Origin: Macrostomum hystrix
Taxonomy: Eukaryota; Animalia; Platyhelminthes
Direction: 5' to 3'
Length of the DNA stretch: 64,000 bases
NCBI GenBank assembly: GCA_950097015.1
Contig: CATNEN010000038.1
Location: 12,400,001 to 12,464,000, forward strand
Shown: positions 1-64,000 of the stretch, one piece after another
Numbering within the stretch: the stretch's first letter is position 1
Layout of the letters: the number at the start of each line of letters is the position of its first letter
Program-made: the position numbers and the translations under genes
Notes under the pieces: model-generated
Told to the model about the DNA's origin: nothing
What the model saw: only the letters and a program-made list of their open reading frames with translations
The model's database searches: none

Positions 1-329
1 TGAAATGCACGCAAGCACTCTCAGCTCGGAGCTGGCAGGGGCTACAACACAATCGCTTAGAAATCGATCGGAAAATTCAAGCTAATTATAAAATAGATCG
101 GAACTTATCAAACAAACGCGACTCATAATGATTCTTTAACTAACAGAAAGCATTATAAGATGGCAAATAATTATTGATCAGTAAACGATGTCATTTTACT
201 TTCCTTGCTATTACTAAGCCTAAAAGATTTATAAATTTATATATGAGGATTTGAATTTCATGTTACAAGTCTTTGTAACTAGGGATTATAAATATTAAAA
301 TAGAACCATCATAAAACAATCACGATGAT

Positions 330-546
330 GGTTGTAGCCTAGTGTTAGACTTGAAGGTCGGGAGTTCGAATCTCGACTGGACAAAAAAATGTGTGTCCAT
401 TTAGCAATTATAAGACACCTAACATTGGATTGCCTTAGTTCATCCAGCTGTGAAGTGGGTACCAGCATCAGTCCATGGACTGAACAGCCGTACGCAGCCT
501 TCAGATGCGCCGCGCAATAGTTGCGGCTGTGCTGTCAGCTGCACAA
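330..546 (+). mobile_element. tRNA-derived SINE, family A
   Basis: A-box-like tagcctagtg and B-box ggagttcgaatc, followed by a central domain (cttagttcatccagctgtgaagtgggtacc). Its 3' part is near-identical to the reverse-strand copy at ~30103-30395. Confidence 0.75.
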
Positions 547-594
547 TTAATGCCATTTTGGCAAGTGTAATATATTATTCTTTGGGGACTTTTA

Positions 595-880
595 GGGGGT
601 CGTTGGCGCGTTTTCCTCTCGCGCCAAGGTCCCTAAGTTCGATTCCGCGACGAGGCCAGATTAATTTCGGGCGCAGCCGCGGAGAGAAGGCTTGGGGGCT
701 TGTCATGCAATTTACACCCTTAAGGGCCAACCTCCAAGGCTCATTTGTGCTGCTATGTGTGCTCAGGAGTCAGCGGAATGGGCAGAATTGCCTCTTTGCT
801 GGCTGTGGGTCTAGTATCACCAAATGATGTGCCAATGCCTGCAGCCCTCCTGCAATTACTAAAATTATTATTATTGGGAT
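595..880 (+). mobile_element. tRNA-derived SINE, family B (internally deleted copy)
   Basis: cctctcgcgccaaggtccctaagttcgattccgc head, ggagagaaggctt core and gcagccctcctgcaatta + (tta)n tail. Homologous segments recur at least 7 times in the window. Confidence 0.75.
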
Positions 881-963
881 TTTTACTCTTCAAGCTTTAT
901 AAATACAGAGCAACCAGCAGTTCCTAGGCACTGTCTAATAGATAATCTGACAGTTTATTAAAT

Positions 964-3900
964 CTATTTCTTAACGCCGGCCTTCTTAGCAGTGCTGTCA
1001 CTCTCCAGGCTGCGATACTCGGCCACCAGCTGCAGTTGCAGGTCCGATGGCACAGGGCAGTAGCGACTGTACTCCATGACGAACTCGCCCTTGCCCTGGG
1101 TGATGCTGCGCAGTTCGCCAATGAACCCGAACATGTGGTTGAGCGGCACTTCGCATTCAATCACGCAGGTGTCGTCCATCAGATCCGAGTGGGTGATGAG
1201 GCCGGTGCGGCGGACTAGAGCTGCCATCACCACCGTCTGGAACTCGACAGGCGTGTTCACCTCCACCAGCATGACCGGCTCAAGCACGTGCCAGGTGCCG
1301 TGGTCTTGCATTTCTCGGACAGCGTGCATTGCGGCCAGCTGGAATGACCAGTCGCTGCTGTCTACCTGTAGGGAGAAGTTTCATAGATCACTGTTTGATA
1401 TGCACCCGTAAATTTACTGACAACAGTGGGTTGCTAGACCACAGATTTGAGAGTGGCATCTACATAATCGATTAAACATCTACAGATGCCAAAGAAACAG
1501 CAGATCTGGAAATCACAATTTTTAAGAACCTTTCTACTTATCTACAGATACGAGAGCGAGATCTACATACCTATGAATGAGATCTACAGACCTCTGAAAG
1601 AGATCTACAGAGCTTTGAATGAGATCTACAGAGCTTTGAATGAGATCTACAGAGCTTTTAATGAGATCTACAGACCTCTGAAAAAGATCTACAGACCTCT
1701 CAAAGGGATATACAGACCTCTGAAAGAAATCTACAAACCTCGGAGAGATATCTACAGACCTCTGAAATAGATCTACAGAGCTTTGAATGAGATCTACAGA
1801 CCTCTGAAAAAGATCTACAGACCTCTCAAAGAGATCTACAGACCACTAAAATAAATCTACAGAGCTCTGAAAGAGATCTACAGACCTCTGAAAGAGATCT
1901 ACAGAGCTCTGAAAGAGATCTACAGAGCTCTGAAAAAGATCTACAGAGCTCTGAATGAGATCTACAGACCACTGAATGTGATCTACAGAGCTCTGAATGA
2001 GATCTACAGAGCTCTGAATTAGATCTACAGAGCTATGAAAGAGATCTACAGAGCTCTGAATTAGATCTACAGAGCTATGAAAGAGATCTACAGAGCTCTG
2101 AAAGAGATCTACAGATCTGAGAGAGATCAGTCTACCTTGTGATGAGCGCCATCCTGCAGCCGGAAGCGCAGACCAACGCACGGATTTCCAGTCAGCAGGC
2201 CCTTCTCGCAGGCCTGCCGGAAGCCTTTTTCAACGGCTGGCACGTAGCTCTTGGGCACATTGGTGCCGACAGTCTCGTCAACGAATTCAAGAGTGGTGCA
2301 CTTCTCCGGAGGCAGGGGCTCGACTACGCCGATGATGCGAGCGTACTGGCCAGCGCCACCCGACTGCTTCTTGTGCAGGTAGTCGAATTTGTAGGGCTCG
2401 GATAGGGTCTCGCGGAAGGCCACCTTAGCAACAGTGGTCACATAAGGAATGATGAATTGAAGGCTAGAGAGTTGGTTTGATAATAGCAATTAATTAAATT
2501 TATACTACTGATATTCTCAATTATATTACTGATCTACTGATTTCGCTACTGAATTCTTTATTACACAACTGATTTACTAAATTGCACTACTGATATTCTG
2601 AATCACACTACTGATATACTCAATTACACTGCTGCTTTCTCAATTATATTACTCATAGCCTCAAAGATACTACTGATATTCTGAATCACACTACTGATAT
2701 ACTCAATTACACTGCTGATTTTCTCAATTATATTACTCATAGCCTCAAAGATACTACTGATATTCTGAATCACACTACTGATATACTCAATTACACTGCT
2801 GCTTTCTCAATTATATTACTCATAGCCTCAAAGATACTACTGATATTCTGAATCACACTACTGATATACTCAATTACACTGCTGATTTTCTCAATTATAT
2901 TACTCATAGCCTCAAAGATACTACTGATATTCTGAATCACACTACTGATATACTCAATTACACTGCTGCTTTCTCAATTATATTACTCATAGCCTCAAAG
3001 ATACTACTGATATTCTGAATCACACTACTGATATTATCAATGATACTACTGACATTCTCAATGACACTACTGATATTCTCAATGATACTACTGATATTCT
3101 CAATGTTACTAATGATATTCTCAATGATACTACTGATATTCTCAATGATACTACTGATATTCTCAATGATACTACTGATATTCTCAATGATACTACTGAT
3201 ATTCTCAAATACTCAACTGCCTTACTTTCGGCTTGCCCAGCACGCAGGGAGCTCTGTACTCCCGTTCGAGTCGCTGGGCGTAGATCTCCAGGTGGAGCTC
3301 GCCCATACCAGAGAGGATGGTCTCGCGGAACTCGGTGTTGAATGACATCCGCAGGGTGGGATCTTCTTTTAGGAAGCGCTGGAGACCCTTGGCAAAGTTC
3401 TCCTGCATGCGGGACTCCTTGGGTCGGATGGACATTGACACCACAGGGTCCGGGACGAAGATGGACTCCATGCTGACGTCGTGCAGGCCGGCTGTGACGA
3501 ATGTGTCGCCAGAGGCGCATTCCACGCCGAAGGTGGCGCAGATGTCGCCAGCGTAGACTTCGTTGACGTCAGCCATCTGGTTAGCGTGCATCTTGACTAG
3601 GCGTTGTACGCGCACTTTGCGACCTGTGCGGGCGTTGCTCATGGTGTCACCGCGTTTCAGTGAGCCCTGAACAATTTGGAGCATTGTGGCTGGCAGTGCT
3701 AGAGGGACACTTGTTCTAAACTAGCTAGGCTTCAGAAAACTCACATAGCTGAGCAAAGATAGAATAGAAGATACGACAGTGCCAGAGTAGAGATGAGACA
3801 CGGAAGAGTGGAGACTGACGATAGAAGAGCTTAAATAAGCGCAAGATGGAACCGGGTAGAGATGCGATCGATGGAGCGTAGAGATACGGGACAGATTAGA

Positions 3901-6900
3901 CAACGGAGAGAAAAGGCAGAGAGAGAAAGAGAGAGAGAGAGAGAAGAAATACAGAAGAAGAAAGAAGACAGTAGAAAGATAAGATAGTGAAATGATGAGA
4001 CAGTTAGAATTAAGGGATGATACAGGGGAGAGAGAAGACAGGGAAGAGATAAGACAGGGAAGAGATAAGACAGGGAAGAGATAAGACAGGGAAGAGATGA
4101 GACAGGGGAGGGATGAGACAGGGGAGGGATGAGTCAGGGGAGAGATAAGGAAGTATAGAGATGACTCAGGGGAGATAAGACAGGGGAGAGATAAGACAAG
4201 GGGAGAGATGAGACCGGCGATAGATAAGACAGGGGAGAGATGAGACAGGGGAGAGATGAGTCAGTGAAGAAATGAGACAGTGTAGGGATAAGTCAGTGAA
4301 GGGATTAAGCTTCAGAGGCTCACCTGATAAACCCGGAAGTAGGTGAGCTGTCCGTAGGCGCCGGCCTCCAGTTTAAATGCCAGGCCGAGAAATGGCAGCC
4401 GATTGGAGCGCTCCGGATTGAGGTGCAGCCGGACTGGCTCTTCGCCTGGGCCGCCGCCCTGCCTATAGGCGTAGTTTTGCACCTCTGTGGGATTGGGCAG
4501 GTAGTCCACCACGCCGTCTAGCAACGGCTGGACGCCTTTATTGCGCAACGCTGTGCCGAGGAACACCGGCGTGAATCGGCGTTGAAGACAGGCTCGCCTG
4601 ATTGCCGCTTTCAGCTGGTCTCGGCTGGGCTGCTGGTCCATCAGCACCAGCTCGCCAAGCTGGTCGTCAACGTTGGCGACGCATTCAACCAGTTCCTGAC
4701 GACGCTCGATTGTCTCGGCGCGGCGCTCTGCTGGTACAGATTCGCGGCGCACCTGAATGGGTGGATATCAGCGGCCAATTATGTACTTTAGAGTTGCCTG
4801 CTACCTGTTCTACCGTGGGATGGCTACCTGTTCTAGTGGGATGGCTACCTGTTCTACCGGTGGGATGGCTACATGTTCTAGTGGGATGGCTACCTGTTCT
4901 ACCGGTGGGATGGCTACCTGTTCTAGTGGGATGGCTACCTGTTCTACCGGTGGGATGGCTACCTGTTCAAGTGGGTTGGCTACCTGTTCTAGGTGGGATG
5001 GCTACCTGTTCAAGTGGGATGGCTACCTGTTCTAGGTGGGATGGCTACCTGTTCTAGGTGGGATGGCTACCTGTTCTAGTGGGATGGCTACCTGTTCAAG
5101 TGGGATGGCTACCTGTTCTAGGTGGGATGGCTACCTGTTCTAGGTGGGATGGCTACCTGTTCTAGGTGGGATGGCTACCTGTTCTAGGTGGGATGGCTAC
5201 CTGTTCTAGGTGGGATGGCTACCTGTTCTAGGTGGGATGGCTACCTGTTCTAGTGGGATGGCTACCTGTTCAAGTGGGATGGCTACCTGTTCTAGGTGGG
5301 ATGGCTACCTGTTCTAGGTGGGATGGCTACCTGTTCTAGGTGGGATGGCTACCTGTTCTAGGTGGGATGGCTACCTGTTCTAGGTGGGATGGCTACCTGT
5401 TCTAGGTGGGATGGCTACCTGTTCAAGTGGGATGGCCACCCAAGTGGGATGGCCACCCAAGTGGGATGGCTACCTGTTCAAGTGGGATGGCCACCCAAGT
5501 GGGATGGCTACTTGTTCAGGTAGTTGGATGGCTACCTGTTTAAGTGGGATGGCTACCTGTTTAAGTGGGATGGCTACCTGTTTAAGTGGGATGGCTACCT
5601 GTTTAAGTGGGATGGCTACCTGTTTAAGTGGGATGGCTACCTGTTTAAGTGGGATGGCTACCTGTTTAAGTGGGATGGCTACCTGTTTAAGTGGGATGGC
5701 TACCTGTTCTTGGTGGGATGGCTACCTGTTCTAAGTGGCCAATTTAAGTTATTTCAAGGCACTTTTTTCTCACAGTGAGTCCGTGAGGCTCATCAAAGTA
5801 CAAAACGCAGTCGTCAATAAGATCGATGACAGCCTCGTGCTGGCTCTGCAGTCCAACTGGCAGCTGGAGGAAGGCGGCGGTGTGCTTCAGCTTGTGGCGG
5901 ATCTGGTGCAGCACCCGGTTAGGATTGGCGCCCTGCCTATCCAGCTTGTTGATGAAAGCCAGGCAGGGCACGCCGTATCGCTGCATCTGGCGATTGACAG
6001 TCAGTGTCTGGGACTGGACGCCGCCAACGGCGCACAGCACTAGGATGGCGCCATCGAGGACGCGAAGGGCGCGCTCCACCTGAGCATTGATTGATTGATT
6101 GATTTGTGTTTATTGATCATTGTTTTATTATGGATGGCTGTTGATAAGAATTATGAGTTTGAGGAGGCCTTTGATAAGAATTATGAGTTTGAGGAGGCCT
6201 TTGATAAGAATTATGAGTTTGAGGAGGCCTTTGATGATAGTTAAAGGTTGAGAAGGCTGCTGATGAGAATTATGAGGTGAGATGGATTTGGGGTGAGGGA
6301 ATGAGTGATGTTTTGCCACAGTAGTTGGATTCACTGCATAGTTATGCCACACTGACTGTGTCGTACCTCAATAGTGAAGTCGACATGGCCAGGTGTATCG
6401 ATGATGTTAATGACGTGGCCGGCCCACTCGGTGTAGGTGGCGGCGGACTGGATGGTGATGCCACGCTGTCGCTCCAGCTCCATGAAGTCCATGACTGCGC
6501 CAACGCCGTCTGTGCCGCGCACTTCGTGCATCTCGCCGACACGTCCGGTGTAAAATAGGATCCGCTCCGTGAGGGTGGTCTTGCCGCTGTCGATGTGGGC
6601 CGAGATGCCAATATTGCGAATCTTTGTCACATCCATCTGGTCCTGTGGTTAAAGTTCGAGCAGAATGTAGAAATATGTTTAGCTAGATTTACCGAGTAGC
6701 TAGATAAGGCATCGGCAGCGGGCCAAAGATAGAACCTAAAATATTGAATAAATATGAGATAGGGGAGAGATGAGACGCTAGATATGAGACAGAGAAGAGA
6801 TGCCAGAGGGAGAAAAGACAGGAGAGATGAGACAGGAGAGATGAGACAGGAGAGATGAGAAGGAGAGACGATACAGAGAGAGATACGGGAGAGATAAGAC

Positions 6901-7396
6901 ACCGGAGAGATAAGACACCGGAGAGATAAGACACCGAAGAGGCGACACGGGAGAGACGAGACACGGGAGAGACGAGACCCGGGAGAGATGAGACACGGGA
7001 GAGACGAGACACGGGAGAGACGAGACACGGGAGAGACGAGACACGGGAGAGACGAGACACGGGAGAGACGAGACACGGGAGAGACGAGACACGGGAGAGA
7101 CGAGACACGGGAGAGAGGAGACCGACGAGAGAAACAGGGGAAAGATAAACAGGCTACTGTAGTTGTCGAATTGGGCAATGGGCCGGATTTGGAAGCTTGG
7201 AGGGCCGCATCTGGTCCGTGGGACAGAGTCATGCCAAAAGAAGTATTTTTTTACAATTGAACTGAATCAATTATCTTACTATGTTAGCTGCAGCTGCAGA
7301 TGATGGCGCTGACAGCTGCCTGTACAGCACAGAGTGGCAGCCAATCAGATGGCTCCGGGATTGACGGGCGCATTGCAATAGCCTGAGCAATCGCAT
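964..7396 (-). CDS. GFM1: Mitochondrial translation elongation factor G1, 7 exons, ~750 aa
   Basis: Exons 7396-7280, 6636(or 6642)-6367, 6079-5774, 4752-4324, 3666-3226, 2423-2136 and 1365-964, all GT-AG and in frame. Motifs: [69 protein letters not shown]. Exon 1 encodes an Arg/Leu/Ser-rich, acid-free mitochondrial presequence ([16 protein letters not shown]...). Confidence 0.96.
1558..2118. repeat. 21-bp minisatellite (gagatctacagagctctgaaa)n in GFM1 intron 6
   Basis: Directly visible tandem array of about 26 units. Confidence 0.95.
2500..3208. repeat. 21-bp minisatellite (tactactgatattctcaatga)n with higher-order structure, GFM1 intron 5
   Basis: Monomer array; 4-monomer blocks start at 2668, 2752, 2835, 2919 and 3002. 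Confidence 0.95.
3900..4290. repeat. Purine-rich 15-16-bp minisatellite (gagacaggggagagat)n, GFM1 intron 4
   Basis: Visible array preceded by (ga)n; same family as 6755-7115 and, inverted, 44996-45545. Confidence 0.9.
4796..5735. repeat. 21-22-bp minisatellite (gtgggatggctacctgttcta[g])n, GFM1 intron 3
   Basis: Visible array of about 40 units in homogeneous sub-blocks (tctag, tcaa and ttaa variants). Confidence 0.95.
6141..6235. repeat. 30-bp tandem repeat x3, GFM1 intron 2
   Basis: ttgataagaattatgagtttgaggaggcct repeated exactly three times. Confidence 0.95.
6755..7115. repeat. 16-bp minisatellite (gagacacgggagagac)n, GFM1 intron 1
   Basis: Visible array, with CpG-containing units in the homogeneous part. 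Confidence 0.93.
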
Positions 7397-8593
7397 GCTT
7401 GCCTTTGGTGCAGCTATAAAACTATTTTAATTAGCTGCAAAATAAGTTGGGATCATTTTGTTTTGTTTTGCCTTACTACTAACTAGTTTCGCATAACTAG
7501 TTGACTAGTTCTAGAGATAAAACAAGTACAAGATTTTCCCAAATCTGAATACAAAGTATTGGGATGTTTATTTAATACTAATATATGAATAACAAATATT
7601 CCTAATCAATAGAATTCATCAAAAGTAGTCATAGAGGCTAGAGCTGACCTTGTCTTTTTTCAATATGCAATGTTGCTTTTTGGGATTCATACTAGATTAT
7701 ATATTGGACATACTGTATAACATTCATTTATGTAACTTCTCTGTTTGACTTATGCCCTCTTACTAAGAACATGTTTCAAAAGCAGCCTATTGGACTTAAG
7801 GTGCTGTGGATCAGAGCATGCCTAATGCTAATGTGGTTTGGTTAGAATATTATATTTGAACTTGCAATGAGTATTCCGGCCTGTATACACAAAACACATT
7901 TGCAAGATTGATATAGCTTAATTATTTTTCACAACAACACAATGTTAATGTAATTAGGAATATCAGTTATTATAACTACTTTTTTGCTAGGTTTATTTAT
8001 ACATTGGTTTATTTACACACATTATTTATTCCTTGGCACCTTAAAGATCCTTCATAAACTGAGCTAGCTGTCTCTAGCTATCTATAACAAAACAAACATA
8101 CTAAAAGTAAGATAATAAACTGTGTTTAATAGAAAAATTTAAATAAGGAGCTTCTCAAAAAACTACAGAGTTAAGAAACTTTTACTTAAAATCTTACAAA
8201 TGGTCAATGTAGTGATTTTTTAGAGATTACCTAAAATTTAAAAGCAAAAATGTTTTCAAAATCTATTCATTTTAGTGTTCTATTATACAAATATATTTCT
8301 GAAATATATAAATGCACATTCCTTTTTTATATGACAATCAGAAAATCATAAAAATAAATATATGACCAAAATGAATACTTTAAAAATATGATATAGGCCT
8401 AACCTTCTGAATACTGAATTCATCTGAACCCATAACTAAATGCTGAGTATTCATTTTATCTTCAATGTTTTAATAGGCATAATGTTGGTTTGCTTGGCTA
8501 CAGATTAAAAGGGCCACAAAAAAGGAGTAAAAATCAAAATGTTGACTAGGCCCTAATGAAACTAGTGACAGTGGTAATTGAGGGTACAGATCA

Positions 8594-9166
8594 AATTGTC
8601 ATATTCTAAAATGTCATATGATAATGACAATTTGCACAAAAGTATCACAATATTCTATTTCATATGACAATCTTGACTATTTGTATAGTCAAGTATTTGC
8701 AGATCTCATGCTCCTGTTTCAATTCAAGTCAAACAATGACTTGGCTCTAAGAGCTGTGTCTGTTTATAAAACTCAGTGTGCACAACTTGAACTGTAGTAT
8801 CAGTGTACTTGTGCATGTTGTACATCATGAAAATAACTGGCATTGCTATGGAATGACAATGCAATACAAGGGGACATTTGAGTTACATATATATAGCTAT
8901 ATGCTGAACGAAATTCAGTGTACATGTTATGTAATGTGAAATGTACTTTAGAGTGGCTCAAATGACATTATTTTTGTAGAGGCAAGTGAGACAAGGCCAA
9001 AAATGTATGCTTTGCTTCGCTTATGCTTTCAACAAAGCTGTTTGTGGAGCCAATAAAATAACAATATGATGATTTCTTGAATGTCACATTGTCCAATGAT
9101 GACAATATGACCATTTAGATAATGTTTTTTTACAACCACATATGACGATTTAGAATATGATGACTT
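8594..9166. mobile_element. Degenerate non-autonomous DNA transposon remnant (inverted repeats)
   Basis: ttgtcatattctaaaatgtcatatg (~8597-8620) is an imperfect inverted repeat of catatgacgatttagaatatga (~9139-9160), with scattered atatgacaat motifs. True termini and TSD were not found. Confidence 0.4.
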
Positions 9167-10412
9167 TGGCTGGAGCCGGTAATTGACACAATACAAGTGA
9201 GTGTACTAACTTATTTTGATTATATTATTTGCCAGTTCCTAGACTCCAGAGGCCCACCCATGCAATAAAAGTAGTAGGCCTAGTACAAGTAGTACAGAGA
9301 GTTGATATACTGTGTAAAAGTAGGCCCAAATCTCTAGAGATTGTGGAGAGTATATCAGGATGTATCCTATTTTAAAAATTTAGATGCTAACACATTCCAC
9401 AAACACAAAAATTAAATTAGGGCTAATTATGGCACATAATAAATTAATGAGGTCTTAGCCTAACCAAAGAAATAGATAATAGCTTCCAGCAACAACAGGA
9501 CCAGGTTTCTGACTATCTCCTATGCAGTTGGCAACTGCAAGTCTAAGCTTGGCATTTGCTATATGCCTCTATTCTATTGGAATGGACTCATGGAGTTGTT
9601 TGAATAATTTCAGAATTGGGTCCTCCATCAGCATGGTCATGGAATTGTTGGGATAGATAGCTAAGCACTACCAACAGTGTCGCTAAATAGCTAATGATAC
9701 TAAATAAGGGTCTAATGATTCTAATCAAGAGTGAAGCCGGTACCGGAGCAGAGTGAAACAGCTAAGAATTCAGTAATTAGTAATTTCAAATATTGATTTA
9801 ATCGATCGTTTCAATATTTTTGAAATAGGGCCTACACCTACACAAACAATTACATATTACAATTTTTTTACTTAAATGTTGTATTAAAGAGATGCATAGC
9901 AAGTTTTTTTTATTAAAATACGTATTGAGTTTAGAAAATTGGAATATCTGTTGGAGCTTCGGTTTACAGCAAAGAGCCTAAAGCTTAACAAAAATTAAAA
10001 TGGTTCTGTTCCAATGAGCACAAATCAAACGCGAGGTGTTTCTAAGAAAATTGCGGAAAATCGAAATTCCGGAATGTTCTTACCATATCAATTGTTTCAT
10101 TAGTACGTAAAGTACAACTTTTCCGGCGACCAGTTTGCTAGTCAAAATTCACTGACCTAGCGAAAGTACAAGTTGCCTTTAGCACGAATAATAACTTCAA
10201 TTATTTACTGTTACATTACAACTCTAAACCCTAAACTTAACTTTTGCCTTTAAAACTGTTTACTTTTATGTCTGTCTATATTAGAAGTAAAACCCTTGTC
10301 TTTGCAGTGCTCGTAACAATCCAGCAGTGGGTAATATTATTTTATTGGCGCTTGCAATTTCCTAAAGCTCTTTAGATAGAAAAGCATGATTAGATAGAAA
10401 AGTTATAATTCA

Positions 10413-10784
10413 GCAGCCAATTAGGGTTTTGCCATCAGCATGTACGAGTACTGCTCGAAGTCTAAAGTACTGCTCATGCAGATCATTTGCCAAGCTGCAA
10501 GCTGCACTATATATATAGCATAGCTAATTAGGGTATTTTGCAGCCAATTAGGGTTTTGCCATCAGCATGTACGAGTACTGCTCGAAGTCTAAATTAAGTA
10601 CTGCTCATGCAGATCAGTTGCCAAGCTGCAAGCTGCACTATATATATAGCATAGCTAATTAGGGTATTTTGCAGCCAATTAGGGTTTTGCCATCAGCATG
10701 TACGAGTACTGCTCGAAGTCTAAAGTACTGCTCATGCAGATCAGTTGCCAAGCTGCAAGCTGCACTATATATATAGCATAGCTA
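10413..10784. repeat. ~127-131-bp tandem repeat x3
   Basis: Units start at 10413, 10540 and 10671 and are nearly identical; the second has a 4-nt insertion. Confidence 0.95.
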
Positions 10785-11014
10785 TCGAGGTGGATCTCCG
10801 CACTCAAGGATGGCGTTCTCGTCCGGATTCCATTTGACCAGGCCCGTCCACTTGAGATAAGCGGTGTAGCGCGTTATGTCCAGCTATAAATCCGAGATTC
10901 ACTAAAGTGGAATTCCCCGTCCATGTGTGGAATATGGTAAGGCTTTAGGAAATGCACATATTAGTTACTACACGTTTAAAACTGGTATAGTAATAACTTA
11001 AGTAACTTAACAAG

Positions 11015-11290
11015 ACTGGCCCAGCTAAGCCGATGCGCGCATTCGGTATTTGAAGCAAAGGTTCAAAGACTCAATCCGAGCTCTCCACACGCTATATACA
11101 GCTGTCCCTTGAGCACGACACTCAACTCTCCATATAGCTTCAGCTCATCCAGCTGTAAAATTGACACTAGCATCGGCTGGGGTAGATATTGGTTTGGATG
11201 TATGCTGTACACAGCCTAAATGGCTGCATTTTACTGCCGACCTGGTCCATAAATCTATGTAGGTTGTACATCTGGCCCAATCGGATTTAG
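11015..11290 (+). mobile_element. Degenerate SINE related to family A
   Basis: gtcccttgagcacgacactcaac...cttcagctcatccagctgtaaa central domain and catctggcccaatcgg tail, both shared with family A copies. Confidence 0.55.
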
Positions 11291-11947
11291 GTGTCACTTC
11301 TGTATATCAATTTAACTATCTTTGGTACCCAGCGAAAAAGAAACAGTGAAATCAAACTTTGGTTTAGAATTACTCGAGTAAAGTGCATCTGTTAGTTGCA
11401 CTTTTGATGTAATGATTAAATTCGTGAATTCGAGTCTGCTAAAATTCAGGACATGTGCAGGCCACCCATTCTGCAGTTTCTCGTCTCAGCTGAAAATCAT
11501 TTTTTCAGTGATGATGTGATCTGCCATCTGGCCGGAGTTTGATTTCATAAAAAATCGAATCGCGTCAACACGCAGCCGTCTTATAGCTTGCTCCAATTCT
11601 GACAGCAGCTGTCCCCACATTCCCATTCACTACCACTCGACTGCTGCTTGATAATTGTGATTCCGCGTCGCTCGTTCTTGACCGCTAGATTCAATATCCG
11701 GGCACTCCAGACTCCCAAATCACGTCTTACCTTCTCTGTCTACCCTTACCGCCGCCACGCCAGGGATCGCTGCGAATTCCCTAAACGAACTGCCGCTTTT
11801 GATTGGTCGGGAACAGTAAAAGGAGGCATCTGCACGATAGCTTATTTGTACTTATAAAAGCGCAATCCTCTGACAACCATTTATCATACCGCAACCGATT
11901 TGGGGAACAATAGAAGATCTGGTTTCCATGAACGCGCATTCCACAAA

Positions 11948-14900
11948 ATGTTTAGCAACAACCTGACGGTCAATCCCTGCCTGGTGCACCTGATGCAGCT
12001 ACGGCGCCACCCGGTAAACGCTCTCTACCTGTACTATCAGTGTCGCAATGAGACCAATTACACCAGCGCCTTCACCGAGCTGCGCACCTCCTGGGAGCGC
12101 CTGCTGGACCGTGAGCTGCCTTGGCTGGTCGGCCTGCTGCTGACCTCCGGCTTCCTCGCCCTGCTGGGCGCCATGGGCAACGGCCTGGTAATCGTCCGCG
12201 CCTGTCGTCGCAACGGACGGCGGCTCGGCGGTCGCGAAAGGTGCCCACGGCGACGCCAGCTGTTCGTGCTGAACCTGGCCCTGTCCGACTTTGTCCTGTG
12301 CACAGTGACGCAGCCTGTGAATGCCCTGCGGCTGCTGCAGGACCACGTCAGCTGGCCACTGGGTACTGCTGTCTGCAAGCTGGCAAATTGGCTGACTGGC
12401 CTCAACCTGTTTGTCTCCACCTTCTCCATAACTGCAATCGCTCTTGATCGGTTCAGAGTGAGTGCAAACTAATATCAATAATAATATTGATGATTGCAGG
12501 AGGACTGCGGGCAATCCACATCATTCAGGTGACACTGGACCTGCAGCCAGTGAGGATTCGATTCCGCCACAAACACACAACACACACTCATATCGTACCC
12601 AGGCAAACACTCACACAGGTGTGTACATCTGCCCTGACTTTCTCATCGTTACGCAGTGTACACTCCAAGCCTTCTCTCCACGGCTGCATCCTAAGTTAAT
12701 GTGGCCTCGCTGCGGAATCGAGCTTAGGGACCTTGGCATGAGAGGCAAGCGCGTTAACCGCTCGGCCACTGAACCTCCCCCGAGTGACTGTTTAAACCGC
12801 ATGTGTTAGAATTCTAGCAAGAAAATTGGAATCTGTTTCAACTTGTACGAGCGGCCCAGGCGGCCCAACAAGGCTAGGTGGAATTCTCTCTTTCACGTGA
12901 GTATATTTACTATAGTCTTATTTTTAGCGCTAACTGGGTTGTCCAGTTGATGGATGCCGGGATACAGGATAAAGGATATTTTTACAACCGGGCAGCTACC
13001 GCATACTGGGACAGTCATGCTTTGCAAACAAGCCGGCACATCCTCTGCCGACTAGAAGGGAAAATATACGGGTCAAGCTGCCATAAAAAATCCCATCTTA
13101 TTAACCTGCAGTAGCGGCCGATGTTTACGGCCAAAAAGGGATAAAAACTGATCCCTTTTCTGACCGCACAGCCTGTGTGTGACAGCTCGCGCCTCACCCT
13201 AACAATCTCTCTCCCCTTTTTCCCATTCTTCCCCCCGTGCGGTGTGAATTCGGTAGCCTCAGCTAGCAAACCATTCCAAAACTGATAAGCCGACTTCAGC
13301 CCAGCTTTATTGGGCTGGGGATTAATCTCGCGCTTCTGTGTTGAAGCCACATCACTGTGAAAACCAATTCAGTTCAATGCAATCAAGCCTATAGAGCGTG
13401 AGGCTGTGGTATAAATTTTAGCTCAACACGCAGCGATCGTCTTCAGGTGTCGATTAATTATCCTCACAGCAGTTAGGGTCAGGCCTTGAGTGGGAAAGAA
13501 ACTCGGGAATTAATGAGGCTTCCAAGACGTATTTCTATGCCAATCCTAGAAATTTCTAGATAAATGCTTTATTTTCTCAAGCAAGTAGGCATTATGATAA
13601 TAATTGCAGACGGGCAGCGGGCAATGGCAAGGAATTTGGTGACTCCTAGACACACTCACACGGATACCGTACGCAGACATACGCTTGCACAGGGTGTGTA
13701 GCTCGTACATCTGCCCTTAGACTTCCTCGTAGTCAGGCTGTGTACACTTATATTGTGCCCAGTAGCGCCCTCAAGGGCCCGTAAATTGCACAGCAAGCCC
13801 AAAATAAATGTCGCCTCGCCGCGGAATCGAGCTCACGGACCTTGGCGCGAGAGGCAAACGCCCTAACCGCTCTGCCACCCCTCCCCCAGTAAGTAGGCCA
13901 TAGTGTTATTTAGACGCCCTGTGAGTTGTGTTTTTATGCACTAATTTCAGGTCAAAACACAAAACTCAGCCTGTGTTTTCATCTTTGTTGAAGTTTGACT
14001 GCATTTCTAGTCAATTTGCATCCGTCCATGGCCCAGGCTGCAGGAAAAACATTTCTCGGTTTGTTTTTCACCTTTTCTACTCGTGATTAAAAAGAATGCC
14101 AAAGGATTCAGTAGCTGGCTTCCCAAGTTCAACAAGATTTACGGTTTATAATTGCCCCCTCCCTGTCTACCTGTCTCGCGCGGAAACCAAATTTTCTGCA
14201 AAACTGCTCAAAGTAAAGAAATGATATTTTCCAGGACCACTGCTGACCTTTGCAGTTGATTAGAAAGGAGAGAAATTTATTCAATGCAACTCTACGCAGT
14301 CATTACTAATGATGTATAAGACTGAATTACCGAGTTTATGTGACAAAATCATATATCAAAAAGTCTGCAAATGATTGTCAATCAGGACACTTCTGTCAGA
14401 GACGATTTATCCTTACGTAATTTCCTCGTGCTTGGCGGCCAGGCCTACACATTCCACGGTCTAAACAGCGGTACACAAGCTTTTAGAAGCGCATTCAAAT
14501 CGCTGGGGCTGTGTAGCTACAGCTACTACGGACTAGGGGCCACCACCAAAACTTTTTATTCCCCGGAAAATAATCTGAAGCTTCGAACTCCAGACCTCTC
14601 GGCTCACCACTAGACCAGACCGCCTACGAACTCCCTTTCTCGCAATCGCCCACAGACAATCGTGCGCCCGGACCAGCAGAGCTTCGGCAGCAGCGGCAGT
14701 GGCACCAGCCGTAAGCAGCCCCTGTCCGTGCCGGTCATCTGGCTGGCCGCGGCCGGCCTCGCCTCGCCGCTGCTTTGGTTCGCCAGCGTCGCCGAGAACA
14801 AAGCGCTGGCCACTAGCCAGGCCCAGCAGCAGCTGCAGTGGCACCAGCTGGATCATCGGATGCTGCTCTGCGGCGAGGCCGTTAGCGATCGCGCTGGTCG

Positions 14901-15345
14901 AGCCGCGAAGCTAGCCTACAGTGTGGCAACGCTGGTGTTGCAGTACCTGATCCCCCTCACCACGGTGGTCGCTGCCTACTGTCGCATTCACGCCCGACTC
15001 CGCCTGAAGCTGCGCTACCGCCGGGAGAGCAGCCAGCAGTCGTCGGCCTACCAGATGCAGCGCCTGATGCTCGAGCAGAAACGCAATCGGCGAAGCAACT
15101 GCCGCCTGACGGCTATCGCGAGCTTCTTCGCTCTGGCCTGGCTGCCGTTGGCGTTGTTCAACATCGCAAATGACCTCCAGCTGTGGCTGCCCTCGACTCG
15201 TTTCATCAGCCGCCACCAGGTGCCAATCCAGATTGTGCAAAGCGCCTCCCTGCTGCTGATTTTGGCCTCGGCCTGCGCTAATCCGCTACTTTACGGACTT
15301 CTCAGCGTGAGGCAGTGGTCGCTGCGGCGCAACAACAGCCAGCAA

Positions 15346-15397
<52 letters not shown>

Positions 15398-16126
15398 CTC
15401 CCGAGAGGTCAGCGTAATATTAATATCCATCTTATTTTGCGAAGCACTAACATAAGCACAAATACAAAACACAAAAGTGCTCATACCGTACAGAAGCACA
15501 CAACTCACACGGGCTGTACATCTTACTCAATGTGTACAATTGCATGAAAAGTCCACGAGCCTTCTCTCCGCGGCTGGCCCTAAGTGAAATTGCAGAAAGA
15601 TTCGACTAAAACTTTATTAGTAATAAACTATGAGTAATTGTGTTGCTTCCTATCTTGGTAACCGTATCAATTAAGGACTGCTGCAGTAATCCTACTAGCT
15701 GGCTATAAATAGCTAACTACTTGGCAATTAAACTAGCCATTTAGGTCATAGAACCATAGAGCTAGCCTCTTACTATTTCGCATCCTCAGAGGTCCTGCAG
15801 GGGCCACTGGATTAAGCACTGCTCGAACTCAACAACCAGTTCAGCCGCCGTCGCCGCACTCACGTCCTACAATCTGCTGTTCCGTGACCCAATCCAACGG
15901 CTTCCGTAGTACAGGTGCCACACGAGGGGCGAGGGGCTATTTTCAACGACGGTCAACTCTACGGAGCCGTTCTGACGAAGTATTCATCGAGGATGAAGAG
16001 CATGACGACGGAGTAGTTGAGACTGCTGCAATAAACATGCTGCCGCTGAGGAAGTCATCGCTTCACCTCGCCTGGTACCATCCAGACGTCACACTGTGGA
16101 TAGATGATGATTATGACGAATGCTGA
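11948..16126 (+). CDS. Rhodopsin-like (class A) neuropeptide GPCR, NPY/NPF/PrRP-receptor-like, 3 exons, ~532 aa
   Basis: Exons 11948-12457, 14656-15407 and 15790-16126, GT-AG and frame-consistent. TM1 GN, TM2 NLALSD, ECL1 WPLG..CK, TM3 VSTFSITAIALDRF, TM5 LQYLIPL, TM6 FALAWLP, TM7 ANPLLYG. The LQYxxP and VSTFSI segments are typical of NPY/NPF-type receptors. Exon 3 is less certain than exons 1-2. Confidence 0.88.
12490..12785 (-). mobile_element. SINE family B copy in GPCR intron 1
   Basis: Reverse complement of the family B head (ggttcagtggccgagcggttaacgcgcttgcctctc...ctcgattccgc) through to the tail. Confidence 0.8.
13600..13890 (-). mobile_element. SINE family B copy in GPCR intron 1
   Basis: cgcggaatcgagctcacggaccttggcgcgagaggcaaacgccctaaccgctctgccacc matches the other B copies. 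Confidence 0.78.
14430..14625 (-). mobile_element. tRNA-derived SINE, family C (degenerate)
   Basis: Minus strand reads ggcggtctggtctagtggtgag...gaggtctggagttcgaa (A and B boxes); tcgaactccagacctctc recurs at ~25808. Confidence 0.5.
15340..15396 (+). repeat. Coding CAG/CAA microsatellite, polyQ(19), in the GPCR C-tail
   Basis: cag caa caa followed by 16 uninterrupted cag codons. Confidence 0.95.
15470..15590 (-). mobile_element. SINE family B fragment, GPCR intron 2
   Basis: gtacatct...tgtacaattgcatga...agccttctctccgcggctg core. Confidence 0.6.
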
Positions 16127-16402
16127 CACATTTAATTTTCGACCAAGTCAATTATTTGCTTTGAAAGAACATGCATGTATACGAGGGTAATATACCAAAG
16201 CAATCTCAAGGTCGTACATTAAATTTTCATGCACTTTTCTTTCCAAATAAGTCTGATGATGCACCTATAGGAGGGCAGAACTCATCGTCATGATCACTAA
16301 ATGTTGATTTTAAGATTTCTCTTTGTCCCAATCGAACCACCTTACCTAAGTAACTAAGAACAATGTTTTAATATTTACAATATTTAATAAGCGCGCCATC
16401 TT

Positions 16403-16800
16403 TTAGCGTAAGTGGTTATAGAACTTCGAGACTCGCCGACTTAATTACGTCGGCCGGTTCGATTCCCGACTCTTCCCTAAGAATTTTTTGTCGTTTAACA
16501 AAACTCTTAAATCTGCATTGCATTTAGTTCTAACATAACTCATAAATTGATACCAGCATCGATCAGTAGAGGTAATTAGGGGAGCGGCGGCCCCCAAGTC
16601 TAGATGTTTACTCCCACAATCCTAAAATCGTTCGAAATAATTAACAACAATTATATCAATAAGCAAACATTAACGTCAACACAAAAAAGGCAACAACAAA
16701 AAATATGCTCAAATTTACACAGCCGTCAGATGCACCGCGCAATAGCTGCGGCAGTGGTGTCGGCAATAGCCGCACATCTGATCCGATTGCTTCGGGAATA
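16403..16800 (+). mobile_element. tRNA-like head and SINE family A 3' fragment
   Basis: tagcgtaagtgg and ggttcgattccc boxes at 16404-16468; cagccgtcagatgcaccgcgcaatagctgcggcagtg...gcacatctgatccgattg at ~16720-16790 matches family A. Confidence 0.5.
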
Positions 16801-17999
16801 TTAGCATTTCCTTGTCTATTTCGATTAGGGATTTTCAAAACTAGGATAACTTTGAAAAAAATTGCAAAACGTATTATCATCATCCATAGTTTTCATTAGA
16901 GCTTGCTGTAATTTTCACATTTTGTGGGGTTGTTTAAAAACGTGTGAAATTCGTTGTTACAGAGTTAAAACAAACTATGATAACTAAACTCGCTTGTTTT
17001 TGGCAAAATGGATATTCTGCTAAAAAAAATATTTTTTTACTGTTTTATTTGCTTCGTATTAAGAACAAAAATTAAAAATATATTTCTTACCTTAAATATG
17101 TCATGTAGTTAAGAAGATTCGTTTTCTAAAAAGTTGAAATGTTTTCAACCAACGTATAATTCAATATGATCATTCGTAAAATAATTTATTGGTCTAACAA
17201 AAGCTGCTGGTTGCGGCTACGAAATTCTTTATGTTTGTCATTTATAGAACAAAAAATTGTATTTATCTATATAAACAATTTTATTAGATGCAAAGTTCAG
17301 TTTTCTAATTTGTGAAATAATAACCACAAGTAACAAAATTTGCTATATTAGTACACCTGCAATGTGATTGAAAAATAGACAGTTTTTTAGAAGTCCTGTA
17401 TTGCTGTTTAAAACAACCGATTTTTATTATAAACTCCGATCTAAATTCACGCTTATGTCTTTCTAGTATTTTAGATCTATTTTTATTTACAATTAGATAA
17501 AAAAGTGTTACAATTAGATTAATAGCTGTATTTCGAGGAAGAAAATAGTTGCACATGCTTGTCAAATGTCAAAGCTAGCGTGTCATGTTTATGTTTAAAC
17601 TAGTTGAAGCTAATTTGGCTCCAAAACGGATTAATACTTTAATTTACTAAAGAATCTGAAGAAAACTTATGATAGTTTTTCTTTTTCTTGTTTATTTATT
17701 GTAATTATTGTATAGTCAGTATAGATGATATAAAAACAAGAAATATGTTTTACCTAGTTTTGTTTCCGAAACCACCATAGAAACCAAATATATATTATAT
17801 ATTTGACTTTCCGCATAAAAATTTCCAGAAAATGTTTGCTATAGAACTGAAACTTGTCCCTAGGTCTTTATAATGCAATTAAAACTACAAAGTACTAAAA
17901 ATTCTTATGAAATTTTTTAAAGAGACTTATTTACCATGGATGTAAGCTTCAACCTTCACAGTTATCAAACTTTTGTCCAAACCCATCACCAGCGATAAC

Positions 18000-20900
18000 A
18001 TGTCGGCAGCATCGCATCGATCCAATCCAGCAGACGACGCAGCGTCTGGCATCTCAGAAGCTGCAAAATCCGGGGCCGGCGGAGCTACAGCAGCCCGGAC
18101 AGCGTCCAGACAGTCGCACGGCAGCGGCGGTGGGGGTGGGGCTGGCAGCCGCGTGAATTTTCCATCCTCTGTCCGATCTGACGCCGGCAGCGGGCGTCAG
18201 CAGCGCGCCGGAGCCGCTGCAGCAGCGGAGGAGCCTGCTGGCAAACCGTTTCGCATGCCGCCTGACAACGACATTTTCGCGCTGCGTGACCAGGAGCGAC
18301 GCCGCAAGAAGCAGGAGCGGGAGCGCCAGAAGGGCCTCCGCGTGCACGAGAAGGTGCCAAAGAAGTCGTCAATCTCCTTCAGGCAGGCGGCCCTGCTGGA
18401 TGCCGGAGCTGGTAGTAGCGAGCGGTCGCTGGTATCAGCGGAAGATCCGAGCCACACAATGGCCGTCACTCGGGGTGAGCTGGCAATGAAAGTTTTTTCG
18501 GCCTTTTGTTCCCATTGTTTTATTCCCAAACGAATTGCTTCAGCTCTTTAATTTTGTGCTGGTTAACTATCGCCAAAAATTGCAGCAATATCTTGAAACA
18601 ATTCGGCATCCATAACTCGCTTTTCAGTGCCCGTAGTGCTCAACAAGTGTAAGCAGGTGGACTTATTTCATAAGAAATAACTCACAAGAAACATTATTTA
18701 CTTTCACAATTAAAGATGACTTTGTTTACGCCTCAACAACATTTTTAATTCGTAAAATTCACTTCCGATTAAGGTTCATGATTCAAGCCAAAGAATAAAT
18801 ACTGGTTTATGTCCTTTTACGAGTCTCCCTATTCACACGCGTGTCGAAAATGCGTGCACTGCACTGTTAGTCGCAGCGTTCTTAACAAATTTCAAAACCA
18901 CGCACCCCGCAGACCGGCAGATCGAGAGCGAGGCCCTGTCAGACTACATCGGCAAGAAGCGGGAGATGTTCCTGCTGTCCTACTCACTCGGTGTGAAACG
19001 GGACGAGATGCGCAAACTGGAGGAGGTGGCCGCGGCTGAGGAGAAGAAGCTAGAACTGGCTGAGCAGTACCTAGAGGAGGACGCCTCCATGTTCGACGAA
19101 TTCCTCAAGGAGAATAACAAGAACTCAGCTGAGGCGATTCGCATGTGAGTTGGGGCTTTCCAGGAGTTCCTGAGGTCGGTCGTGTGTTTTCATGAACCAA
19201 AAACCCAATCAGAACTTTCAAAACGCTTTTATATTTGCCATTTTCATTCAACTCAATTTTTAATGCTTGGATTGCCGCATTCCAGTTCCGATGACGCTAA
19301 TGAAAACATTCCATATCAAATAAAACGTTAGTTCTTCGAAACTGTTTCAGAGCCGACGAAGAGGCCAAGGCGAAGCTGCAGAAGGTGAACGAAATCAAGC
19401 GACTCAACGCCCAGCTGACCCAGATGAAGTCTGAGATTGCCAAATTCGAGGAGCAACTGCGCGAGTACCTGGCCTACAAGGAGTTCCTGGAGCGCCTCAT
19501 GCCCGAGGAAGAGCGCGAACGCCGGCGCGCCCATAAGGAGGCAAAGGCGGCTGCCAAGGCGGCTGCAGCGGCCGCGTCGGCAACTGCGGCCACGGACCGC
19601 GAGAAGACCGACATGAGTCGCGTCAGCAGGCCCAGCCGAGCCGGCGGCCGCGTCTCCATCAAGGAGTCCGGCGCTGGCGCCAGTTCGCAGCAGAAGGAGA
19701 AAACTAGCACGTCATTGAAGTGAGTGAAGACATTTTCAGGAGAGAGCGGAATGCATTTTTTAGATTTTTAATTAACAGTTTTTTTATTTATACACAAGTA
19801 GTCCCAGGTTACTGACTTATCACTTAATTAGATTTTCATTAGCTAACTACCTGCACGCACCCCTAGCTGCTCGCTTCTCACTTATCTTCAATTAAATGTA
19901 ACAATATTTAATTATCATATTAAAATATATATCATGTTTCCTCAGTGCCAGCATGTCGCAGGCTTTAAAGACTCGAACTCTATCAAGCAATTTGGAGAAA
20001 TTAATAAGGAAATTTATAGCATAGACACGTTAGACATCATCCGCAATCATTCCAAAGGAGCACGGGATCTTCGACACCTTTCATTCGAGCGCACTCGACG
20101 CCATCGATTGTTGATGGCGGCGGGAATAACGGCGGCATCCTCGCCACTCTGGGCGCCCTCAGCGCTGTCAGAAAACTCCGGCGCCGCGCCGCAGATCGAA
20201 GGCGGCTGTAAACAGTTTTTGTGCAGCCTAGTGTGATATTTGCAGCCTTTTGTCTTTGGCCGTGTACTTTAGCAACTTTGCTTTCGATTAGCAGTAGAAG
20301 GACCACGGGTGTATTTCAAATACCCACTTCAAAAAAGTTAAAATTAACACTTTAATCAATCCAAAATAGTAAAAAGTGTTAGCCTACATGATTACATGAT
20401 GAAACTTGGTGAGCAGAAAGATTGTGCCTATTTTGGTAGTTTTGCCGCCAGACACCCGACGAGAATCGTTGAATATCTTGAAGATGCCGATGTGTTGTGA
20501 TTCTAAAAGTTGTTTCATCAGACAGAGCGGAAATATTTAGCCGCCTTTGCTAAAATGTTCCTGCTGTCATATCTTATTTTTTAGGAGATTCAGAAAAAGA
20601 CAAATATGGGTGTTTGAAATACCCGTGGTCTATCTACCGTTAAAAAGCGCGACTATCTTCTCTGGTGCGTCGGTATTGTCCCTCTGTCCTCAGTGTTCAT
20701 TGTATTATTATTGACCAGAAAAAATGTAGTTAACTTATTTAAAGTGACTCAATTTAATTATTTTATGGCGTGCGTTTTGTTCACAATTTATGTTCGCGAG
20801 CCCATGTGTAAAAGTATCTATTCGACATAAAATGAAGCTATTTTCTTTGAAATCTAGCCTAAGCTTTTGAAAAAAACTTTTGTTTAAACTGTAGCCTTAG

Positions 20901-23900
20901 AAAGCAGAAGCTGAATTTTGTTGATACTCATACTCAAGAGCTCGTAGCTTCGATCGTTTGATTTTTATTTTGACGCCTTTCAAATTGGGACTGCAAAACA
21001 GCAGAAATATTCTCTCATCTCAAATTACCTCGATGCAGGGCAGCCGACGAGGATGAGAACAGCCGCGCAGCTTTGGAACGATTCCTGGCCGATGTGGAAA
21101 GCGACGACGAAGAGGTGAGAACCTACTTATAGTAGCAAGTTTTGGGTAGAATCGATCTACCAGACAGCGAGGATGCAACTGGGCTCACAGCTAGGTTGTG
21201 CCTGACCCTCAGACAGAGAGGATGCAATTCTTCCCATTTCGCTGACTCGGACTGAGCACACACGCACACTGATACTGTACACAGGCACACACTCACACAG
21301 GTGTATACATCTGCCCTGACTTTCTCATCGTCAGGCAGTGTACACTTTTACTGGCCCTCAAGGGCGTAAATTGCACGACAAGCCTCCAAGCCTTCTCTCC
21401 GCGGCTTCGCCCCCAAAAGTGTGGCTTTGCCGTTATATCGAGCTCAGGGATCTTGGTGAGAGAGGCAAACGCATTAGACCGCCAGCTCACTCCCGCACTA
21501 AAGCCATTTTTTATTTATTGGCACTAAAATTTCTGCACAAGTTGTCCTTACTCATTGTTTTATTGACGCTGTGGGTCATAGGTCATGGGCTCCTAATCCA
21601 CCAGATGCCCATTCTCAATCGTCCGCAGGATCTCGAGCTCTACTTCACGAAGCCGCAGGAGCTACTGCAGATCTTCACAGAGCTGGAGGAGTCCAACCTG
21701 AACCTGATCCAGAACTGCCAGGAGTCTGAGGAGACCCTCGAGGAGCTGCGCCAGTCCAACCAGATCCTCAGCCGCCGAATGGACCGCGAGACGCGCACCC
21801 TTAACGAACAGATCGAGAAGCTTAACAAGTCCATCGAGCGAGAGGAGTCCAAGGCGCGGGAGCTAGAGATCAAGTGCAAGTGAGTACTGCGACAGTCGAT
21901 CGCGTGTCAGCCATTTTTCTTTGATTAAAAGCTTGTTGTGTGTACAAATAATAAGCTAGGTCTCTACCTTTTCGAAAGTGACCAGCTGCGAAGCTTTCGA
22001 CGATGTGTGTTTATGAGTTGGGTCAGAGGAATGGACAAAATTGCCTCTCGCTGGCTGCGGGTCGACTGTCGCAAATGATGTACTTGTACCTGTTTTATTT
22101 GTTTTTCTATCATTTACACAAGTAAATATTTTGTCAAACAAAAATAGTCTCTATAAGTGAGAGAGCGTGGAAGTCTGGAGCAGCACAGAATTATTTGTCA
22201 CTCGGTTTTCAGACTGTTCTCATTCGGCAAGCTGGATGCCGAGGAGCAGGAGAAGATGCTGCAGAGCCTTAACACCAAGGTGGAAGAGGTCTACAGAGCC
22301 TGCTTCGGCGACAACGAGGCGAGCATCAGGTAGGCTCTTTTCGAGCTTATTTTATCGCTTTTAAAAAGTAAAAAATGATGCTTTTGAATTTTTTGTTAGA
22401 CTTAGTTTGAAAGTCGATCTTTGCATTCACGTTTTAATTTTATTATACGGAGTTTTAAGAAACGTCTGTTTAAACTGATGCTTTTTTAACATATAGCCCG
22501 CGTTAAATTAATTTTTGGTTTCGTTTACCATCCGCGTTTGTTTTATATAGTTTGTTATATTTGATATAAAATTGTTTCCTTTAATAGATGCTTTGTTTGA
22601 TTTATTCGACTCGTCTTTTGGAAATACAGTGCACGGCTTGAAAGTGCAACAGCGCCCATGACCAAAAGTGTTTATGGCGTTGTTGCATCCGCAAGCCGTA
22701 CTGCTATCATATAGTCATATTGACTAGCCAACAGTGAGGCTTTTCCATAGACAGAAGCATTATTGCACCCTGACTGTCGACTGTCTATGGTAAATCTCCA
22801 ATTTTTGGTTCATTTGTTGGCTAGACTATGTGACAATGTCGCTTTCTGAACGCTTGAAAAACACCAGACCACAAACACCGATAGACAAAGCGTTGTCTAG
22901 AGCAAATCTCGACCAAATGCAATGCTCGTACTTTCTTTACTTGATATAGCGACGATGCAAGCAATGGCAATGCTCCCCCAGTTCGTCAGGATGGACAGAG
23001 GATGATCAATCCGTTGGAGTAAGTTCATCGATGAACGATGAAACAATCAACCGCGCTATGTACAACTGTTCCGAGCTGTCACATTTTTTGTGCATGCGCA
23101 CTTTTTTCGATGCACTTTTTGGTGATTTTCAAAATCAAGGAAGTCCAGTGTTAATAAGTTAAAAAGTATAAAAGTTAATTACTGATTTTTAGCTACTGAT
23201 CCATAATATTATTCCATTGTGGTGCAAAATTTCACGGAATGGAATTCAAACAGTAATTCAACAAGGCCTAGCTTTGGGTTGAATCTTTGGGCTTTATGTG
23301 TTAGTCTTCACTACAGAAAGCCTATGTTGGAACCTAGATTTTTTTCTCATAGACTTAAGTCCCTGAGCGCGTAACCGCTGTGAGGCCACAGTTATATGGG
23401 GCTCAGGCGAGGAGAGAAGGCTTGTGGGCTTGTCGGATAATTTTCGCCCTCTAGCGCAGTGCGAGTGTACAGTGCTTCACCTTTGTGTGTGTGTGTGTAC
23501 GGTACGAGCGTATCTCTGTGCATGTTTTTGCTCGGCGGTTCGCGAAATGCGCATCATGCAAATCATTGATCAGTGATTAGAGTTTGGTGGATACGATTTC
23601 AACACACTCAAGCATGACGGGTGTCCGCTTTAACCAATCAAAGTTTTGAAGCGCAATTTGAGCTATGAATCAAAGTAGTCGAGGGTAATATCAATTCGGG
23701 GGTTTTATTTGATGTCATTTCGTCAGGACTTAATAGCACTTTGATCTGTCGCAGCTGCTTTCCACCCCCAAAGGGGGGTTGAATTGCTAGTCCTAGTTAC
23801 TATAAATCAGGCATTATATTGTTTTTGCTTTTCCTTTTCGTCAAGCACATCTCCCACACATCACTGCACATCTACTTAGAGTCTTGAGAGTCAACAGAAG

Positions 23901-24890
23901 GTTTTTATTTTTGTTGTACTTTAGTTCGAGCTGTTCTCACAATTCCAAATATCAGATATGTGATACCAGCTGGCATGTAGTTTAGACTACTGTTGATCGT
24001 ATAGGCATTAAAGCTATCAATGCATTTTTTGACTTTTTGTGTTCCTTTCTGCCAATTCTGTCCAGAAAATTACAAAATTTTGATATGATTGGAATTTCAG
24101 TACGCTGCAGATGCTGACGGACATAGAGAACCGGATCGAGTATCTGTTCCAGACCTTGGAGCTTCTGCCTCCAGAGCTTGTGGATGCTGCGCAAAAGGTA
24201 AGACACATTTTTATTTGCCTTCAAATGAAACTGAAAGAATTGTGAAAGAAGGCTTTTGGTATAGCCCTAGACAAAATCACGGAGACTTAACAATAGGTCT
24301 ATGTAAATTTGATATAGTTCTACTAATTTTCAGTAGTGTTTTGTTGGTTCAGTTTCAAGAGCTTGGTTTAAGACCAAATAAACTGATAGAAATGAAACAA
24401 CCCAGTTGAGTCAGCTGTCGCGCAACAACGCTTCCAAAGGACCAAAGGGGCCGTCGCATAGTTAGTGCTGGTACTTAAAGGTAAAGCGTCTACTTTAAGA
24501 AAAAAAACTTGTTCAATTGGGCTGAAAATCGAACTTACGACCTCATGGTTCAGAATTATGACAGCAGCTTTAGTCCTCTTGGTAAAAAGCTATACCTTGC
24601 AACTAAGCCTTAGTTTGAGAAACAATCATTGCATCCTCGACCCGTCACAATTTCAGTCCAAAGACAAGGAGCGCCGTCTGAAGGCCCGCGAGGACAAAAA
24701 GGAGCAGGAGCGACTGCGCCAGGAGGAGCGGGTCCGTCGCGCCCTGGAACGGGCCAAGGAGCCGCCGAAGAAGTACGAGGGCCGCCGAGTGATGGCACGC
24801 AGCAACCCGCCGGCGGTGCGCAAGAAGGACGACGGCGAGAATGAGAGGCTCAACCGAGAGGAGGAGGAGATGCAGTACTTTTTCACCTGA
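18000..24890 (+). CDS. CFAP100: Cilia- and flagella-associated protein 100 (CCDC37/CCDC38 family, DUF4200)
   Basis: Exons 18000-18474, 18913-19144, 19351-19719, [candidate 20034-20207], 21039-21114, 21629-21879, 22213-22329, 24101-24197 and 24657-24890, all GT-AG with matching phases. Family motifs: LRVHEK, YIGKKREMFLLSYSLGVKR, FDEFLKEN, LYFTKPQELLQIFTELEESNLNLIQN, TLQMLTDIENR, GRRVMARSNPP, EEEEMQYFFT*. Confidence 0.9.
20292..20639. mobile_element. Non-autonomous piggyBac-type MITE in a CFAP100 intron
   Basis: Imperfect ~33-bp TIRs (cagtagaaggaccacgggt..tatttcaaataccca / tgggtgtttgaaatacccgtggtctatctaccg) flanked by TTAG (left) and TTAA (right). Confidence 0.7.
21240..21500 (-). mobile_element. 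SINE family B copy, CFAP100 intron
   Basis: cacacaggtgtatacatctgccctgactttctcatcgtcaggcagtgtacac...agccttctctccgcggct...gagaggcaaacgc. Confidence 0.78.
22627..22703. mobile_element. 77-bp foldback element (Tc1/mariner-type MITE or hairpin)
   Basis: cagtgcacggcttg..tgcaacagcgcc pairs with ggcgttgttgca..caagccgtactg. Preceded by TA, with CAGT...ACTG ends. Confidence 0.55.
23358..23525 (+). mobile_element. Degenerate SINE family B copy, CFAP100 intron
   Basis: gtccctgagc...gaggccaca...ggagagaaggcttgtgggcttgtc...gtgtacagtgc. Confidence 0.6.
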
Positions 24891-25351
24891 GCCTAGTCTG
24901 CTCGGCGAATTGTTGGCTGGTGATGACGTCAGCGCTTCAGATAGCTTGCAGTGGGCTTTGTTGCTGACCAAGTACAGGAGAGTTGAACTTAGGAGCTAGC
25001 AGTTCTCACAGTATGAGACTCTGGAGGGTCTTATTTCAACTCTACTCATTTGTAAGGCCTTCAAGAAACATGCTCTGTGCCTTAGCTTTATGTCATTTGC
25101 CTGAATGTGATCAGTATACCTACCTATCTGTTTATAAAATGCTAATTTTGTTTTGTACTGATGCTCGAGTTTTTTTGAGTTTCACCCATTCGATGCTTCT
25201 GGTTAGCAATGATTTTTTTAACTGAAATATAACACTAGCTGGAAAGTTGTCGAGATAAATATTGAGAATTTTTCATTGAAATTATTTAAAAACAAAACCG
25301 GAGTTACAGTTCCTAGAATTCGTTCTCGGCTATCAAGGGCAGCTAACTTAT

Positions 25352-25632
25352 TAAAGCAGGAGGGCTGCGGGCAATGGCGCATCATTTTGTGACACTAGAC
25401 CCGCAGCCAGCGAGGAGGCAGCTTTTGGCTATTTGGCTGACTCCTGAGTACACACGCACACAGATACCGCAAGCAGGCAAATGCTCACAGAGGTATATAC
25501 ACATCTGCTCTGACTTTCTCATCGTCAGGCAGTGTACGCTCGCCCCAAATGAATATGGCCCCGCCACTAAATCGAGCTCAGCCTTGGTGCGAGAGGCAAC
25601 CGCGTTAGACCGCTCTGCTACTCCCCCCCACC
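25352..25632 (-). mobile_element. SINE family B copy
   Basis: gcaggagggctgcgggcaatggcgcatcattttgtgacactagacccgcagccagc tail through to the gagaggcaaccgcgttagaccgctctgc head. Confidence 0.8.
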
Positions 25633-26141
25633 TTGGCAGCTAACTTCATTTTCACTTTCGGTACCACTGAAATGCCTCTATAGCTACATGGATTGTGATC
25701 TGTTTACAGTCGGCATAAAAGGCTTGAGATATCGCTGACACCAAACCCATGCTTCAAGCTCAAGAACACAATTTTTCCTCTGGATTGGGACTTAGAGAAC
25801 GACAGATCGAACTCCAGACCTCTCTGTCTTAAACTTAAAGTAACCAGGCTGCATAGATTGGTTGACTTAAAGATATGTGAATCAAAAAATATCTCAAGAC
25901 TTACAAGTTTCTAAAAAAATTTAAGGGCACTTGTTTATTTGTGGGCATCAACAGCCAAACTTCAAAACGGTGCAGTGTAGGTTAGTGTTGCGAGTAAATT
26001 ACTCTCCCGCTGCAAAACAGCAATACTATAGTCTCCATTTATCAACAAATAGTCAGTTTATTACGCCAGCTTTAATAGTTTAGTCTTGAAGTCAGTGATA
26101 TAAGCTATAAGCACCGAAAGCAAAGGCTGCTGCTCCTTTGA

Positions 26142-26614
26142 TCAGCCGGTCCTCCTGCTCAGCGACTCCTGGCCAGTAGCCAGGCGCTGCAAGGCTTGCT
26201 GAATCTCCACCATGCCGTTGACTTGGGCCTGCATCTCGTTGCCCATGGACTGCAGCACTTTGCCTAGGTGCTTGAGACCATTGCTAGTCGACATGCCCTG
26301 CACCTGGTTGGCCTGGTCGCGCAGATAGCTTAAGTCGGTGCGGAGGGGCCGGAAGCTGGGCGTCCACTTCTCCTGGAGGTCGAGGCTCGACTGTGGAAGG
26401 CACCGATTCGTTATAAGGTCAATGATTGGCGAGTGTAAATACCACTGGAGCAACTCAACCCACATTTACTTACATCGTCAAGTTCTTCATTCACGGCCTC
26501 CAGGTCGCTAGGCTCGGAGTTCAGAATTGAATCTTCGGCGACTTGACTGCCGGCACTGACCGCTCCTAGGAGCAGCAGAAACAGAGCAAGGGACTGGAGC
26601 GGGCTGGCTTGCAT
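26142..26614 (-). CDS. Small secreted prepro-protein A (signal peptide, acidic propiece, helical domain), 2 exons, 129 aa, unknown family
   Basis: Exon 1 26614-26474 (MQASPLQSLALFLLLLGAVSA + acidic GSQVAEDSILNSEPSDLEAVNEELDD), 83-nt phase-0 intron gtaagt...ccacag, exon 2 26390-26142 (SSLDLQEKWTPSFRPL...LSRRTG*). GC3-rich codons. Confidence 0.82.
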
Positions 26615-26831
26615 GCTGTGGCTTAGCGTCTATGGCCGTGACTGCGCAATGAGACTTTGTTCTCATGAAAAAGACGGATTTGCAGCGACACAAGGTGAAA
26701 TAAACTGTTTTGACTGTTAGGCGTAACTCAAATCCAGGACTCGATCAGCTAATAAATAGAGATCACTAAGCCATGGCTCCGCTAAAGTGTTCTCAAACAC
26801 TACCTGATTAGCTTAGAGTCACGAGCCAGCA
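26615..26831. promoter_or_regulatory. Putative bidirectional promoter between the two secreted-protein genes
   Basis: Only 217 bp separate two divergent ATGs; AT-rich TATA-like taataaata at ~26750. Inferred from geometry only. Confidence 0.55.
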
Positions 26832-27678
26832 ATGAAACTGAGACAACCGCAGCTGCTGGCCGTGCTGCTGCTCTTAGTAGCAGCATGCGTCGTCCACCTG
26901 GGCGGGGCGGCTGTTGCTGAGCCGTCCGCCGTGCACGCTGAGCAGTCACTGGTCCCGGAGTCGTCTCAAGTTGAGGAGAACCTTCTCGAGTCGGCTGCCA
27001 GCGATCCGGAGGAAGAGAATGACTATTTAGAGGCCATGGAGATGTTCGAGAATGAGGCAGCCGCTGTGAGTTGTTTTTTTTCTGGCAATGGTTTCTGTCC
27101 CGCATATAGGAAGTAAGCAAGTCTGATCAGGCAGCAATGCTTTTACAGGTCGCATGCATTTGCATCTCCATTGTTTGCAGAATGGCCTGACCGCCGAGGA
27201 GATCCAGCAGAAGTGGCGGTTCCGCGGTCCCCGGTTCAGTCTGCCGAGAATCCGCCTGCCGAGGATCCGCCTGCCGAGGATCCGCCTGCCGAGGATCCGC
27301 CTGCCGAGGATCCGCCTGCCCAGGTTCCGCCTGCCGAGGTTCCGCCTGCGCCTGCCGAAAATTCGGGTCCGGCTTGATCTACGAAAGCTTGCCAGGAATT
27401 TGAACGTCTTTCGACACCTGAAGAAATTCCGCGATATGGTTAAGAATCTAATCAACAGACCCAATGAGGACTCGATGCTCAAGCCGTACATGCTAGAGTT
27501 GGCCATGGCCGTGTCGGAGATGATTCTCAACCTTGAAGCTAGCTCGAAGCAAATCATTGAGGCGCAGCAGATGGTGCGCGAATTGGCCAAAAACTATGAA
27601 ATCCTACGGAGTGCAGTTCAGATGGGACAGCCTTTTGTGGCGGGGGGCATTGCGTGTGGATTGGACAGAATTTACTAA
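26832..27678 (+). CDS. Secreted prepro-protein B with Arg/Pro-rich (LPRIR)n cationic repeat, 2 exons, 243 aa; candidate antimicrobial peptide precursor
   Basis: Exon 1 26832-27065 (signal [29 protein letters not shown] + Glu-rich propiece), 115-nt phase-0 intron gtgagt...ttgcag, exon 2 27181-27678 ([20 protein letters not shown](LPRIR)5(LPRFR)2LRLPKIRVR... then a helical domain). Confidence 0.85.
27241..27345 (+). repeat. Coding 15-bp tandem repeat x7 (ctgccgaggatccgc)
   Basis: Seven in-frame units encoding LPRIR x5 and LPRFR x2. Confidence 0.95.
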
Positions 27679-30102
27679 ACGCGCTCCGCAGCCTAAAACA
27701 TCAAATTTTCACTGTTATTCTCTGATACACGGTACAGGCAAATCGGTGCCACCAATAAGACGGCAGTATAGGCCATATCGATCAGCTGTCAATTAATTAT
27801 TAATCAAGTTAAAACACAAAATGGTATTTTTCTTAACGGAAATTAATAAGCAGAAACTTGGAAACGGTGACTTATAAAATATTTACCAAGTCTTGGTACA
27901 AAGCTCTCGCGAATTAGTTTTTCATCAATAGTGCAAGTAGCTACTTGTATCAGCTGCTGCTGCTCATTTTTCCCTGTAAATTATATATTAAAAGTGAAGT
28001 CTGTGTAGATGCCTCATCAGTCAATTGGAGCAAGTCGAATTCATTCCGGTCGGTAAGGATTCGCCAAGTAGATTCTCGTTTTTAAATCCCTCTGCCGACA
28101 TGCTTCGACTAGGACACGCCAAAGATTCTTCCGATAGCAGGGCCCTTTCCAGTGGTCGTAGACATGCTAATTCTTTTACGAATTCTTCTAATTCTACTTC
28201 TCGTACTTCAGTTGGTAGCAAGTAGTAGTGGATTAAGGGTATGCGTCTGACAACATTTTTGTTCCGTTGTGTCTCCCGGTAATTAATCAATATGTGGGTA
28301 AGCGTAAAGCCGATAAAGGGCGGATGGTTAGTGCATGGTTCGATTTTGAAGCAAGAGGGGGCAACGTCTCAAATCTGAAGACAAGCTTCAGAAATAAACA
28401 CATGGAATAAACACCTGACAAAAACTCCTGAAATAAACGTTAGAGTTGCTGCCATCATGGTCAGAACGGTTGGTTGTCTCGAAAGACTTCTCTTGCCTTA
28501 AACCTGTAAATTGAAAATAATAAACACCTGAATTCGAGACTTGAAGACAAGTTCTGTGAAAAAATTGTTAGTATTTATAGCCGTTCGAGCTCTGCCATTG
28601 GCTGAGGCCCTTCAAGCGCACTCGATAGCTGGAAACATTGACGCGGGTGGTATCGCCGTGGGCGTGCCAAAACTGCTGTGGAAAAACCGTGGAAATACCG
28701 GCCACAGATCTCGAATACTGACACCCTAAGAAGAAACCAACTTAAGACATATTAACTAAATTTCTAGGAGAGACTATAAACCAGCGACAGCGGCAATGCT
28801 AGCTAGTCAAGGAGTGGAAGCTAGATGCTATGCCTTGCAAATAGCGACTCACTGCAGTTTTATCAGACAATTAAGTCCTGGAAGCTTCGGTGCGTTCTCT
28901 TTTGGGTGTGGCCTATGCTCTGCATTCTCCAGTGTACAGCGCTGTCAAGGCAACGCACACGCACTAGGAAACACCAAAGCAGAATTCCAGGCCCCTTAAA
29001 AAATGACATATTCTCTCTCCTATGCAAAATGTTTCTTTCATTTCTCTCTCCCACGGCACAGTGAAATGGGTAGCATTGCAAAGACAAAAGAGAATGTAAA
29101 AAATGTGTACACTATATGTACGCAATTGATGGTAGCCAAAAATTTTTTTTAAGGAGTACATAGAAAGTTCCCCTTTCTCACCTTTGGAAATGTACTTTCG
29201 TAGGTGCATCTCGCAAGCGAATGTACGCCACCCTGAGCTAGCCAGGTGCATATCCCAGGCGCATATCGATCGCTCTTCGTAGCTCTAGATAAACAGAGTT
29301 TTATTCGTAAAGCTATCTCATTTAATTTTTTTTTCGCAGCCAGAGTGACCTCTTTTGGTGTAAGAAATCCGTAAGTTCTTTATATTCCTAGATAGTTTGC
29401 GTCAACCAAATTGTCAAATAAGTGTATAGCAGATTAATGGAGGATAGCGCAGTGCTGCCTACCACATAGTGTTATTTTAAGTGTTATTATAAGTGTTAAC
29501 TTGGCTCGTACATGTACAAGACTTGTACGGATTTAATTCAACGGCTTATTATAGTATCTGAGCCTTCCTTTCATTCTTAGAAAATTCGCAAAGCTGTTCA
29601 GATATGATTGGGAGTGTTTTTAACGCGCTTCATTTAAATACGAGTATGTTGCTTTTGCAGCAGACTGTTTTTATGGCTGGTGTTTCTTGCTTCTTAGCAG
29701 CCATGAAGGGAACCGATGCTGTGCTGGCAAATATACTGAACTCGTTATATAGCTTCGTGGCTGCGAGACTGTCTGCTGATGCATATGTAAACTCGGCGCA
29801 GTGTTCTTGTTTAATTAGCACTCTTGCATCCTAATGAAACCATTTAACGGCATTAGTAAAGGGGGGAAGAAGGGGAAAGGGGACATTAGTTCTCTGCTTG
29901 GGGGCATTGGTGGCCTACTGGGGGGAATATCGGTTCTGTGTTTAAGCTAGGGGGTCATTAGTTCTATGCTGAAGGGGGCATTGGGAGAAATTTTGTCTGA
30001 TGTGTTTGTTTGCCCATAGATGTTACACCGGAGTGGAATGTGTTTGGGACACCCTATGGGGGGCGATGTGGCTAGTCTATGCAAATAATTGACTACACCT
30101 GT

Positions 30103-30395
30103 CCCAATTGGGTCAGATGTGCAGCCGACAGCACAGCCGCAGCTATTGCGCGGCGCATCTGAAGGCTGCGTACGGCTGTTCAGTCCATGGACTGGGGGGA
30201 CACCACACCCACCCTCAATTATCCCAGCTGATGCTGCAACCCATTTAGCAGCTGGGTGAACTGAAGCAATGCAGAGTTAAGTGTCTTGCTAAAGGACACA
30301 AATTGCTCCAGTGGAGTCGGGAACCGAACCCCCGACCTTCAAGTCGTGAGTCCGACGTTCTAACCACTAGGCTACAAACTCTACTAGGCTACAAC
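30103..30395 (-). mobile_element. tRNA-derived SINE, family A, near full length
   Basis: Minus strand: gtagcctagtggttagaacgtcggactcacgacttgaaggtcgggggttcggttcccgac head, central domain, and a 3' region shared with 330-546. Confidence 0.8.
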
Positions 30396-30468
30396 CTCTC
30401 TCCTCTCTATGCACAATACGCTCGTATCTAATGAAAACTACACTTGAATATATTTCATAGCTTGTAAT

Positions 30469-30673
30469 TGTAGTGAGCGAGAGAAGTCAGCCAGTGTCAA
30501 TTCCACTTAAAAGCTCCAGCCCTCCAAAACGGGCGTGCAATGCTTTATATATTTACTCAATCAATGCATGTACATTAAAGAGGTGTCATTGGCATGTACA
30601 TTGCGCAATCACCATTAAGCAATACTAGCAATCGGCCCACAGCACCGATATTAAAGTTCGCTACGTCACAACA
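30469..30673 (-). repeat. 3' LTR
   Basis: Direct repeat of 34908-35112 with 3 substitutions. Confidence 0.96.
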
Positions 30674-30689
30674 TTCACCCTCCTCCTAG

Positions 30690-33600
30690 TCACTGGTCCC
30701 ATCAGTCCCTTCAGCACAAGCTCAGTGCGTGACCACCTGGCCGTACCACTTGGCGGTGCGCGAAGTCTGGCACTGCACCGCAGTTCAGCGCCGTTTTCCG
30801 TAGCAGCCTCCGGACCATCAGTCAGCGCCTGGTCACCCGCTTGCGGCTGCGGCTGCCGAGGTGGCTCGGCCTCAGGCACCGTTGCTCGTGCGCCTTCAGT
30901 CGCGGCCAAAGGCAGGCAGACGCTCGTGTGCCACCTCGAACCGTCCTCTAGCATGACGATCGTCGGGCTGATGATGTCGCTGACACGCAGAGGCTGTGAC
31001 ATGTGGCTCTGTAGTTTGCCTCGCATTCTCGGTGATCGGACTTGCACCATGTCGCCCACTCTGAATTGGCGCGGCGGTTTCCGAGTCCTGTTAAGCCGCT
31101 CGAACTGTCACCGCTGCTTGGCCTTGATTTGGTCCTCCAGCGGGTGCTCCTTGGTCGGTGGCCTCGGCTGCAGTGTCCACAGCGGCGTGGTGATCTTGCG
31201 CCCGAGCATCAGCTCCGCTGGAGTCACTCCCGTCATCGCGTGGGGTGTCGACCGGTACGCCCAGAGGATTGACTGCACTGCCTCCAGAAACGAGTAGCCG
31301 TCCCGCAGGTGACTCTTCAGGCCCTCTTTGACAACTCGGTTCAGGCGCTCAACTCCAGAGTTGCCTTGCGGATGGTAGAACGGGGTCTGCCGATGTGCGA
31401 TCCCATGTGCCTTCAGGAAGTCCCTGAACTCCTGGGACACAAACTGCGGTCCGCCGTCCGTCGTGATCACTCTCGGGATGCCCCAGCGAGAGAACAGCGC
31501 CTTGAGACTCCCGATGATGGTCGTTGAAGTCGCAGAGGACAAACAGATCAGCTCTGGCCACTTTGAATGTAGGTCGTGCACTCCGAGGATGAATCGGCAG
31601 TTCTGCGGGGCGCCCTCGTGCAGCTCCCCGAACAGGTCGATCTGCAGCTCAGTCCACGGCTCCTTTGGCCACTTGGTCGCAGTCAGGATCGTCCGATGCG
31701 GCTTGAAGCTCTTCTCTCTCATGACGCACGCAGAACAGTTGCCGACGAACCTTTCGATGTCGCTGTCCATTTTTGGCCACCACACAGTGTCCCGGCACTG
31801 ATGCTTGGTCCTGCTGACTCCCCGGTGACCTTGGTGCGCCAAGTCGAGTACTCGTTGACGAAGACTTTCTGGCACCACAGCGCGAGCACCCATCGCCAGG
31901 CACCTGCCGTTGCTCCAGACAGATAGCTCGTTTCTGACCTTCCAGTAGGGCAGCAGGCGCTCGTCGAGTCTCCGCTTGTCCGGCCATACAGCTACAGTGA
32001 AGTCAACGACAGGTGCGAGCAGCTCGTCCGATGCCGTTGCCTCGGCGAGTTCCTCCTCGGTGACCACGCTCAGCGCCTCGGCTAGCAGTACTCGCTGCAC
32101 CTTCAAGTCGTCAGTAGCATCATCTTCCGTCGGCCTTTCCGTGCCGTCGCAGCGGGACAGGAAGTCGGGCACAATGTTCTTTGCACCTGGGACGTACTTG
32201 ACAGTGAAGTCATAGCTAAGTAGACGATCCGCCCAACGGTGCAGTCTGAGTGGCCGGTGCCCGCTTCCCGATGCTGACAGCAGGGTGGTGAGAGCCTGAT
32301 GGTCCGTATGGAGCTCGAAGCGTCGACCGTAGAGGAAGAAGTTCCAGCGTTCGCAGGCGAAGATGCAGGCCAAAGCCTCACGCTCACTGGCTGAGTAGCG
32401 GCGCTCTGTCTCACTCAGCGTCCGGCTGGCGAAAGCTACAGGCCGCCACCGATTGGCCGCGTCCTACTGAAGGAGAACCGCACCGAGAGCTGTTGCCGAG
32501 CTGTCGCAGCTGATGATGATCGGCTGGTCTGGATCAAAGAACTTCAGGCAGGGCGGGTTGCTTACACCTGCCTTCAGCTGCTCGAATGCCTTCTGGCACT
32601 CGCTCGTCCATTGCCACGGCTCCTCCTTCCTGAGCAGCTTCATGAGTGGCTCCGCCGTACTCGAGAGGTTGGGAATGAAGTTTCCAAAGTACTTCACAAC
32701 GCCCAGGAATGCAGACACCTCCTTGGTGTTCGTCGGCGGCTGCACCTTCTTGATGGCTTGCACGTGTGATCGCAGTGGTCTGACTCCGGATGCACTCAGC
32801 TCGTAGCCCAGGAAGTCAATTTTTTCCTGCCTCCAAGCGCACTTGGCCGGGTTGATGGTCACGTTGTGCGTCAACAACGCTTGCAACACCATGAGCAGCT
32901 GCTTATCGTGCTCATCCTTGGAAGTTGCATGCACCACGATGTCATCCATGAAGTGCACTGCGCCTCTGATGCCGCCGAGTATCTTGGCGAGGACCTTCTG
33001 GAATGCGGCTGGTGCGCTACAGAGACCGAAGCAGACTCTCCGGTAGCGGTACAGGCCTCGCTCAGTCACGAATGTTGTTAGATTCCTGCAGTCTTCAGCC
33101 AGATCCAGCTGCAGGTAGGATGAGTTGAGGTCCAGTTTCGAGAAGACCCGCGAACTTTCAAACTCGGCTGAGAGCTCCTCGAAGGTTGGCAGCGGGTACC
33201 TGTCCGGTATGATGCTCTTGTTCGGACCTCTCAGGTCGTTGCAGATTCGAATCGCGCTGTTGGCCTTCGGAACCACAACCAGGTTCGAAACCCAGTCCGA
33301 AGAGTCGACCTCCTCAATGATGCCTTGTTGCAGCAGCTTGTCGATCTCCTTATGCACCGCGTCACGCAGACTAAGCGGCACTCTGCGCAGCTGCTCAGCA
33401 GTCGGCTGCACCGCCGGGTTCACTCGCGGCCTGTGCTGAAATCCCTTGATGTGCCCGAGTCCTCTGGTCAGCTGGTCAAACCGGCTCGGGATCCAGTCAG
33501 GCAGGGCTCTGTCACCGGCCGTCTGCACCCGTTCACCGTCTGCCGTAACGATCTGCAGTCCCAGCTGATCCATGAGATCGCAGCCCAGGATGTCGGAGCC

Positions 33601-34813
33601 CGTCTTGACCACGCTGATGTTGCAGTAGGGCACGACCTTTTCCTTGAGCTGCACGGACACCAGAACGTCGCCGAGCACTTGGATTTTGCTGCCGTTGAAC
33701 GCAACCAGCTTCCGAGATGACGCGTGCAGCGGCACCTTGGACAAGAGCCTCCCGTAGGTTTCCTTAGTGATGATGCACACCCGGGAGCCGGAATCCACGA
33801 GCAGCTTGACAGGCCGTCCGTTCAGCAGCACCTCACAGTACTTGCTGGCTGCCACGGCCGTTTTCACTGTGCAGACAGAGTAGTCGTCGTCAAGCTGTCG
33901 CACCTGGCCTCCACTCCTGCAGACCCTGGCGAAATGCCCCAGCTTCCCGCAGGCCTTGCATTCCTTGCCTTTTGCCGGGCAGGTCTGTCCACGCTGATGC
34001 GCTCCCTTGCCGCAGTTGACACAGTTCCGGCCGGAGTCGGAGACCGGCCTTGGTGTCTCCTGCCGCTTTGCTGTCGCCTTGCCTTTCCAGCTATCAGGCC
34101 GTCGACTGTTGACGTTCTGGACCCCCTGTGCGATACCGGAGTCTGCGCGGTTGCCACCCTTTAAGGCCTGGGCTTCGAGCAATCCGGTCTCCAGCCGTTC
34201 GGCGAGCTGAACGGCGGTTTCCAGGGTCAGCTTCGGCTCCATCAACAGTCGCTCACGGATGTGGTTGCTGAGCACCTTCTCGATGAGCTGATCCCTCAGC
34301 ATCTCTTCCTGGAAAGTCTTGAAGTCGCAGTTGGCTGCCAGGCTCCGCAGTGCGGCGATGAAGTCGCTGATTTTCTCGCCAGGCCGCTGAGCTCTCTGCC
34401 GGAACCGGTGCCGTTCGGCCACGACGTTGACCTTCGGCCCGAAATGCTTGTCCAGCAGCTGCAGAGTACCTGTCTCATAATTACACCACGGTTTTCGGCT
34501 TTTCTCTTTCGTCCACCGGCTGAATCGACATGAAGATGTTCTGACCCTCTGCACCCAGGCAGTGGATGAGCAGGGCCTGTCGTCTCGGCTCGGGCAGGTC
34601 GATGGCTCCCGATGCTAGCAGGTAGTTGCTGAACATCGCCTTCCACCGAGTCCAGTCGATCAGCGGCGGTCCAGCAGCTGACAGAAACGGCTGCGGCGGC
34701 GAGATATTGACACTCATTCTGCTGGCACAATCTCTGCTTGGTGGTAGGGCTGCACTTTGCTGGGATTCTCTATGTGAATCGCCCAAGCCATCTGCACCCT
34801 CTGTGTCGCTCAT
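30690..34813 (-). pseudogene. Disrupted gag-pol polyprotein of the Gypsy element
   Basis: Twin knuckles CVNCGKGAH..C / CKACGKLGHFARVC, protease LVDSGS, RT FMDD, RNase H DSS..ERRYSASEREALA, integrase H..H..C..C, DLFG, TDGGPQF and ERLNR. Frameshift near 34490; in-frame TAG at 32464-32466; TGA at 31108-31110. Confidence 0.92.
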
Positions 34814-34907
34814 AGCTTGTGTAGAGATGTCTCAGTTGGCAGTTTAGAGTTCGCGCAGGTGCTGAATCACGCTGGCCCAATCAGTTGGGTTGCGATGCGA
34901 CGCCAAA

Positions 34908-35112
34908 TGTAGTGAGCGAGAGAAGTCAGCCAGTGTCAATTCCACTTAAAAGCTCCAGCCCTCCAAAACGGGCGTGCAATGCTTTATATATTTACTCAAT
35001 CAATGCATGTACATTAAAGAGGTGTCATTGGCATGTACATTGCGCAATCACCATTAAGCAATACAAGCAATCGACCCACAGCACCAATATTAAAGTTCGC
35101 TACGTCACAACA
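34908..35112 (-). repeat. 5' LTR
   Basis: Direct repeat of 30469-30673, adjacent to the PBS. Confidence 0.96.
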
Positions 35113-36035
35113 GTAATATAATTTAGAAAAAGTAATTGTTAGTAAAAATCGAACCAATTAGGTTTGCGTACTGTACGAGTATACGAGTACATTCCTGATT
35201 GTCAAGGATAACTGACAATCCCAACTCGAGCAAGAGCTGCCTGTTTAGAGAAGCCTAGGCAGTGTGGGCGAAGAGGTTGAGGTTAGTTAGCGAAAATTTG
35301 GTTTAGCAAAAGTTGGTTAGTAAAAGTTGGCTTGTAGAAGGGCAGCGGCTGGCCCTTCGCAGGCTCTAGCTTCAACAACCTGTATAATAAGCCTGTTGCA
35401 CGGTAATTGGTCTGGTAATACGTTCAGTCTTAGTCCTGGGTCCCAGCATCTAACAGTTTACCTGGCCAGCCCTGCTTCTAAAGGCCAGTTTAGTCGAGTC
35501 TGAATCCCAACTCTGAATGCAAGGTTTTAAGTACAATCTTAGCACAATAAGTACTGCAATGTACTAATCTTTGGTACAGACTTACTATAGCTGCTGTATA
35601 CAAGCTATAATACATACATACATACATACTTACTTGAACACTAGTACATTATTTTGCTACCAAGAGAGTTACTATACACATACGGAGCTCCGTACACGCA
35701 ATGGAGATGCACTGGCTGTGCAAGCATTCATAATTCAGATGCATGCTTTAATTAAAGTTCATTTTAGTTTTAATCATCAAAGCTATGTTTACGTTTCTGA
35801 TACATTGATGTGTGTATGATTACATATATAGACTTACTTCGATTCATACAATAGCAAGCGGCATCCACATGTTAATGCGATGAAACAGTAAGAGATGAGA
35901 CAGTTGAAAGACGAGACATGGGAGAGACGTGACAGAAAATTTCTGAAAACTTTGTCTCACGGCACAATCGATTATTAAAATGATTCTGCGCTAATTACTC
36001 TCTACATGCCATCACTCGTCTGCAGGTAATCTATT

Positions 36036-37868
36036 ATGGCGCACAATAGCTACACCACAGTGCAAGCTAAGCGTATCGTTGCCGCATGTGCCTCCTGCAT
36101 TAGCGCACAACTAGCTGAAGAAATTCTACAAAGCGACAGAGCAGAATGTCTTGACTGCTTTGTCCTGCTGGTCGTCTGCTGCGCTGTCTTACCTCGATAC
36201 CTCGCAGTAGCTGATCGCAGAGAAAGCTTTGCCGACTCTCCGCTTGGAGCAGATGACTCTGCCTGGCTAGCAGATCAGGGCTTCTACTTGGCTGCGAATT
36301 TTGGAGAAATTTTCTGCTTCTTCTGCGGTTTCGCGCGGCAACTCAACCAAGGCCGCTTGAATCGCTGTGATCTTCAAGATCAGCACACAGAGGCCAGCCG
36401 CTACTGCCTGCTCACACTAATGGCCCGTTCCCGGACTGCCGAAGCCAGCCGGGCACTGCGGCGGGTGCTGAGCACTGCCAGGAGACGCCTAGCGCCTGCA
36501 GTCTTGGGACACTTTCGGTCCTCTGTGATGCTAGCGGCCAGAAGTGTTGGCTTTACTGATACACAGGTCAGACCCTTTTGACACCTTTTGACACCTTGGA
36601 CAGATATTATAGCTTGTGAGATTTTGTTGAAAATCGTTAAATGACTTGAGCATCAACTTATAATTTCGATAATTTTATATTCCAGGTACTGATTTATCTG
36701 ACAACATGGCTGCTAACTCACGGGAGAGCGCCCGATCGGCCATCGGATCTGCTCACCGTGATGCAGCAGGATTGGACTCTAGATTACGAGCTGGCTGGTG
36801 GACACGGCCGGCTGCAGATCTTTCCTGACAGCGCCGAGTTCGACCTGGCCCGTGCGGTGCAGAGCAACAGGTTCAACTCAGGGTTCAACGCAGCGGTTCC
36901 GAGTCACGTTCTGTGAGTAAAAAATTAAATGGCAGATTTCCTTCCGACGAATAACCTCGTTAATATCGCACGCGAGCGTATGATACGGAAAAGTTTTCGC
37001 CTTAGCTAACAAGCTTAGCTTTAGCATAAACAACTCAGCTAAACTTATAACTCAGGGACCAAAAGAAATAGTAGGACGGGAAACTACGTTTCTTATAAAA
37101 TTGTTTAGGAGGCTGGCCTTGCCAAAAAATACACTACGGAGATGTGAATTAGCTTCACTTTTAACTTTGAATGGCGAAATTATAAAATAAGAAATAAGTC
37201 CTAGGCAAAGGTCTAGGGTGTACTTCAAATATATTTATTATTAAATGTACTTAATCACTGATACGAGAATGGAAAAAAACAAAAATCATGTTTCCGAATG
37301 ATTTTATTGTTTTAAGGTGCGCAATGCATTTTTTCACACGGAAGAGCATGGCGAGAATATGAAATAAAGCATAATGGAATTTATGGTGTCACATAGAGTT
37401 TCACACAGTTTTCACATTAAACGTATAAAAAATAAAAAAACGTATAAATTGTGCTTTGCACAATGCGAGGTTCGATCTTCACTATGTTAATTGATGCTGA
37501 GTCATTATTTAAACCTTTTCAGGGGCCTTGGCAGTCGTCAGTTGACACCAGCTCGAGTTCCTCTAGCATGCTTCGATATGGACCGCATGTTTCTCATGCG
37601 CAATCGTTTTGGCCAAATCGACCCTGCCGCCATTGTGTCCGCAGAAGTCATTGATGGCGACTCGCACATTCCGGTGCCTCCCCCGCCAGCGCTGCTGCCG
37701 CTGCTGGATGGGCCGTTGTGTCTCGGCTGCAGGGAAAGCATTGCAGATTGTGTAGCCCTGCCATGCGGCCACTTTTGCCTGTGCAGTCTCTGCTGCCGTC
37801 GCGGGAGCTCCACCAGCTGCCCATTTGAAGGCTGCACCGCCGCCTCGGAATACTGGGCGCCAGTCTGA
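36036..37868 (+). CDS. Divergent inhibitor-of-apoptosis-like protein (single BIR + UBA-like + C-terminal RING), 3 exons, ~367 aa
   Basis: Exons 36036-36566, 36686-36912 and 37523-37868 (phases 0 and 2). BIR: RRESF...LADQGFY...CFFC...H......C. UBA-like: VMLAARSVGFTDTQV...SDLL. IAP-type RING: CLGC...ALPCGHFCLCSLC...CPFEGC. Confidence 0.8.
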
Positions 37869-40296
37869 CTGTACATGTAGGCAAACTATTGCGAAAAACA
37901 GCTTAAAGCTTGACAAAACAGCTTTTTTTTCATGTAACGCTTAAACAGTGGCTATACCTCCATCAAGTATTACCTTATTTTTTTCGAGCATGTACATAGA
38001 TTGGAAATATTTAAAGATTTATATTTCTATATATTTCTATTTCAATAGATTTCTATAGAAAGTTTTCTATTTAATTCTACTAGGGAAAAAATTAGCGTTT
38101 ACTATAATTACTCGTAATTCAAGAAAATTTGAGTCTAGATTCAACAAAATTCAGCATTCTTTCTTTTGGGTAGTGACTATAGAAACAGGCGAAATAAAAC
38201 ACTATGTTCACGTCACGCACACTTTTGAAAGCAAAGAAGCCATTTCGTCAGACTTCGTCAGGTCAGACACGCGATGCATTAGTATTTTTTGTAGTTTTTT
38301 GATAAATTAGCAAAATATTGTTGTCAGAAAGAAAGTTTGAACTTAGTTGCTATAGAATTTGCTGCGAATATAGCTCGCAATATTGAGGACTTAGGAAGTT
38401 AAAACATTAAGAAGGCAGAGTTAAATTTGGTGGCCCATTGAAGTCTAGAAGCTCAAATACAGGCCAAAATAATAAAGCATACTCCATGGACCTTTCTATA
38501 GCTTCCACTTTCTATCGTATCGCGCGATGCACTTTCTTAAGTCCGATAATCCGACACTTTTAATCTAATAGTAACAATTTTTTACTAAAAAGCCTAGTAA
38601 GGATGAAAAAAGTAACATAAATACAATATATACATTAATCATGTCATTTTTTTAGTACATAATCACTTTTAAATCTTGATTTTGATCAATTTTATTATTC
38701 ATAAAAAGTATACCGCGTTCATGTTATGTATTGTACTCGTACATTATTGTTCTGATTCTGATCTGAACACTCATGTCTACTGATCGATGATAATGTCATT
38801 TATGTTGATGATGCTTCTGTGACTGATTCCACCACTAGCACTCAAGACCAAAAATCAGCCAGTTGGCCCATGGGCAGAGTTGAAAACGTTTTTTTATTAA
38901 CAAAGACAATGATCGAGCGTGCTACTACAATGTAACAATATAATAATCATATTTCGCCCATTTAATCTTCTTCTCTGGTCAGCCACGTCTCACTAAAGTC
39001 TTTAGTACTTAAAAAAGTAGCTTCATTTTTGGCTTGATTTTTTGTCAGATTAATCGTTTGATCGTTTCTGATCTGTGAACGTAATATGGTAATAAAGTTT
39101 TTCTCTTTGTTGTCTAAGACAGCGACATAGATTCCTTGTATAGACAGATAGAGAGTTTTTTGAAGGTCTGATCACGTTAATAGGTCCGTTTTGGGTGATG
39201 GTATGAAGGTAAGTCCAAGTGTCTGGTCGCCATTTAGAAAAAATCCAGAGTTCAGGTGTCCGGACATTATTCTGAATGCCTTTAAACGACAATCAGAGAA
39301 TTTTGGTATAGTCCAAATGAGTCGAAGTTGACTTACGCCAGATGTGGTTAAGATTAGTAGAGCATTTTGTTCAAGTTATTTCCAAGGAGCGGACAAAATG
39401 GAAAGAGGTAGATTAGATCTAACCATCGCGATCTGGTCATAGGTGGTATCCAGTATGCAGGTATTTGTAGTGTAATTGCAGTGATTGACTGGAAATGATA
39501 AAGACTCCATCAAACCATGTGGTTGGGCATAGGCCAGGATGTCCTGTATTATTGTAGTAAGCGTTGTCTCGAATGGGCGAGACATTCGGTCATCATGGCC
39601 TCACCAATGTCTGAACAACCATGGTTGTTCGGTGCCTGTGCCCATAGCGCGGCCATTGTGTCGGTGAGATTTCGCATAGCTGCTGCGGCTTCTTCCATTT
39701 TTTAACGTGAGTGTTTTGATCTTCGTTGTCTTCTGAGTCTGTCACCTAATCAGGAGTTTCTGGTTCTTCGTGTATTTCGTTGTCACTATCGACGAATTCG
39801 TGTCGCTGGTCTTGTAGTGTACTGTCTCTGTACGACGATAAGTCTCCAAAAGTGGCAGAAGTTGAGGTGCCTGTAACGGTTCTACTGTGAGGCGTGAATG
39901 AGGCAGAGGGGTCTATGTGTTCTGGAGTGTCCTCAACTATTCAGGATATATGGACTGGTTTGGTATCTGAGACTGTTGAAGCTCCTCCAAGTTCAATAAT
40001 TGAAAATGTTTTCCAGATCGAGTAGAACCAGGCAAGAAATTCCTGTATTTTCTAATTGAATTGAAAATACTGAATGCTGGATTCCAATATTGAATTGGAA
40101 TCGAGCTTCCGATAAGGCTTAGTGAAATTTGACAATGAAGAGAGTATAGTTTACTGAACTGCGAGTAGTAAGAAAAGGGTTTTCGCAATAGGCAACGGCT
40201 TTCAGGATCGTGGTCCGGAGCTCTGGCAGTTTTTGGGTTTTCAAAGTGTTCTCTGTAGGAGCTGATACGATTTCGAAATCGTATTATCCACGAGAA

Positions 40297-42577
40297 GACT
40301 GATGGTAAGCAGTGCTTACCAAGGCCTAATTTTACTTCCTGCCGGCTTGAGTAGATAGAATTCTATGGTTAAATTGATATTATCGGTTCCTGCCTGCAGT
40401 GGTAAGCACAGCTTACCGTGAATATTCTAGATTTTTTTCTGACAAGCATAAATTTTAATTTGTACATTCTTAATTATGTGTTGTTTGTACATCTCCTTTA
40501 TAGCTTTTAGTTCAAACATTCTATTTTATTCAAGAAGGCTCTGATAAATTTGAATTCCAATATCTTAACTTTCTCGTAGTATTGTAAAAATAACTAAAGA
40601 ACAAAGAAGAGCATCGAAACAGCCGATACATCTGTCCAATCTAACTTACCAGCGCATACAGAGGGTACGACTGGTACACTATGCAGAAACTATAACTAGC
40701 AAAACTAGAATAAATAAATAATAGTCATTAACAAATTTAAGCTAAAGACAAGAGGCAAAACTGAAAACTTAAGTCAGTTTGAGTGTTAAGCTGGTCCATT
40801 CTGTCGATACTTCAACGCTGCGAATGCCAACGTTGGAAGCAATCGAACAAACAAAGTCCCGGGCATCCTGGACATCGGCTGCAGAAATAAATTGTGCGCC
40901 GGGACCTGGCAGAACTGTAGCAAATTCTGCACCTTTTCGTAGGTCTGGGCTGGGCAGGACGACCTGGGATTTTCTCCGGAAAATGCTGCTCAACGACTGC
41001 AACTGAGCGCAGCATGGAAGCCGGTCGCTTCCTGCCATTTCCAGTTCGCTCTACTAACTCGCGGATGCTGGCTTCGAGATATTTGATGAAGGTATTCTGG
41101 CCACCACACTTGGAGTACAGAACCCAAGCGTTGCGCACCATTTGAAGGCACATATGCAAGCCCAGCTTGTGGAACCATTTTGTTGTTTTTCTGCCGGCGT
41201 CATAAGGCTGCAGTCTAGCTTGTCCACACCACCCATGCAGCGATTGTAAGTTAAGACACTGCGGCTCTTCTGCACTGCCACATGTTGTCCAGCTCGATTG
41301 ATCTTGACTTTCTCGGCCTTTGACGCAACGTCCTTCGTGTCCAGCAAATACACGGTCTTGACTCCACTCTGCTTCCTCTCGACAGCCTTCACAATTAGAA
41401 CTCGTCCCTTCCTCACGAAAGCTACATTATTCGGAACCACCACAGCCTGCCGAAGCTGAGCCGGAACTCCTCGGTCTGGCCTCACGGTGCCCGTCAGGAA
41501 CGTTGAATGGTCAATAAGGAACTGGGATAACCTGTATGATGTAAACCAGGTGTCGGTAAATATTCTGTACCCTTGGTCCAGAATGTCATTGGCCAGCTCA
41601 GCTACGATTCGCTCGCTGAGAGAAAGATTTACACAGTCCTGTGTGGAGCCGAACTTCCGATTTTCTTCTGGAGTTGAGTGCACTATGAAATTGAAGAGAT
41701 AAGCAGACTTGGACTCACACAGACAGTACATCTTCATTCCGGACTTGGCCCGCTTTGTTGGAATGTACTGTTTAAAACGAAGTCGCCCCTTAAACAGTAT
41801 CAAGGACTCGTCAATGCTCACTTCACACTCAGGCCTGTAGTTGTTCTTGCAATAAGCTTGCAGCATATTCATAAATGGACGAATCTTGAGTAGTGGATCT
41901 GCGCTTGCTTCTTCCCTGCTGTCGTAGAAGCGCAGAAATGTCAGCAGCTGCTTGAATCTATCGCGAGCTAACGCCTCGGGCTTCTGAAAGTATGGCATGC
42001 AGTGAAATTCATCTGTGCTCCAGTAGTCATGTAGCTCGGACTTTTTGTTCAGGCCCATGTTCTTCAGCCGCTTCGCCATCTGCGAACTCCTGTCCTTCCT
42101 CGCCTTCAGGCTCTTCCATGATTGGAGGATCGCCATTCAGTGCGTCTTCGATGCCAACCTCCTCACCAGGCTCCTCGTCTATTGTTAAGTAGGAGTCGAG
42201 GCTCACTTCACTGTCTGAGGTCATGTATTCGATCCCAGAGAGAGAAGCCATGTACTGCAGGTTTTCAGTGAGTACGCTCGTACTGAGAAATTTAGTGAGA
42301 AAAGACTAACAAACAAGATGGTCAGAATATTATTGTAAGAAAGCTTGTCCTACTGTAAAGGGGACTTGCTGCGCACAGATTTCTATGGTAAGCAGCGCAT
42401 ACCAAGCAGGCAGCAAGTGAGACTGCTTTACTGGCTAAAGGCAGTAGTGCTGCTCATTTCCTTCCCGTCTAGTGCATCAGTTTAAGCCATGCTTGATTAG
42501 TAAGCCTAGCCGGCAGGAATGGGAGTGACATGCTATGCCAGAAAATATCTATGGTAAGCACTGCTTACCAAGCAGTC
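40297..42577 (-). mobile_element. piggyBac-like (PGBD4-type) DNA transposon, defective
   Basis: Transposase remnant flanked by imperfect inverted ends gactga-tggtaagcagtgcttacca / tggtaagcactgcttacca-agcagtc, plus internal copies of the palindrome. No TTAA at these ends. Confidence 0.8.
40812..42251 (-). pseudogene. piggyBac transposase (DDE_Tnp_1_7-type with C-terminal Cys-rich domain), frameshifted and internally deleted
   Basis: Acidic N-terminus, MGL...YWST, IDESLILFKGRLRFKQYIPTK, DTWFTS, GTVR, YNRCMGGVDKLD, and CRD RCRIC...YFCSRC..GLC..CFQRWH. Frame breaks near 42060 and 41205. Confidence 0.9.
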
Positions 42578-43342
42578 GGAAACAGACAAATGATGGATTC
42601 TGGTTAGGCAGGAAGAGGTCTGAGTCTGAGGGCTGAGGGCTGAGTCTGATTGAATGCGAAAGTTTGAGTCCGAGATGCTTTCTGAGCTGTCAGAAAGCAT
42701 ATTTTTGGATGCATTTATAGATGTATATAACTCATCATGGCGAATTAAATCGTTTAACGAATAGATACCACGTGGTTTTAGAGTCAGGCAAAGAATGCTA
42801 AGCGTAGTGGCCAGAAGAGACTTCAGAGTCTTTAGAATATTAAATCTTTTTAACGCTTTTTAAAGTGTAAGTAAAGAGTTTTTTATTTCGCTTTTCATAA
42901 GATCATGCTATTTTTTTGTTTTCTGATTTTGTAGAGAAAAAGACAAGCAGTACTTTAATATATTTTTTACGAGCTATTTTCAAGTTTTGTATTTTTTATT
43001 ATTTTTATTAACTTTGATGATGGTACAAGCTCGTAGTATGACAAAGCATATACAGTTTGTAAAAGACAGTAAGAAATATTTACAAAGAGAAGGAGATCAA
43101 AAGCAGAAGTAATTGAGACGATGTGTGTGGTGCGAATAATTATTTAAAAAATTGTCAATAGATTGTATTACATTATGTGATATCTGTGCGTTCGGAGGAT
43201 GAGGAAATATTTGCAGGAGGGAAGTTTAAACATTTACTTAAACGGCATGTATATAGAGCGAGGTGAATAAATAGTGATGTATTTTGTGATTTTATAGAAT
43301 TTTGTAGCTATTTTTGTATATTTTGCGTTAGATGTGGTTGAA

Positions 43343-44260
43343 TTAGAAGGAGATATTCAAGAAAATGTGATGTTGATAAAGAGGCTGTCGTGCAGTGTTG
43401 ATGGCATTCTGCGCCTGTACGTGTACCGAGTATTTGACAAAAGCGCAGCCCCTGCTGTTGCCGTGCTGGTCGCGCAGTACTGTGCACTCCTTGATGTCGC
43501 CGAATGGCTGGAACATTTTGCGCGAATCAGACTCGGACTGCAGCTTGGACAGCATGCCGATGAACAGCTTGCAATCGTCTGGTACTAAAAATTGATGGGG
43601 CAATGTTGGAATGACATGAGATTTAAACTACATTGTGAAATTCATAAGGATATTGACATCCAGGGTATCGATAACAACAACTAAGGCAAGTAGTATTCGG
43701 TATTTTTAACTAAAGGTCACTGATAACTTATAGAATGTTAGAGAGCAAATTTAGAATGACCTACAATTAGTAGGCATTAGAAACAGTTTAAAAAGCACAT
43801 GCTAATCTAAATCTCTAATCTAAAGCACATCATAAAAAATATTGACTAATAACTATTTACTAAATACTAATTTGGTAACTTTACTTCAAATTCAAAGCTT
43901 CTTTAAAGAAGTGCAAACAGGCAGCCTAGATTAAAATCTAATCTAAAAGCAGTTCCCAGAGCGGTGCTGCGATTGTAAGCAAATCAGACTTTACTCACCT
44001 TCATGTCCCGGCACAGTGGCCAGTTGATGCTGAATTAGCTTTACCTTGTCGGAGCAGCTGTTCAATCGAGAACTGCCTAATTTGCTGCTACTAGGAGCAA
44101 AGCTATCGCTAATGCTATCGGAGTAAGATAGGGTATGTTGTGGCTTGATATTTTCTATGGGAGAAATCAGCAAATGATGATGCTGCTGCTGCAAGTGCTG
44201 ATAATACAATGCCTGCTGATGCCGTTGCTCGTTCTGGTGAGAGCTACAGTCTACTATCAT
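43343..44260 (-). pseudogene. Truncated CELF/Bruno-like RNA-binding protein gene (one RRM)
   Basis: Exon 44260-43999 (Q/H-rich) splices in phase 1 to an exon starting at 43584: [50 protein letters not shown]...AQNAIN, matching CELF RRM2. The expected LH..S continuation lies in another frame and similarity stops at ~43378. Confidence 0.72.
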
Positions 44261-44995
44261 TTTCTCTTCCTGAGAACTTAAAATGCAACTTAAAACAATC
44301 TTTTTCTGTTTGTGAGATAATTGCTATTGCTTCAGTATTAAGATTATATAGGCTAGAGTGGGTGGGAATTGGGGCTCCGATTCAGTTTCAGGTTTGGGGT
44401 GGGTGCTCTGCCCTCAAAGTTTATGGTTGGCTGGCCAGGGTCGTCGCTTATTGTTAGATGGGGTTGTTGGTCAGCCTGTTTTAACCAATTAAATTTTAGA
44501 GAGAATTTCTAAGCCCAATTCCCGGCCCTGGCCTGGCCCAGACTGGGGACTGTGAAATTATTTTGAAAAGCGAAAACACGTGCAGCTCAGATTAGTCAGT
44601 CAGACAGACGAGTGAGGTGATGGACAAGTCAAAACAAGCTAGCCAAAAACATCTACTAGAGACTTCTGCTCTTGGATGAACTTTCTTGAGGGCTGGCTGG
44701 GGTGTCCCACAAGAAAACACAACCAAGTTCTCTCATCTAAAGCTTTTTTACTTTAGAAGTTGAAACAAATTAATCAAGACTCACGACAAAGAAGCAAGAT
44801 TCTGATGGTAGAATGTTAAATTTAAATAGACTTTTAAACCAACTGTTGTATAATACAGGACTCTGTTTAAATGAGGTTCTAATAAAATTACCAATTTGAT
44901 TAAAAAAACACTTACACTCTTAGCAAAATTATGATTTTATTTATTCACTCAGATTAACTACGTTACATTTCATTCACTAGTTAATCTGTTACTCC

Positions 44996-45545
44996 ACTGT
45001 CTCATCTCTCCCCTTTCTTATCTCTCCCCTGTCTCATCTCTCCCGTCTCATCTCTCAACTGTCTAACCTCTCCCGTGTCTCATCTCTCCCGTCTTATCTC
45101 TCAACTGTCTCACCTCTCCCCAGTCTCATCTCTCCCATGGCCCTGTCCAATCTCTCCCGTGTCTCAGCTCTCCCCTGTCTCACCTCTCCCGTGTCTCATC
45201 TCTCCCCTGTCTCATCTCTCCCGTGTCTTATCTCTCCCCTGTCTCACCTCTCCCCTGTCTCATCTCTCCCGTGTCTTATCTCTCCCCTGTCTCACCTCTC
45301 CCCTGTCTCATCTCTCCCCTGTCTTATCTCTCCCCTGTCTCACCTCTCCCGTGTGTCACCTCTCCCCTGCCTCACCTCTCCCGTCTCACCTCTCCCGTGT
45401 CTCATCTCTCCCGTTTCTCATCTCTCCCCAGTCTTATCTCTCCCCTGTCTCATCTCTCCCCTGTCTCACCTCTCCCCTATCTTATCTCTCCAGTCTCATC
45501 TCTCCCACGGCCCTGTCTCATCTCTCCCCTGTCTCGTATCTGCCC
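44996..45545. repeat. 16-bp pyrimidine-rich minisatellite (tctcatctctcccctg)n
   Basis: Visible array; reverse complement of the repeat family in GFM1 introns 1 and 4. Confidence 0.93.
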
Positions 45546-46370
45546 TGGGCCTCGGGCTTTGATATTTGCTGTATAAATACCATCAAAGCCATCAAACTCA
45601 TTTTAATTTGACCAACGGTTTTACAGTAGCTTGGCAATTCCAAAGTCCAATTCCACTGGAATATGCATTCAAACCTAACAACCTATAGTCACAGTGGGTC
45701 ACAATTTTGGTTCGAACATGAAGTCTATATTGACACATACCATTGCCATTTTGAACACGGACTATTTTTTATTTAAAATTTTCTTTTAGCGCCACACCCT
45801 GAAATTTCTTCGAGATTGACTTAATCTCACCTAATCTAAAGCTTCTAATCTAAAGCCTTAGCCTTAGCAACTAGCAATGTAAGTCGTTGACAATTCTAGA
45901 AATTAGCGCAATTATCCCACAGGCCGCCAAAGTCAAACCCCGAGTCGCACATTTTGGCACGTTGACGAAATTTGACCAATTTTTGGTGAGGCGAAAAATG
46001 TATGTTAATTGCGTAACACAGCCGAAACTGACACATATGGATAATAATAAGAGCTAGATTTAAGAAATTTGCATATTATTATCGGTAAGCCTCAATGTTG
46101 ATGATGCAACTTGCCCAAGGCACTATAGTCCTATTGTTACCTGCGACTGTGTTGCGTAACTTAACAATGAACAATGAACTTTGCCCCCATTTGTAAATTG
46201 CAAGGAGGGGACGGTACAATGGGTTCTTTGTACGAACGAATTCGAATTCAAGAACGAATTCGATCTATTAAATTGGCTTTGTCAGAAATAAAGATAAACA
46301 ATTTTATGATTAGGTGTCGAAATTTGCTCTCTACCCCTTTCTCACCCTTTCCCCTTCCCATTCAGTTTTC

Positions 46371-46746
46371 CCCTTCTCAAACTGTCTATTCCCTTCTCAC
46401 ACTGTCTTATCACTTCTCAAAAGGTCTATTCCCTTCTCACACTGTCTCTTCCCTTCTCAAACTGTCTATTCCCTTCTCACACTGTCTCTTCCCTTCTCAA
46501 ACTGTCTCTCCCCTTCTCAAACTGTCTCTTCCGTTCTCAAACTGTCTCTTCCGTTCTCAAACTGTCTCTTCCGTTCTCAAACTGTCTCTCCCCTTCTCAA
46601 ACTGTCTCTTCCCTTCTCAAACTGTCTCTCCCCTTCTCACATTGTCTCTTCCCTTCTCAAACTGTCTCTCCCCTTCTCAAACTGTCTCTTCCCTTCTCAA
46701 ACTGTCTCTCCCCTTCTCAAACTGTCTCTGCCCTTCTCAAACTCTC
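46371..46746. repeat. 20-bp minisatellite (cccttctcaaactgtctctt)n
   Basis: About 18 visible units. Confidence 0.95.
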
Positions 46747-47046
46747 TTAAGTGTTTCTTTTGCTCTCCAGCCCAAAGCCAGCATTCACCTGCTAACAAGA
46801 AGGCTAGGTGTATCGGAGGAAATCTCACCTAGCTTACTCATATCTTCTCAGGCTTGAGCCTGGGGCTTTTTTGCTCCCGGAAGCATCAAAGGGCCTTCTT
46901 AGCTGCTGCCTTACTTAGTCGGCAATGTGAGTTCGCATTTATGCCTGACTGGGTCGCATCATATCGTAAATGGAGTGTTTTCGAAATGAAAATCAAGTAA
47001 TTAAAGATATAGCTTCGAATATTTAAACCAGTATTTGTATTGTATC

Positions 47047-47247
47047 TCCCTAACCCCTTCTCAGATTCTTATCCTAATCCCTTCTCAGGTTCTTATCCTA
47101 ATCCCTTCTCAGGTTCTTTTCCTAATCCCTTCTCAGGTTCTTTTCCTAATCCCTTGTCAGATTTTCTCCCTAATCTCTTCTCACATTCACTCTCCAATCC
47201 ATTCTCAGATTCTCTCCCTAATCCCTTCTCAGATTCTTATCCTAATC
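47047..47247. repeat. 24-bp minisatellite (cctaatcccttctcaggttcttat)n
   Basis: About 8 visible units; shares the cccttctca core with the 20-bp array. Confidence 0.9.
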
Positions 47248-47635
47248 AGGCGGATAGCTCAGTCAGTAAGGTGTCGGACTCTGGATCAGATGGTCCTGGG
47301 TTCGTCTCCCGACCTAGTCTAGAACTATTCGTGCAGCCTTTGGCAAGCTGCTTTGCCCTGATGTGCTCAGCTCAGTCTACTCAGCTGCAAATGAGTACCG
47401 AAATTTCGTCGGGTAGTAATAATTCCGGCTGGCGTGGAATAAAGCAGTTCTGTGCGGCAATTCTGTGGGGTTTGGATGCTGCCGATATGTTTGGAAAAAT
47501 AAATTTCATTGCTTACACGCGGCTGTCAAACTGGTGTCCGAGAGTGCCGGGGAGTACATTAGGTGTGCAGTCCCCACCTGCTAGTGTGCTTGACACACAA
47601 CACCTGCACTGGCCCTTGGGTCTAGTGTCAAATTA
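47248..47635 (+). mobile_element. tRNA-derived SINE with a family-A-related central domain
   Basis: ggcggatagctcagtcagtaagg...ggtcctgggttcgtctccc head; cctttggcaagctgc...ctcagtctactcagctgcaaatgagtacc central domain; AT-rich tail. Confidence 0.7.
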
Positions 47636-47675
47636 ATATTATTATATACTTTGGGAAGAGTGAGAAAAATGGGAG

Positions 47676-47856
47676 ATCCCAAACCAGTTAGACTGATCCC
47701 AAACGACTGATCCCAAACCGGTTAGACTGATCCCAAATCAGTTAGACTGATCCCAAATCAGTTAGACTGATCCCAAATCAGTTAGACTGATCCCAAACCT
47801 TTTAGACAGAACCCAAATATGGAAAGTTGGTGCCTAACCCGTTAGACTGATCCCAA
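47676..47856. repeat. 20-bp minisatellite (gactgatcccaaatcagtta)n
   Basis: About 7 visible units plus one displaced unit. Confidence 0.9.
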
Positions 47857-48080
47857 ATGGAAGAATGGGAGAATGGAAGAATGGGAGAATGGGAGAATGG
47901 TAGAATGAGATAATGGGAGAATTGGAGAATGGAAGAATGAGAGAATGGGAGAATGGGAGAATGGGAGAATGGGAGAATGGAAGAATGAGAGAATGTGAGA
48001 ATGTGAGAATGGGAGAATGGGAGAATAGAAGAATGGGAGAATAGAAGAATGGAAGAATGGGAGAGTGGGAAAATGGAAAA
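47857..48080. repeat. 8-bp satellite (atgggaga)n
   Basis: Visible array. Confidence 0.93.
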
Positions 48081-48631
48081 TTGAAGTCCTGCTCTCAATC
48101 AGATTATATTTAAATGGCCTTAAAGTAAACTATCTCAAAGATGGTTTACTCACGGATCCTTTCGTTGGTGATCAACGGGGAGAAAATGGTTTCAAATTAG
48201 AGATCTGATAGAATTTTATAGGAATTCTAATTTCAATGGAGTTTGTCTTATTCGTTCACTAAGATGTAGTCGGAGATTTAGAGCTGGCCGGGGATGGCAA
48301 TGGCTAGCAAAGGAGAATGAAACGTTTAGGAGAGGCTAGCAGAGGCTGGCCAAGATTAGGAAAAGTTGGGGAAACACTTGCTCGCAGTGCAAGAGCTTTT
48401 ATGTTATTTTGACTAAATACTTTTGCGAGTCTTTACAGTGTTTCAAGAATTAGAAATGTGTTCAAGATATAAAAGGAGTGCCTTGTGAAAGGAGTATATT
48501 GTGTTATTCATTTTATAAAAGAGGAAAATACTGAGAAATATACTGAGAACTATACTAAGAACCATACTAATACTCAGATTTTTACCAAGAATATTACCAA
48601 GAAGGAACTGCTAAACTCTAATCTAGGGGAC

Positions 48632-48987
48632 GCCTAATTGACTGGAATGTACATACAGCTGCCTAATTGACTGGAATGTACATACAGCTGCATAATTGAT
48701 TGGAATGTACATACAGCTGCCTAATTGACTGGAATGTACATACAGCTGCCTAATTGACTGGAATGTACATACAGCTGCTTAATTGACTGGAATGTACATA
48801 CAGCTGCTTAATTGACTGGAATGTACATACAGCTGCCTAATTGACTGGAATGTACATACAGCTGCCTAATTGACTGGAATGTACATAAAGCTGCCTAATT
48901 GACTGGAATGTACATACAGCTGCATAATTGACTGGAATGTACATACAACTGCCTAATTGACTGGAATGTACATACAGCTGCCTAATT
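48632..48987. repeat. 29-bp minisatellite (gcctaattgactggaatgtacatacagct)n, ~12 units
   Basis: Head-to-tail, highly homogeneous, no spacers. Confidence 0.95.
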
Positions 48988-50076
48988 TACGGCTCGTGCA
49001 ATACAGAAGCTACCAGATTGAGCGGAATTAAACGCAAACATTAGAGTGTTGAAGCTTACGAAAGGAATAACATTGAAGAGTTAAACGGCCCATTTAAGGA
49101 CCGCCAGTTTAAACATATCTACTGGATTGTGGTGACAGCAGTGAAATAAAAGATAGCCCCGTTAAAACTTTGTTGGCGTTAGTAAATTATTATTAAAAAG
49201 GCCTATATCAATAAATCAGGCCCATAACAACTTTGGTGGCATTCAGTGAGATCAGTTATTAATAATATAACCCTAGTACAACTTTAGGTGTCATTCGGTA
49301 GGATTCTAATCATTATTGAAGTACATCTGTAACAATAAAGGTAACTAACTATTTTAAATCATTTAAATGATTTTTACTAGAATTAGAGGGGGTGTGCATG
49401 TGATGGGTTAAAAAGTCTATCATTTGACAGGCCGATAGAGAAGAAAAAGATCTTTTATGATCGGGAGGGGATTTAAAATCTCAAGGTCACACAGGATGCG
49501 TCATCGGGAATCGTAGCGCACATGGTAAGGGGGTAAGGGCAATGGATTAGCCGAAAAATTGAAACAACGCCCTAAAAGTCACTGTTCAGTAACGTTAAAT
49601 TGGCAGGCCGAATTCAGTATAAATTTGAACCGTTGGAAACAGTCAACAGACAAGCAACATGTTCGAAATCTAATTACGAATATAGTATATGGTACTTGTA
49701 TAGATTCTATTATCTCAACGCTGTAGACCTAAATTATTAAAGAAAACACGAAGGGATTGAATCGAAAAAAAGTAAGAAAGCTAGCAGAATACTGAAAGCG
49801 CGTTGCTAGGACCGCTAGGTGAAACGGTGAAACGTTATTCATTCCGTCAGATAGGACAAGTGTGCATGAAATAGCAGAGCAGAATGTGAATCTCTCACTC
49901 CTTCTGTATGAACCTCTCACAATATCTTACTTGCACACAATTCTTTGCGACACAAGATACTATGGCTAGAGCATGAAAGAGAGACACTATTTAAAAGGCC
50001 ACAGCTAGAGCTGCTGCTAGACATACTGCACAATAGTCAAGCACAAGAACTGAAGGATTTTGCATGAGCTGCAGTT

Positions 50077-51566
50077 ATGTCGTCTCATCAGCAGGAGCAG
50101 GAACAGCGGGACACGGACATTGTCAGTAATCTAGACACAGCTCAGATTGCTGAGTTCAGAGACGCATTTGCATACTTTGACAAGGACGGAGACGGGTTCA
50201 TCTCGCACTCGGAGCTGGCCTACATAATGCGCACTTTCGGCTATAAGGCCAACGATGAGCAAATACAGGTGTGACTTAAGTAAAGTATATATATTTATTC
50301 AGTTGAGTTTTTGAAGCCTTCGATAAACTGGGTTGCTGTGTGTTACGAAATAAAAATGGACCGTGTCTAGTCCGGCTTTTTTTCGCAGTTTTCGGAAATA
50401 CACGAGTTCAGTAGTACAGGGGTCAGTAGCCCAAACGCTCAACTTGCCACATTGGGCACTGGTATTCGCATACAGCACACCCCACATGTATTTGAACTGC
50501 TGAAAGGTAGAAAGACCACGGGGCGGGTACAAAAATACAAATGTTTCTTTTTGTCTGTATCTCCTAAAGTACTCAACCAATCGCCATCAAAATCCAGAAC
50601 ACAGGCTAAAATTTTCAGCTCATTGGTCTGAAAAACAACTTTCAGAATGACAAAACATATGTGTCGGTGAGATGTTCACCGATTCTGTCTGATTGTATAA
50701 ACCACCAATATAGGCAAATTTTTATTTTCACGAAACTGCATAATGCAGCTATTAGTGTTGATTGATTGATTGATTCTTCAACAAGAATCGATGAGGTCGA
50801 AGGGCGCAAAGGGCGAAAAGTTTTTATCCATATGGCCGAGTTTCACGAAAATCGGTTATTCTGTTTCGGAGCTATCCTCAAGTTCGCAGTGCCGTGATCA
50901 ATCCCAGAGGGGAGAATAGCGTAGTATTTGTTTTTATCATCCTAACTACGTTCCATCGCCATATTGTACCTCAAGCTAGCTTCATTTCCTTATTCTCCAT
51001 TGAAACTGAATCAATATACTGCAATAGATTAGACCTTCATCATTAGCATATTCATAAAAACTGGTACTCGAAATTCAATCATTCGCGCGTACTGCAAAAA
51101 TAGCCACTGCGTATTGAAAAATGCTACAAGACATTCCTACACAATCACCTTTTACATCCTAAGAAAGTATCATTTACCATTCTATGTCCAAAGAATCGAT
51201 GTACAATTAAATACTATGCATCTTCCCGTCCAGGCTATGCTTGACTTCGTAGATGACGACGGGGATGGTCAGATCGACTTCACCGAGTTCGTCACCGTGC
51301 TGGTCCGCGGCCTCACTGCCGACGACTCGCGAGCCGACCTGCGCCGCGCGTTCGCCATATTCGACACCGACGGCTCAGGGACCATCGACCCAGACGAGCT
51401 GGTGCAGTTCATGACTGCGCTCGGTGAGCCGGTCACAATGGCCGAGGCCCGCGACATGATCAAGCAGACAGACGTGGACGGCGATGGTCAAATTGACTTT
51501 CGTGAGTTTGTTCGGCTAGCCATGGGCAGCGTACGGCCTGGAAGATCCATCGAGGAGCTGCTGTGA
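50077..51566 (+). CDS. Calmodulin-like EF-hand protein, 2 exons, 174 aa
   Basis: Exons 50077-50268 and 51234-51566 (phase 0). Four canonical loops: DKDGDGFISHSE, DDDGDGQIDFTE, DTDGSGTIDPDE, DVDGDGQIDFRE. QIAEFRDAF start; TATA-like tatttaaaag at ~49988. Too divergent to be true calmodulin. Confidence 0.92.
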
Positions 51567-52124
51567 ACGTAGCTTCGGGGAACATTAAACTTTTTATAGC
51601 TTTGAAATCAAAGCACCGTGGCATTTCAGTGAATATTACAGATTTATAACTTCGAGTTGTGAGCTTCAGGACCTTCGACCTAAAGAAAATTTCAAAGTAA
51701 AAAAATTGAATCTAGAAAACACGGATTTTGACGGAAAACACGGAGGAGTCGTTCATCATAGTCATCCTAACATATAAAATATTATGTTCGATTATAAACT
51801 GCTTCTTATACTTCGATTTACAATCGTTTAAAAAATTGTTTGAAACATATATACTCGTACATATTAGAAGTTATATAATATTAATATTACGCTTGTCTAG
51901 AAAGCGTAAATTGTTAAGTTTGTGTATGCTTCTTTTTTTACATTTTTCGTTATAAAACAACGCTTCTAGAAACGCGGAGTACATCGAGCATCAGAGAGGA
52001 ATTGTCATCGGATCTCCAAAAATTAATATAAATTAATATATAATCTCATAAATAAAATGACGTCTCCTCTGCTATCAGACAAGCAAATTTATCTAAAAAT
52101 ATATAACACCGGAAAAGTTGAGAC

Positions 52125-53400
52125 CTAAGACAAGTTGTGTGGAAGCCTTTCAGCGCTGAACAAGACGAAGCCAAAATGGCTCATAACTCCAGACCACGAG
52201 AGCGATAGCTTTTTGAGATCGGAGACCAATACGATTTGTCGCCCGACGACGGGACGGTGAGATTCTACAAGATTAGGATCACGCTCGGAAGCGACCACCT
52301 GCCAATCATTATGAGTATCTCGGGAGACAGACCGGCGGTTGTGTCTATTTGAAAGATTTTCATCAAGTTTAAAAAGGCCGCGACTCTTCAGCACAATGCT
52401 CGACTCGCTAGCTTGATCAACAAATCCAACGAATGTACACTGCGGCAAGGGGTCAACGCGGCGTAGGCAAGAGCTATTACAGCGGGCCGCTTCAAAACCC
52501 AGCTCCCCTCATGCCCCAAACACGTCCGTGATATCATGTCTGCTCGCGATCAACTCGATCAACGACACCTGGCGCGAGTTTGTCGCTTCTATTAACCCCG
52601 TAGCACCTCCAGATTATGGTCCACACTCCGTCACCTGAACGGAGGGTAAAAAGCCCCAACCATTGGCGCGCTAATTTTCGACGGCAATGTTACCAATTTT
52701 AATGCTGACGTGGCAAAGAATCTGAACATCATATTCACCCGTCCAATGCCGCATATTTCTAACCCCAAAATGCGCATCGTTAAGCGGAAAATTGCCGCCA
52801 CTCATGGCAAACCTCTGCCAACGCTAATCGCGCTCGTCTAAAGCTGTCGGCCCTGATGGGATGATGTCGTCCTTCTGCATGTGACCGACCCCAAATTATT
52901 GGTGTCACATTAAATACCAAACTCACGTTTGACCGCCATTGCGCAAAGAGCCCGCCAATACATTTAAATTCTATGCGTGGTCGCTGGTTAAACGTGGGGC
53001 TGTGACAAGGAGACTATGCTTCTCACCTTTAAGGCTCTCATCAGCCCAATCCTAGAGTACACAGCAGCAGTCTCGTCCACGTTCCAAGTCGTTCAAAACA
53101 ATGCGCTGCGGACCATTTCTCGCCGCGTCTCAGCAACCGTTGAAGCAGACCTGCATTGATGAGACGTTGCCGTCCCACCTGTGCCACCATCTCATAACGG
53201 ATGCCACGCTTCCGGCGAGGAACCGCAAGAACTCCGTCTTCACACATTGCCGACCGCAACGCTGACTGGCTCCTAGATGATGACGAGGCCCTCAAGCTAG
53301 ACAGCAGAGCTCAGCACAGGCCCTCAAGCTAGACAGCAGAGCTCAGCACAGCTTGGCGATGGTTCCCAACCATCACGATCGGTGCCAAGCGGGCAGACTG
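52125..53400 (+). mobile_element. Degraded non-LTR retrotransposon (Ingi/Vingi- or I-like), 5' piece
   Basis: Fragmentary frames: SSKAVGPDG, GVTL.TKLTF, WGCDKETMLLTFKALISPILEY, QVVQNNALRTI, with many stops and frameshifts. Confidence 0.6.
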
Positions 53401-53589
53401 GCGTGCCAGTCTGGCAAAAAAGGAACCGGGGGGCGGTGAGGCCCGCGGCAGTGATTTGAAAACCACGTCCCGCGGGCAAAACCGCACCCGACAGAGTGAT
53501 CACGGCATAACGAACCGTGGGACCTCTTTAAACAAAATCACCGTGAATCACCGGAGAGCACAGGAGAGAGAGACAAGATCGGGAGAAAC

Positions 53590-55103
53590 AGATCTTGGAC
53601 GAAGACCAAGCTGGCTTTAGGAAGGGCAGACCAATGCTGGACGCGACACAAATTCTGCTGCGATTACAAGAGGACGCACCAGCCCCGACTACAGTGGTGA
53701 CGACCCTCGCGACGCTTCCGTTGTCCTACTCGACCTCCGTGAGGCCTACCCAAGGGTCAACAAACCCGCCTTATGGGCTCTGCTACAACACTACAAAATG
53801 CCACAGGAGATAATAAAAAAACTCTGTGTGCTGCATGAGTTCACGGCCTACAAAGTAGTCAGCGGGAAGGACGTCAGTAACGAATTCTACCCACAGCGAG
53901 GCCTAAGAGAAGGGTGCGCGACCTCACCAATCCTTTTCAACATTTACCACCAAGCGGTGGTGAGAGTCGCTGAGGAAAGCAGACAACGCAGATCAGAGGA
54001 GGGTGGCTTAGAGTACGGCATCGAATGGACCTGCGTCTCGGGCCACAGCCTCCCACCACAGAGGTCGACTACATACTCGGAAGAGACGATAACAACTAGG
54101 TTAACATGCTCGCTGTTCGCCGACGACACCACCCTAATTGGAACGAGAGAGGAAATGGAGCTAGGCACCAAAACGTTCAAGGATGTCATGGCAACATTTG
54201 AAGAAAGGACCAACGACGATAAGGAAGAGAGGGCGATCTTGGGGACGTAGGAAAGTAACGACATAAGAATGCTCGGCACCTGGATGGGAAGAAAGAAAGA
54301 CATGAGCCAGCGATTACAGCGAGGCGCAAAGGCATGGCACGGCGTTAAGAACACGCCTCACGAAACGGACCCAAGCCAAAATTGTGGAGGCATGCGTGGA
54401 AAGTACCATGACCTTCAATGCCGGAGCACGCCCCTTCTACAAGGCGGACATCAAGAAGATGCAACAAGCAATGGACAAGCGCTACCGTTTCATCTGGAGC
54501 GAAAAGACCAAACCGCCTCTGGTCGAGATGCAAGAAAAGGGCGTGAACATGTGGGACGTCAGAGCTGAACTCGGCGTGGACAGTATCGCGACAAAGATCG
54601 AAATCGCCCACTGGAGACGCCTAGGCCACGACCTCCGACTGCCTCCTCCGACTCCGACACTAGCCTCACCAAGAAATGCGTGCTGGGATGGGACAAGAAG
54701 CTAGAAAACATGAGGAAAGTCAAAAGGAGACAGCGCACGATTAACAACCACTGGAAGTTAATGGTCAGGAAGGCAGGCGTCGACACCATCGACATCGACC
54801 GCATTGTCCGAGACAGAGAAAGCTGGAGGGAGACAGTGAAGCGCAGAGTGAACGCGATGCGTATGGAAGAGGCAGAACGATCCAAGAGGAACCGCAGAAC
54901 GACGGAAACAGAGAAATCAATCGCCAGTCCAGAGAACGAGCTGACAGGATACCGATGCAGATACGACGGATGCAACAAAGTCTGCGCATCCAGGGGCGGT
55001 CTAGCCATACACCAGAAGAGACTGCATAGAGAGCTCGTTGCCGTCCAATTACCGTGTGCAAAATGCCAACAGACGTTCAGAACCGAGGCAACGCGAAAGA
55101 ATC
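53590..55103 (+). mobile_element. 5'-truncated RTE-like LINE: reverse transcriptase plus C-terminal C2H2 fingers, frameshifted
   Basis: LDEDQAGFRKGR, LLDLREAYPRV, GLREGCATSPILFNIY, LFADD, LGH.LR, YRCRYDGCNKVC...IHQKRLH, CAKCQQTF...NH. Confidence 0.8.
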
Positions 55104-55235
55104 ACCATCGTGGAGGACCGGTGTCCTCACTGTGGCGAGTCCTTCCGCATGACACTCTATTTGCTTGCCAGATCCGGCCTTCCTCTCCGTCATTGACCTC
55201 TAGACGACGCGGCGCGTTTTCTTGGCCTGACGGAC
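55104..55235 (+). mobile_element. 3' end of the Ingi/Vingi-like LINE (zinc-knuckle remnant)
   Basis: EDRCPHCGES..HDT.LFAC...SVIDL...AARFLGL spread across frames. Confidence 0.5.
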
Positions 55236-55795
55236 TTCGAGATACTGACAGGCTATTAGCTGGTTATTCACACGCCCAAAAAGGGGACTGAACTAATTTT
55301 GTGTAAATTTACGGAAATTATTGTCATGCCGCGATTCGTAGTCCACTAGCACTCATGTATCGCTTTGCCTGACAATCTAACATGTACATCTATCACTGAC
55401 TCTCGCTTACTATGTACATGCCCCCACGCGCACTTTGATCGTATCGGTGGCACGCTGAGGCAAATATATAAATACAGTTTCGCCCTACTTGGAGGGCTCA
55501 CTTTTTCTTCGCAGTGACGCAATCCTGTTCAATTGAGAGTATCGGGCCCTGCTCTGTGCTATGCCAATGCACGCGCGGGCGAGAAGAAGCACCGATGCAA
55601 TCTAATAAAACTGACAGTGTCCGGCCCTATTCTAATTTAACCTTGTTTGGCCTCCTGTTGAAAGCAATAGGAAAACTCGTTTTCTGAATATTTAATACCC
55701 TTAGCATTGAGACAGAATGATTTAATTTGATCAGTCTAATCCTTTAATTAAGTGGCACCTGTTGGTGAACACAGGATAAAAAAATTGGTCTAGCC

Positions 55796-55911
55796 CACAG
55801 ATAATATATAACTGTTATATATATATAATCTGTGATAATATAACTGTTATATATATAATCTGTGATAATATAACTGTTATATATATATTATCTTATTATT
55901 TATTATCGGTG
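55796..55911. mobile_element. 116-bp AT-rich MITE (P/hAT-type), 8-bp TSD
   Basis: TSD GTCTAGCC at 55788-55795 and 55912-55919; TIR cacagataat / attatcggtg; internal triplication. Confidence 0.8.
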
Positions 55912-56504
55912 GTCTAGCCATTGTTTTTCTGGTGCGTTTGTACGAATAAATAAATAAAATAAAATAAAATAAATACACAATTTATAAGAGATTAGGATAG
56001 GATAGGATAGGATAGAATATAGGATAGAAGAAGGATGGCATTAAGATTTTTACTTTATTGAACCATTGAACCAGTTAACTTAATTGGATGCCAATAAATT
56101 GTTCCTTTCGAGTTTTGATGAAAATCAAAAAGTTACATTCTTGTACAAAGTATACCATTTGGCCATTAAATAACTGATTTTCCGGTTAAATAGTTTTAGC
56201 CAATGGCGTACAGAATTTCTATTATAAATGTTGAGCAGTTAAGACGTGGCATGTCATTTAGTTTAGGGCACTTAAACTGATGCGCTAACAAAGAGTGTGC
56301 GGTGAAAAACTTGGTCTCTAAATTAGCACTTTGATTTTCGGGAAAATTTTGTTAACTTACAAAAACAAATATACATGCGCTATCTGGTAAGCTTGATGAA
56401 TTGATAGGATAGTGAATTTGATAATTAGAAACATTTTACACTTTCAGAGAAAAACAGTTCACTAGTGTAGAATGAAGTCGCGCGGTCCGGAATTTGCTGC
56501 TTCT

Positions 56505-57932
56505 TTAGTCGAAGCCATTTGCCAAGCTGACGACAAGAATAGTTGCGAGGATCCACGGATGAGGCCGAAGCTGCTGGGCACCGCGCGGCTCAGCTGGAGC
56601 CCTAGCCGAGGACCTGACGGACGTGCAGTTGGAGTCAGCGCAGTCAGACAGCTGCCTGGCGTAGTACTGACCACCGTCGCTCAGGCTGAACAGAAGATCG
56701 CCGCTTCTCAGCCTGGCCTGCACATTTTGCACCTCCTGGTCCAGGTCCACGGATCCCGAATAGTTTCTGTTCAGATTGAACAATCGTTGGTCTCCAAGCA
56801 GCAGCTGGAATGTGATGGAGCTGTCGCCTTTGACACTCATAGGGATCCATTCGATGCCGCGCTCCCTCCAAGCCATGCGGTCAGATAGGGCGGCAGCGAA
56901 GTCGACAGCAACCTGGCCCGGGTCCAATCCAACTGCCCTGCGGCCCCTGCCGAACGCTTTGAATGCATCAACTGTAAACTCAATAACTTTCTTTCCAGCT
57001 TGGTACGTTGCATTGATAGGATCAGCAACGCAGCCAACAAAAAAATCGAATTTACAATGCCATGCAACTTCAAAGAATGACTTCCAGGTTCCGTGAAACA
57101 CTGTTAGATCACGTTCGTAAAAGGCACCCCGGATCGTGAACATAATTTTAAAAATATCCCAGCATCTGTTTTTAATGACGTCGCAGATTGACGGCTGTCC
57201 CAAAGCCGGGGCCAAGTAGCATTGTGTGTGGTGTCTGATAGCCATTTCCTTCACCTCTTGGCAGGAAGGCTGGTAGAAATCACGCATCAGAGGCACCAGC
57301 GACACTTGGAGGCACTTGCGAACGGCATCGACCCATCGGCGAGTCAGATCACTGAACCATAAATAGTTGTTATTGTACAGCTCGCAGTACTTCTTGCCGA
57401 AAGCCAGTGCGTAGCCAGTCTCAGGACCACAGGCCACTTTTCGCTCCAGACAGTCGGTGTACCAGGAGCAGTCCTCGCCTGTTGGGCTGTAGCAGCGGGG
57501 CGGCAGTGTTGTGCCAACGGAGCCCGGAGTTGGTGTGACGGCTGGGCGGCTCGGATCGCAGGAACAATCGGTTGTAACGGTGCCGAAATTCAAGTCGTGG
57601 AATTCTATCATGCATTGGTAATAGCAGTAGGTAGCGGTACGATCCTCGCATCTGAGCAGGTGGTGAGATGTGGTTGGCTGCAGGTTGTCAGTATGAGTAA
57701 AAAATTAGCTATTTTAACAGAACTGGACTCACATATGTCGGCCACCCGATTTAGTTTGAATGTACGCGTTGGTCAGGCAGGTCGCGTACTGCCAGCCGTT
57801 GTATCTCGGAATGCTAATGCAGTTATAGGCGTTAACGGGGCCCTTCGAAGCTGAGCATGAGGCGTGGACTAACGGCAGGATGGCAGCCGCAGCTGCGATG
57901 CAGATCAAGAAAAATCTGCATAAACGAAGCAT
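56505..57932 (-). CDS. Secreted, possibly GPI-anchored Cys-rich protein with a stanniocalcin-like domain, 2 exons, ~448 aa
   Basis: Exon 57932-57733 (signal peptide), phase-2 intron gtgagt...ctcag, exon 57651-56505. Core CSWY..CLE...CG...GYAL.FGKKYC....FS....W...VRKCLQ..L....CQEV...A..HH..CY....C; furin-like RGRR; hydrophobic C-terminus. Gene model is solid; family call is moderate. Confidence 0.78.
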
Positions 57933-59286
57933 TTCTAAGCTTAACAGAAGAGCGAATTTGTTCTTTTAGTTAGACTAAACTAAAAACGAAAACCCTGAGA
58001 AGCAGCGCTACCTGAAACTATTATAACAGCGCAATAAGCTCATTAAGCGGTTCTGCAAGCTTCTTGAGCTAGGGTAAGAGGCCAGATCGACGCTATTGTT
58101 TTTGGTTACCTGGTTGAGTTAAGCTTGTACGAGCGTATTCAAGCAGTTTCAATAGCTTTTCTAGACCGAATCCGTAGCCACTTTTGCAAAAGGATCGACG
58201 TAGAAGCAGAGTTCACACTATTAAGGTAGAAATAGACAAACCTAAAACCCCTGAGATTAGACTCGACACTAGGATGAGAAGTCTTGCTATACGATAGGAA
58301 AATAGCAGAACAAATGATAGAAACATATGTGGTGTGGTTCGAGATGCTCAAGTCTCTAATAACTAGCCTCGAAATTATTTCACATCAAATACATTGAAGA
58401 CAAGGCATTCAACACAGATTCTGTTGCTTACAATATTTAAAGCGTATTATTAATAGCCGCTGTAGAAAAATTAGGCGAGTTGTCTCTGGGCCATTGTTAG
58501 CTATGGTAAACCGTGTATTTTCGATCGAATTTGAGCCGACAATAACAGTACATATATATTGGTTACACATTTGCAAGAAAATCGATAAATAAAAAGCGAA
58601 CCGAAAAAATATAGAACTTTCCTAAACAAATAAAAGCATAAAAATATACAGAAAATTTATTTTATTAGGACTAACTAGCACAGGTCGATTGAAGGATACA
58701 AATTTGAAAGAAAATTGTCAAGCACAATTAATTAATAACACATTGCTAGAGTAGAGGCAAAGCGACAAATGCTTGAAAGATTGCTTGGGATCCTTGGGCG
58801 GAGCACCGGAAAGAGCTGATGTACTTCTTTATCAAATATTTTCATTGGCCTTTACACAAAGCGAGCATTAAAACAGAGTATTAAAGGGAGGCCCGATAAA
58901 AGCATTCAAATAAATAAAATGGTTTCACTTAAAAATGCTTTACTCAATTTTTTGATCCACTTACAAGCCGACGCGAGTGCGACACAGTTGGTTGTAGTCA
59001 TCGAATAACATTTTTCGGCACAACATCGAGAGATATCATTGTGATAGTATTGGTAAAAATAGAATGACGGATAGATAAAGATTGTAAATAGCACCCTGGC
59101 CTATAAGGAGCACAGCTGAGAGAATCGGTGATTCGCTAATTTCATGCAGTATAAAAATAGGACAATTGTATATAATGCGACAATAATAAGGGCAACTAAA
59201 TGAGGCGACACAACAAAGATAAATAAATAGAGATTAAGAGGATGATAAGCAATTTGCCTGACAAGTCAAAGCCGCAAGCTAATTAT

Positions 59287-62200
59287 TCAGACGCAACCGT
59301 TGGCATAGGCCTGCAGCAGCTGATTGTTTGCCGGATCGGCGAACTCCGGGTACAAGCTCACCGACTGGAAGGACCTGCTTTCGTATTTCTTGCGGACAGC
59401 GGTAAACCTGCGGTCCAATATGAGCATGTTGAAAATTAGCTTATTATTTGTGCACTTTTTTTTAATTTGCATTACCCTCATAATGACAATTTGCATGAAT
59501 CCCACAGTGACCGATTGTATGACCATCAAAGCATGACTGATTGAAGGACCAATCATCCAAGCATGACTCTTGTATGACCTCCACAGTGACCGATTTATTG
59601 ACGGTCATAGTGAATGTTTAATATGGTATTCGAGTGATTTTTGTGCGAAATTTTGATAGTTTTTGTCTGAATATGGTCGAGTAACGAACAACACTACACC
59701 GTGAGAGTCAGACAGAATCAGTCTAGCCTAAAGCGATGCTAAGTCAAGCGAAACGAAGACAAAAAATCACCTATTCCGGTCCGAGTAGGTGGCAGTCACT
59801 GTCTTGGCCAGCAGCTGGAGGGCCGGCAGCAGGTCGGTCTTCAAATAGCCGGAGAAGACTTCCAGCTCTGGCTGCCAGCAGGTCGGTCTGGCGAGGAATC
59901 TGCCGCCGCTAGCCAGCAGCTCGGCGGCTAGGCAGAACGCGGATGCCGCCAGCATGGAGGGCGGCAGATGGGCCAAATCGTAGGAGCAGCGGCCCAGCTC
60001 GGCCAGGTACTTTGCAGAGTCGTGCACCTCAGCTGTGGCGCCGGAGACTCGGCTGTAACGGCGCAGGAACAGAATCGGCTGCGGATAGCCGAAGAAGAAA
60101 TCCATGCCAGCCAGAAGCTTGCGCTCCATGCCGCGGATCTGCGAGCCTGCGGGGCGAATGGCAAGATAGCAGAGTTCGAGCTGCTGGATGAAACAGTCTC
60201 AGACCCCTTCACTCACCTGACAGAAGTGTCTGAGCACACCACTGACCTGACAGAAGTGTCTGAACACACCACTTACATGAAGAACCTGATAGAAGTGTCT
60301 GACCACACCACTGACCTGACAGAGGTGTCTGAACACACCACTGACCTGACAGGTGTCTGAACACACCACTGACCTGACAGGTGTCTGAACACACCACTGA
60401 CCTGAAAGAGGTGTCTGAACACAGCACTGACCTGACAGAAGTGTCTGACCACACCACTAACCTGACAGAAGTGTCTGACCACACCAATTACCTGACAGAA
60501 GTGTCTGACCACACCACTAACCTGACAGAAGTTTCTGACCACACCAATTACCTGACAGAAGTGTCTGAACACACCACTTACATGAAGAACCTGATAGAAG
60601 TGTCTGACCACACCACTGACCTGACAGAGGTGTCTGAACACACCACTGACCTGACAGAGGTGTCTGAACACACCACTGACCTGACAGAGGTGTCTGAACA
60701 CACCACTGACCTGACAGAAGTGTCTGACCACTCCACTAACTTGACAGAAGTGTCTGACCACTCCACTAACTTGACAGAAGTGTCTGACCCCATCACTCCT
60801 TTGAAAAGGGTCAGACCTCATTGACATAAAAATAGAAATTTTCAGCGCTACATACTTGAACAGGTGTTCTCAGTGAGGCCAACCAGATCCTGAATATAGG
60901 GCGGATAAATCTCTTCCACCTTGGCGGCTAGGAACAGGCAGGATACGCCAAGCAGCTGGTAGTTGTCCTTAGCAACGCTGCGACCCTGCACAGTCATGTA
61001 GTAGTCGATCATATGCAGCGCGAGGTAAAGGGTCTCGGGCAGTAGGCCAAACCTGTGATGCACCTGTAATCGATGCCGCATACAGGTAAGTGTAAGAGTT
61101 AGAGTTAAGTTAGAGTAAGTTTGGCATGACAAGCAAATTATAGGGTTGGCTCACCTGAACGAGCCAATCGAACAGAATCCGGTGCATTCTAGGTGTTATG
61201 TCCAGCTTAGCTGGCTGGCACAGATAATCCCTACGGATTTGCTGAGTAGTCTCTAGCGATTGCAGGTAGGAGAAGATCTCCTTGGCATAGTAGGACACGA
61301 GCTGGGCGTCGCGACTGTTTGGATCGGTTGTGTCCACGTCAACAATCTGTGAGGCACAGTTTCAAATAGGAATTTGTTGCTTACTATTAGCACGTTACGC
61401 ATACTAATGCCGAACAAGACCAATTCAATATTTCGGCAAAAAATAACGAACATTTTCAAATTTGACAAGTAGCGCCTCATGATGATCAACTGCAATTGTT
61501 TGCTGCTGAACCTGCTGCGGTTCCTCGTCAATCTCCATGCCCTGCAGCTCCGGCTCGGGGGCATGCTGGCGAGACTCGGGCTCCTTCTTAGCCTGCTGCT
61601 GCAGCGGTGGTCTATGGTGAATCTCAGCTAGGGGATTGCGCTTTGCAGCCAGGACGCCAGAGGTGGCCGCATGCTGCTTGTGCTGTGGAAGCTGCTGGCT
61701 TAGGGCATTCTCGTTGCGAACTCCAACTGTCAAAAATGGCATTGTGGTCCATTACAATTGTGGTATATACTAAGCGAGTTAAACAAAAAAGTTTTTTTAG
61801 ATCTAAATAGTCTGTTAAAAAGACAGTATTGAATAAATATAAACTAAACTATCACTTAATAATAACCAACTATAAGCAACCCTAGTTACCAATAACTAGT
61901 TGAGCTGCTTAACCCCAGGACTGTTGGAAACTATCTGCCATTCCACTGATGCTATTGAGTGCACCTATAGGATTTTTAAGGAGCACATTATTTTATTTTC
62001 TGCCTTAAAAGTAGTGGTGCTTGGGGTTTGGGGTCTGGTAGGGTTTTGGGTCAGGTTTAGATACTGGGTTAAGGTTTTTAGGGTTCTTATATTTTTTCGA
62101 GTTGAAATTAAATTAAGAGTTTGAGCATAAAATGCATTTAGCTAATTGGCAGCTGCCATTCAATCTAATCCTAGTTTCCAAGCAAGCCTTCTACAGTGTG

Positions 62201-63813
62201 GGTCAAACATATATATACTATATAAAAATATAAGAGATATACTATATACCCAGATTTTCTTTTGCATCATAGTTTTGTTTAGTAAAAACATAGTTGCATA
62301 CTTAATATTCCTTTAATATATTTTATTGCTAAAATTAGTATATTCATTAAATTATTGTTTCTACCTCTTTGCCTTTTTATCTTAATCAAATTAATTATAA
62401 TACAAAATCTATGTATTTTACCATTTAAAATAATGAAGTAAGCCTAAAAATCTTTAAAAGCTGAAGATTGTGACAAGAAATCTGAATATGCTAGGTTGAG
62501 TCTTTTTGCCAGAATAAATGTTTTTACTGTGAGTAAACACATGAAAACCATTATTTTTTCCTTGTAATGTTATCAAATTAGTAAAAAAATATTGTAGCTT
62601 TTATATTACTCTTTTACAATGTTATTGACAATATCTGAAAGCAGAAGTAGAATGTTATTATTCTGTCTAGTACATACATGCGCAACCTCCCAAATCTTAG
62701 CCGGCCTTGCGACTTAGTTTTTGCTCTCATTTGCGACTTAGTTCGTTTCATTGCTCTATTTACAGCTTAGTTTGCTCTCATTTGCTCTCTTTTTCTCTCC
62801 CCTTTTTCCTTTTCTTCACGCCTTCCTTTTTTGTCCCTTGGTCCCCCCTTTGATTTTTTTGCGTTTGGTCGATTGGTTTTTGCGACTTACCTTGCTTGGC
62901 CCTCGTTTCAGCCGGCCGGTCCGGCCGGCTCGGCCGGGTGTTGCGCTTGTATGGTCTAGTATTGTTTAGTTTCATTTTAAAGAAAGAATCACTTGTTTTT
63001 ATTACATAGTGCAAACTTTTGTAATTAAATAAAAAAAATTTTTTTTTTAATTTTAAATTTGAAACAAATACTAAATTCTAAAAAATAGAATAGTAAACTA
63101 TTTTAAAGAAATATAATACTGTCCAAAAATAACTTGTATCACTATTACTGCAAAAAATATTAATCTGTTTTACATTTATGGTATTTACCTAAAAAGACAA
63201 CAGTAACATGAGGGACTTATATATGTTAAAAAAACTAAAATGAGTTGAAAATGTTTAAAGTTGCTCAAACTTCTAAGTGAGGTGTCTTTTTATTAATATC
63301 ATATCATTTTCCTCAATAATAAAAAAGTACATATTCATTTTTTAAACCTTAGGCCTTCTAGAGACCCTATATAGAAGATGTTTAAGTCAAAGGTGAAGAA
63401 ACTCTGGATCAAGTATATTTAGCTGGTGTCTGCCAATCTGTGGTTGTAATTTTCTAGGGTTTCAACTTCTCACTGCTGGCATGCATTTACTTGTTGCTGG
63501 TGTCCATTAAGCATATTTGTTTTGGGACATTCTGGTATGCACTCAACATTATTTTCACTGTGGAAAGCACAAAATTGCAAAGTTAAAGTACATATCTAGC
63601 TAGGCTAAACTAGCTGTATAAATCTTGCTTTAAAAATTATAACCTAGGCAAAAACCTGTCATTAAAATATCATCATCAACAAAAGGCTTTCGAGACAACA
63701 AAATCAAGAGATATCAAGCCATTAGTAGCTAGCAATGCACTTAGATCTTACTAGGCTATGGATAATAGAATATAATAGAACAATGTAAATTACTTACATC
63801 GCGTTGTTCTCAT
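59287..63813 (-). CDS. CCNB: G2/mitotic-specific cyclin B, 6 exons, ~395 aa
   Basis: Exons 63813-63798 (MRTTR, less certain), 61726-61452, 61346-61155, 61063-60856, 60146-59771 and 59407-59287, with consistent phases. D-box RNPLAEI; YAKEIFSYL; MHRILFDWLVQVH; LLPETLYL; QLLGVSCLFLAAKVEEIYPP; FLRRYSR; AKYL.EL; AVRKKY. Confidence 0.92.
60217..60790. repeat. 30-bp minisatellite (ctgacagaagtgtctgaacacaccactgac)n in cyclin B intron 4
   Basis: About 19 visible units with variant blocks. Confidence 0.95.
62673..62953. mobile_element. 281-bp MITE (hAT/P-type) in cyclin B intron 1, 8-bp TSD
   Basis: Perfect TSD GTCTAGTA at 62665-62672 and 62954-62961; TIR catacatgcgcaac / gttgcgcttgtatg; internal tgcgactta motifs x3. 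Confidence 0.85.
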
Positions 63814-64000
63814 TGTGTTGCTGTGTTATAATTTTACTATCTAAAAATGTGTAATATAAATGAAGCTGGAGTGGTTTCAGCTAGAGATAGGCCGCCAGCG
63901 ATAAACGGAAAATTTAGCTACTAATCCTTGGTTTTGCAGGAGTGTGGATTTTGACGAGCAGGGTAAACGCGGCTGACCTCACTTTAAAGATAAAGCGAAT

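Follow-up and report, generated by a model that had tools for sequence, protein, structure and literature searches.

Two head-to-head secreted-type genes of the flatworm Macrostomum hystrix: a probable old duplication and an arginine-rich pentapeptide repeat

Background

Two small genes of Macrostomum hystrix, here called A and B, face away from each other with an ATG-to-ATG distance of 217 bp, and this locus raises the question of whether the two descend from a single gene and what their products might do. They lie in a window of 64,000 nucleotides (the whole stretch of DNA that was analysed), in whose positions all coordinates below are given. An original prediction, made from the sequence without database searches, proposed an inverted duplication of secreted prepro-proteins that are expressed from one bidirectional promoter, processed at K|W and possibly joined into hetero-oligomers. 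What it described in the sequence is confirmed, and its interpretation as a whole is partly supported. We hold with moderate confidence that A and B are distant paralogues in head-to-head arrangement, that they belong to a secreted family so far found only in Macrostomum, and that B encodes a masked, polyanion-binding polycation of which A is the unexpanded sister.

Gene structure and transcription

The two divergent genes with two exons each and phase-0 introns are present where the original prediction had placed them, and the RNA contigs agree with this layout. The features of the locus are as follows.

25928 to 26141, minus strand: gene A 3' UTR, minimum extent (X1 record 1 reaches 25986, X3 record 10 reaches 25928)
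About 25939 to 25934, minus strand: AATAAA in the gene A 3' UTR (offset 206 of the minus-strand read)
26142 to 26390, minus strand: gene A exon 2, 82 codons and TGA (coding 26390 to 26145), from the translation and an RNA junction at 26390
26473 to 26391, minus strand: gene A intron, 83 nt, phase 0, GTAAGT to CACAG
26614 to 26474, minus strand: gene A exon 1, coding part, 47 codons, from the translation
26615 to 26662, minus strand: gene A 5' UTR, minimum extent (contigs end at 26658 to 26662)
26663 to 26810, no strand: spacer between both transcripts, presumed divergent promoter
Near 26700 to 26706 (A) and 26753 to 26760 (B): AT-rich, putative TATA-like boxes, read by eye
26811 to 26831, plus strand: gene B 5' UTR, minimum extent (X2 record 6 begins at 26811)
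26832 to 27065, plus strand: gene B exon 1, coding part, 78 codons, from the translation
27066 to 27180, plus strand: gene B intron, 115 nt, phase 0, GTGAGT to TTGCAG
27181 to 27678, plus strand: gene B exon 2, 165 codons and TAA in this assembly (coding to 27675), from the translation
27241 to 27349, plus strand: tandem 15-nt array, 7.3 unit copies, encoding (LPRIR)5(LPRFR)2
27625 to 27627, plus strand: GGA (Gly) in the assembly, TGA (stop) in X1 and X2 RNA contigs
27679 to 27783, plus strand: gene B 3' UTR, minimum extent (X1 record 4 reaches 27783, X2 record 8 reaches 27769)

The RNA evidence consists of contigs from one public study (runs X1 to X4), from which expression levels, strand and co-expression cannot be read. 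The A intron (26391-26473) is skipped exactly in contigs from X1, X2 and X4. The B intron is skipped in those from X1 and X2, where the reported jump from 27065 to 27183 with 'AG' between agrees with the predicted junction once an A>G difference at 27182 is allowed for. The spliced transcripts anticipated by the original prediction are thus at hand, with both predicted GT..AG introns removed exactly. Neither intron is covered by an RNA contig, nor is the spacer (26663-26810) or either flank, and because these parts are uncovered the contig material is taken as spliced RNA. A and B are seen together in two runs only, X1 and X2. The spacer of about 150 bp probably carries regulatory DNA common to both genes; a scan of it with bacterial-type promoter and terminator models, which do not apply to animals, returned nothing.

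The contigs also differ from the assembly at other points within B, and an indel lies near 27642. A G>T change at 27625 is present at all depth in both X1 and X2, and the resulting TGA makes B 17 codons shorter, with the C-terminus ...SAVQM. In this form A and B both terminate 5-6 residues past the aligned helix (see below). Moreover, the 15-nt array has one unit fewer in X1, where 15 nt are omitted at 27250.

Predicted proteins

The predicted lengths, 129 residues for A and 243 for B, are exon lengths summed, as the exons were analysed separately. Exon 1 of A encodes a signal-peptide-like start of ~22 residues followed by an acidic propiece (net -9), and exon 1 of B a similar start of ~29 residues followed by an acidic propiece of net -15. 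Both signal-peptide calls were made from the n/h/c-region layout by eye together with the Kyte-Doolittle maximum (2.9 for A and 3.5 for B). The n-region of A is without positive charge.

In exon 2 of A, the motif DLQEKW is followed by a short basic FRPLR segment, a helix at residues 20-29 and a long helix at residues 35-81 (single-sequence AF2, pLDDT 79). Residues 10-82 have a net charge of +3, making the A product weakly basic (pI 10.2), and the sole dibasic site of A is an RR placed 3 residues before the C-terminus. Exon 2 of B holds EIQQKW and continues with an Arg/Pro repeat, a cationic amphipathic helix containing the block LNVFRHLKK, and a neutral helical tail, the helix positions being rough only (single-sequence AF2, low confidence, pLDDT 55). 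The unit of the repeat is LPRIR, and the repeat stretch contains 18 Arg, 1 Lys and 9 Pro (18%) in 49 residues, with PRP and PP motifs absent. Over residues 13-92 (80 residues) the net charge is +27. The C-terminal domains of both proteins are predicted to be helical and amphipathic, without disulfides. The original prediction was accurate in describing the shared junction motifs DLQEKW and EIQQKW, and also in assigning the cationic insert to B alone of the two; this insert is conserved in the Macrostomum lignano protein PAA74498.1 as well.

An orthologue of B in Macrostomum lignano

A HMMER search with residues 62-165 of B exon 2 against 1.84 billion representatives gave a single match, PAA74498.1 (E 7.1e-9), the partial hypothetical protein BOX15_Mlig026096g1 of M. 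lignano. It is also matched by the whole of B exon 2 (BLASTP 4e-10, 49% identity), and its N-terminal part aligns with the B propiece (SW 71; mean of the shuffles 38). Its parts come in the order found in B: first a signal-peptide-like start, next an acidic propiece in which the blocks VEENLLE and LEAxE occur, then the junction motif in the form QLQQKW, the (LPRIR)n repeat, LNVFRHLKK and finally a helical tail. It differs from B in having more repeat units, and the identity of its tail to that of B is just 44-49%. The alignment ends where the TGA form of B stops, which is also where PAA74498.1 stops. PAA74498.1 is a clear orthologue of B. The comparison further shows that the LPRIR repeat is older than the split between M. 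hystrix and M. lignano and has been kept as protein in M. lignano. Neither the gene id BOX15_Mlig026096g1 nor the repeat string was found in any paper by a literature search.

Relationship between A and B

The original prediction had based the kinship of A and B on a gapless alignment of their C-terminal domains. This alignment is the optimal local one (39 residues, 10 identities), but it is not significant as proof of kinship when taken alone. BLASTP of A against B gave no match for either exon pair (cut-off E<=100 for the exon 2 tails). Plain shuffles give p 0.008-0.019. With shuffles in which the hydrophobic pattern is preserved p is 0.04-0.06, and reversing the sequence still yields a score of 35, compared with 38. 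Most of the score is explained by the single heptad pattern that both segments carry. The missing BLASTP match, the pattern-preserving shuffles and the reversed score are consistent with A and B being unrelated orphan genes for secreted proteins under one divergent promoter, alike in composition only. The A propiece, which matches PAA74498.1 at chance level (p 0.58), points in the same direction, as does the probability of just 6.8% that hhalign assigns to A against the B-family; its E of 0.0053, on the other hand, speaks for kinship.

However, PAA74498.1, which is uncharacterised, matches A exon 2 as well as B, and this argues against separate origins. BLASTP of A exon 2 finds it with E 0.001 over 76 residues, with LQEKW and LQQKW in matching order. 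The alignment of A with its tail has an SW score of 51 (plain-shuffle p<2e-4; pattern-preserving p 0.0045; reversed control 29), and is thus significant under a null as conservative as that applied to the direct comparison. A two-sequence HMM of the B tails likewise scores A with 9.6 bits (p 0.003). The parts of the two genes also follow an identical order: propiece, phase-0 intron, LQxKW, FRxL, helix and C-terminus. Short inverted DNA matches occur at corresponding points, one in the signal-peptide region and one at the QxKW codons, where 13 of 14 bases are identical. Given this match of A to PAA74498.1, distant paralogy is likely, with the limit that the similarity of A and B exceeds chance only via this intermediate and that the support is moderate (p about 0.003-0.005, after several comparisons). 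On the alignments and the order of parts, A and B are probably old inverted duplicates and distant paralogues, and we regard the origin from two unrelated genes as unlikely. The inverted duplication of the original prediction therefore stands as likely through the match of A to PAA74498.1, and what falls away is the direct comparison of the two genes as proof on its own.

Family membership

The four exon translations and PAA74498.1 produced only matches below the family cut-offs in Pfam-A. The PDB sequence searches (E >= 0.049) and Foldseek (E >= 5.8) yielded no significant structure match, and the ESM Atlas gave none or at most 0.84, with no usable match. Nothing was returned by word-indexed protein searches that used exon 2 of A, exon 2 of B or residues 62-165 of the latter. 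That the family had not been recognised from sequence agrees with Pfam, PDB and the Atlas, none of which has a match.

Within the M. hystrix genome A and B are each single-copy, and a search for more family members, as the original prediction had proposed, found none beyond these two. The next-best match of A is a (MQSLSNR)n tandem repeat, and the other matches of B are satellite-like repeats whose translation reads LPxI[KR] or similar. Across these searches the A/B family has so far been seen only in Macrostomum and is, as far as protein comparison goes, a lineage-restricted orphan family.

Two known kinds of precursor were considered and rejected. Flatworm neuropeptide precursors contain dibasic-flanked peptides, usually with Gly for amidation (G-K/R-K/R), and neither A nor B has G[KR][KR] or dibasic-flanked or amidation units. 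Cathelicidins have an N-terminal cathelin-like domain with four cysteines; neither exon 1 has a Pfam match, and there is no cysteine in either propiece.

Closer resemblances are found among the Pro/Arg-rich antimicrobial peptides. Precursors of the Bac5, Bac7, PR-39 and apidaecin type have an anionic pro-region, which is followed by an Arg-rich, Pro-containing and repetitive cationic stretch. Like them, B is of secreted type with an acidic propiece before a cationic repeat, and the LPR triplet recurs in both. Proline-rich antimicrobial peptides typically consist of about a quarter or more proline, with PRP or PP motifs. The strong Arg-based positive charge of this class is present in B (18 Arg in 49 residues and the +27 of residues 13-92), but its proline share (9 of 49 residues) is lower and both motifs are missing. 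B also differs from such precursors in lacking a cathelin domain and cysteines, and its cationic stretch is internal, being followed by ~100 helical residues. A literature search for a Macrostomum antimicrobial peptide of this kind found none.

Possible roles of the products

Both proteins are predicted to enter the secretory pathway. In B, the 15-nt tandem repeat has enlarged the basic segment into an (LPRIR)n polycation that, together with the next helix, carries the net +27. The charge layout suggests that the acidic propiece of B would mask this cationic stretch in storage, and that the freed or unmasked product would bind polyanions outside the cell. Microbial envelopes are our leading guess for its targets, which would make B host-defence-like, and mucus or adhesive polysaccharides come second. 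A would be the sister copy that did not undergo this expansion, and its helical product would be weakly basic. It seems doubtful to us that B represents a class of host-defence or polyanion-binding polycations that is new and specific to flatworms, with an (LPRIR)n stretch that is silenced by the propiece and released on secretion, and with A as a co-regulated second effector or modulator. The processing at K|W put forward in the original prediction fits no known convertase rule.

Another possibility is that A and B encode reproductive secretion proteins (of the prostate or seminal fluid, or of a different genital gland) that are transferred at mating, and that the polycation targets the partner or sperm. 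The proteins are small, of secreted type, lineage-restricted and fast diverging (44-49% identity in the best block), and both the repeat number and the stop codon are polymorphic between close samples. Reproduction-related genes of Macrostomum evolve rapidly, as described in PMC7336406. However, the Mlig026096 id is absent from the supplementary tables, possibly incomplete, of this and two other M. lignano expression papers (PMC5816591 and PMC5946080), and we consider a reproductive function rather improbable.

A structural or adhesive role is more improbable still. In such a role, the Arg-rich repeat would attach to glycans or surfaces of negative charge, with the helical tails forming oligomers. 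Adhesion in Macrostomum depends on extremely cationic Lys/Arg-rich regions of the secreted protein Mlig-ap1; polyanions disturb it, and charge-based binding of polyanions by these regions has been proposed (PMC6410801). Like Mlig-ap1, B is of secreted type, has an extremely cationic repeat (net +27 over 80 residues) and belongs to the same genus, and the helices of both A and B are heptad-like. Mlig-ap1, in contrast, is a giant multidomain protein (vWD, C-type lectin and others), whereas B has ~240 residues, contains no Mlig-ap1 or Mlig-ap2 domain (no Pfam match) and shows no sequence similarity to either protein.

Least probable of all, and very unlikely in our judgement, is a two-component module in which A and B form hetero-oligomers through their helical tails, with A serving in granules as the partner of B or as its neutraliser. 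In its favour, A and B are adjacent and divergent genes, they occur together in the two runs X1 and X2, and their helices share one heptad register. Against it, B already has its own propiece of -15, and A cannot neutralise a polycation, since the protein it encodes is weakly basic (+3, pI 10.2). The propiece of B is a nearer candidate neutraliser than A. A predicted-complex run with B exon 2 residues 62-165 and A residues 10-82 (score 0.13, mark 0.34) speaks neither for nor against binding.

Conclusions

At present, the analysis annotates two expressed orphan genes together with a small genus-restricted family, and this annotation is well supported. The annotation of A and B is useful for the genomes of M. 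hystrix and M. lignano and supplies candidates for RNAi and in situ work in Macrostomum, a flatworm model that is transgenic and RNAi-tractable; it overturns no current view. If the preferred reading of B as a masked polycation and A as its plain sister is true, expansion of a 15-nt repeat would have made one copy of a duplicated secreted-protein gene polycationic while the other copy stayed plain. In that case, the unusual pentapeptide repeat would be part of a gene-encoded cationic effector of Macrostomum. If, further, the host-defence or polyanion-binding role holds, no family of gene-encoded cationic effector peptides would have been described for Macrostomum before this one.

Structure and expression of the gene pair

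Genes A and B are real, expressed and spliced genes of the head-to-head pair, lying in divergent orientation with 217 bp from ATG to ATG. The two exons and phase-0 intron described for each in the original prediction are present, and both introns are skipped in transcript contigs. Each gene is single-copy in a search of the M. hystrix genome itself, and summed exon lengths give 129 residues for protein A and 243 for protein B.

Features of genes A and B (window positions)
26614..26474, minus: gene A exon 1, 47 codons
26473..26391, minus: gene A intron, 83 nt, GTAAGT..CACAG, phase 0
26390..26145, minus: gene A exon 2, 82 codons, then TGA
25928-26662: gene A transcript, minimum extent from contig ends
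26832..27065, plus: gene B exon 1, 78 codons
27066..27180, plus: gene B intron, 115 nt, GTGAGT..TTGCAG, phase 0
27181..27675, plus: gene B exon 2, 165 codons, then TAA (assembly)
26811-27783: gene B transcript, minimum extent from contig ends

Contigs from one public study, comprising four runs (X1, X2, X3 and X4) under two organism labels, were aligned to 25700-28200; being contigs, they carry no information on expression level, strand or co-expression. The gene A intron (26391-26473) is skipped exactly by contigs of X1, X2 and X4. For gene B, the intron is skipped by X1 and X2 contigs, and the reported jump 27065->27183 with 'AG' between is accounted for by the expected splice junction together with an A>G change (Asn>Ser) at 27182. 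No contig aligned to this interval lies on either intron, on the intergenic 26663-26810 or on the outer flanks, and the runs, presumed to be RNA, behave as spliced RNA. Another RNA contig, of low depth (X2 record 9), covers 27876-28053, about 100 bp past the gene B transcript end and unconnected to B.

Protein architecture and the M. lignano orthologue

Each exon 1 product has a signal-peptide-like, hydrophobic start (10-mer Kyte-Doolittle maximum 2.9 in A, 3.5 in B); small residues and then an acidic propiece (net -9 for A, -15 for B) come after it, and both products would be secreted. Exon 2 opens with the junction motif (A, DLQEKW; B, EIQQKW). In A this is followed by a short basic FRPLR segment; the net charge after the motif is +3, and exon 2 is confidently predicted to form a helix at 20-29 and a long helix at 35-81 (single-sequence AF2, pLDDT 79). 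In B the motif is followed by RFRGPRFS(LPRIR)5(LPRFR)2LRLPKIR, of which the LPRIR/LPRFR repeat is encoded by a 15-nt tandem array (27241-27349), then by a cationic amphipathic helix (exon 2 residues 13-92 net +27) and a near-neutral tail, predicted with low confidence to be helical. The mature parts of both proteins are cysteine-free, save one Cys in the assembly-specific B tail. Translation, hydropathy, charge and predicted helices agree with the layout first described for both genes, from signal-peptide-like start through acidic propiece and junction motif to helical tail.

When B residues 62-165 were searched with HMMER against all 1.84 billion representatives, exactly one match emerged (E 7.1e-9), the partial hypothetical protein PAA74498.1 (BOX15_Mlig026096g1) of M. 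lignano, orthologous to gene B and the only homologue found. It shows the complete B architecture: a signal-peptide-like start, a propiece with VEENLLE and LEAxE blocks as in B, the junction motif QLQQKW, nine or so LPRIR/LRRIR units, an LNVFRHLKK block and the helical tail. Expansion of LPRIR in the B lineage would predate the hystrix/lignano split. The number of 15-nt units also varies between samples, X1 being without one unit (left out at 27250) and M. lignano having more.

The C-terminus of B seems to differ from the assembly form. Position 27625 is T in the X1 and X2 contigs, changing the assembly codon GGA (27625-27627) to TGA, so that protein B ends ...SAVQM, 17 residues shorter. The M. 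lignano orthologue ends exactly there, and A is parallel in that its C-terminus lies five residues past the aligned helix. Since the TGA in both runs' contigs and the M. lignano protein end coincide, the 17-residue tail is either a stop-loss extension specific to the strain or a variant of the assembly, not a family feature. Downstream, X1 and X2 share 27634 T>A, and X2 alone has a 1-nt deletion at ~27642, in or beside a G-run, which would shift the tail in the assembly frame and fall in the 3' UTR of the TGA form; both differences are as expected of untranslated sequence.

Relationship between A and B

Direct comparison of the two sequences gives a similarity no more than chance. The gapless alignment originally proposed does exist and is the Smith-Waterman optimum (raw score 38, 10/39 identities), but it is not significant alone: neither exon pair is aligned by BLASTP at E<=100, and p is 0.008-0.019 against plain shuffles but 0.04-0.06 against shuffles preserving the hydrophobic/polar pattern. 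The reversed-sequence control scores 35. A heptad pattern common to both segments accounts for most of the alignment's score.

The proposed paralogy gains its support through M. lignano instead, as A exon 2 is closer to PAA74498.1 than to B (BLASTP E 0.001 over 76 residues, FRPL to C-terminus), with LQEKW (A) and LQQKW (M. lignano) upstream of the aligned region in identical order. Their Smith-Waterman score of 51 is above all 5,000 plain shuffles (pattern-preserving shuffles, p 0.0045; reversed control, 29). Scored with an HMM of both B tails, A reaches 9.6 bits (p 0.003, conservative null), and hhalign gives E 0.0053 at a probability of only 6.8% with a very thin profile; the A propiece matches PAA74498.1 no better than chance. 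Moreover, short inverted DNA matches sit at corresponding places in the two genes, in the signal-peptide core (26562-78 vs 26865-81) and at the QxKW codons (26364-77 vs 27203-16, 13/14 bases). On these sequence comparisons, A and B are probably paralogues that arose by inverted duplication.

The family was not recognised at the outset, and database searches agree: no Pfam family reaches threshold for the A and B exon translations or the M. lignano protein, PDB gives no match to A or B by sequence or fold, and Atlas gives no lead. The repeat string and the M. lignano gene id are absent from the searchable literature, and the id from the supplementary tables of three papers. A and B lack the defining features of cathelicidins and of neuropeptide precursors, and the Pro content and PRP motifs that define a PrAMP. 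They appear to form one small, undescribed, genus-restricted family of secretory type, with A and B as likely paralogues.

Other matches to A and B in the M. hystrix genome (G000) are satellite-like tandem arrays, which mimic Arg/Pro or MQSLSNR repeats in translation and give spurious protein matches.

Satellite-like arrays in G000
Locus L002, 1459-1752 (contig C30, ~477.9-478.2 kb)
Locus L003 and contig C39, ~6.12-6.13 Mb; the C39 array spans >10 kb
Locus L014 (contig C3, ~11.867 Mb)

Several other features were observed in the window, among them a GC-richer stretch at 30-34 kb that overlaps the retrotransposon pol region.

Other features of the window
14662-15417, plus: open frame with a rhodopsin-family 7TM receptor match (E 2e-13) covering the C-terminal two thirds of the receptor; probably a single GPCR exon
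31108-34554, minus: LTR-retrotransposon pol region in two adjacent open frames, with aspartyl protease, reverse transcriptase, RNase H, integrase zinc-binding domain and integrase core
41054-42136, minus: 360-residue open frame encoding a transposase domain of piggyBac type (DDE_Tnp_1_7, E 6e-52)
46174-46857, plus: open frame of 227 residues, no Pfam match
56505-57611, minus: open frame of 368 residues, no Pfam match

Possible functions

An anionic propiece joined to a polycation is the layout of many cationic effector precursors. In B the propiece would balance the conserved polycation during storage, and the freed product would bind polyanions. Among three possible functional readings we rank a candidate host-defence-like action first; the others are a role in reproductive secretions and one in charge-based adhesion or mucus, the last having a documented Macrostomum precedent in Mlig-ap1 (PMC6410801). 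The two-component and antimicrobial readings of the original prediction were proposals from sequence. A is unlikely to neutralise B, as had been suggested, because its own product is basic. Cleavage at K|W found no support; KWRR in the M. lignano protein and RxxR motifs in A and B are nearer to convertase rules, although as a lead only. For this orphan family with its conserved Arg/Pro repeat, the pair provides a solid annotation.

Follow-up and report, generated by a model that had tools for sequence, protein, structure and literature searches.

A secreted Macrostomum protein with a minisatellite-encoded, arginine-rich pentapeptide array behind an acidic pro-region

Proline makes up roughly a quarter or more of the residues of proline-rich antimicrobial peptides (PrAMPs), and in defensins, Hydra arminins and eosinophil pro-MBP an anionic propiece roughly matches the charge of a toxic or sticky polycation. 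Genes for antimicrobial peptides usually occur in multiple copies, among which the mature peptide varies while the prepro part is conserved. PrAMPs carry multiple proline-arginine repeats around a YL motif (PMC4797290). PRELP is a secreted protein that uses the Arg/Pro-rich end at its mature N-terminus to dock its folded LRR domain onto polyanions, and Arg/Pro-rich heparin-binding peptides, including ones derived from PRELP, bind more strongly and kill bacteria better when they bear a terminal W/F tag (PMC3029338, PMC2667214). Here we compare with these systems a gene from a window of 64,000 nucleotides (the whole stretch of Macrostomum hystrix DNA that was analysed), in which a preliminary description had recognized an Arg/Pro-rich cationic peptide behind a Glu-rich propiece.

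The gene consists of two exons and encodes a secreted-type protein of ~243 aa, in which a signal peptide, an acidic region, an Arg repeat and a helical tail follow one another (Table 1). Cleavage of the signal peptide is predicted after AVA, with the -3/-1 rule applied by eye, and the same layout (HLG.AVA followed by AEP) marks this site in the M. lignano homologues described below. The intron is supported by a single M. lignano protein to which exon 1 and exon 2 align colinearly. The preliminary description had drawn the propiece as ending in EEIQQK; an acidic piece indeed lies there, but EEIQQK belongs to the beginning of exon 2, and most of the propiece resides in exon 1, beyond the intron. 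Past the signal peptide, the acidic stretch contains 17 Asp/Glu and a single Lys, and the 73-aa W..R segment contains 24 Arg, 4 Lys, 1 Asp and 9 Pro, in exact agreement with the earlier hand counts. The resulting charge blocks (~-16 in the acidic region, +26 in the module and ~-1 in the tail) agree with the proposed order of acidic propiece and cationic piece, and place both behind a signal peptide. The putative TATA-like element TAATAAATAGAG is situated ~70 nt 5' of the start codon, inside a 217-bp spacer shared with a head-to-head neighbour. Searches and folding were all performed on the spliced gene model exon by exon; Pfam gave nothing above threshold for both exons and the neighbour gene, Rfam had no match in the whole window, and a word-index protein search with exon 2 returned no match.

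Table 1. Features of the gene and its surroundings, in window positions.
Feature	Position	Strand	Basis or detail
Neighbour gene	26142..26614	-	exon 1 26614-26474, 83-nt phase-0 intron, exon 2 26390-26142
Putative TATA-like AT-rich element (TAATAAATAGAG)	26750..26761	+	sequence reading
Gene, exon 1 and exon 2 (repeat within exon 2)	26832-27065 and 27181-27678	+	
Signal peptide, 28 aa (MKLR..., Leu-rich core)	26832..26915	+	translation
Acidic pro-region, exon 1 portion, 50 aa, net ~-15	26916..27065	+	BLASTP to PAA74498.1: E 2e-4, 46% identity/50 aa
Intron, 115 nt, phase 0, GTGAGT...TTTGCAG (GT-AG)	27066..27180	+	
Acidic region end, conserved QQK immediately before Trp	27181..27213	+	
Polycationic module W...HLKK, 71 aa, net +26	27214..27426	+	
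15-bp minisatellite, x7.3	27241-27349	+	TRF
C-terminal helical domain, 83 aa, net ~-1, with TAA stop	27427..27678	+	

The module opens with W-RFRGPRFS, continues with seven pentads of the pattern hydrophobic-Pro-Arg-hydrophobic-Arg, passes into a degenerate Arg-rich tail and closes on the invariant NVFRHLKK. The pentads, (LPRIR)5(LPRFR)2 in frame 1 of positions 27205-27435, are encoded by a 15-bp unit (CTGCCGAGGATCCGC) that Tandem Repeats Finder (TRF) recovered with 95% matches, no indels and a score of 190, which substantiates the in-frame minisatellite origin suggested earlier. Four of the units are identical, one carries a synonymous AGA and two have an A>T change that replaces Ile by Phe. 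The minisatellite can be read without stop codons in each of the three forward frames, and the reverse strand is open as well. Repeat ORFs are abundant in the window as a whole. Neither a helix, a PPII helix nor a regular strand would make the array amphipathic, its hydrophobic moment peaking only at 144 degrees, and the array is predicted to be unstructured in an AlphaFold2 (AF2) model of exon 2. The single-sequence AF2 model places helices at exon-2 residues 67-91, 101-116, 122-147 and 151-162, at low confidence (pLDDT 55, a quality below that needed for a fold search); a/d hydrophobic occupancy of 0.71-1.0 marks the helices of the tail as amphipathic. A GPI anchor was considered for the C-terminal tail and dismissed, since its hydrophobic stretch falls short of the length required and DRIY forms the very C-terminus.

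Among solved chains, sequence search matched the array only to residues ~2701-2747 of apolipoprotein B-100, with a borderline, low-complexity E of ~0.006-0.009. The two share a five-residue Pro period and hydrophobic residues at positions 1 and 4 of the pentad, whereas the variable positions of apolipoprotein B-100 are acidic or neutral and not Arg; the match is a lead on conformation only and not evidence of kinship.

A phmmer search with the non-repeat C-terminal 110 aa (E 5e-8) identified two hypothetical proteins of M. lignano, PAA74498.1 (BOX15_Mlig026096g1) and PAA74545.1 (BOX15_Mlig030454g1), whose gene models are transcript-derived (PMC5730564); BLASTP gave E 4e-10 for exon 2 and E 2e-4 for exon 1. 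Both are unnamed and unstudied, and neither their gene ids nor the motif strings were found in the literature, including the supplements of Macrostomum papers. They share with the M. hystrix protein the signal peptide, the acidic region, QQKW, RFRFR, (LPRIR)n and the helical tail, and differ from it in lacking its C-terminal extension, the last 19 aa, for which they offer no counterpart. The three-protein alignment contains 75 invariant columns, with QQKW and HLKK among the invariant motifs. By these alignments, two transcribed M. lignano genes are orthologues of the gene, colinear with it over propiece, module and helical tail. Because the transcript-based M. lignano models use the LPRIR frame, LPRIR is the translated frame, and not the alternative PPAED frame that the preliminary description had raised against its own proposal.

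The M. lignano proteins also bear on whether the reading frame means anything at all. An ORF could arise as the non-functional by-product of a stop-free minisatellite, as the openness of this repeat on both strands and the many repeat ORFs of the window might suggest; however, two transcript-derived proteins conserve the signal peptide, the phase of the intron, the two exons and the LPRIR frame, and we regard this explanation as very improbable. The repeat is more than a chance product, since the same frame and pentad are kept in both. Unit number differs between the proteins: 7 pentads occur in M. hystrix, 8 (plus 2 LRRIR) in PAA74498.1 and 10 in PAA74545.1. The 15-bp array has grown through in-frame copying of its unit, to a number that varies among Macrostomum proteins.

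Searches of the 220-Mb genome with a back-translated PRIR-x-PRIR pattern found it nowhere else, and neither exon 1 nor the C-terminal domain has a second copy there; on this evidence the genome carries the gene only once. The 234 six-frame genome matches to exon 2, examined as candidate paralogues, were all translations of unrelated satellites (GIRRL, MGRIR, RETERQ). The neighbour on the opposite strand is built like the gene itself: its signal peptide is followed by an acidic piece, LQEKW and a helical tail, yet the Arg repeat is missing. BLASTP between the two found nothing, while the neighbour matched PAA74498.1 with E 0.001, including a correspondence of LQEKW to LQQKW; hhalign on the neighbour gave E 0.0033 with a probability of only 10%, and mirrored DNA matches between the head-to-head genes coincide with the signal peptide and with the QxKW codons. 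Given these weak M. lignano matches and the shared gene structure, the neighbour may be a diverged paralogue.

A resemblance to Bac5, Bac7 and PR-39 had been proposed for the cationic part, and several features are in fact shared: the cations are Arg-based, charge recurs with Pro (Pro-Arg once per 5 residues), the product is a pro-protein that bears a signal peptide, and tandem duplication gave rise to the repeats. Were it a classical PrAMP, taken up through an SbmA-type transporter and blocking the ribosomal exit tunnel, this regular recurrence with Arg as the main charge would be expected, and the class, whose defining trait is the recurrence of Pro/Arg motifs, has evolved on several occasions (PMC4797290). 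Pro, however, accounts for only 9 of the 73 residues (12%) and for 20% inside the pentads, the segment contains no PRP, PP or YL core motif, and the module, at ~70 aa and +26, is far larger than transporter substrates and lies in mid-protein rather than at the C-terminus. Moreover, Pfam detected no cathelin-like or other known pro-domain, and no PrAMP chain was matched in a PDB sequence search whose library comprised chains of at least 20 aa. The proposed convergence or kinship with these peptides is therefore not supported, and we consider a mechanism of this kind very unlikely. A neuropeptide or FMRFamide-like polyprotein was likewise considered and rejected, as no Gly precedes the basic sites and no dibasic site separates the units.

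A further parallel is offered by charge-neutralised precursors: the M. hystrix protein has a signal peptide and an acidic propiece that offsets the charge of the polycation, an arrangement also seen in the M. lignano copies. It differs from such precursors in having at the N-terminal junction only a conserved single Lys between QQK and W (neither a dibasic nor a known convertase site), as well as in its third, helical domain, its single copy and its conserved cationic part. The absence of dibasic release had been remarked on earlier; it is true of the boundaries between units, but the point is weakened by the HLKK at the boundary of module and helix, which is invariant in three of three Macrostomum proteins.

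We propose that the protein carries a charge-masked module that binds anionic surfaces, and that host defence by direct action on surfaces or membranes is its most likely role, a reading to which, as a whole, we assign a probability of roughly 40%. Within the secretory pathway, the acidic region would mask the charge of the array, as in the precursors of charge-neutralised antimicrobial and granule proteins. Following secretion the array would become exposed, possibly through cuts near the QQK-W junction and at the invariant HLKK, and would attach to the envelopes of microbes, to acidic membranes or to polyanions. The N-terminal Trp and the Phe, Ile and Leu side chains may serve as interfacial anchors while the Arg side chains supply charge, with copy number setting both the length and the charge of the array; a ribosomal mechanism of the Bac7 type is not the likely one. 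Tagged PRELP-derived peptides offer a partial precedent, as the module naturally starts with W followed by RFR; in those studies, however, the tags were artificial and C-terminal, and PRELP itself lacks a pentad repeat, an acidic pro-region and a native W cap.

The distribution of conservation fits the proposed defence role less readily. Identity to the M. lignano proteins reaches 79-80% in the module and 91-94% in the repeat core, as against 30-38% in the helical tail and 30-46% in the rest of the protein outside the module, such that the cationic module is, by sequence identity, the best conserved part of the protein. A cationic part that is the most conserved, in a gene that is single copy, is the reverse of the pattern usual for antimicrobial peptides; the locus is thus not a multigene family with a variable mature peptide. 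The single Lys at the N-terminal boundary, the missing dibasic site after the module in the non-Macrostomum families and the array's lack of amphipathicity likewise count against the defence reading.

Beyond Macrostomum, we found Trp-started (hydrophobic-Pro-Arg-hydrophobic-Arg)n modules in six further uncharacterised secreted proteins, where they precede unrelated C-terminal domains: P0004, P0006, P0007 and P0008 (JGI), P0009 (Logan) and P0005 (ENA, TTR-52 domain). A profile of the P0004 family, searched against the M. hystrix genome, had the present locus as its best match (E 1.2e-17). The six modules are 36-76 aa long and contain no acidic residue, compared with one in the modules of the M. 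hystrix protein and P0001. Each module lies either directly behind the signal peptide, at the mature N-terminus, or behind a charge-matched acidic region, and in the other families the charge of that region (-17 to -26) scales together with that of the module (~+30). The C-terminal domains there are Cys-rich helical, Cys-rich with an EF-hand, or transthyretin-like. Four different C-terminal domains follow the module in all, and only the repeat and its W-RRFRFR start are common to the group, the flanking domains being unrelated. All nine proteins share a Trp start, at least three pentads, essentially no acidic residue and an N-terminal or post-acidic place; this is a grouping proposed in the present analysis and not a curated family. 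Most of what a metagenome scan returned was high-GC noise, alongside one odd contig (L021). A Foldseek search with the Cys-rich domain of the P0004 family gave no match, and a fungal phospholipase A2 (4aup_B), considered as a relative, was set aside as a lone, sub-threshold VIA-align row (Z 6.3).

The proteins of P0004, P0005 and P0009 have no dibasic site after the module, and in these non-Macrostomum families the module therefore probably stays attached as a tether. Extended to the M. hystrix protein, this would make the array an uncleaved targeting device which, as in PRELP, docks the helical domain, then the real effector, on anionic membranes or matrix, in a role in signalling, reproduction or cell-surface binding. 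The occurrence of one module on four different C-terminal domains, always as the mature N-terminus, speaks for such an arrangement, as does the retention of the helical tail across Macrostomum species; yet that tail is the least conserved part of the protein, and the invariant boundary KK in Macrostomum suggests that the two parts are separated. For the present protein we judge a permanent tether unlikely.

Conservation of the exact pentad also suggests a defined partner, a point that, with the single-copy gene, would suit a structural or packaging polycation devoid of any killing role. Here the array would bind secreted polyanions (mucus, glycosaminoglycan-like polymers or acidic partner proteins) and, together with the protein's own acidic block, cause a gland secretion, be it rhabdite, mucus, adhesive or egg-shell material, to condense or coacervate. 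Opposite charge blocks within a single chain and an array predicted to be unstructured are in keeping with this idea, and the acidic head-to-head neighbour, of like build, could be the partner. Against it, the protein is small and without the Gly, Tyr, Cys or Lys signatures usual for glues, and elsewhere the module sits on transthyretin-like, EF-hand and Cys-rich globular domains, unlike matrix material. We view a structural role as rather improbable, though deserving consideration, and retain surface-directed host defence as the preferred reading.

Taken across the group, the array could be an undescribed portable module, present in flatworms, in a nematode-type transthyretin-like protein and in other eukaryotes, which targets secreted effectors to anionic membranes or itself kills microbes, is held inert by a charge-matched acidic pro-region, and has its charge dose set by minisatellite copy number. 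We put this generalization forward tentatively, and with some doubt.

To our knowledge, Platyhelminthes is a phylum without characterised antimicrobial peptides. Should the module bind or kill microbes, it would represent an animal host-defence element of a new sequence class, one that is Arg-rich, Pro-punctuated, Trp-capped and set by repeat number, and the natural variants of 7, 8 and 10 units would, if active, form a ready structure-activity series. If structural, the protein would be a compact natural example of a chain that carries its own charge-neutralising block. The module's place before unrelated domains would, if the module does bind or kill microbes, also define a new anionic-surface-targeting domain for annotation. 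With RNAi, in situ hybridisation and transgenesis established in M. lignano, two of its 'hypothetical proteins' become a testable gene.

Searches of Pfam, Rfam and a word-index protein database with the gene encoding the Arg pentad array returned no match. Using the non-repeat C-terminal 110 residues as query, an exhaustive HMMER search recovered one true relative (E 5e-8), the Macrostomum lignano protein PAA74498.1 ('hypothetical protein BOX15_Mlig026096g1'), and this protein as query recovered a second M. lignano copy, PAA74545.1; among the proteins found, true homologues come from M. lignano only. Both exons match the M. lignano proteins in colinear order (exon 1, E 2e-4; exon 2, E 4e-10), and the layout common to all three is a signal peptide, an acidic region, QQKW, RFRFR, (LPRIR)n, a 15-residue stretch and a helical tail. 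Since the M. lignano GenBank annotation consists of TransDecoder ORFs called on transcripts derived from RNA-seq (PMC5730564), it indicates that the homologous gene is transcribed in that species. Neither the text nor the supplements of the Macrostomum papers searched mention the gene ids.

Features of the window, with strand and the basis of each call
Feature	Position	Strand	Basis
Exon 1, 78 codons from ATG at 26832: classical signal peptide, acidic stretch	26832-27065	+	translation
Intron, 115 nt, phase 0: donor GTGAGT at 27066, acceptor TTTGCAG ending 27180	27066-27180	+	read from sequence
Exon 2: 11 residues, cationic module, 83-residue tail	27181-27678	+	translation
15-bp repeat, 7.3 copies, 95% matches, 0 indels	27241-27349		Tandem Repeats Finder
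Frame +2 of 15-bp repeat: acidic Pro-rich (PPAED)n peptide	27171-27377	+	
Head-to-head gene: signal peptide, acidic piece, 83-nt phase-0 intron, LQEKW, helical tail	26614-26142	-	
Rhodopsin-family GPCR, two exons, second ending with a run of ~20 Gln	11900-12472, 14662-15417	+	
Ty3/gypsy-type LTR retrotransposon, two long ORFs: protease, reverse transcriptase, RNase H, integrase domains	31108-34554	-	
piggyBac-type transposase domain, 360-aa ORF	41054-42136	-	DDE_Tnp_1_7, E 6e-52
Single-exon ORF, 368 aa, Cys/Trp-rich, hydrophobic C-terminus, no Pfam match	56505-57611	-	
Minisatellites open in several frames	3020-3200, 4750-5060, 6627-7232, 45075-45611, 46174-46857, 47040-47250, 59968-60827	both	

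The homologues also bear on the reading frame. The 15-bp unit, CTGCCGAGGATCCGC, read in frame with the long ORF, encodes (LPRIR)5(LPRFR)2; four units are identical, one carries a synonymous AGA, and an A>T change in two others replaces Ile with Phe. The reverse strand of the repeat is also open, as (GRRIL)n. Neither this frame nor (PPAED)n has support from homologues as a product, and because the M. lignano homologues are RNA-seq-derived gene models, LPRIR can be taken as the coding frame and PPAED excluded. Other minisatellites in the window likewise give rise to long repeat ORFs (TDLTEVSEHT and a 23-residue sequence are examples); being open in several frames, they show that a repeat ORF in this genome needs outside support. 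That the array is such a non-functional ORF is hardly credible given the relatives in M. lignano.

Pentad number varies: M. hystrix has seven, one M. lignano copy has eight together with two LRRIR variants, and the other has ten, so that the earlier suggestion of charge and length tuned by copy number holds as a fact of variation. Identity to M. lignano is 79-80% in the module (somewhat inflated by repeat alignment, the unit itself being the same in both species), 91-94% in the repeat core and 30-38% in the helical tail, and exon 1 is 46% identical to PAA74498.1, with gaps; by these alignments, the module is the best-conserved part of the protein. An invariant Lys-Lys (HLKK) lies exactly at the boundary of module and tail in the three-protein alignment. 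The preliminary description had seen no release at dibasic sites, but because HLKK separates the two parts, release of the cationic piece is possible. The tail is predicted as four helices, at low confidence (AlphaFold2, pLDDT 55), and the array could instead be an uncleaved tether for this helical domain, which we consider unlikely beside a boundary that would permit cleavage.

We found that the protein is built of blocks of opposite charge. Counted across the exon junction, the acidic stretch following the signal peptide holds 17 Asp/Glu and one Lys, and the 73 residues from Trp to the last Arg hold 24 Arg, 4 Lys, 1 Asp and 9 Pro, figures that equal the earlier hand counts and confirm the observation. 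Apart from this count, the two exons were analysed separately, with searches and structure predictions run on single exons. Net charge is about -16 for the acidic block, +26 for W...HLKK (71 aa) and -1 for the tail, bearing out the proposed layout of acidic propiece and cationic part. This is the generic layout of charge-neutralised precursors, a signal peptide with a charge-offsetting propiece. However, the usual evolutionary signature of such precursors is missing, because there is no multigene family and the mature peptide is not variable. In the 220,453,370 bases searched (42 contigs, matching the published assembly of ~220 Mb; Wiberg et al. 2023, PMC10468722), no second copy of exon 1 or of the C-terminal domain was found, and a back-translated PRIR-x-PRIR pattern matched the window locus only; the gene is therefore not part of a large multi-copy family of antimicrobial-like precursors. 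Many weak six-frame genome matches were rejected as paralogues, being translations of unrelated satellites.

The gene lies head-to-head with another that has the same two-exon build but no Arg array. BLASTP between the two products gave no match; the neighbour's alignment to the M. lignano proteins is weak and colinear (E 0.001; hhalign E 0.0033), and the two genes share short mirrored DNA matches at their codons for the signal peptide and QxKW. The neighbour may be a diverged paralogue or partner, and as a paralogue it may have lost, or never acquired, the repeat. The region is eukaryotic. Mitochondrial EF-G exons and an EF-hand exon also occur in the window, and the Ty3/gypsy ORFs look largely intact.

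The preliminary description had likened the module to Bac5 and Bac7. Classical proline-rich antimicrobial peptides, which are imported through SbmA, bind the ribosome through proline-arginine repeat cores and, in Bac7, have a cathelin-like pro-region (PMC4797290), share with the module an Arg-based charge and recurring Pro-Arg. In contrast to them, the module has just 12-20% Pro and lacks PRP, PP and YL motifs; Pfam finds no known pro-domain in the protein, and a PDB sequence search finds no matching solved chain of this class among those of 20 residues or more. For these reasons membership is unsupported, and a true Bac7-type intracellular peptide is very improbable. The Arg/Pro-rich end of PRELP offers a closer working analogy: it binds polyanions, and peptides derived from it kill bacteria, better with a terminal Trp/Phe tag (PMC3029338, PMC2667214). 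The natural module starts W-RFR.

Word searches identified six uncharacterised non-Macrostomum proteins with the same array (P0004-P0009). In four (P0004, P0006, P0007 and P0008, from JGI), the signal peptide is followed by a long acidic region, DP(L)W RRWRFR, (xPRIR)n, a linker rich in Pro and a Cys-rich helical domain of ~130 aa. P0005 (ENA) has a signal peptide and W PRIRLRLPRIR..., followed by a nematode-type transthyretin-like TTR-52 domain. In P0009 (Logan) the array directly follows a hydrophobic leader at the N-terminus, perhaps a truncated signal peptide, and precedes a Cys-rich segment and an acidic EF-hand region. Trp starts the array in 9/9 proteins, and in all nine the array either opens the mature protein or follows an acidic region. 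Across the nine, no array (36-89 residues) has more than one acidic residue, and those of the six from outside Macrostomum have none; in array-bearing proteins, an acidic region of -16 to -26 partly offsets an array of +26 to ~+33. A profile of the P0004 family matched the M. hystrix genome best at the window locus (E 1.2e-17) and found no counterpart of the family's Cys-rich domain there. That domain is all-helical with an invariant C-x2-H-x2-C-x2-C, and AF2 models it with fair confidence (pLDDT 74-88); the sole hint of its fold comes from VIA-align, which matched the fungal phospholipase A2 4aup_B below threshold (Z 6.3), and the residue following the invariant His is not Asp. Recurrence outside Macrostomum could reflect either descent or convergence. 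A transcript-like metagenome contig (Ga0307384_10095759) carries a secreted acidic ORF (9-581) and, in another frame (804-1148), a (VPRIR)n array without a starting Trp and an acidic tail; it could be a frameshifted or two-ORF relative.

At helical (100 degrees), PPII (120 degrees) and regular-strand (160-180 degrees) angles the array has almost no hydrophobic moment; the maximum falls at 144 degrees, corresponding to a period of 2.5 residues. For the array to be two-faced, every Pro would have to reset the strand register. The sole solved chain matching it by sequence is apolipoprotein B-100 (~residues 2701-2747, E 0.006-0.009), whose hydrophobic-Pro-x-hydrophobic-x pentads resemble the array's period, at best a weak hint of its conformation.

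A structural or packaging polycation is a further, somewhat unlikely reading. The gene, its frame, its secretion signals, the charge blocks, the conservation, the differing pentad numbers and the module's recurrence are shown by the data, and charge masking, the sites of cleavage, the target bound and the role in the animal are inferred. We favour, with a probability of roughly 0.4, a charge-masked secreted pro-protein whose Trp-capped, Arg-rich array would bind anionic surfaces, its most likely role being host defence by direct action on surfaces or membranes.
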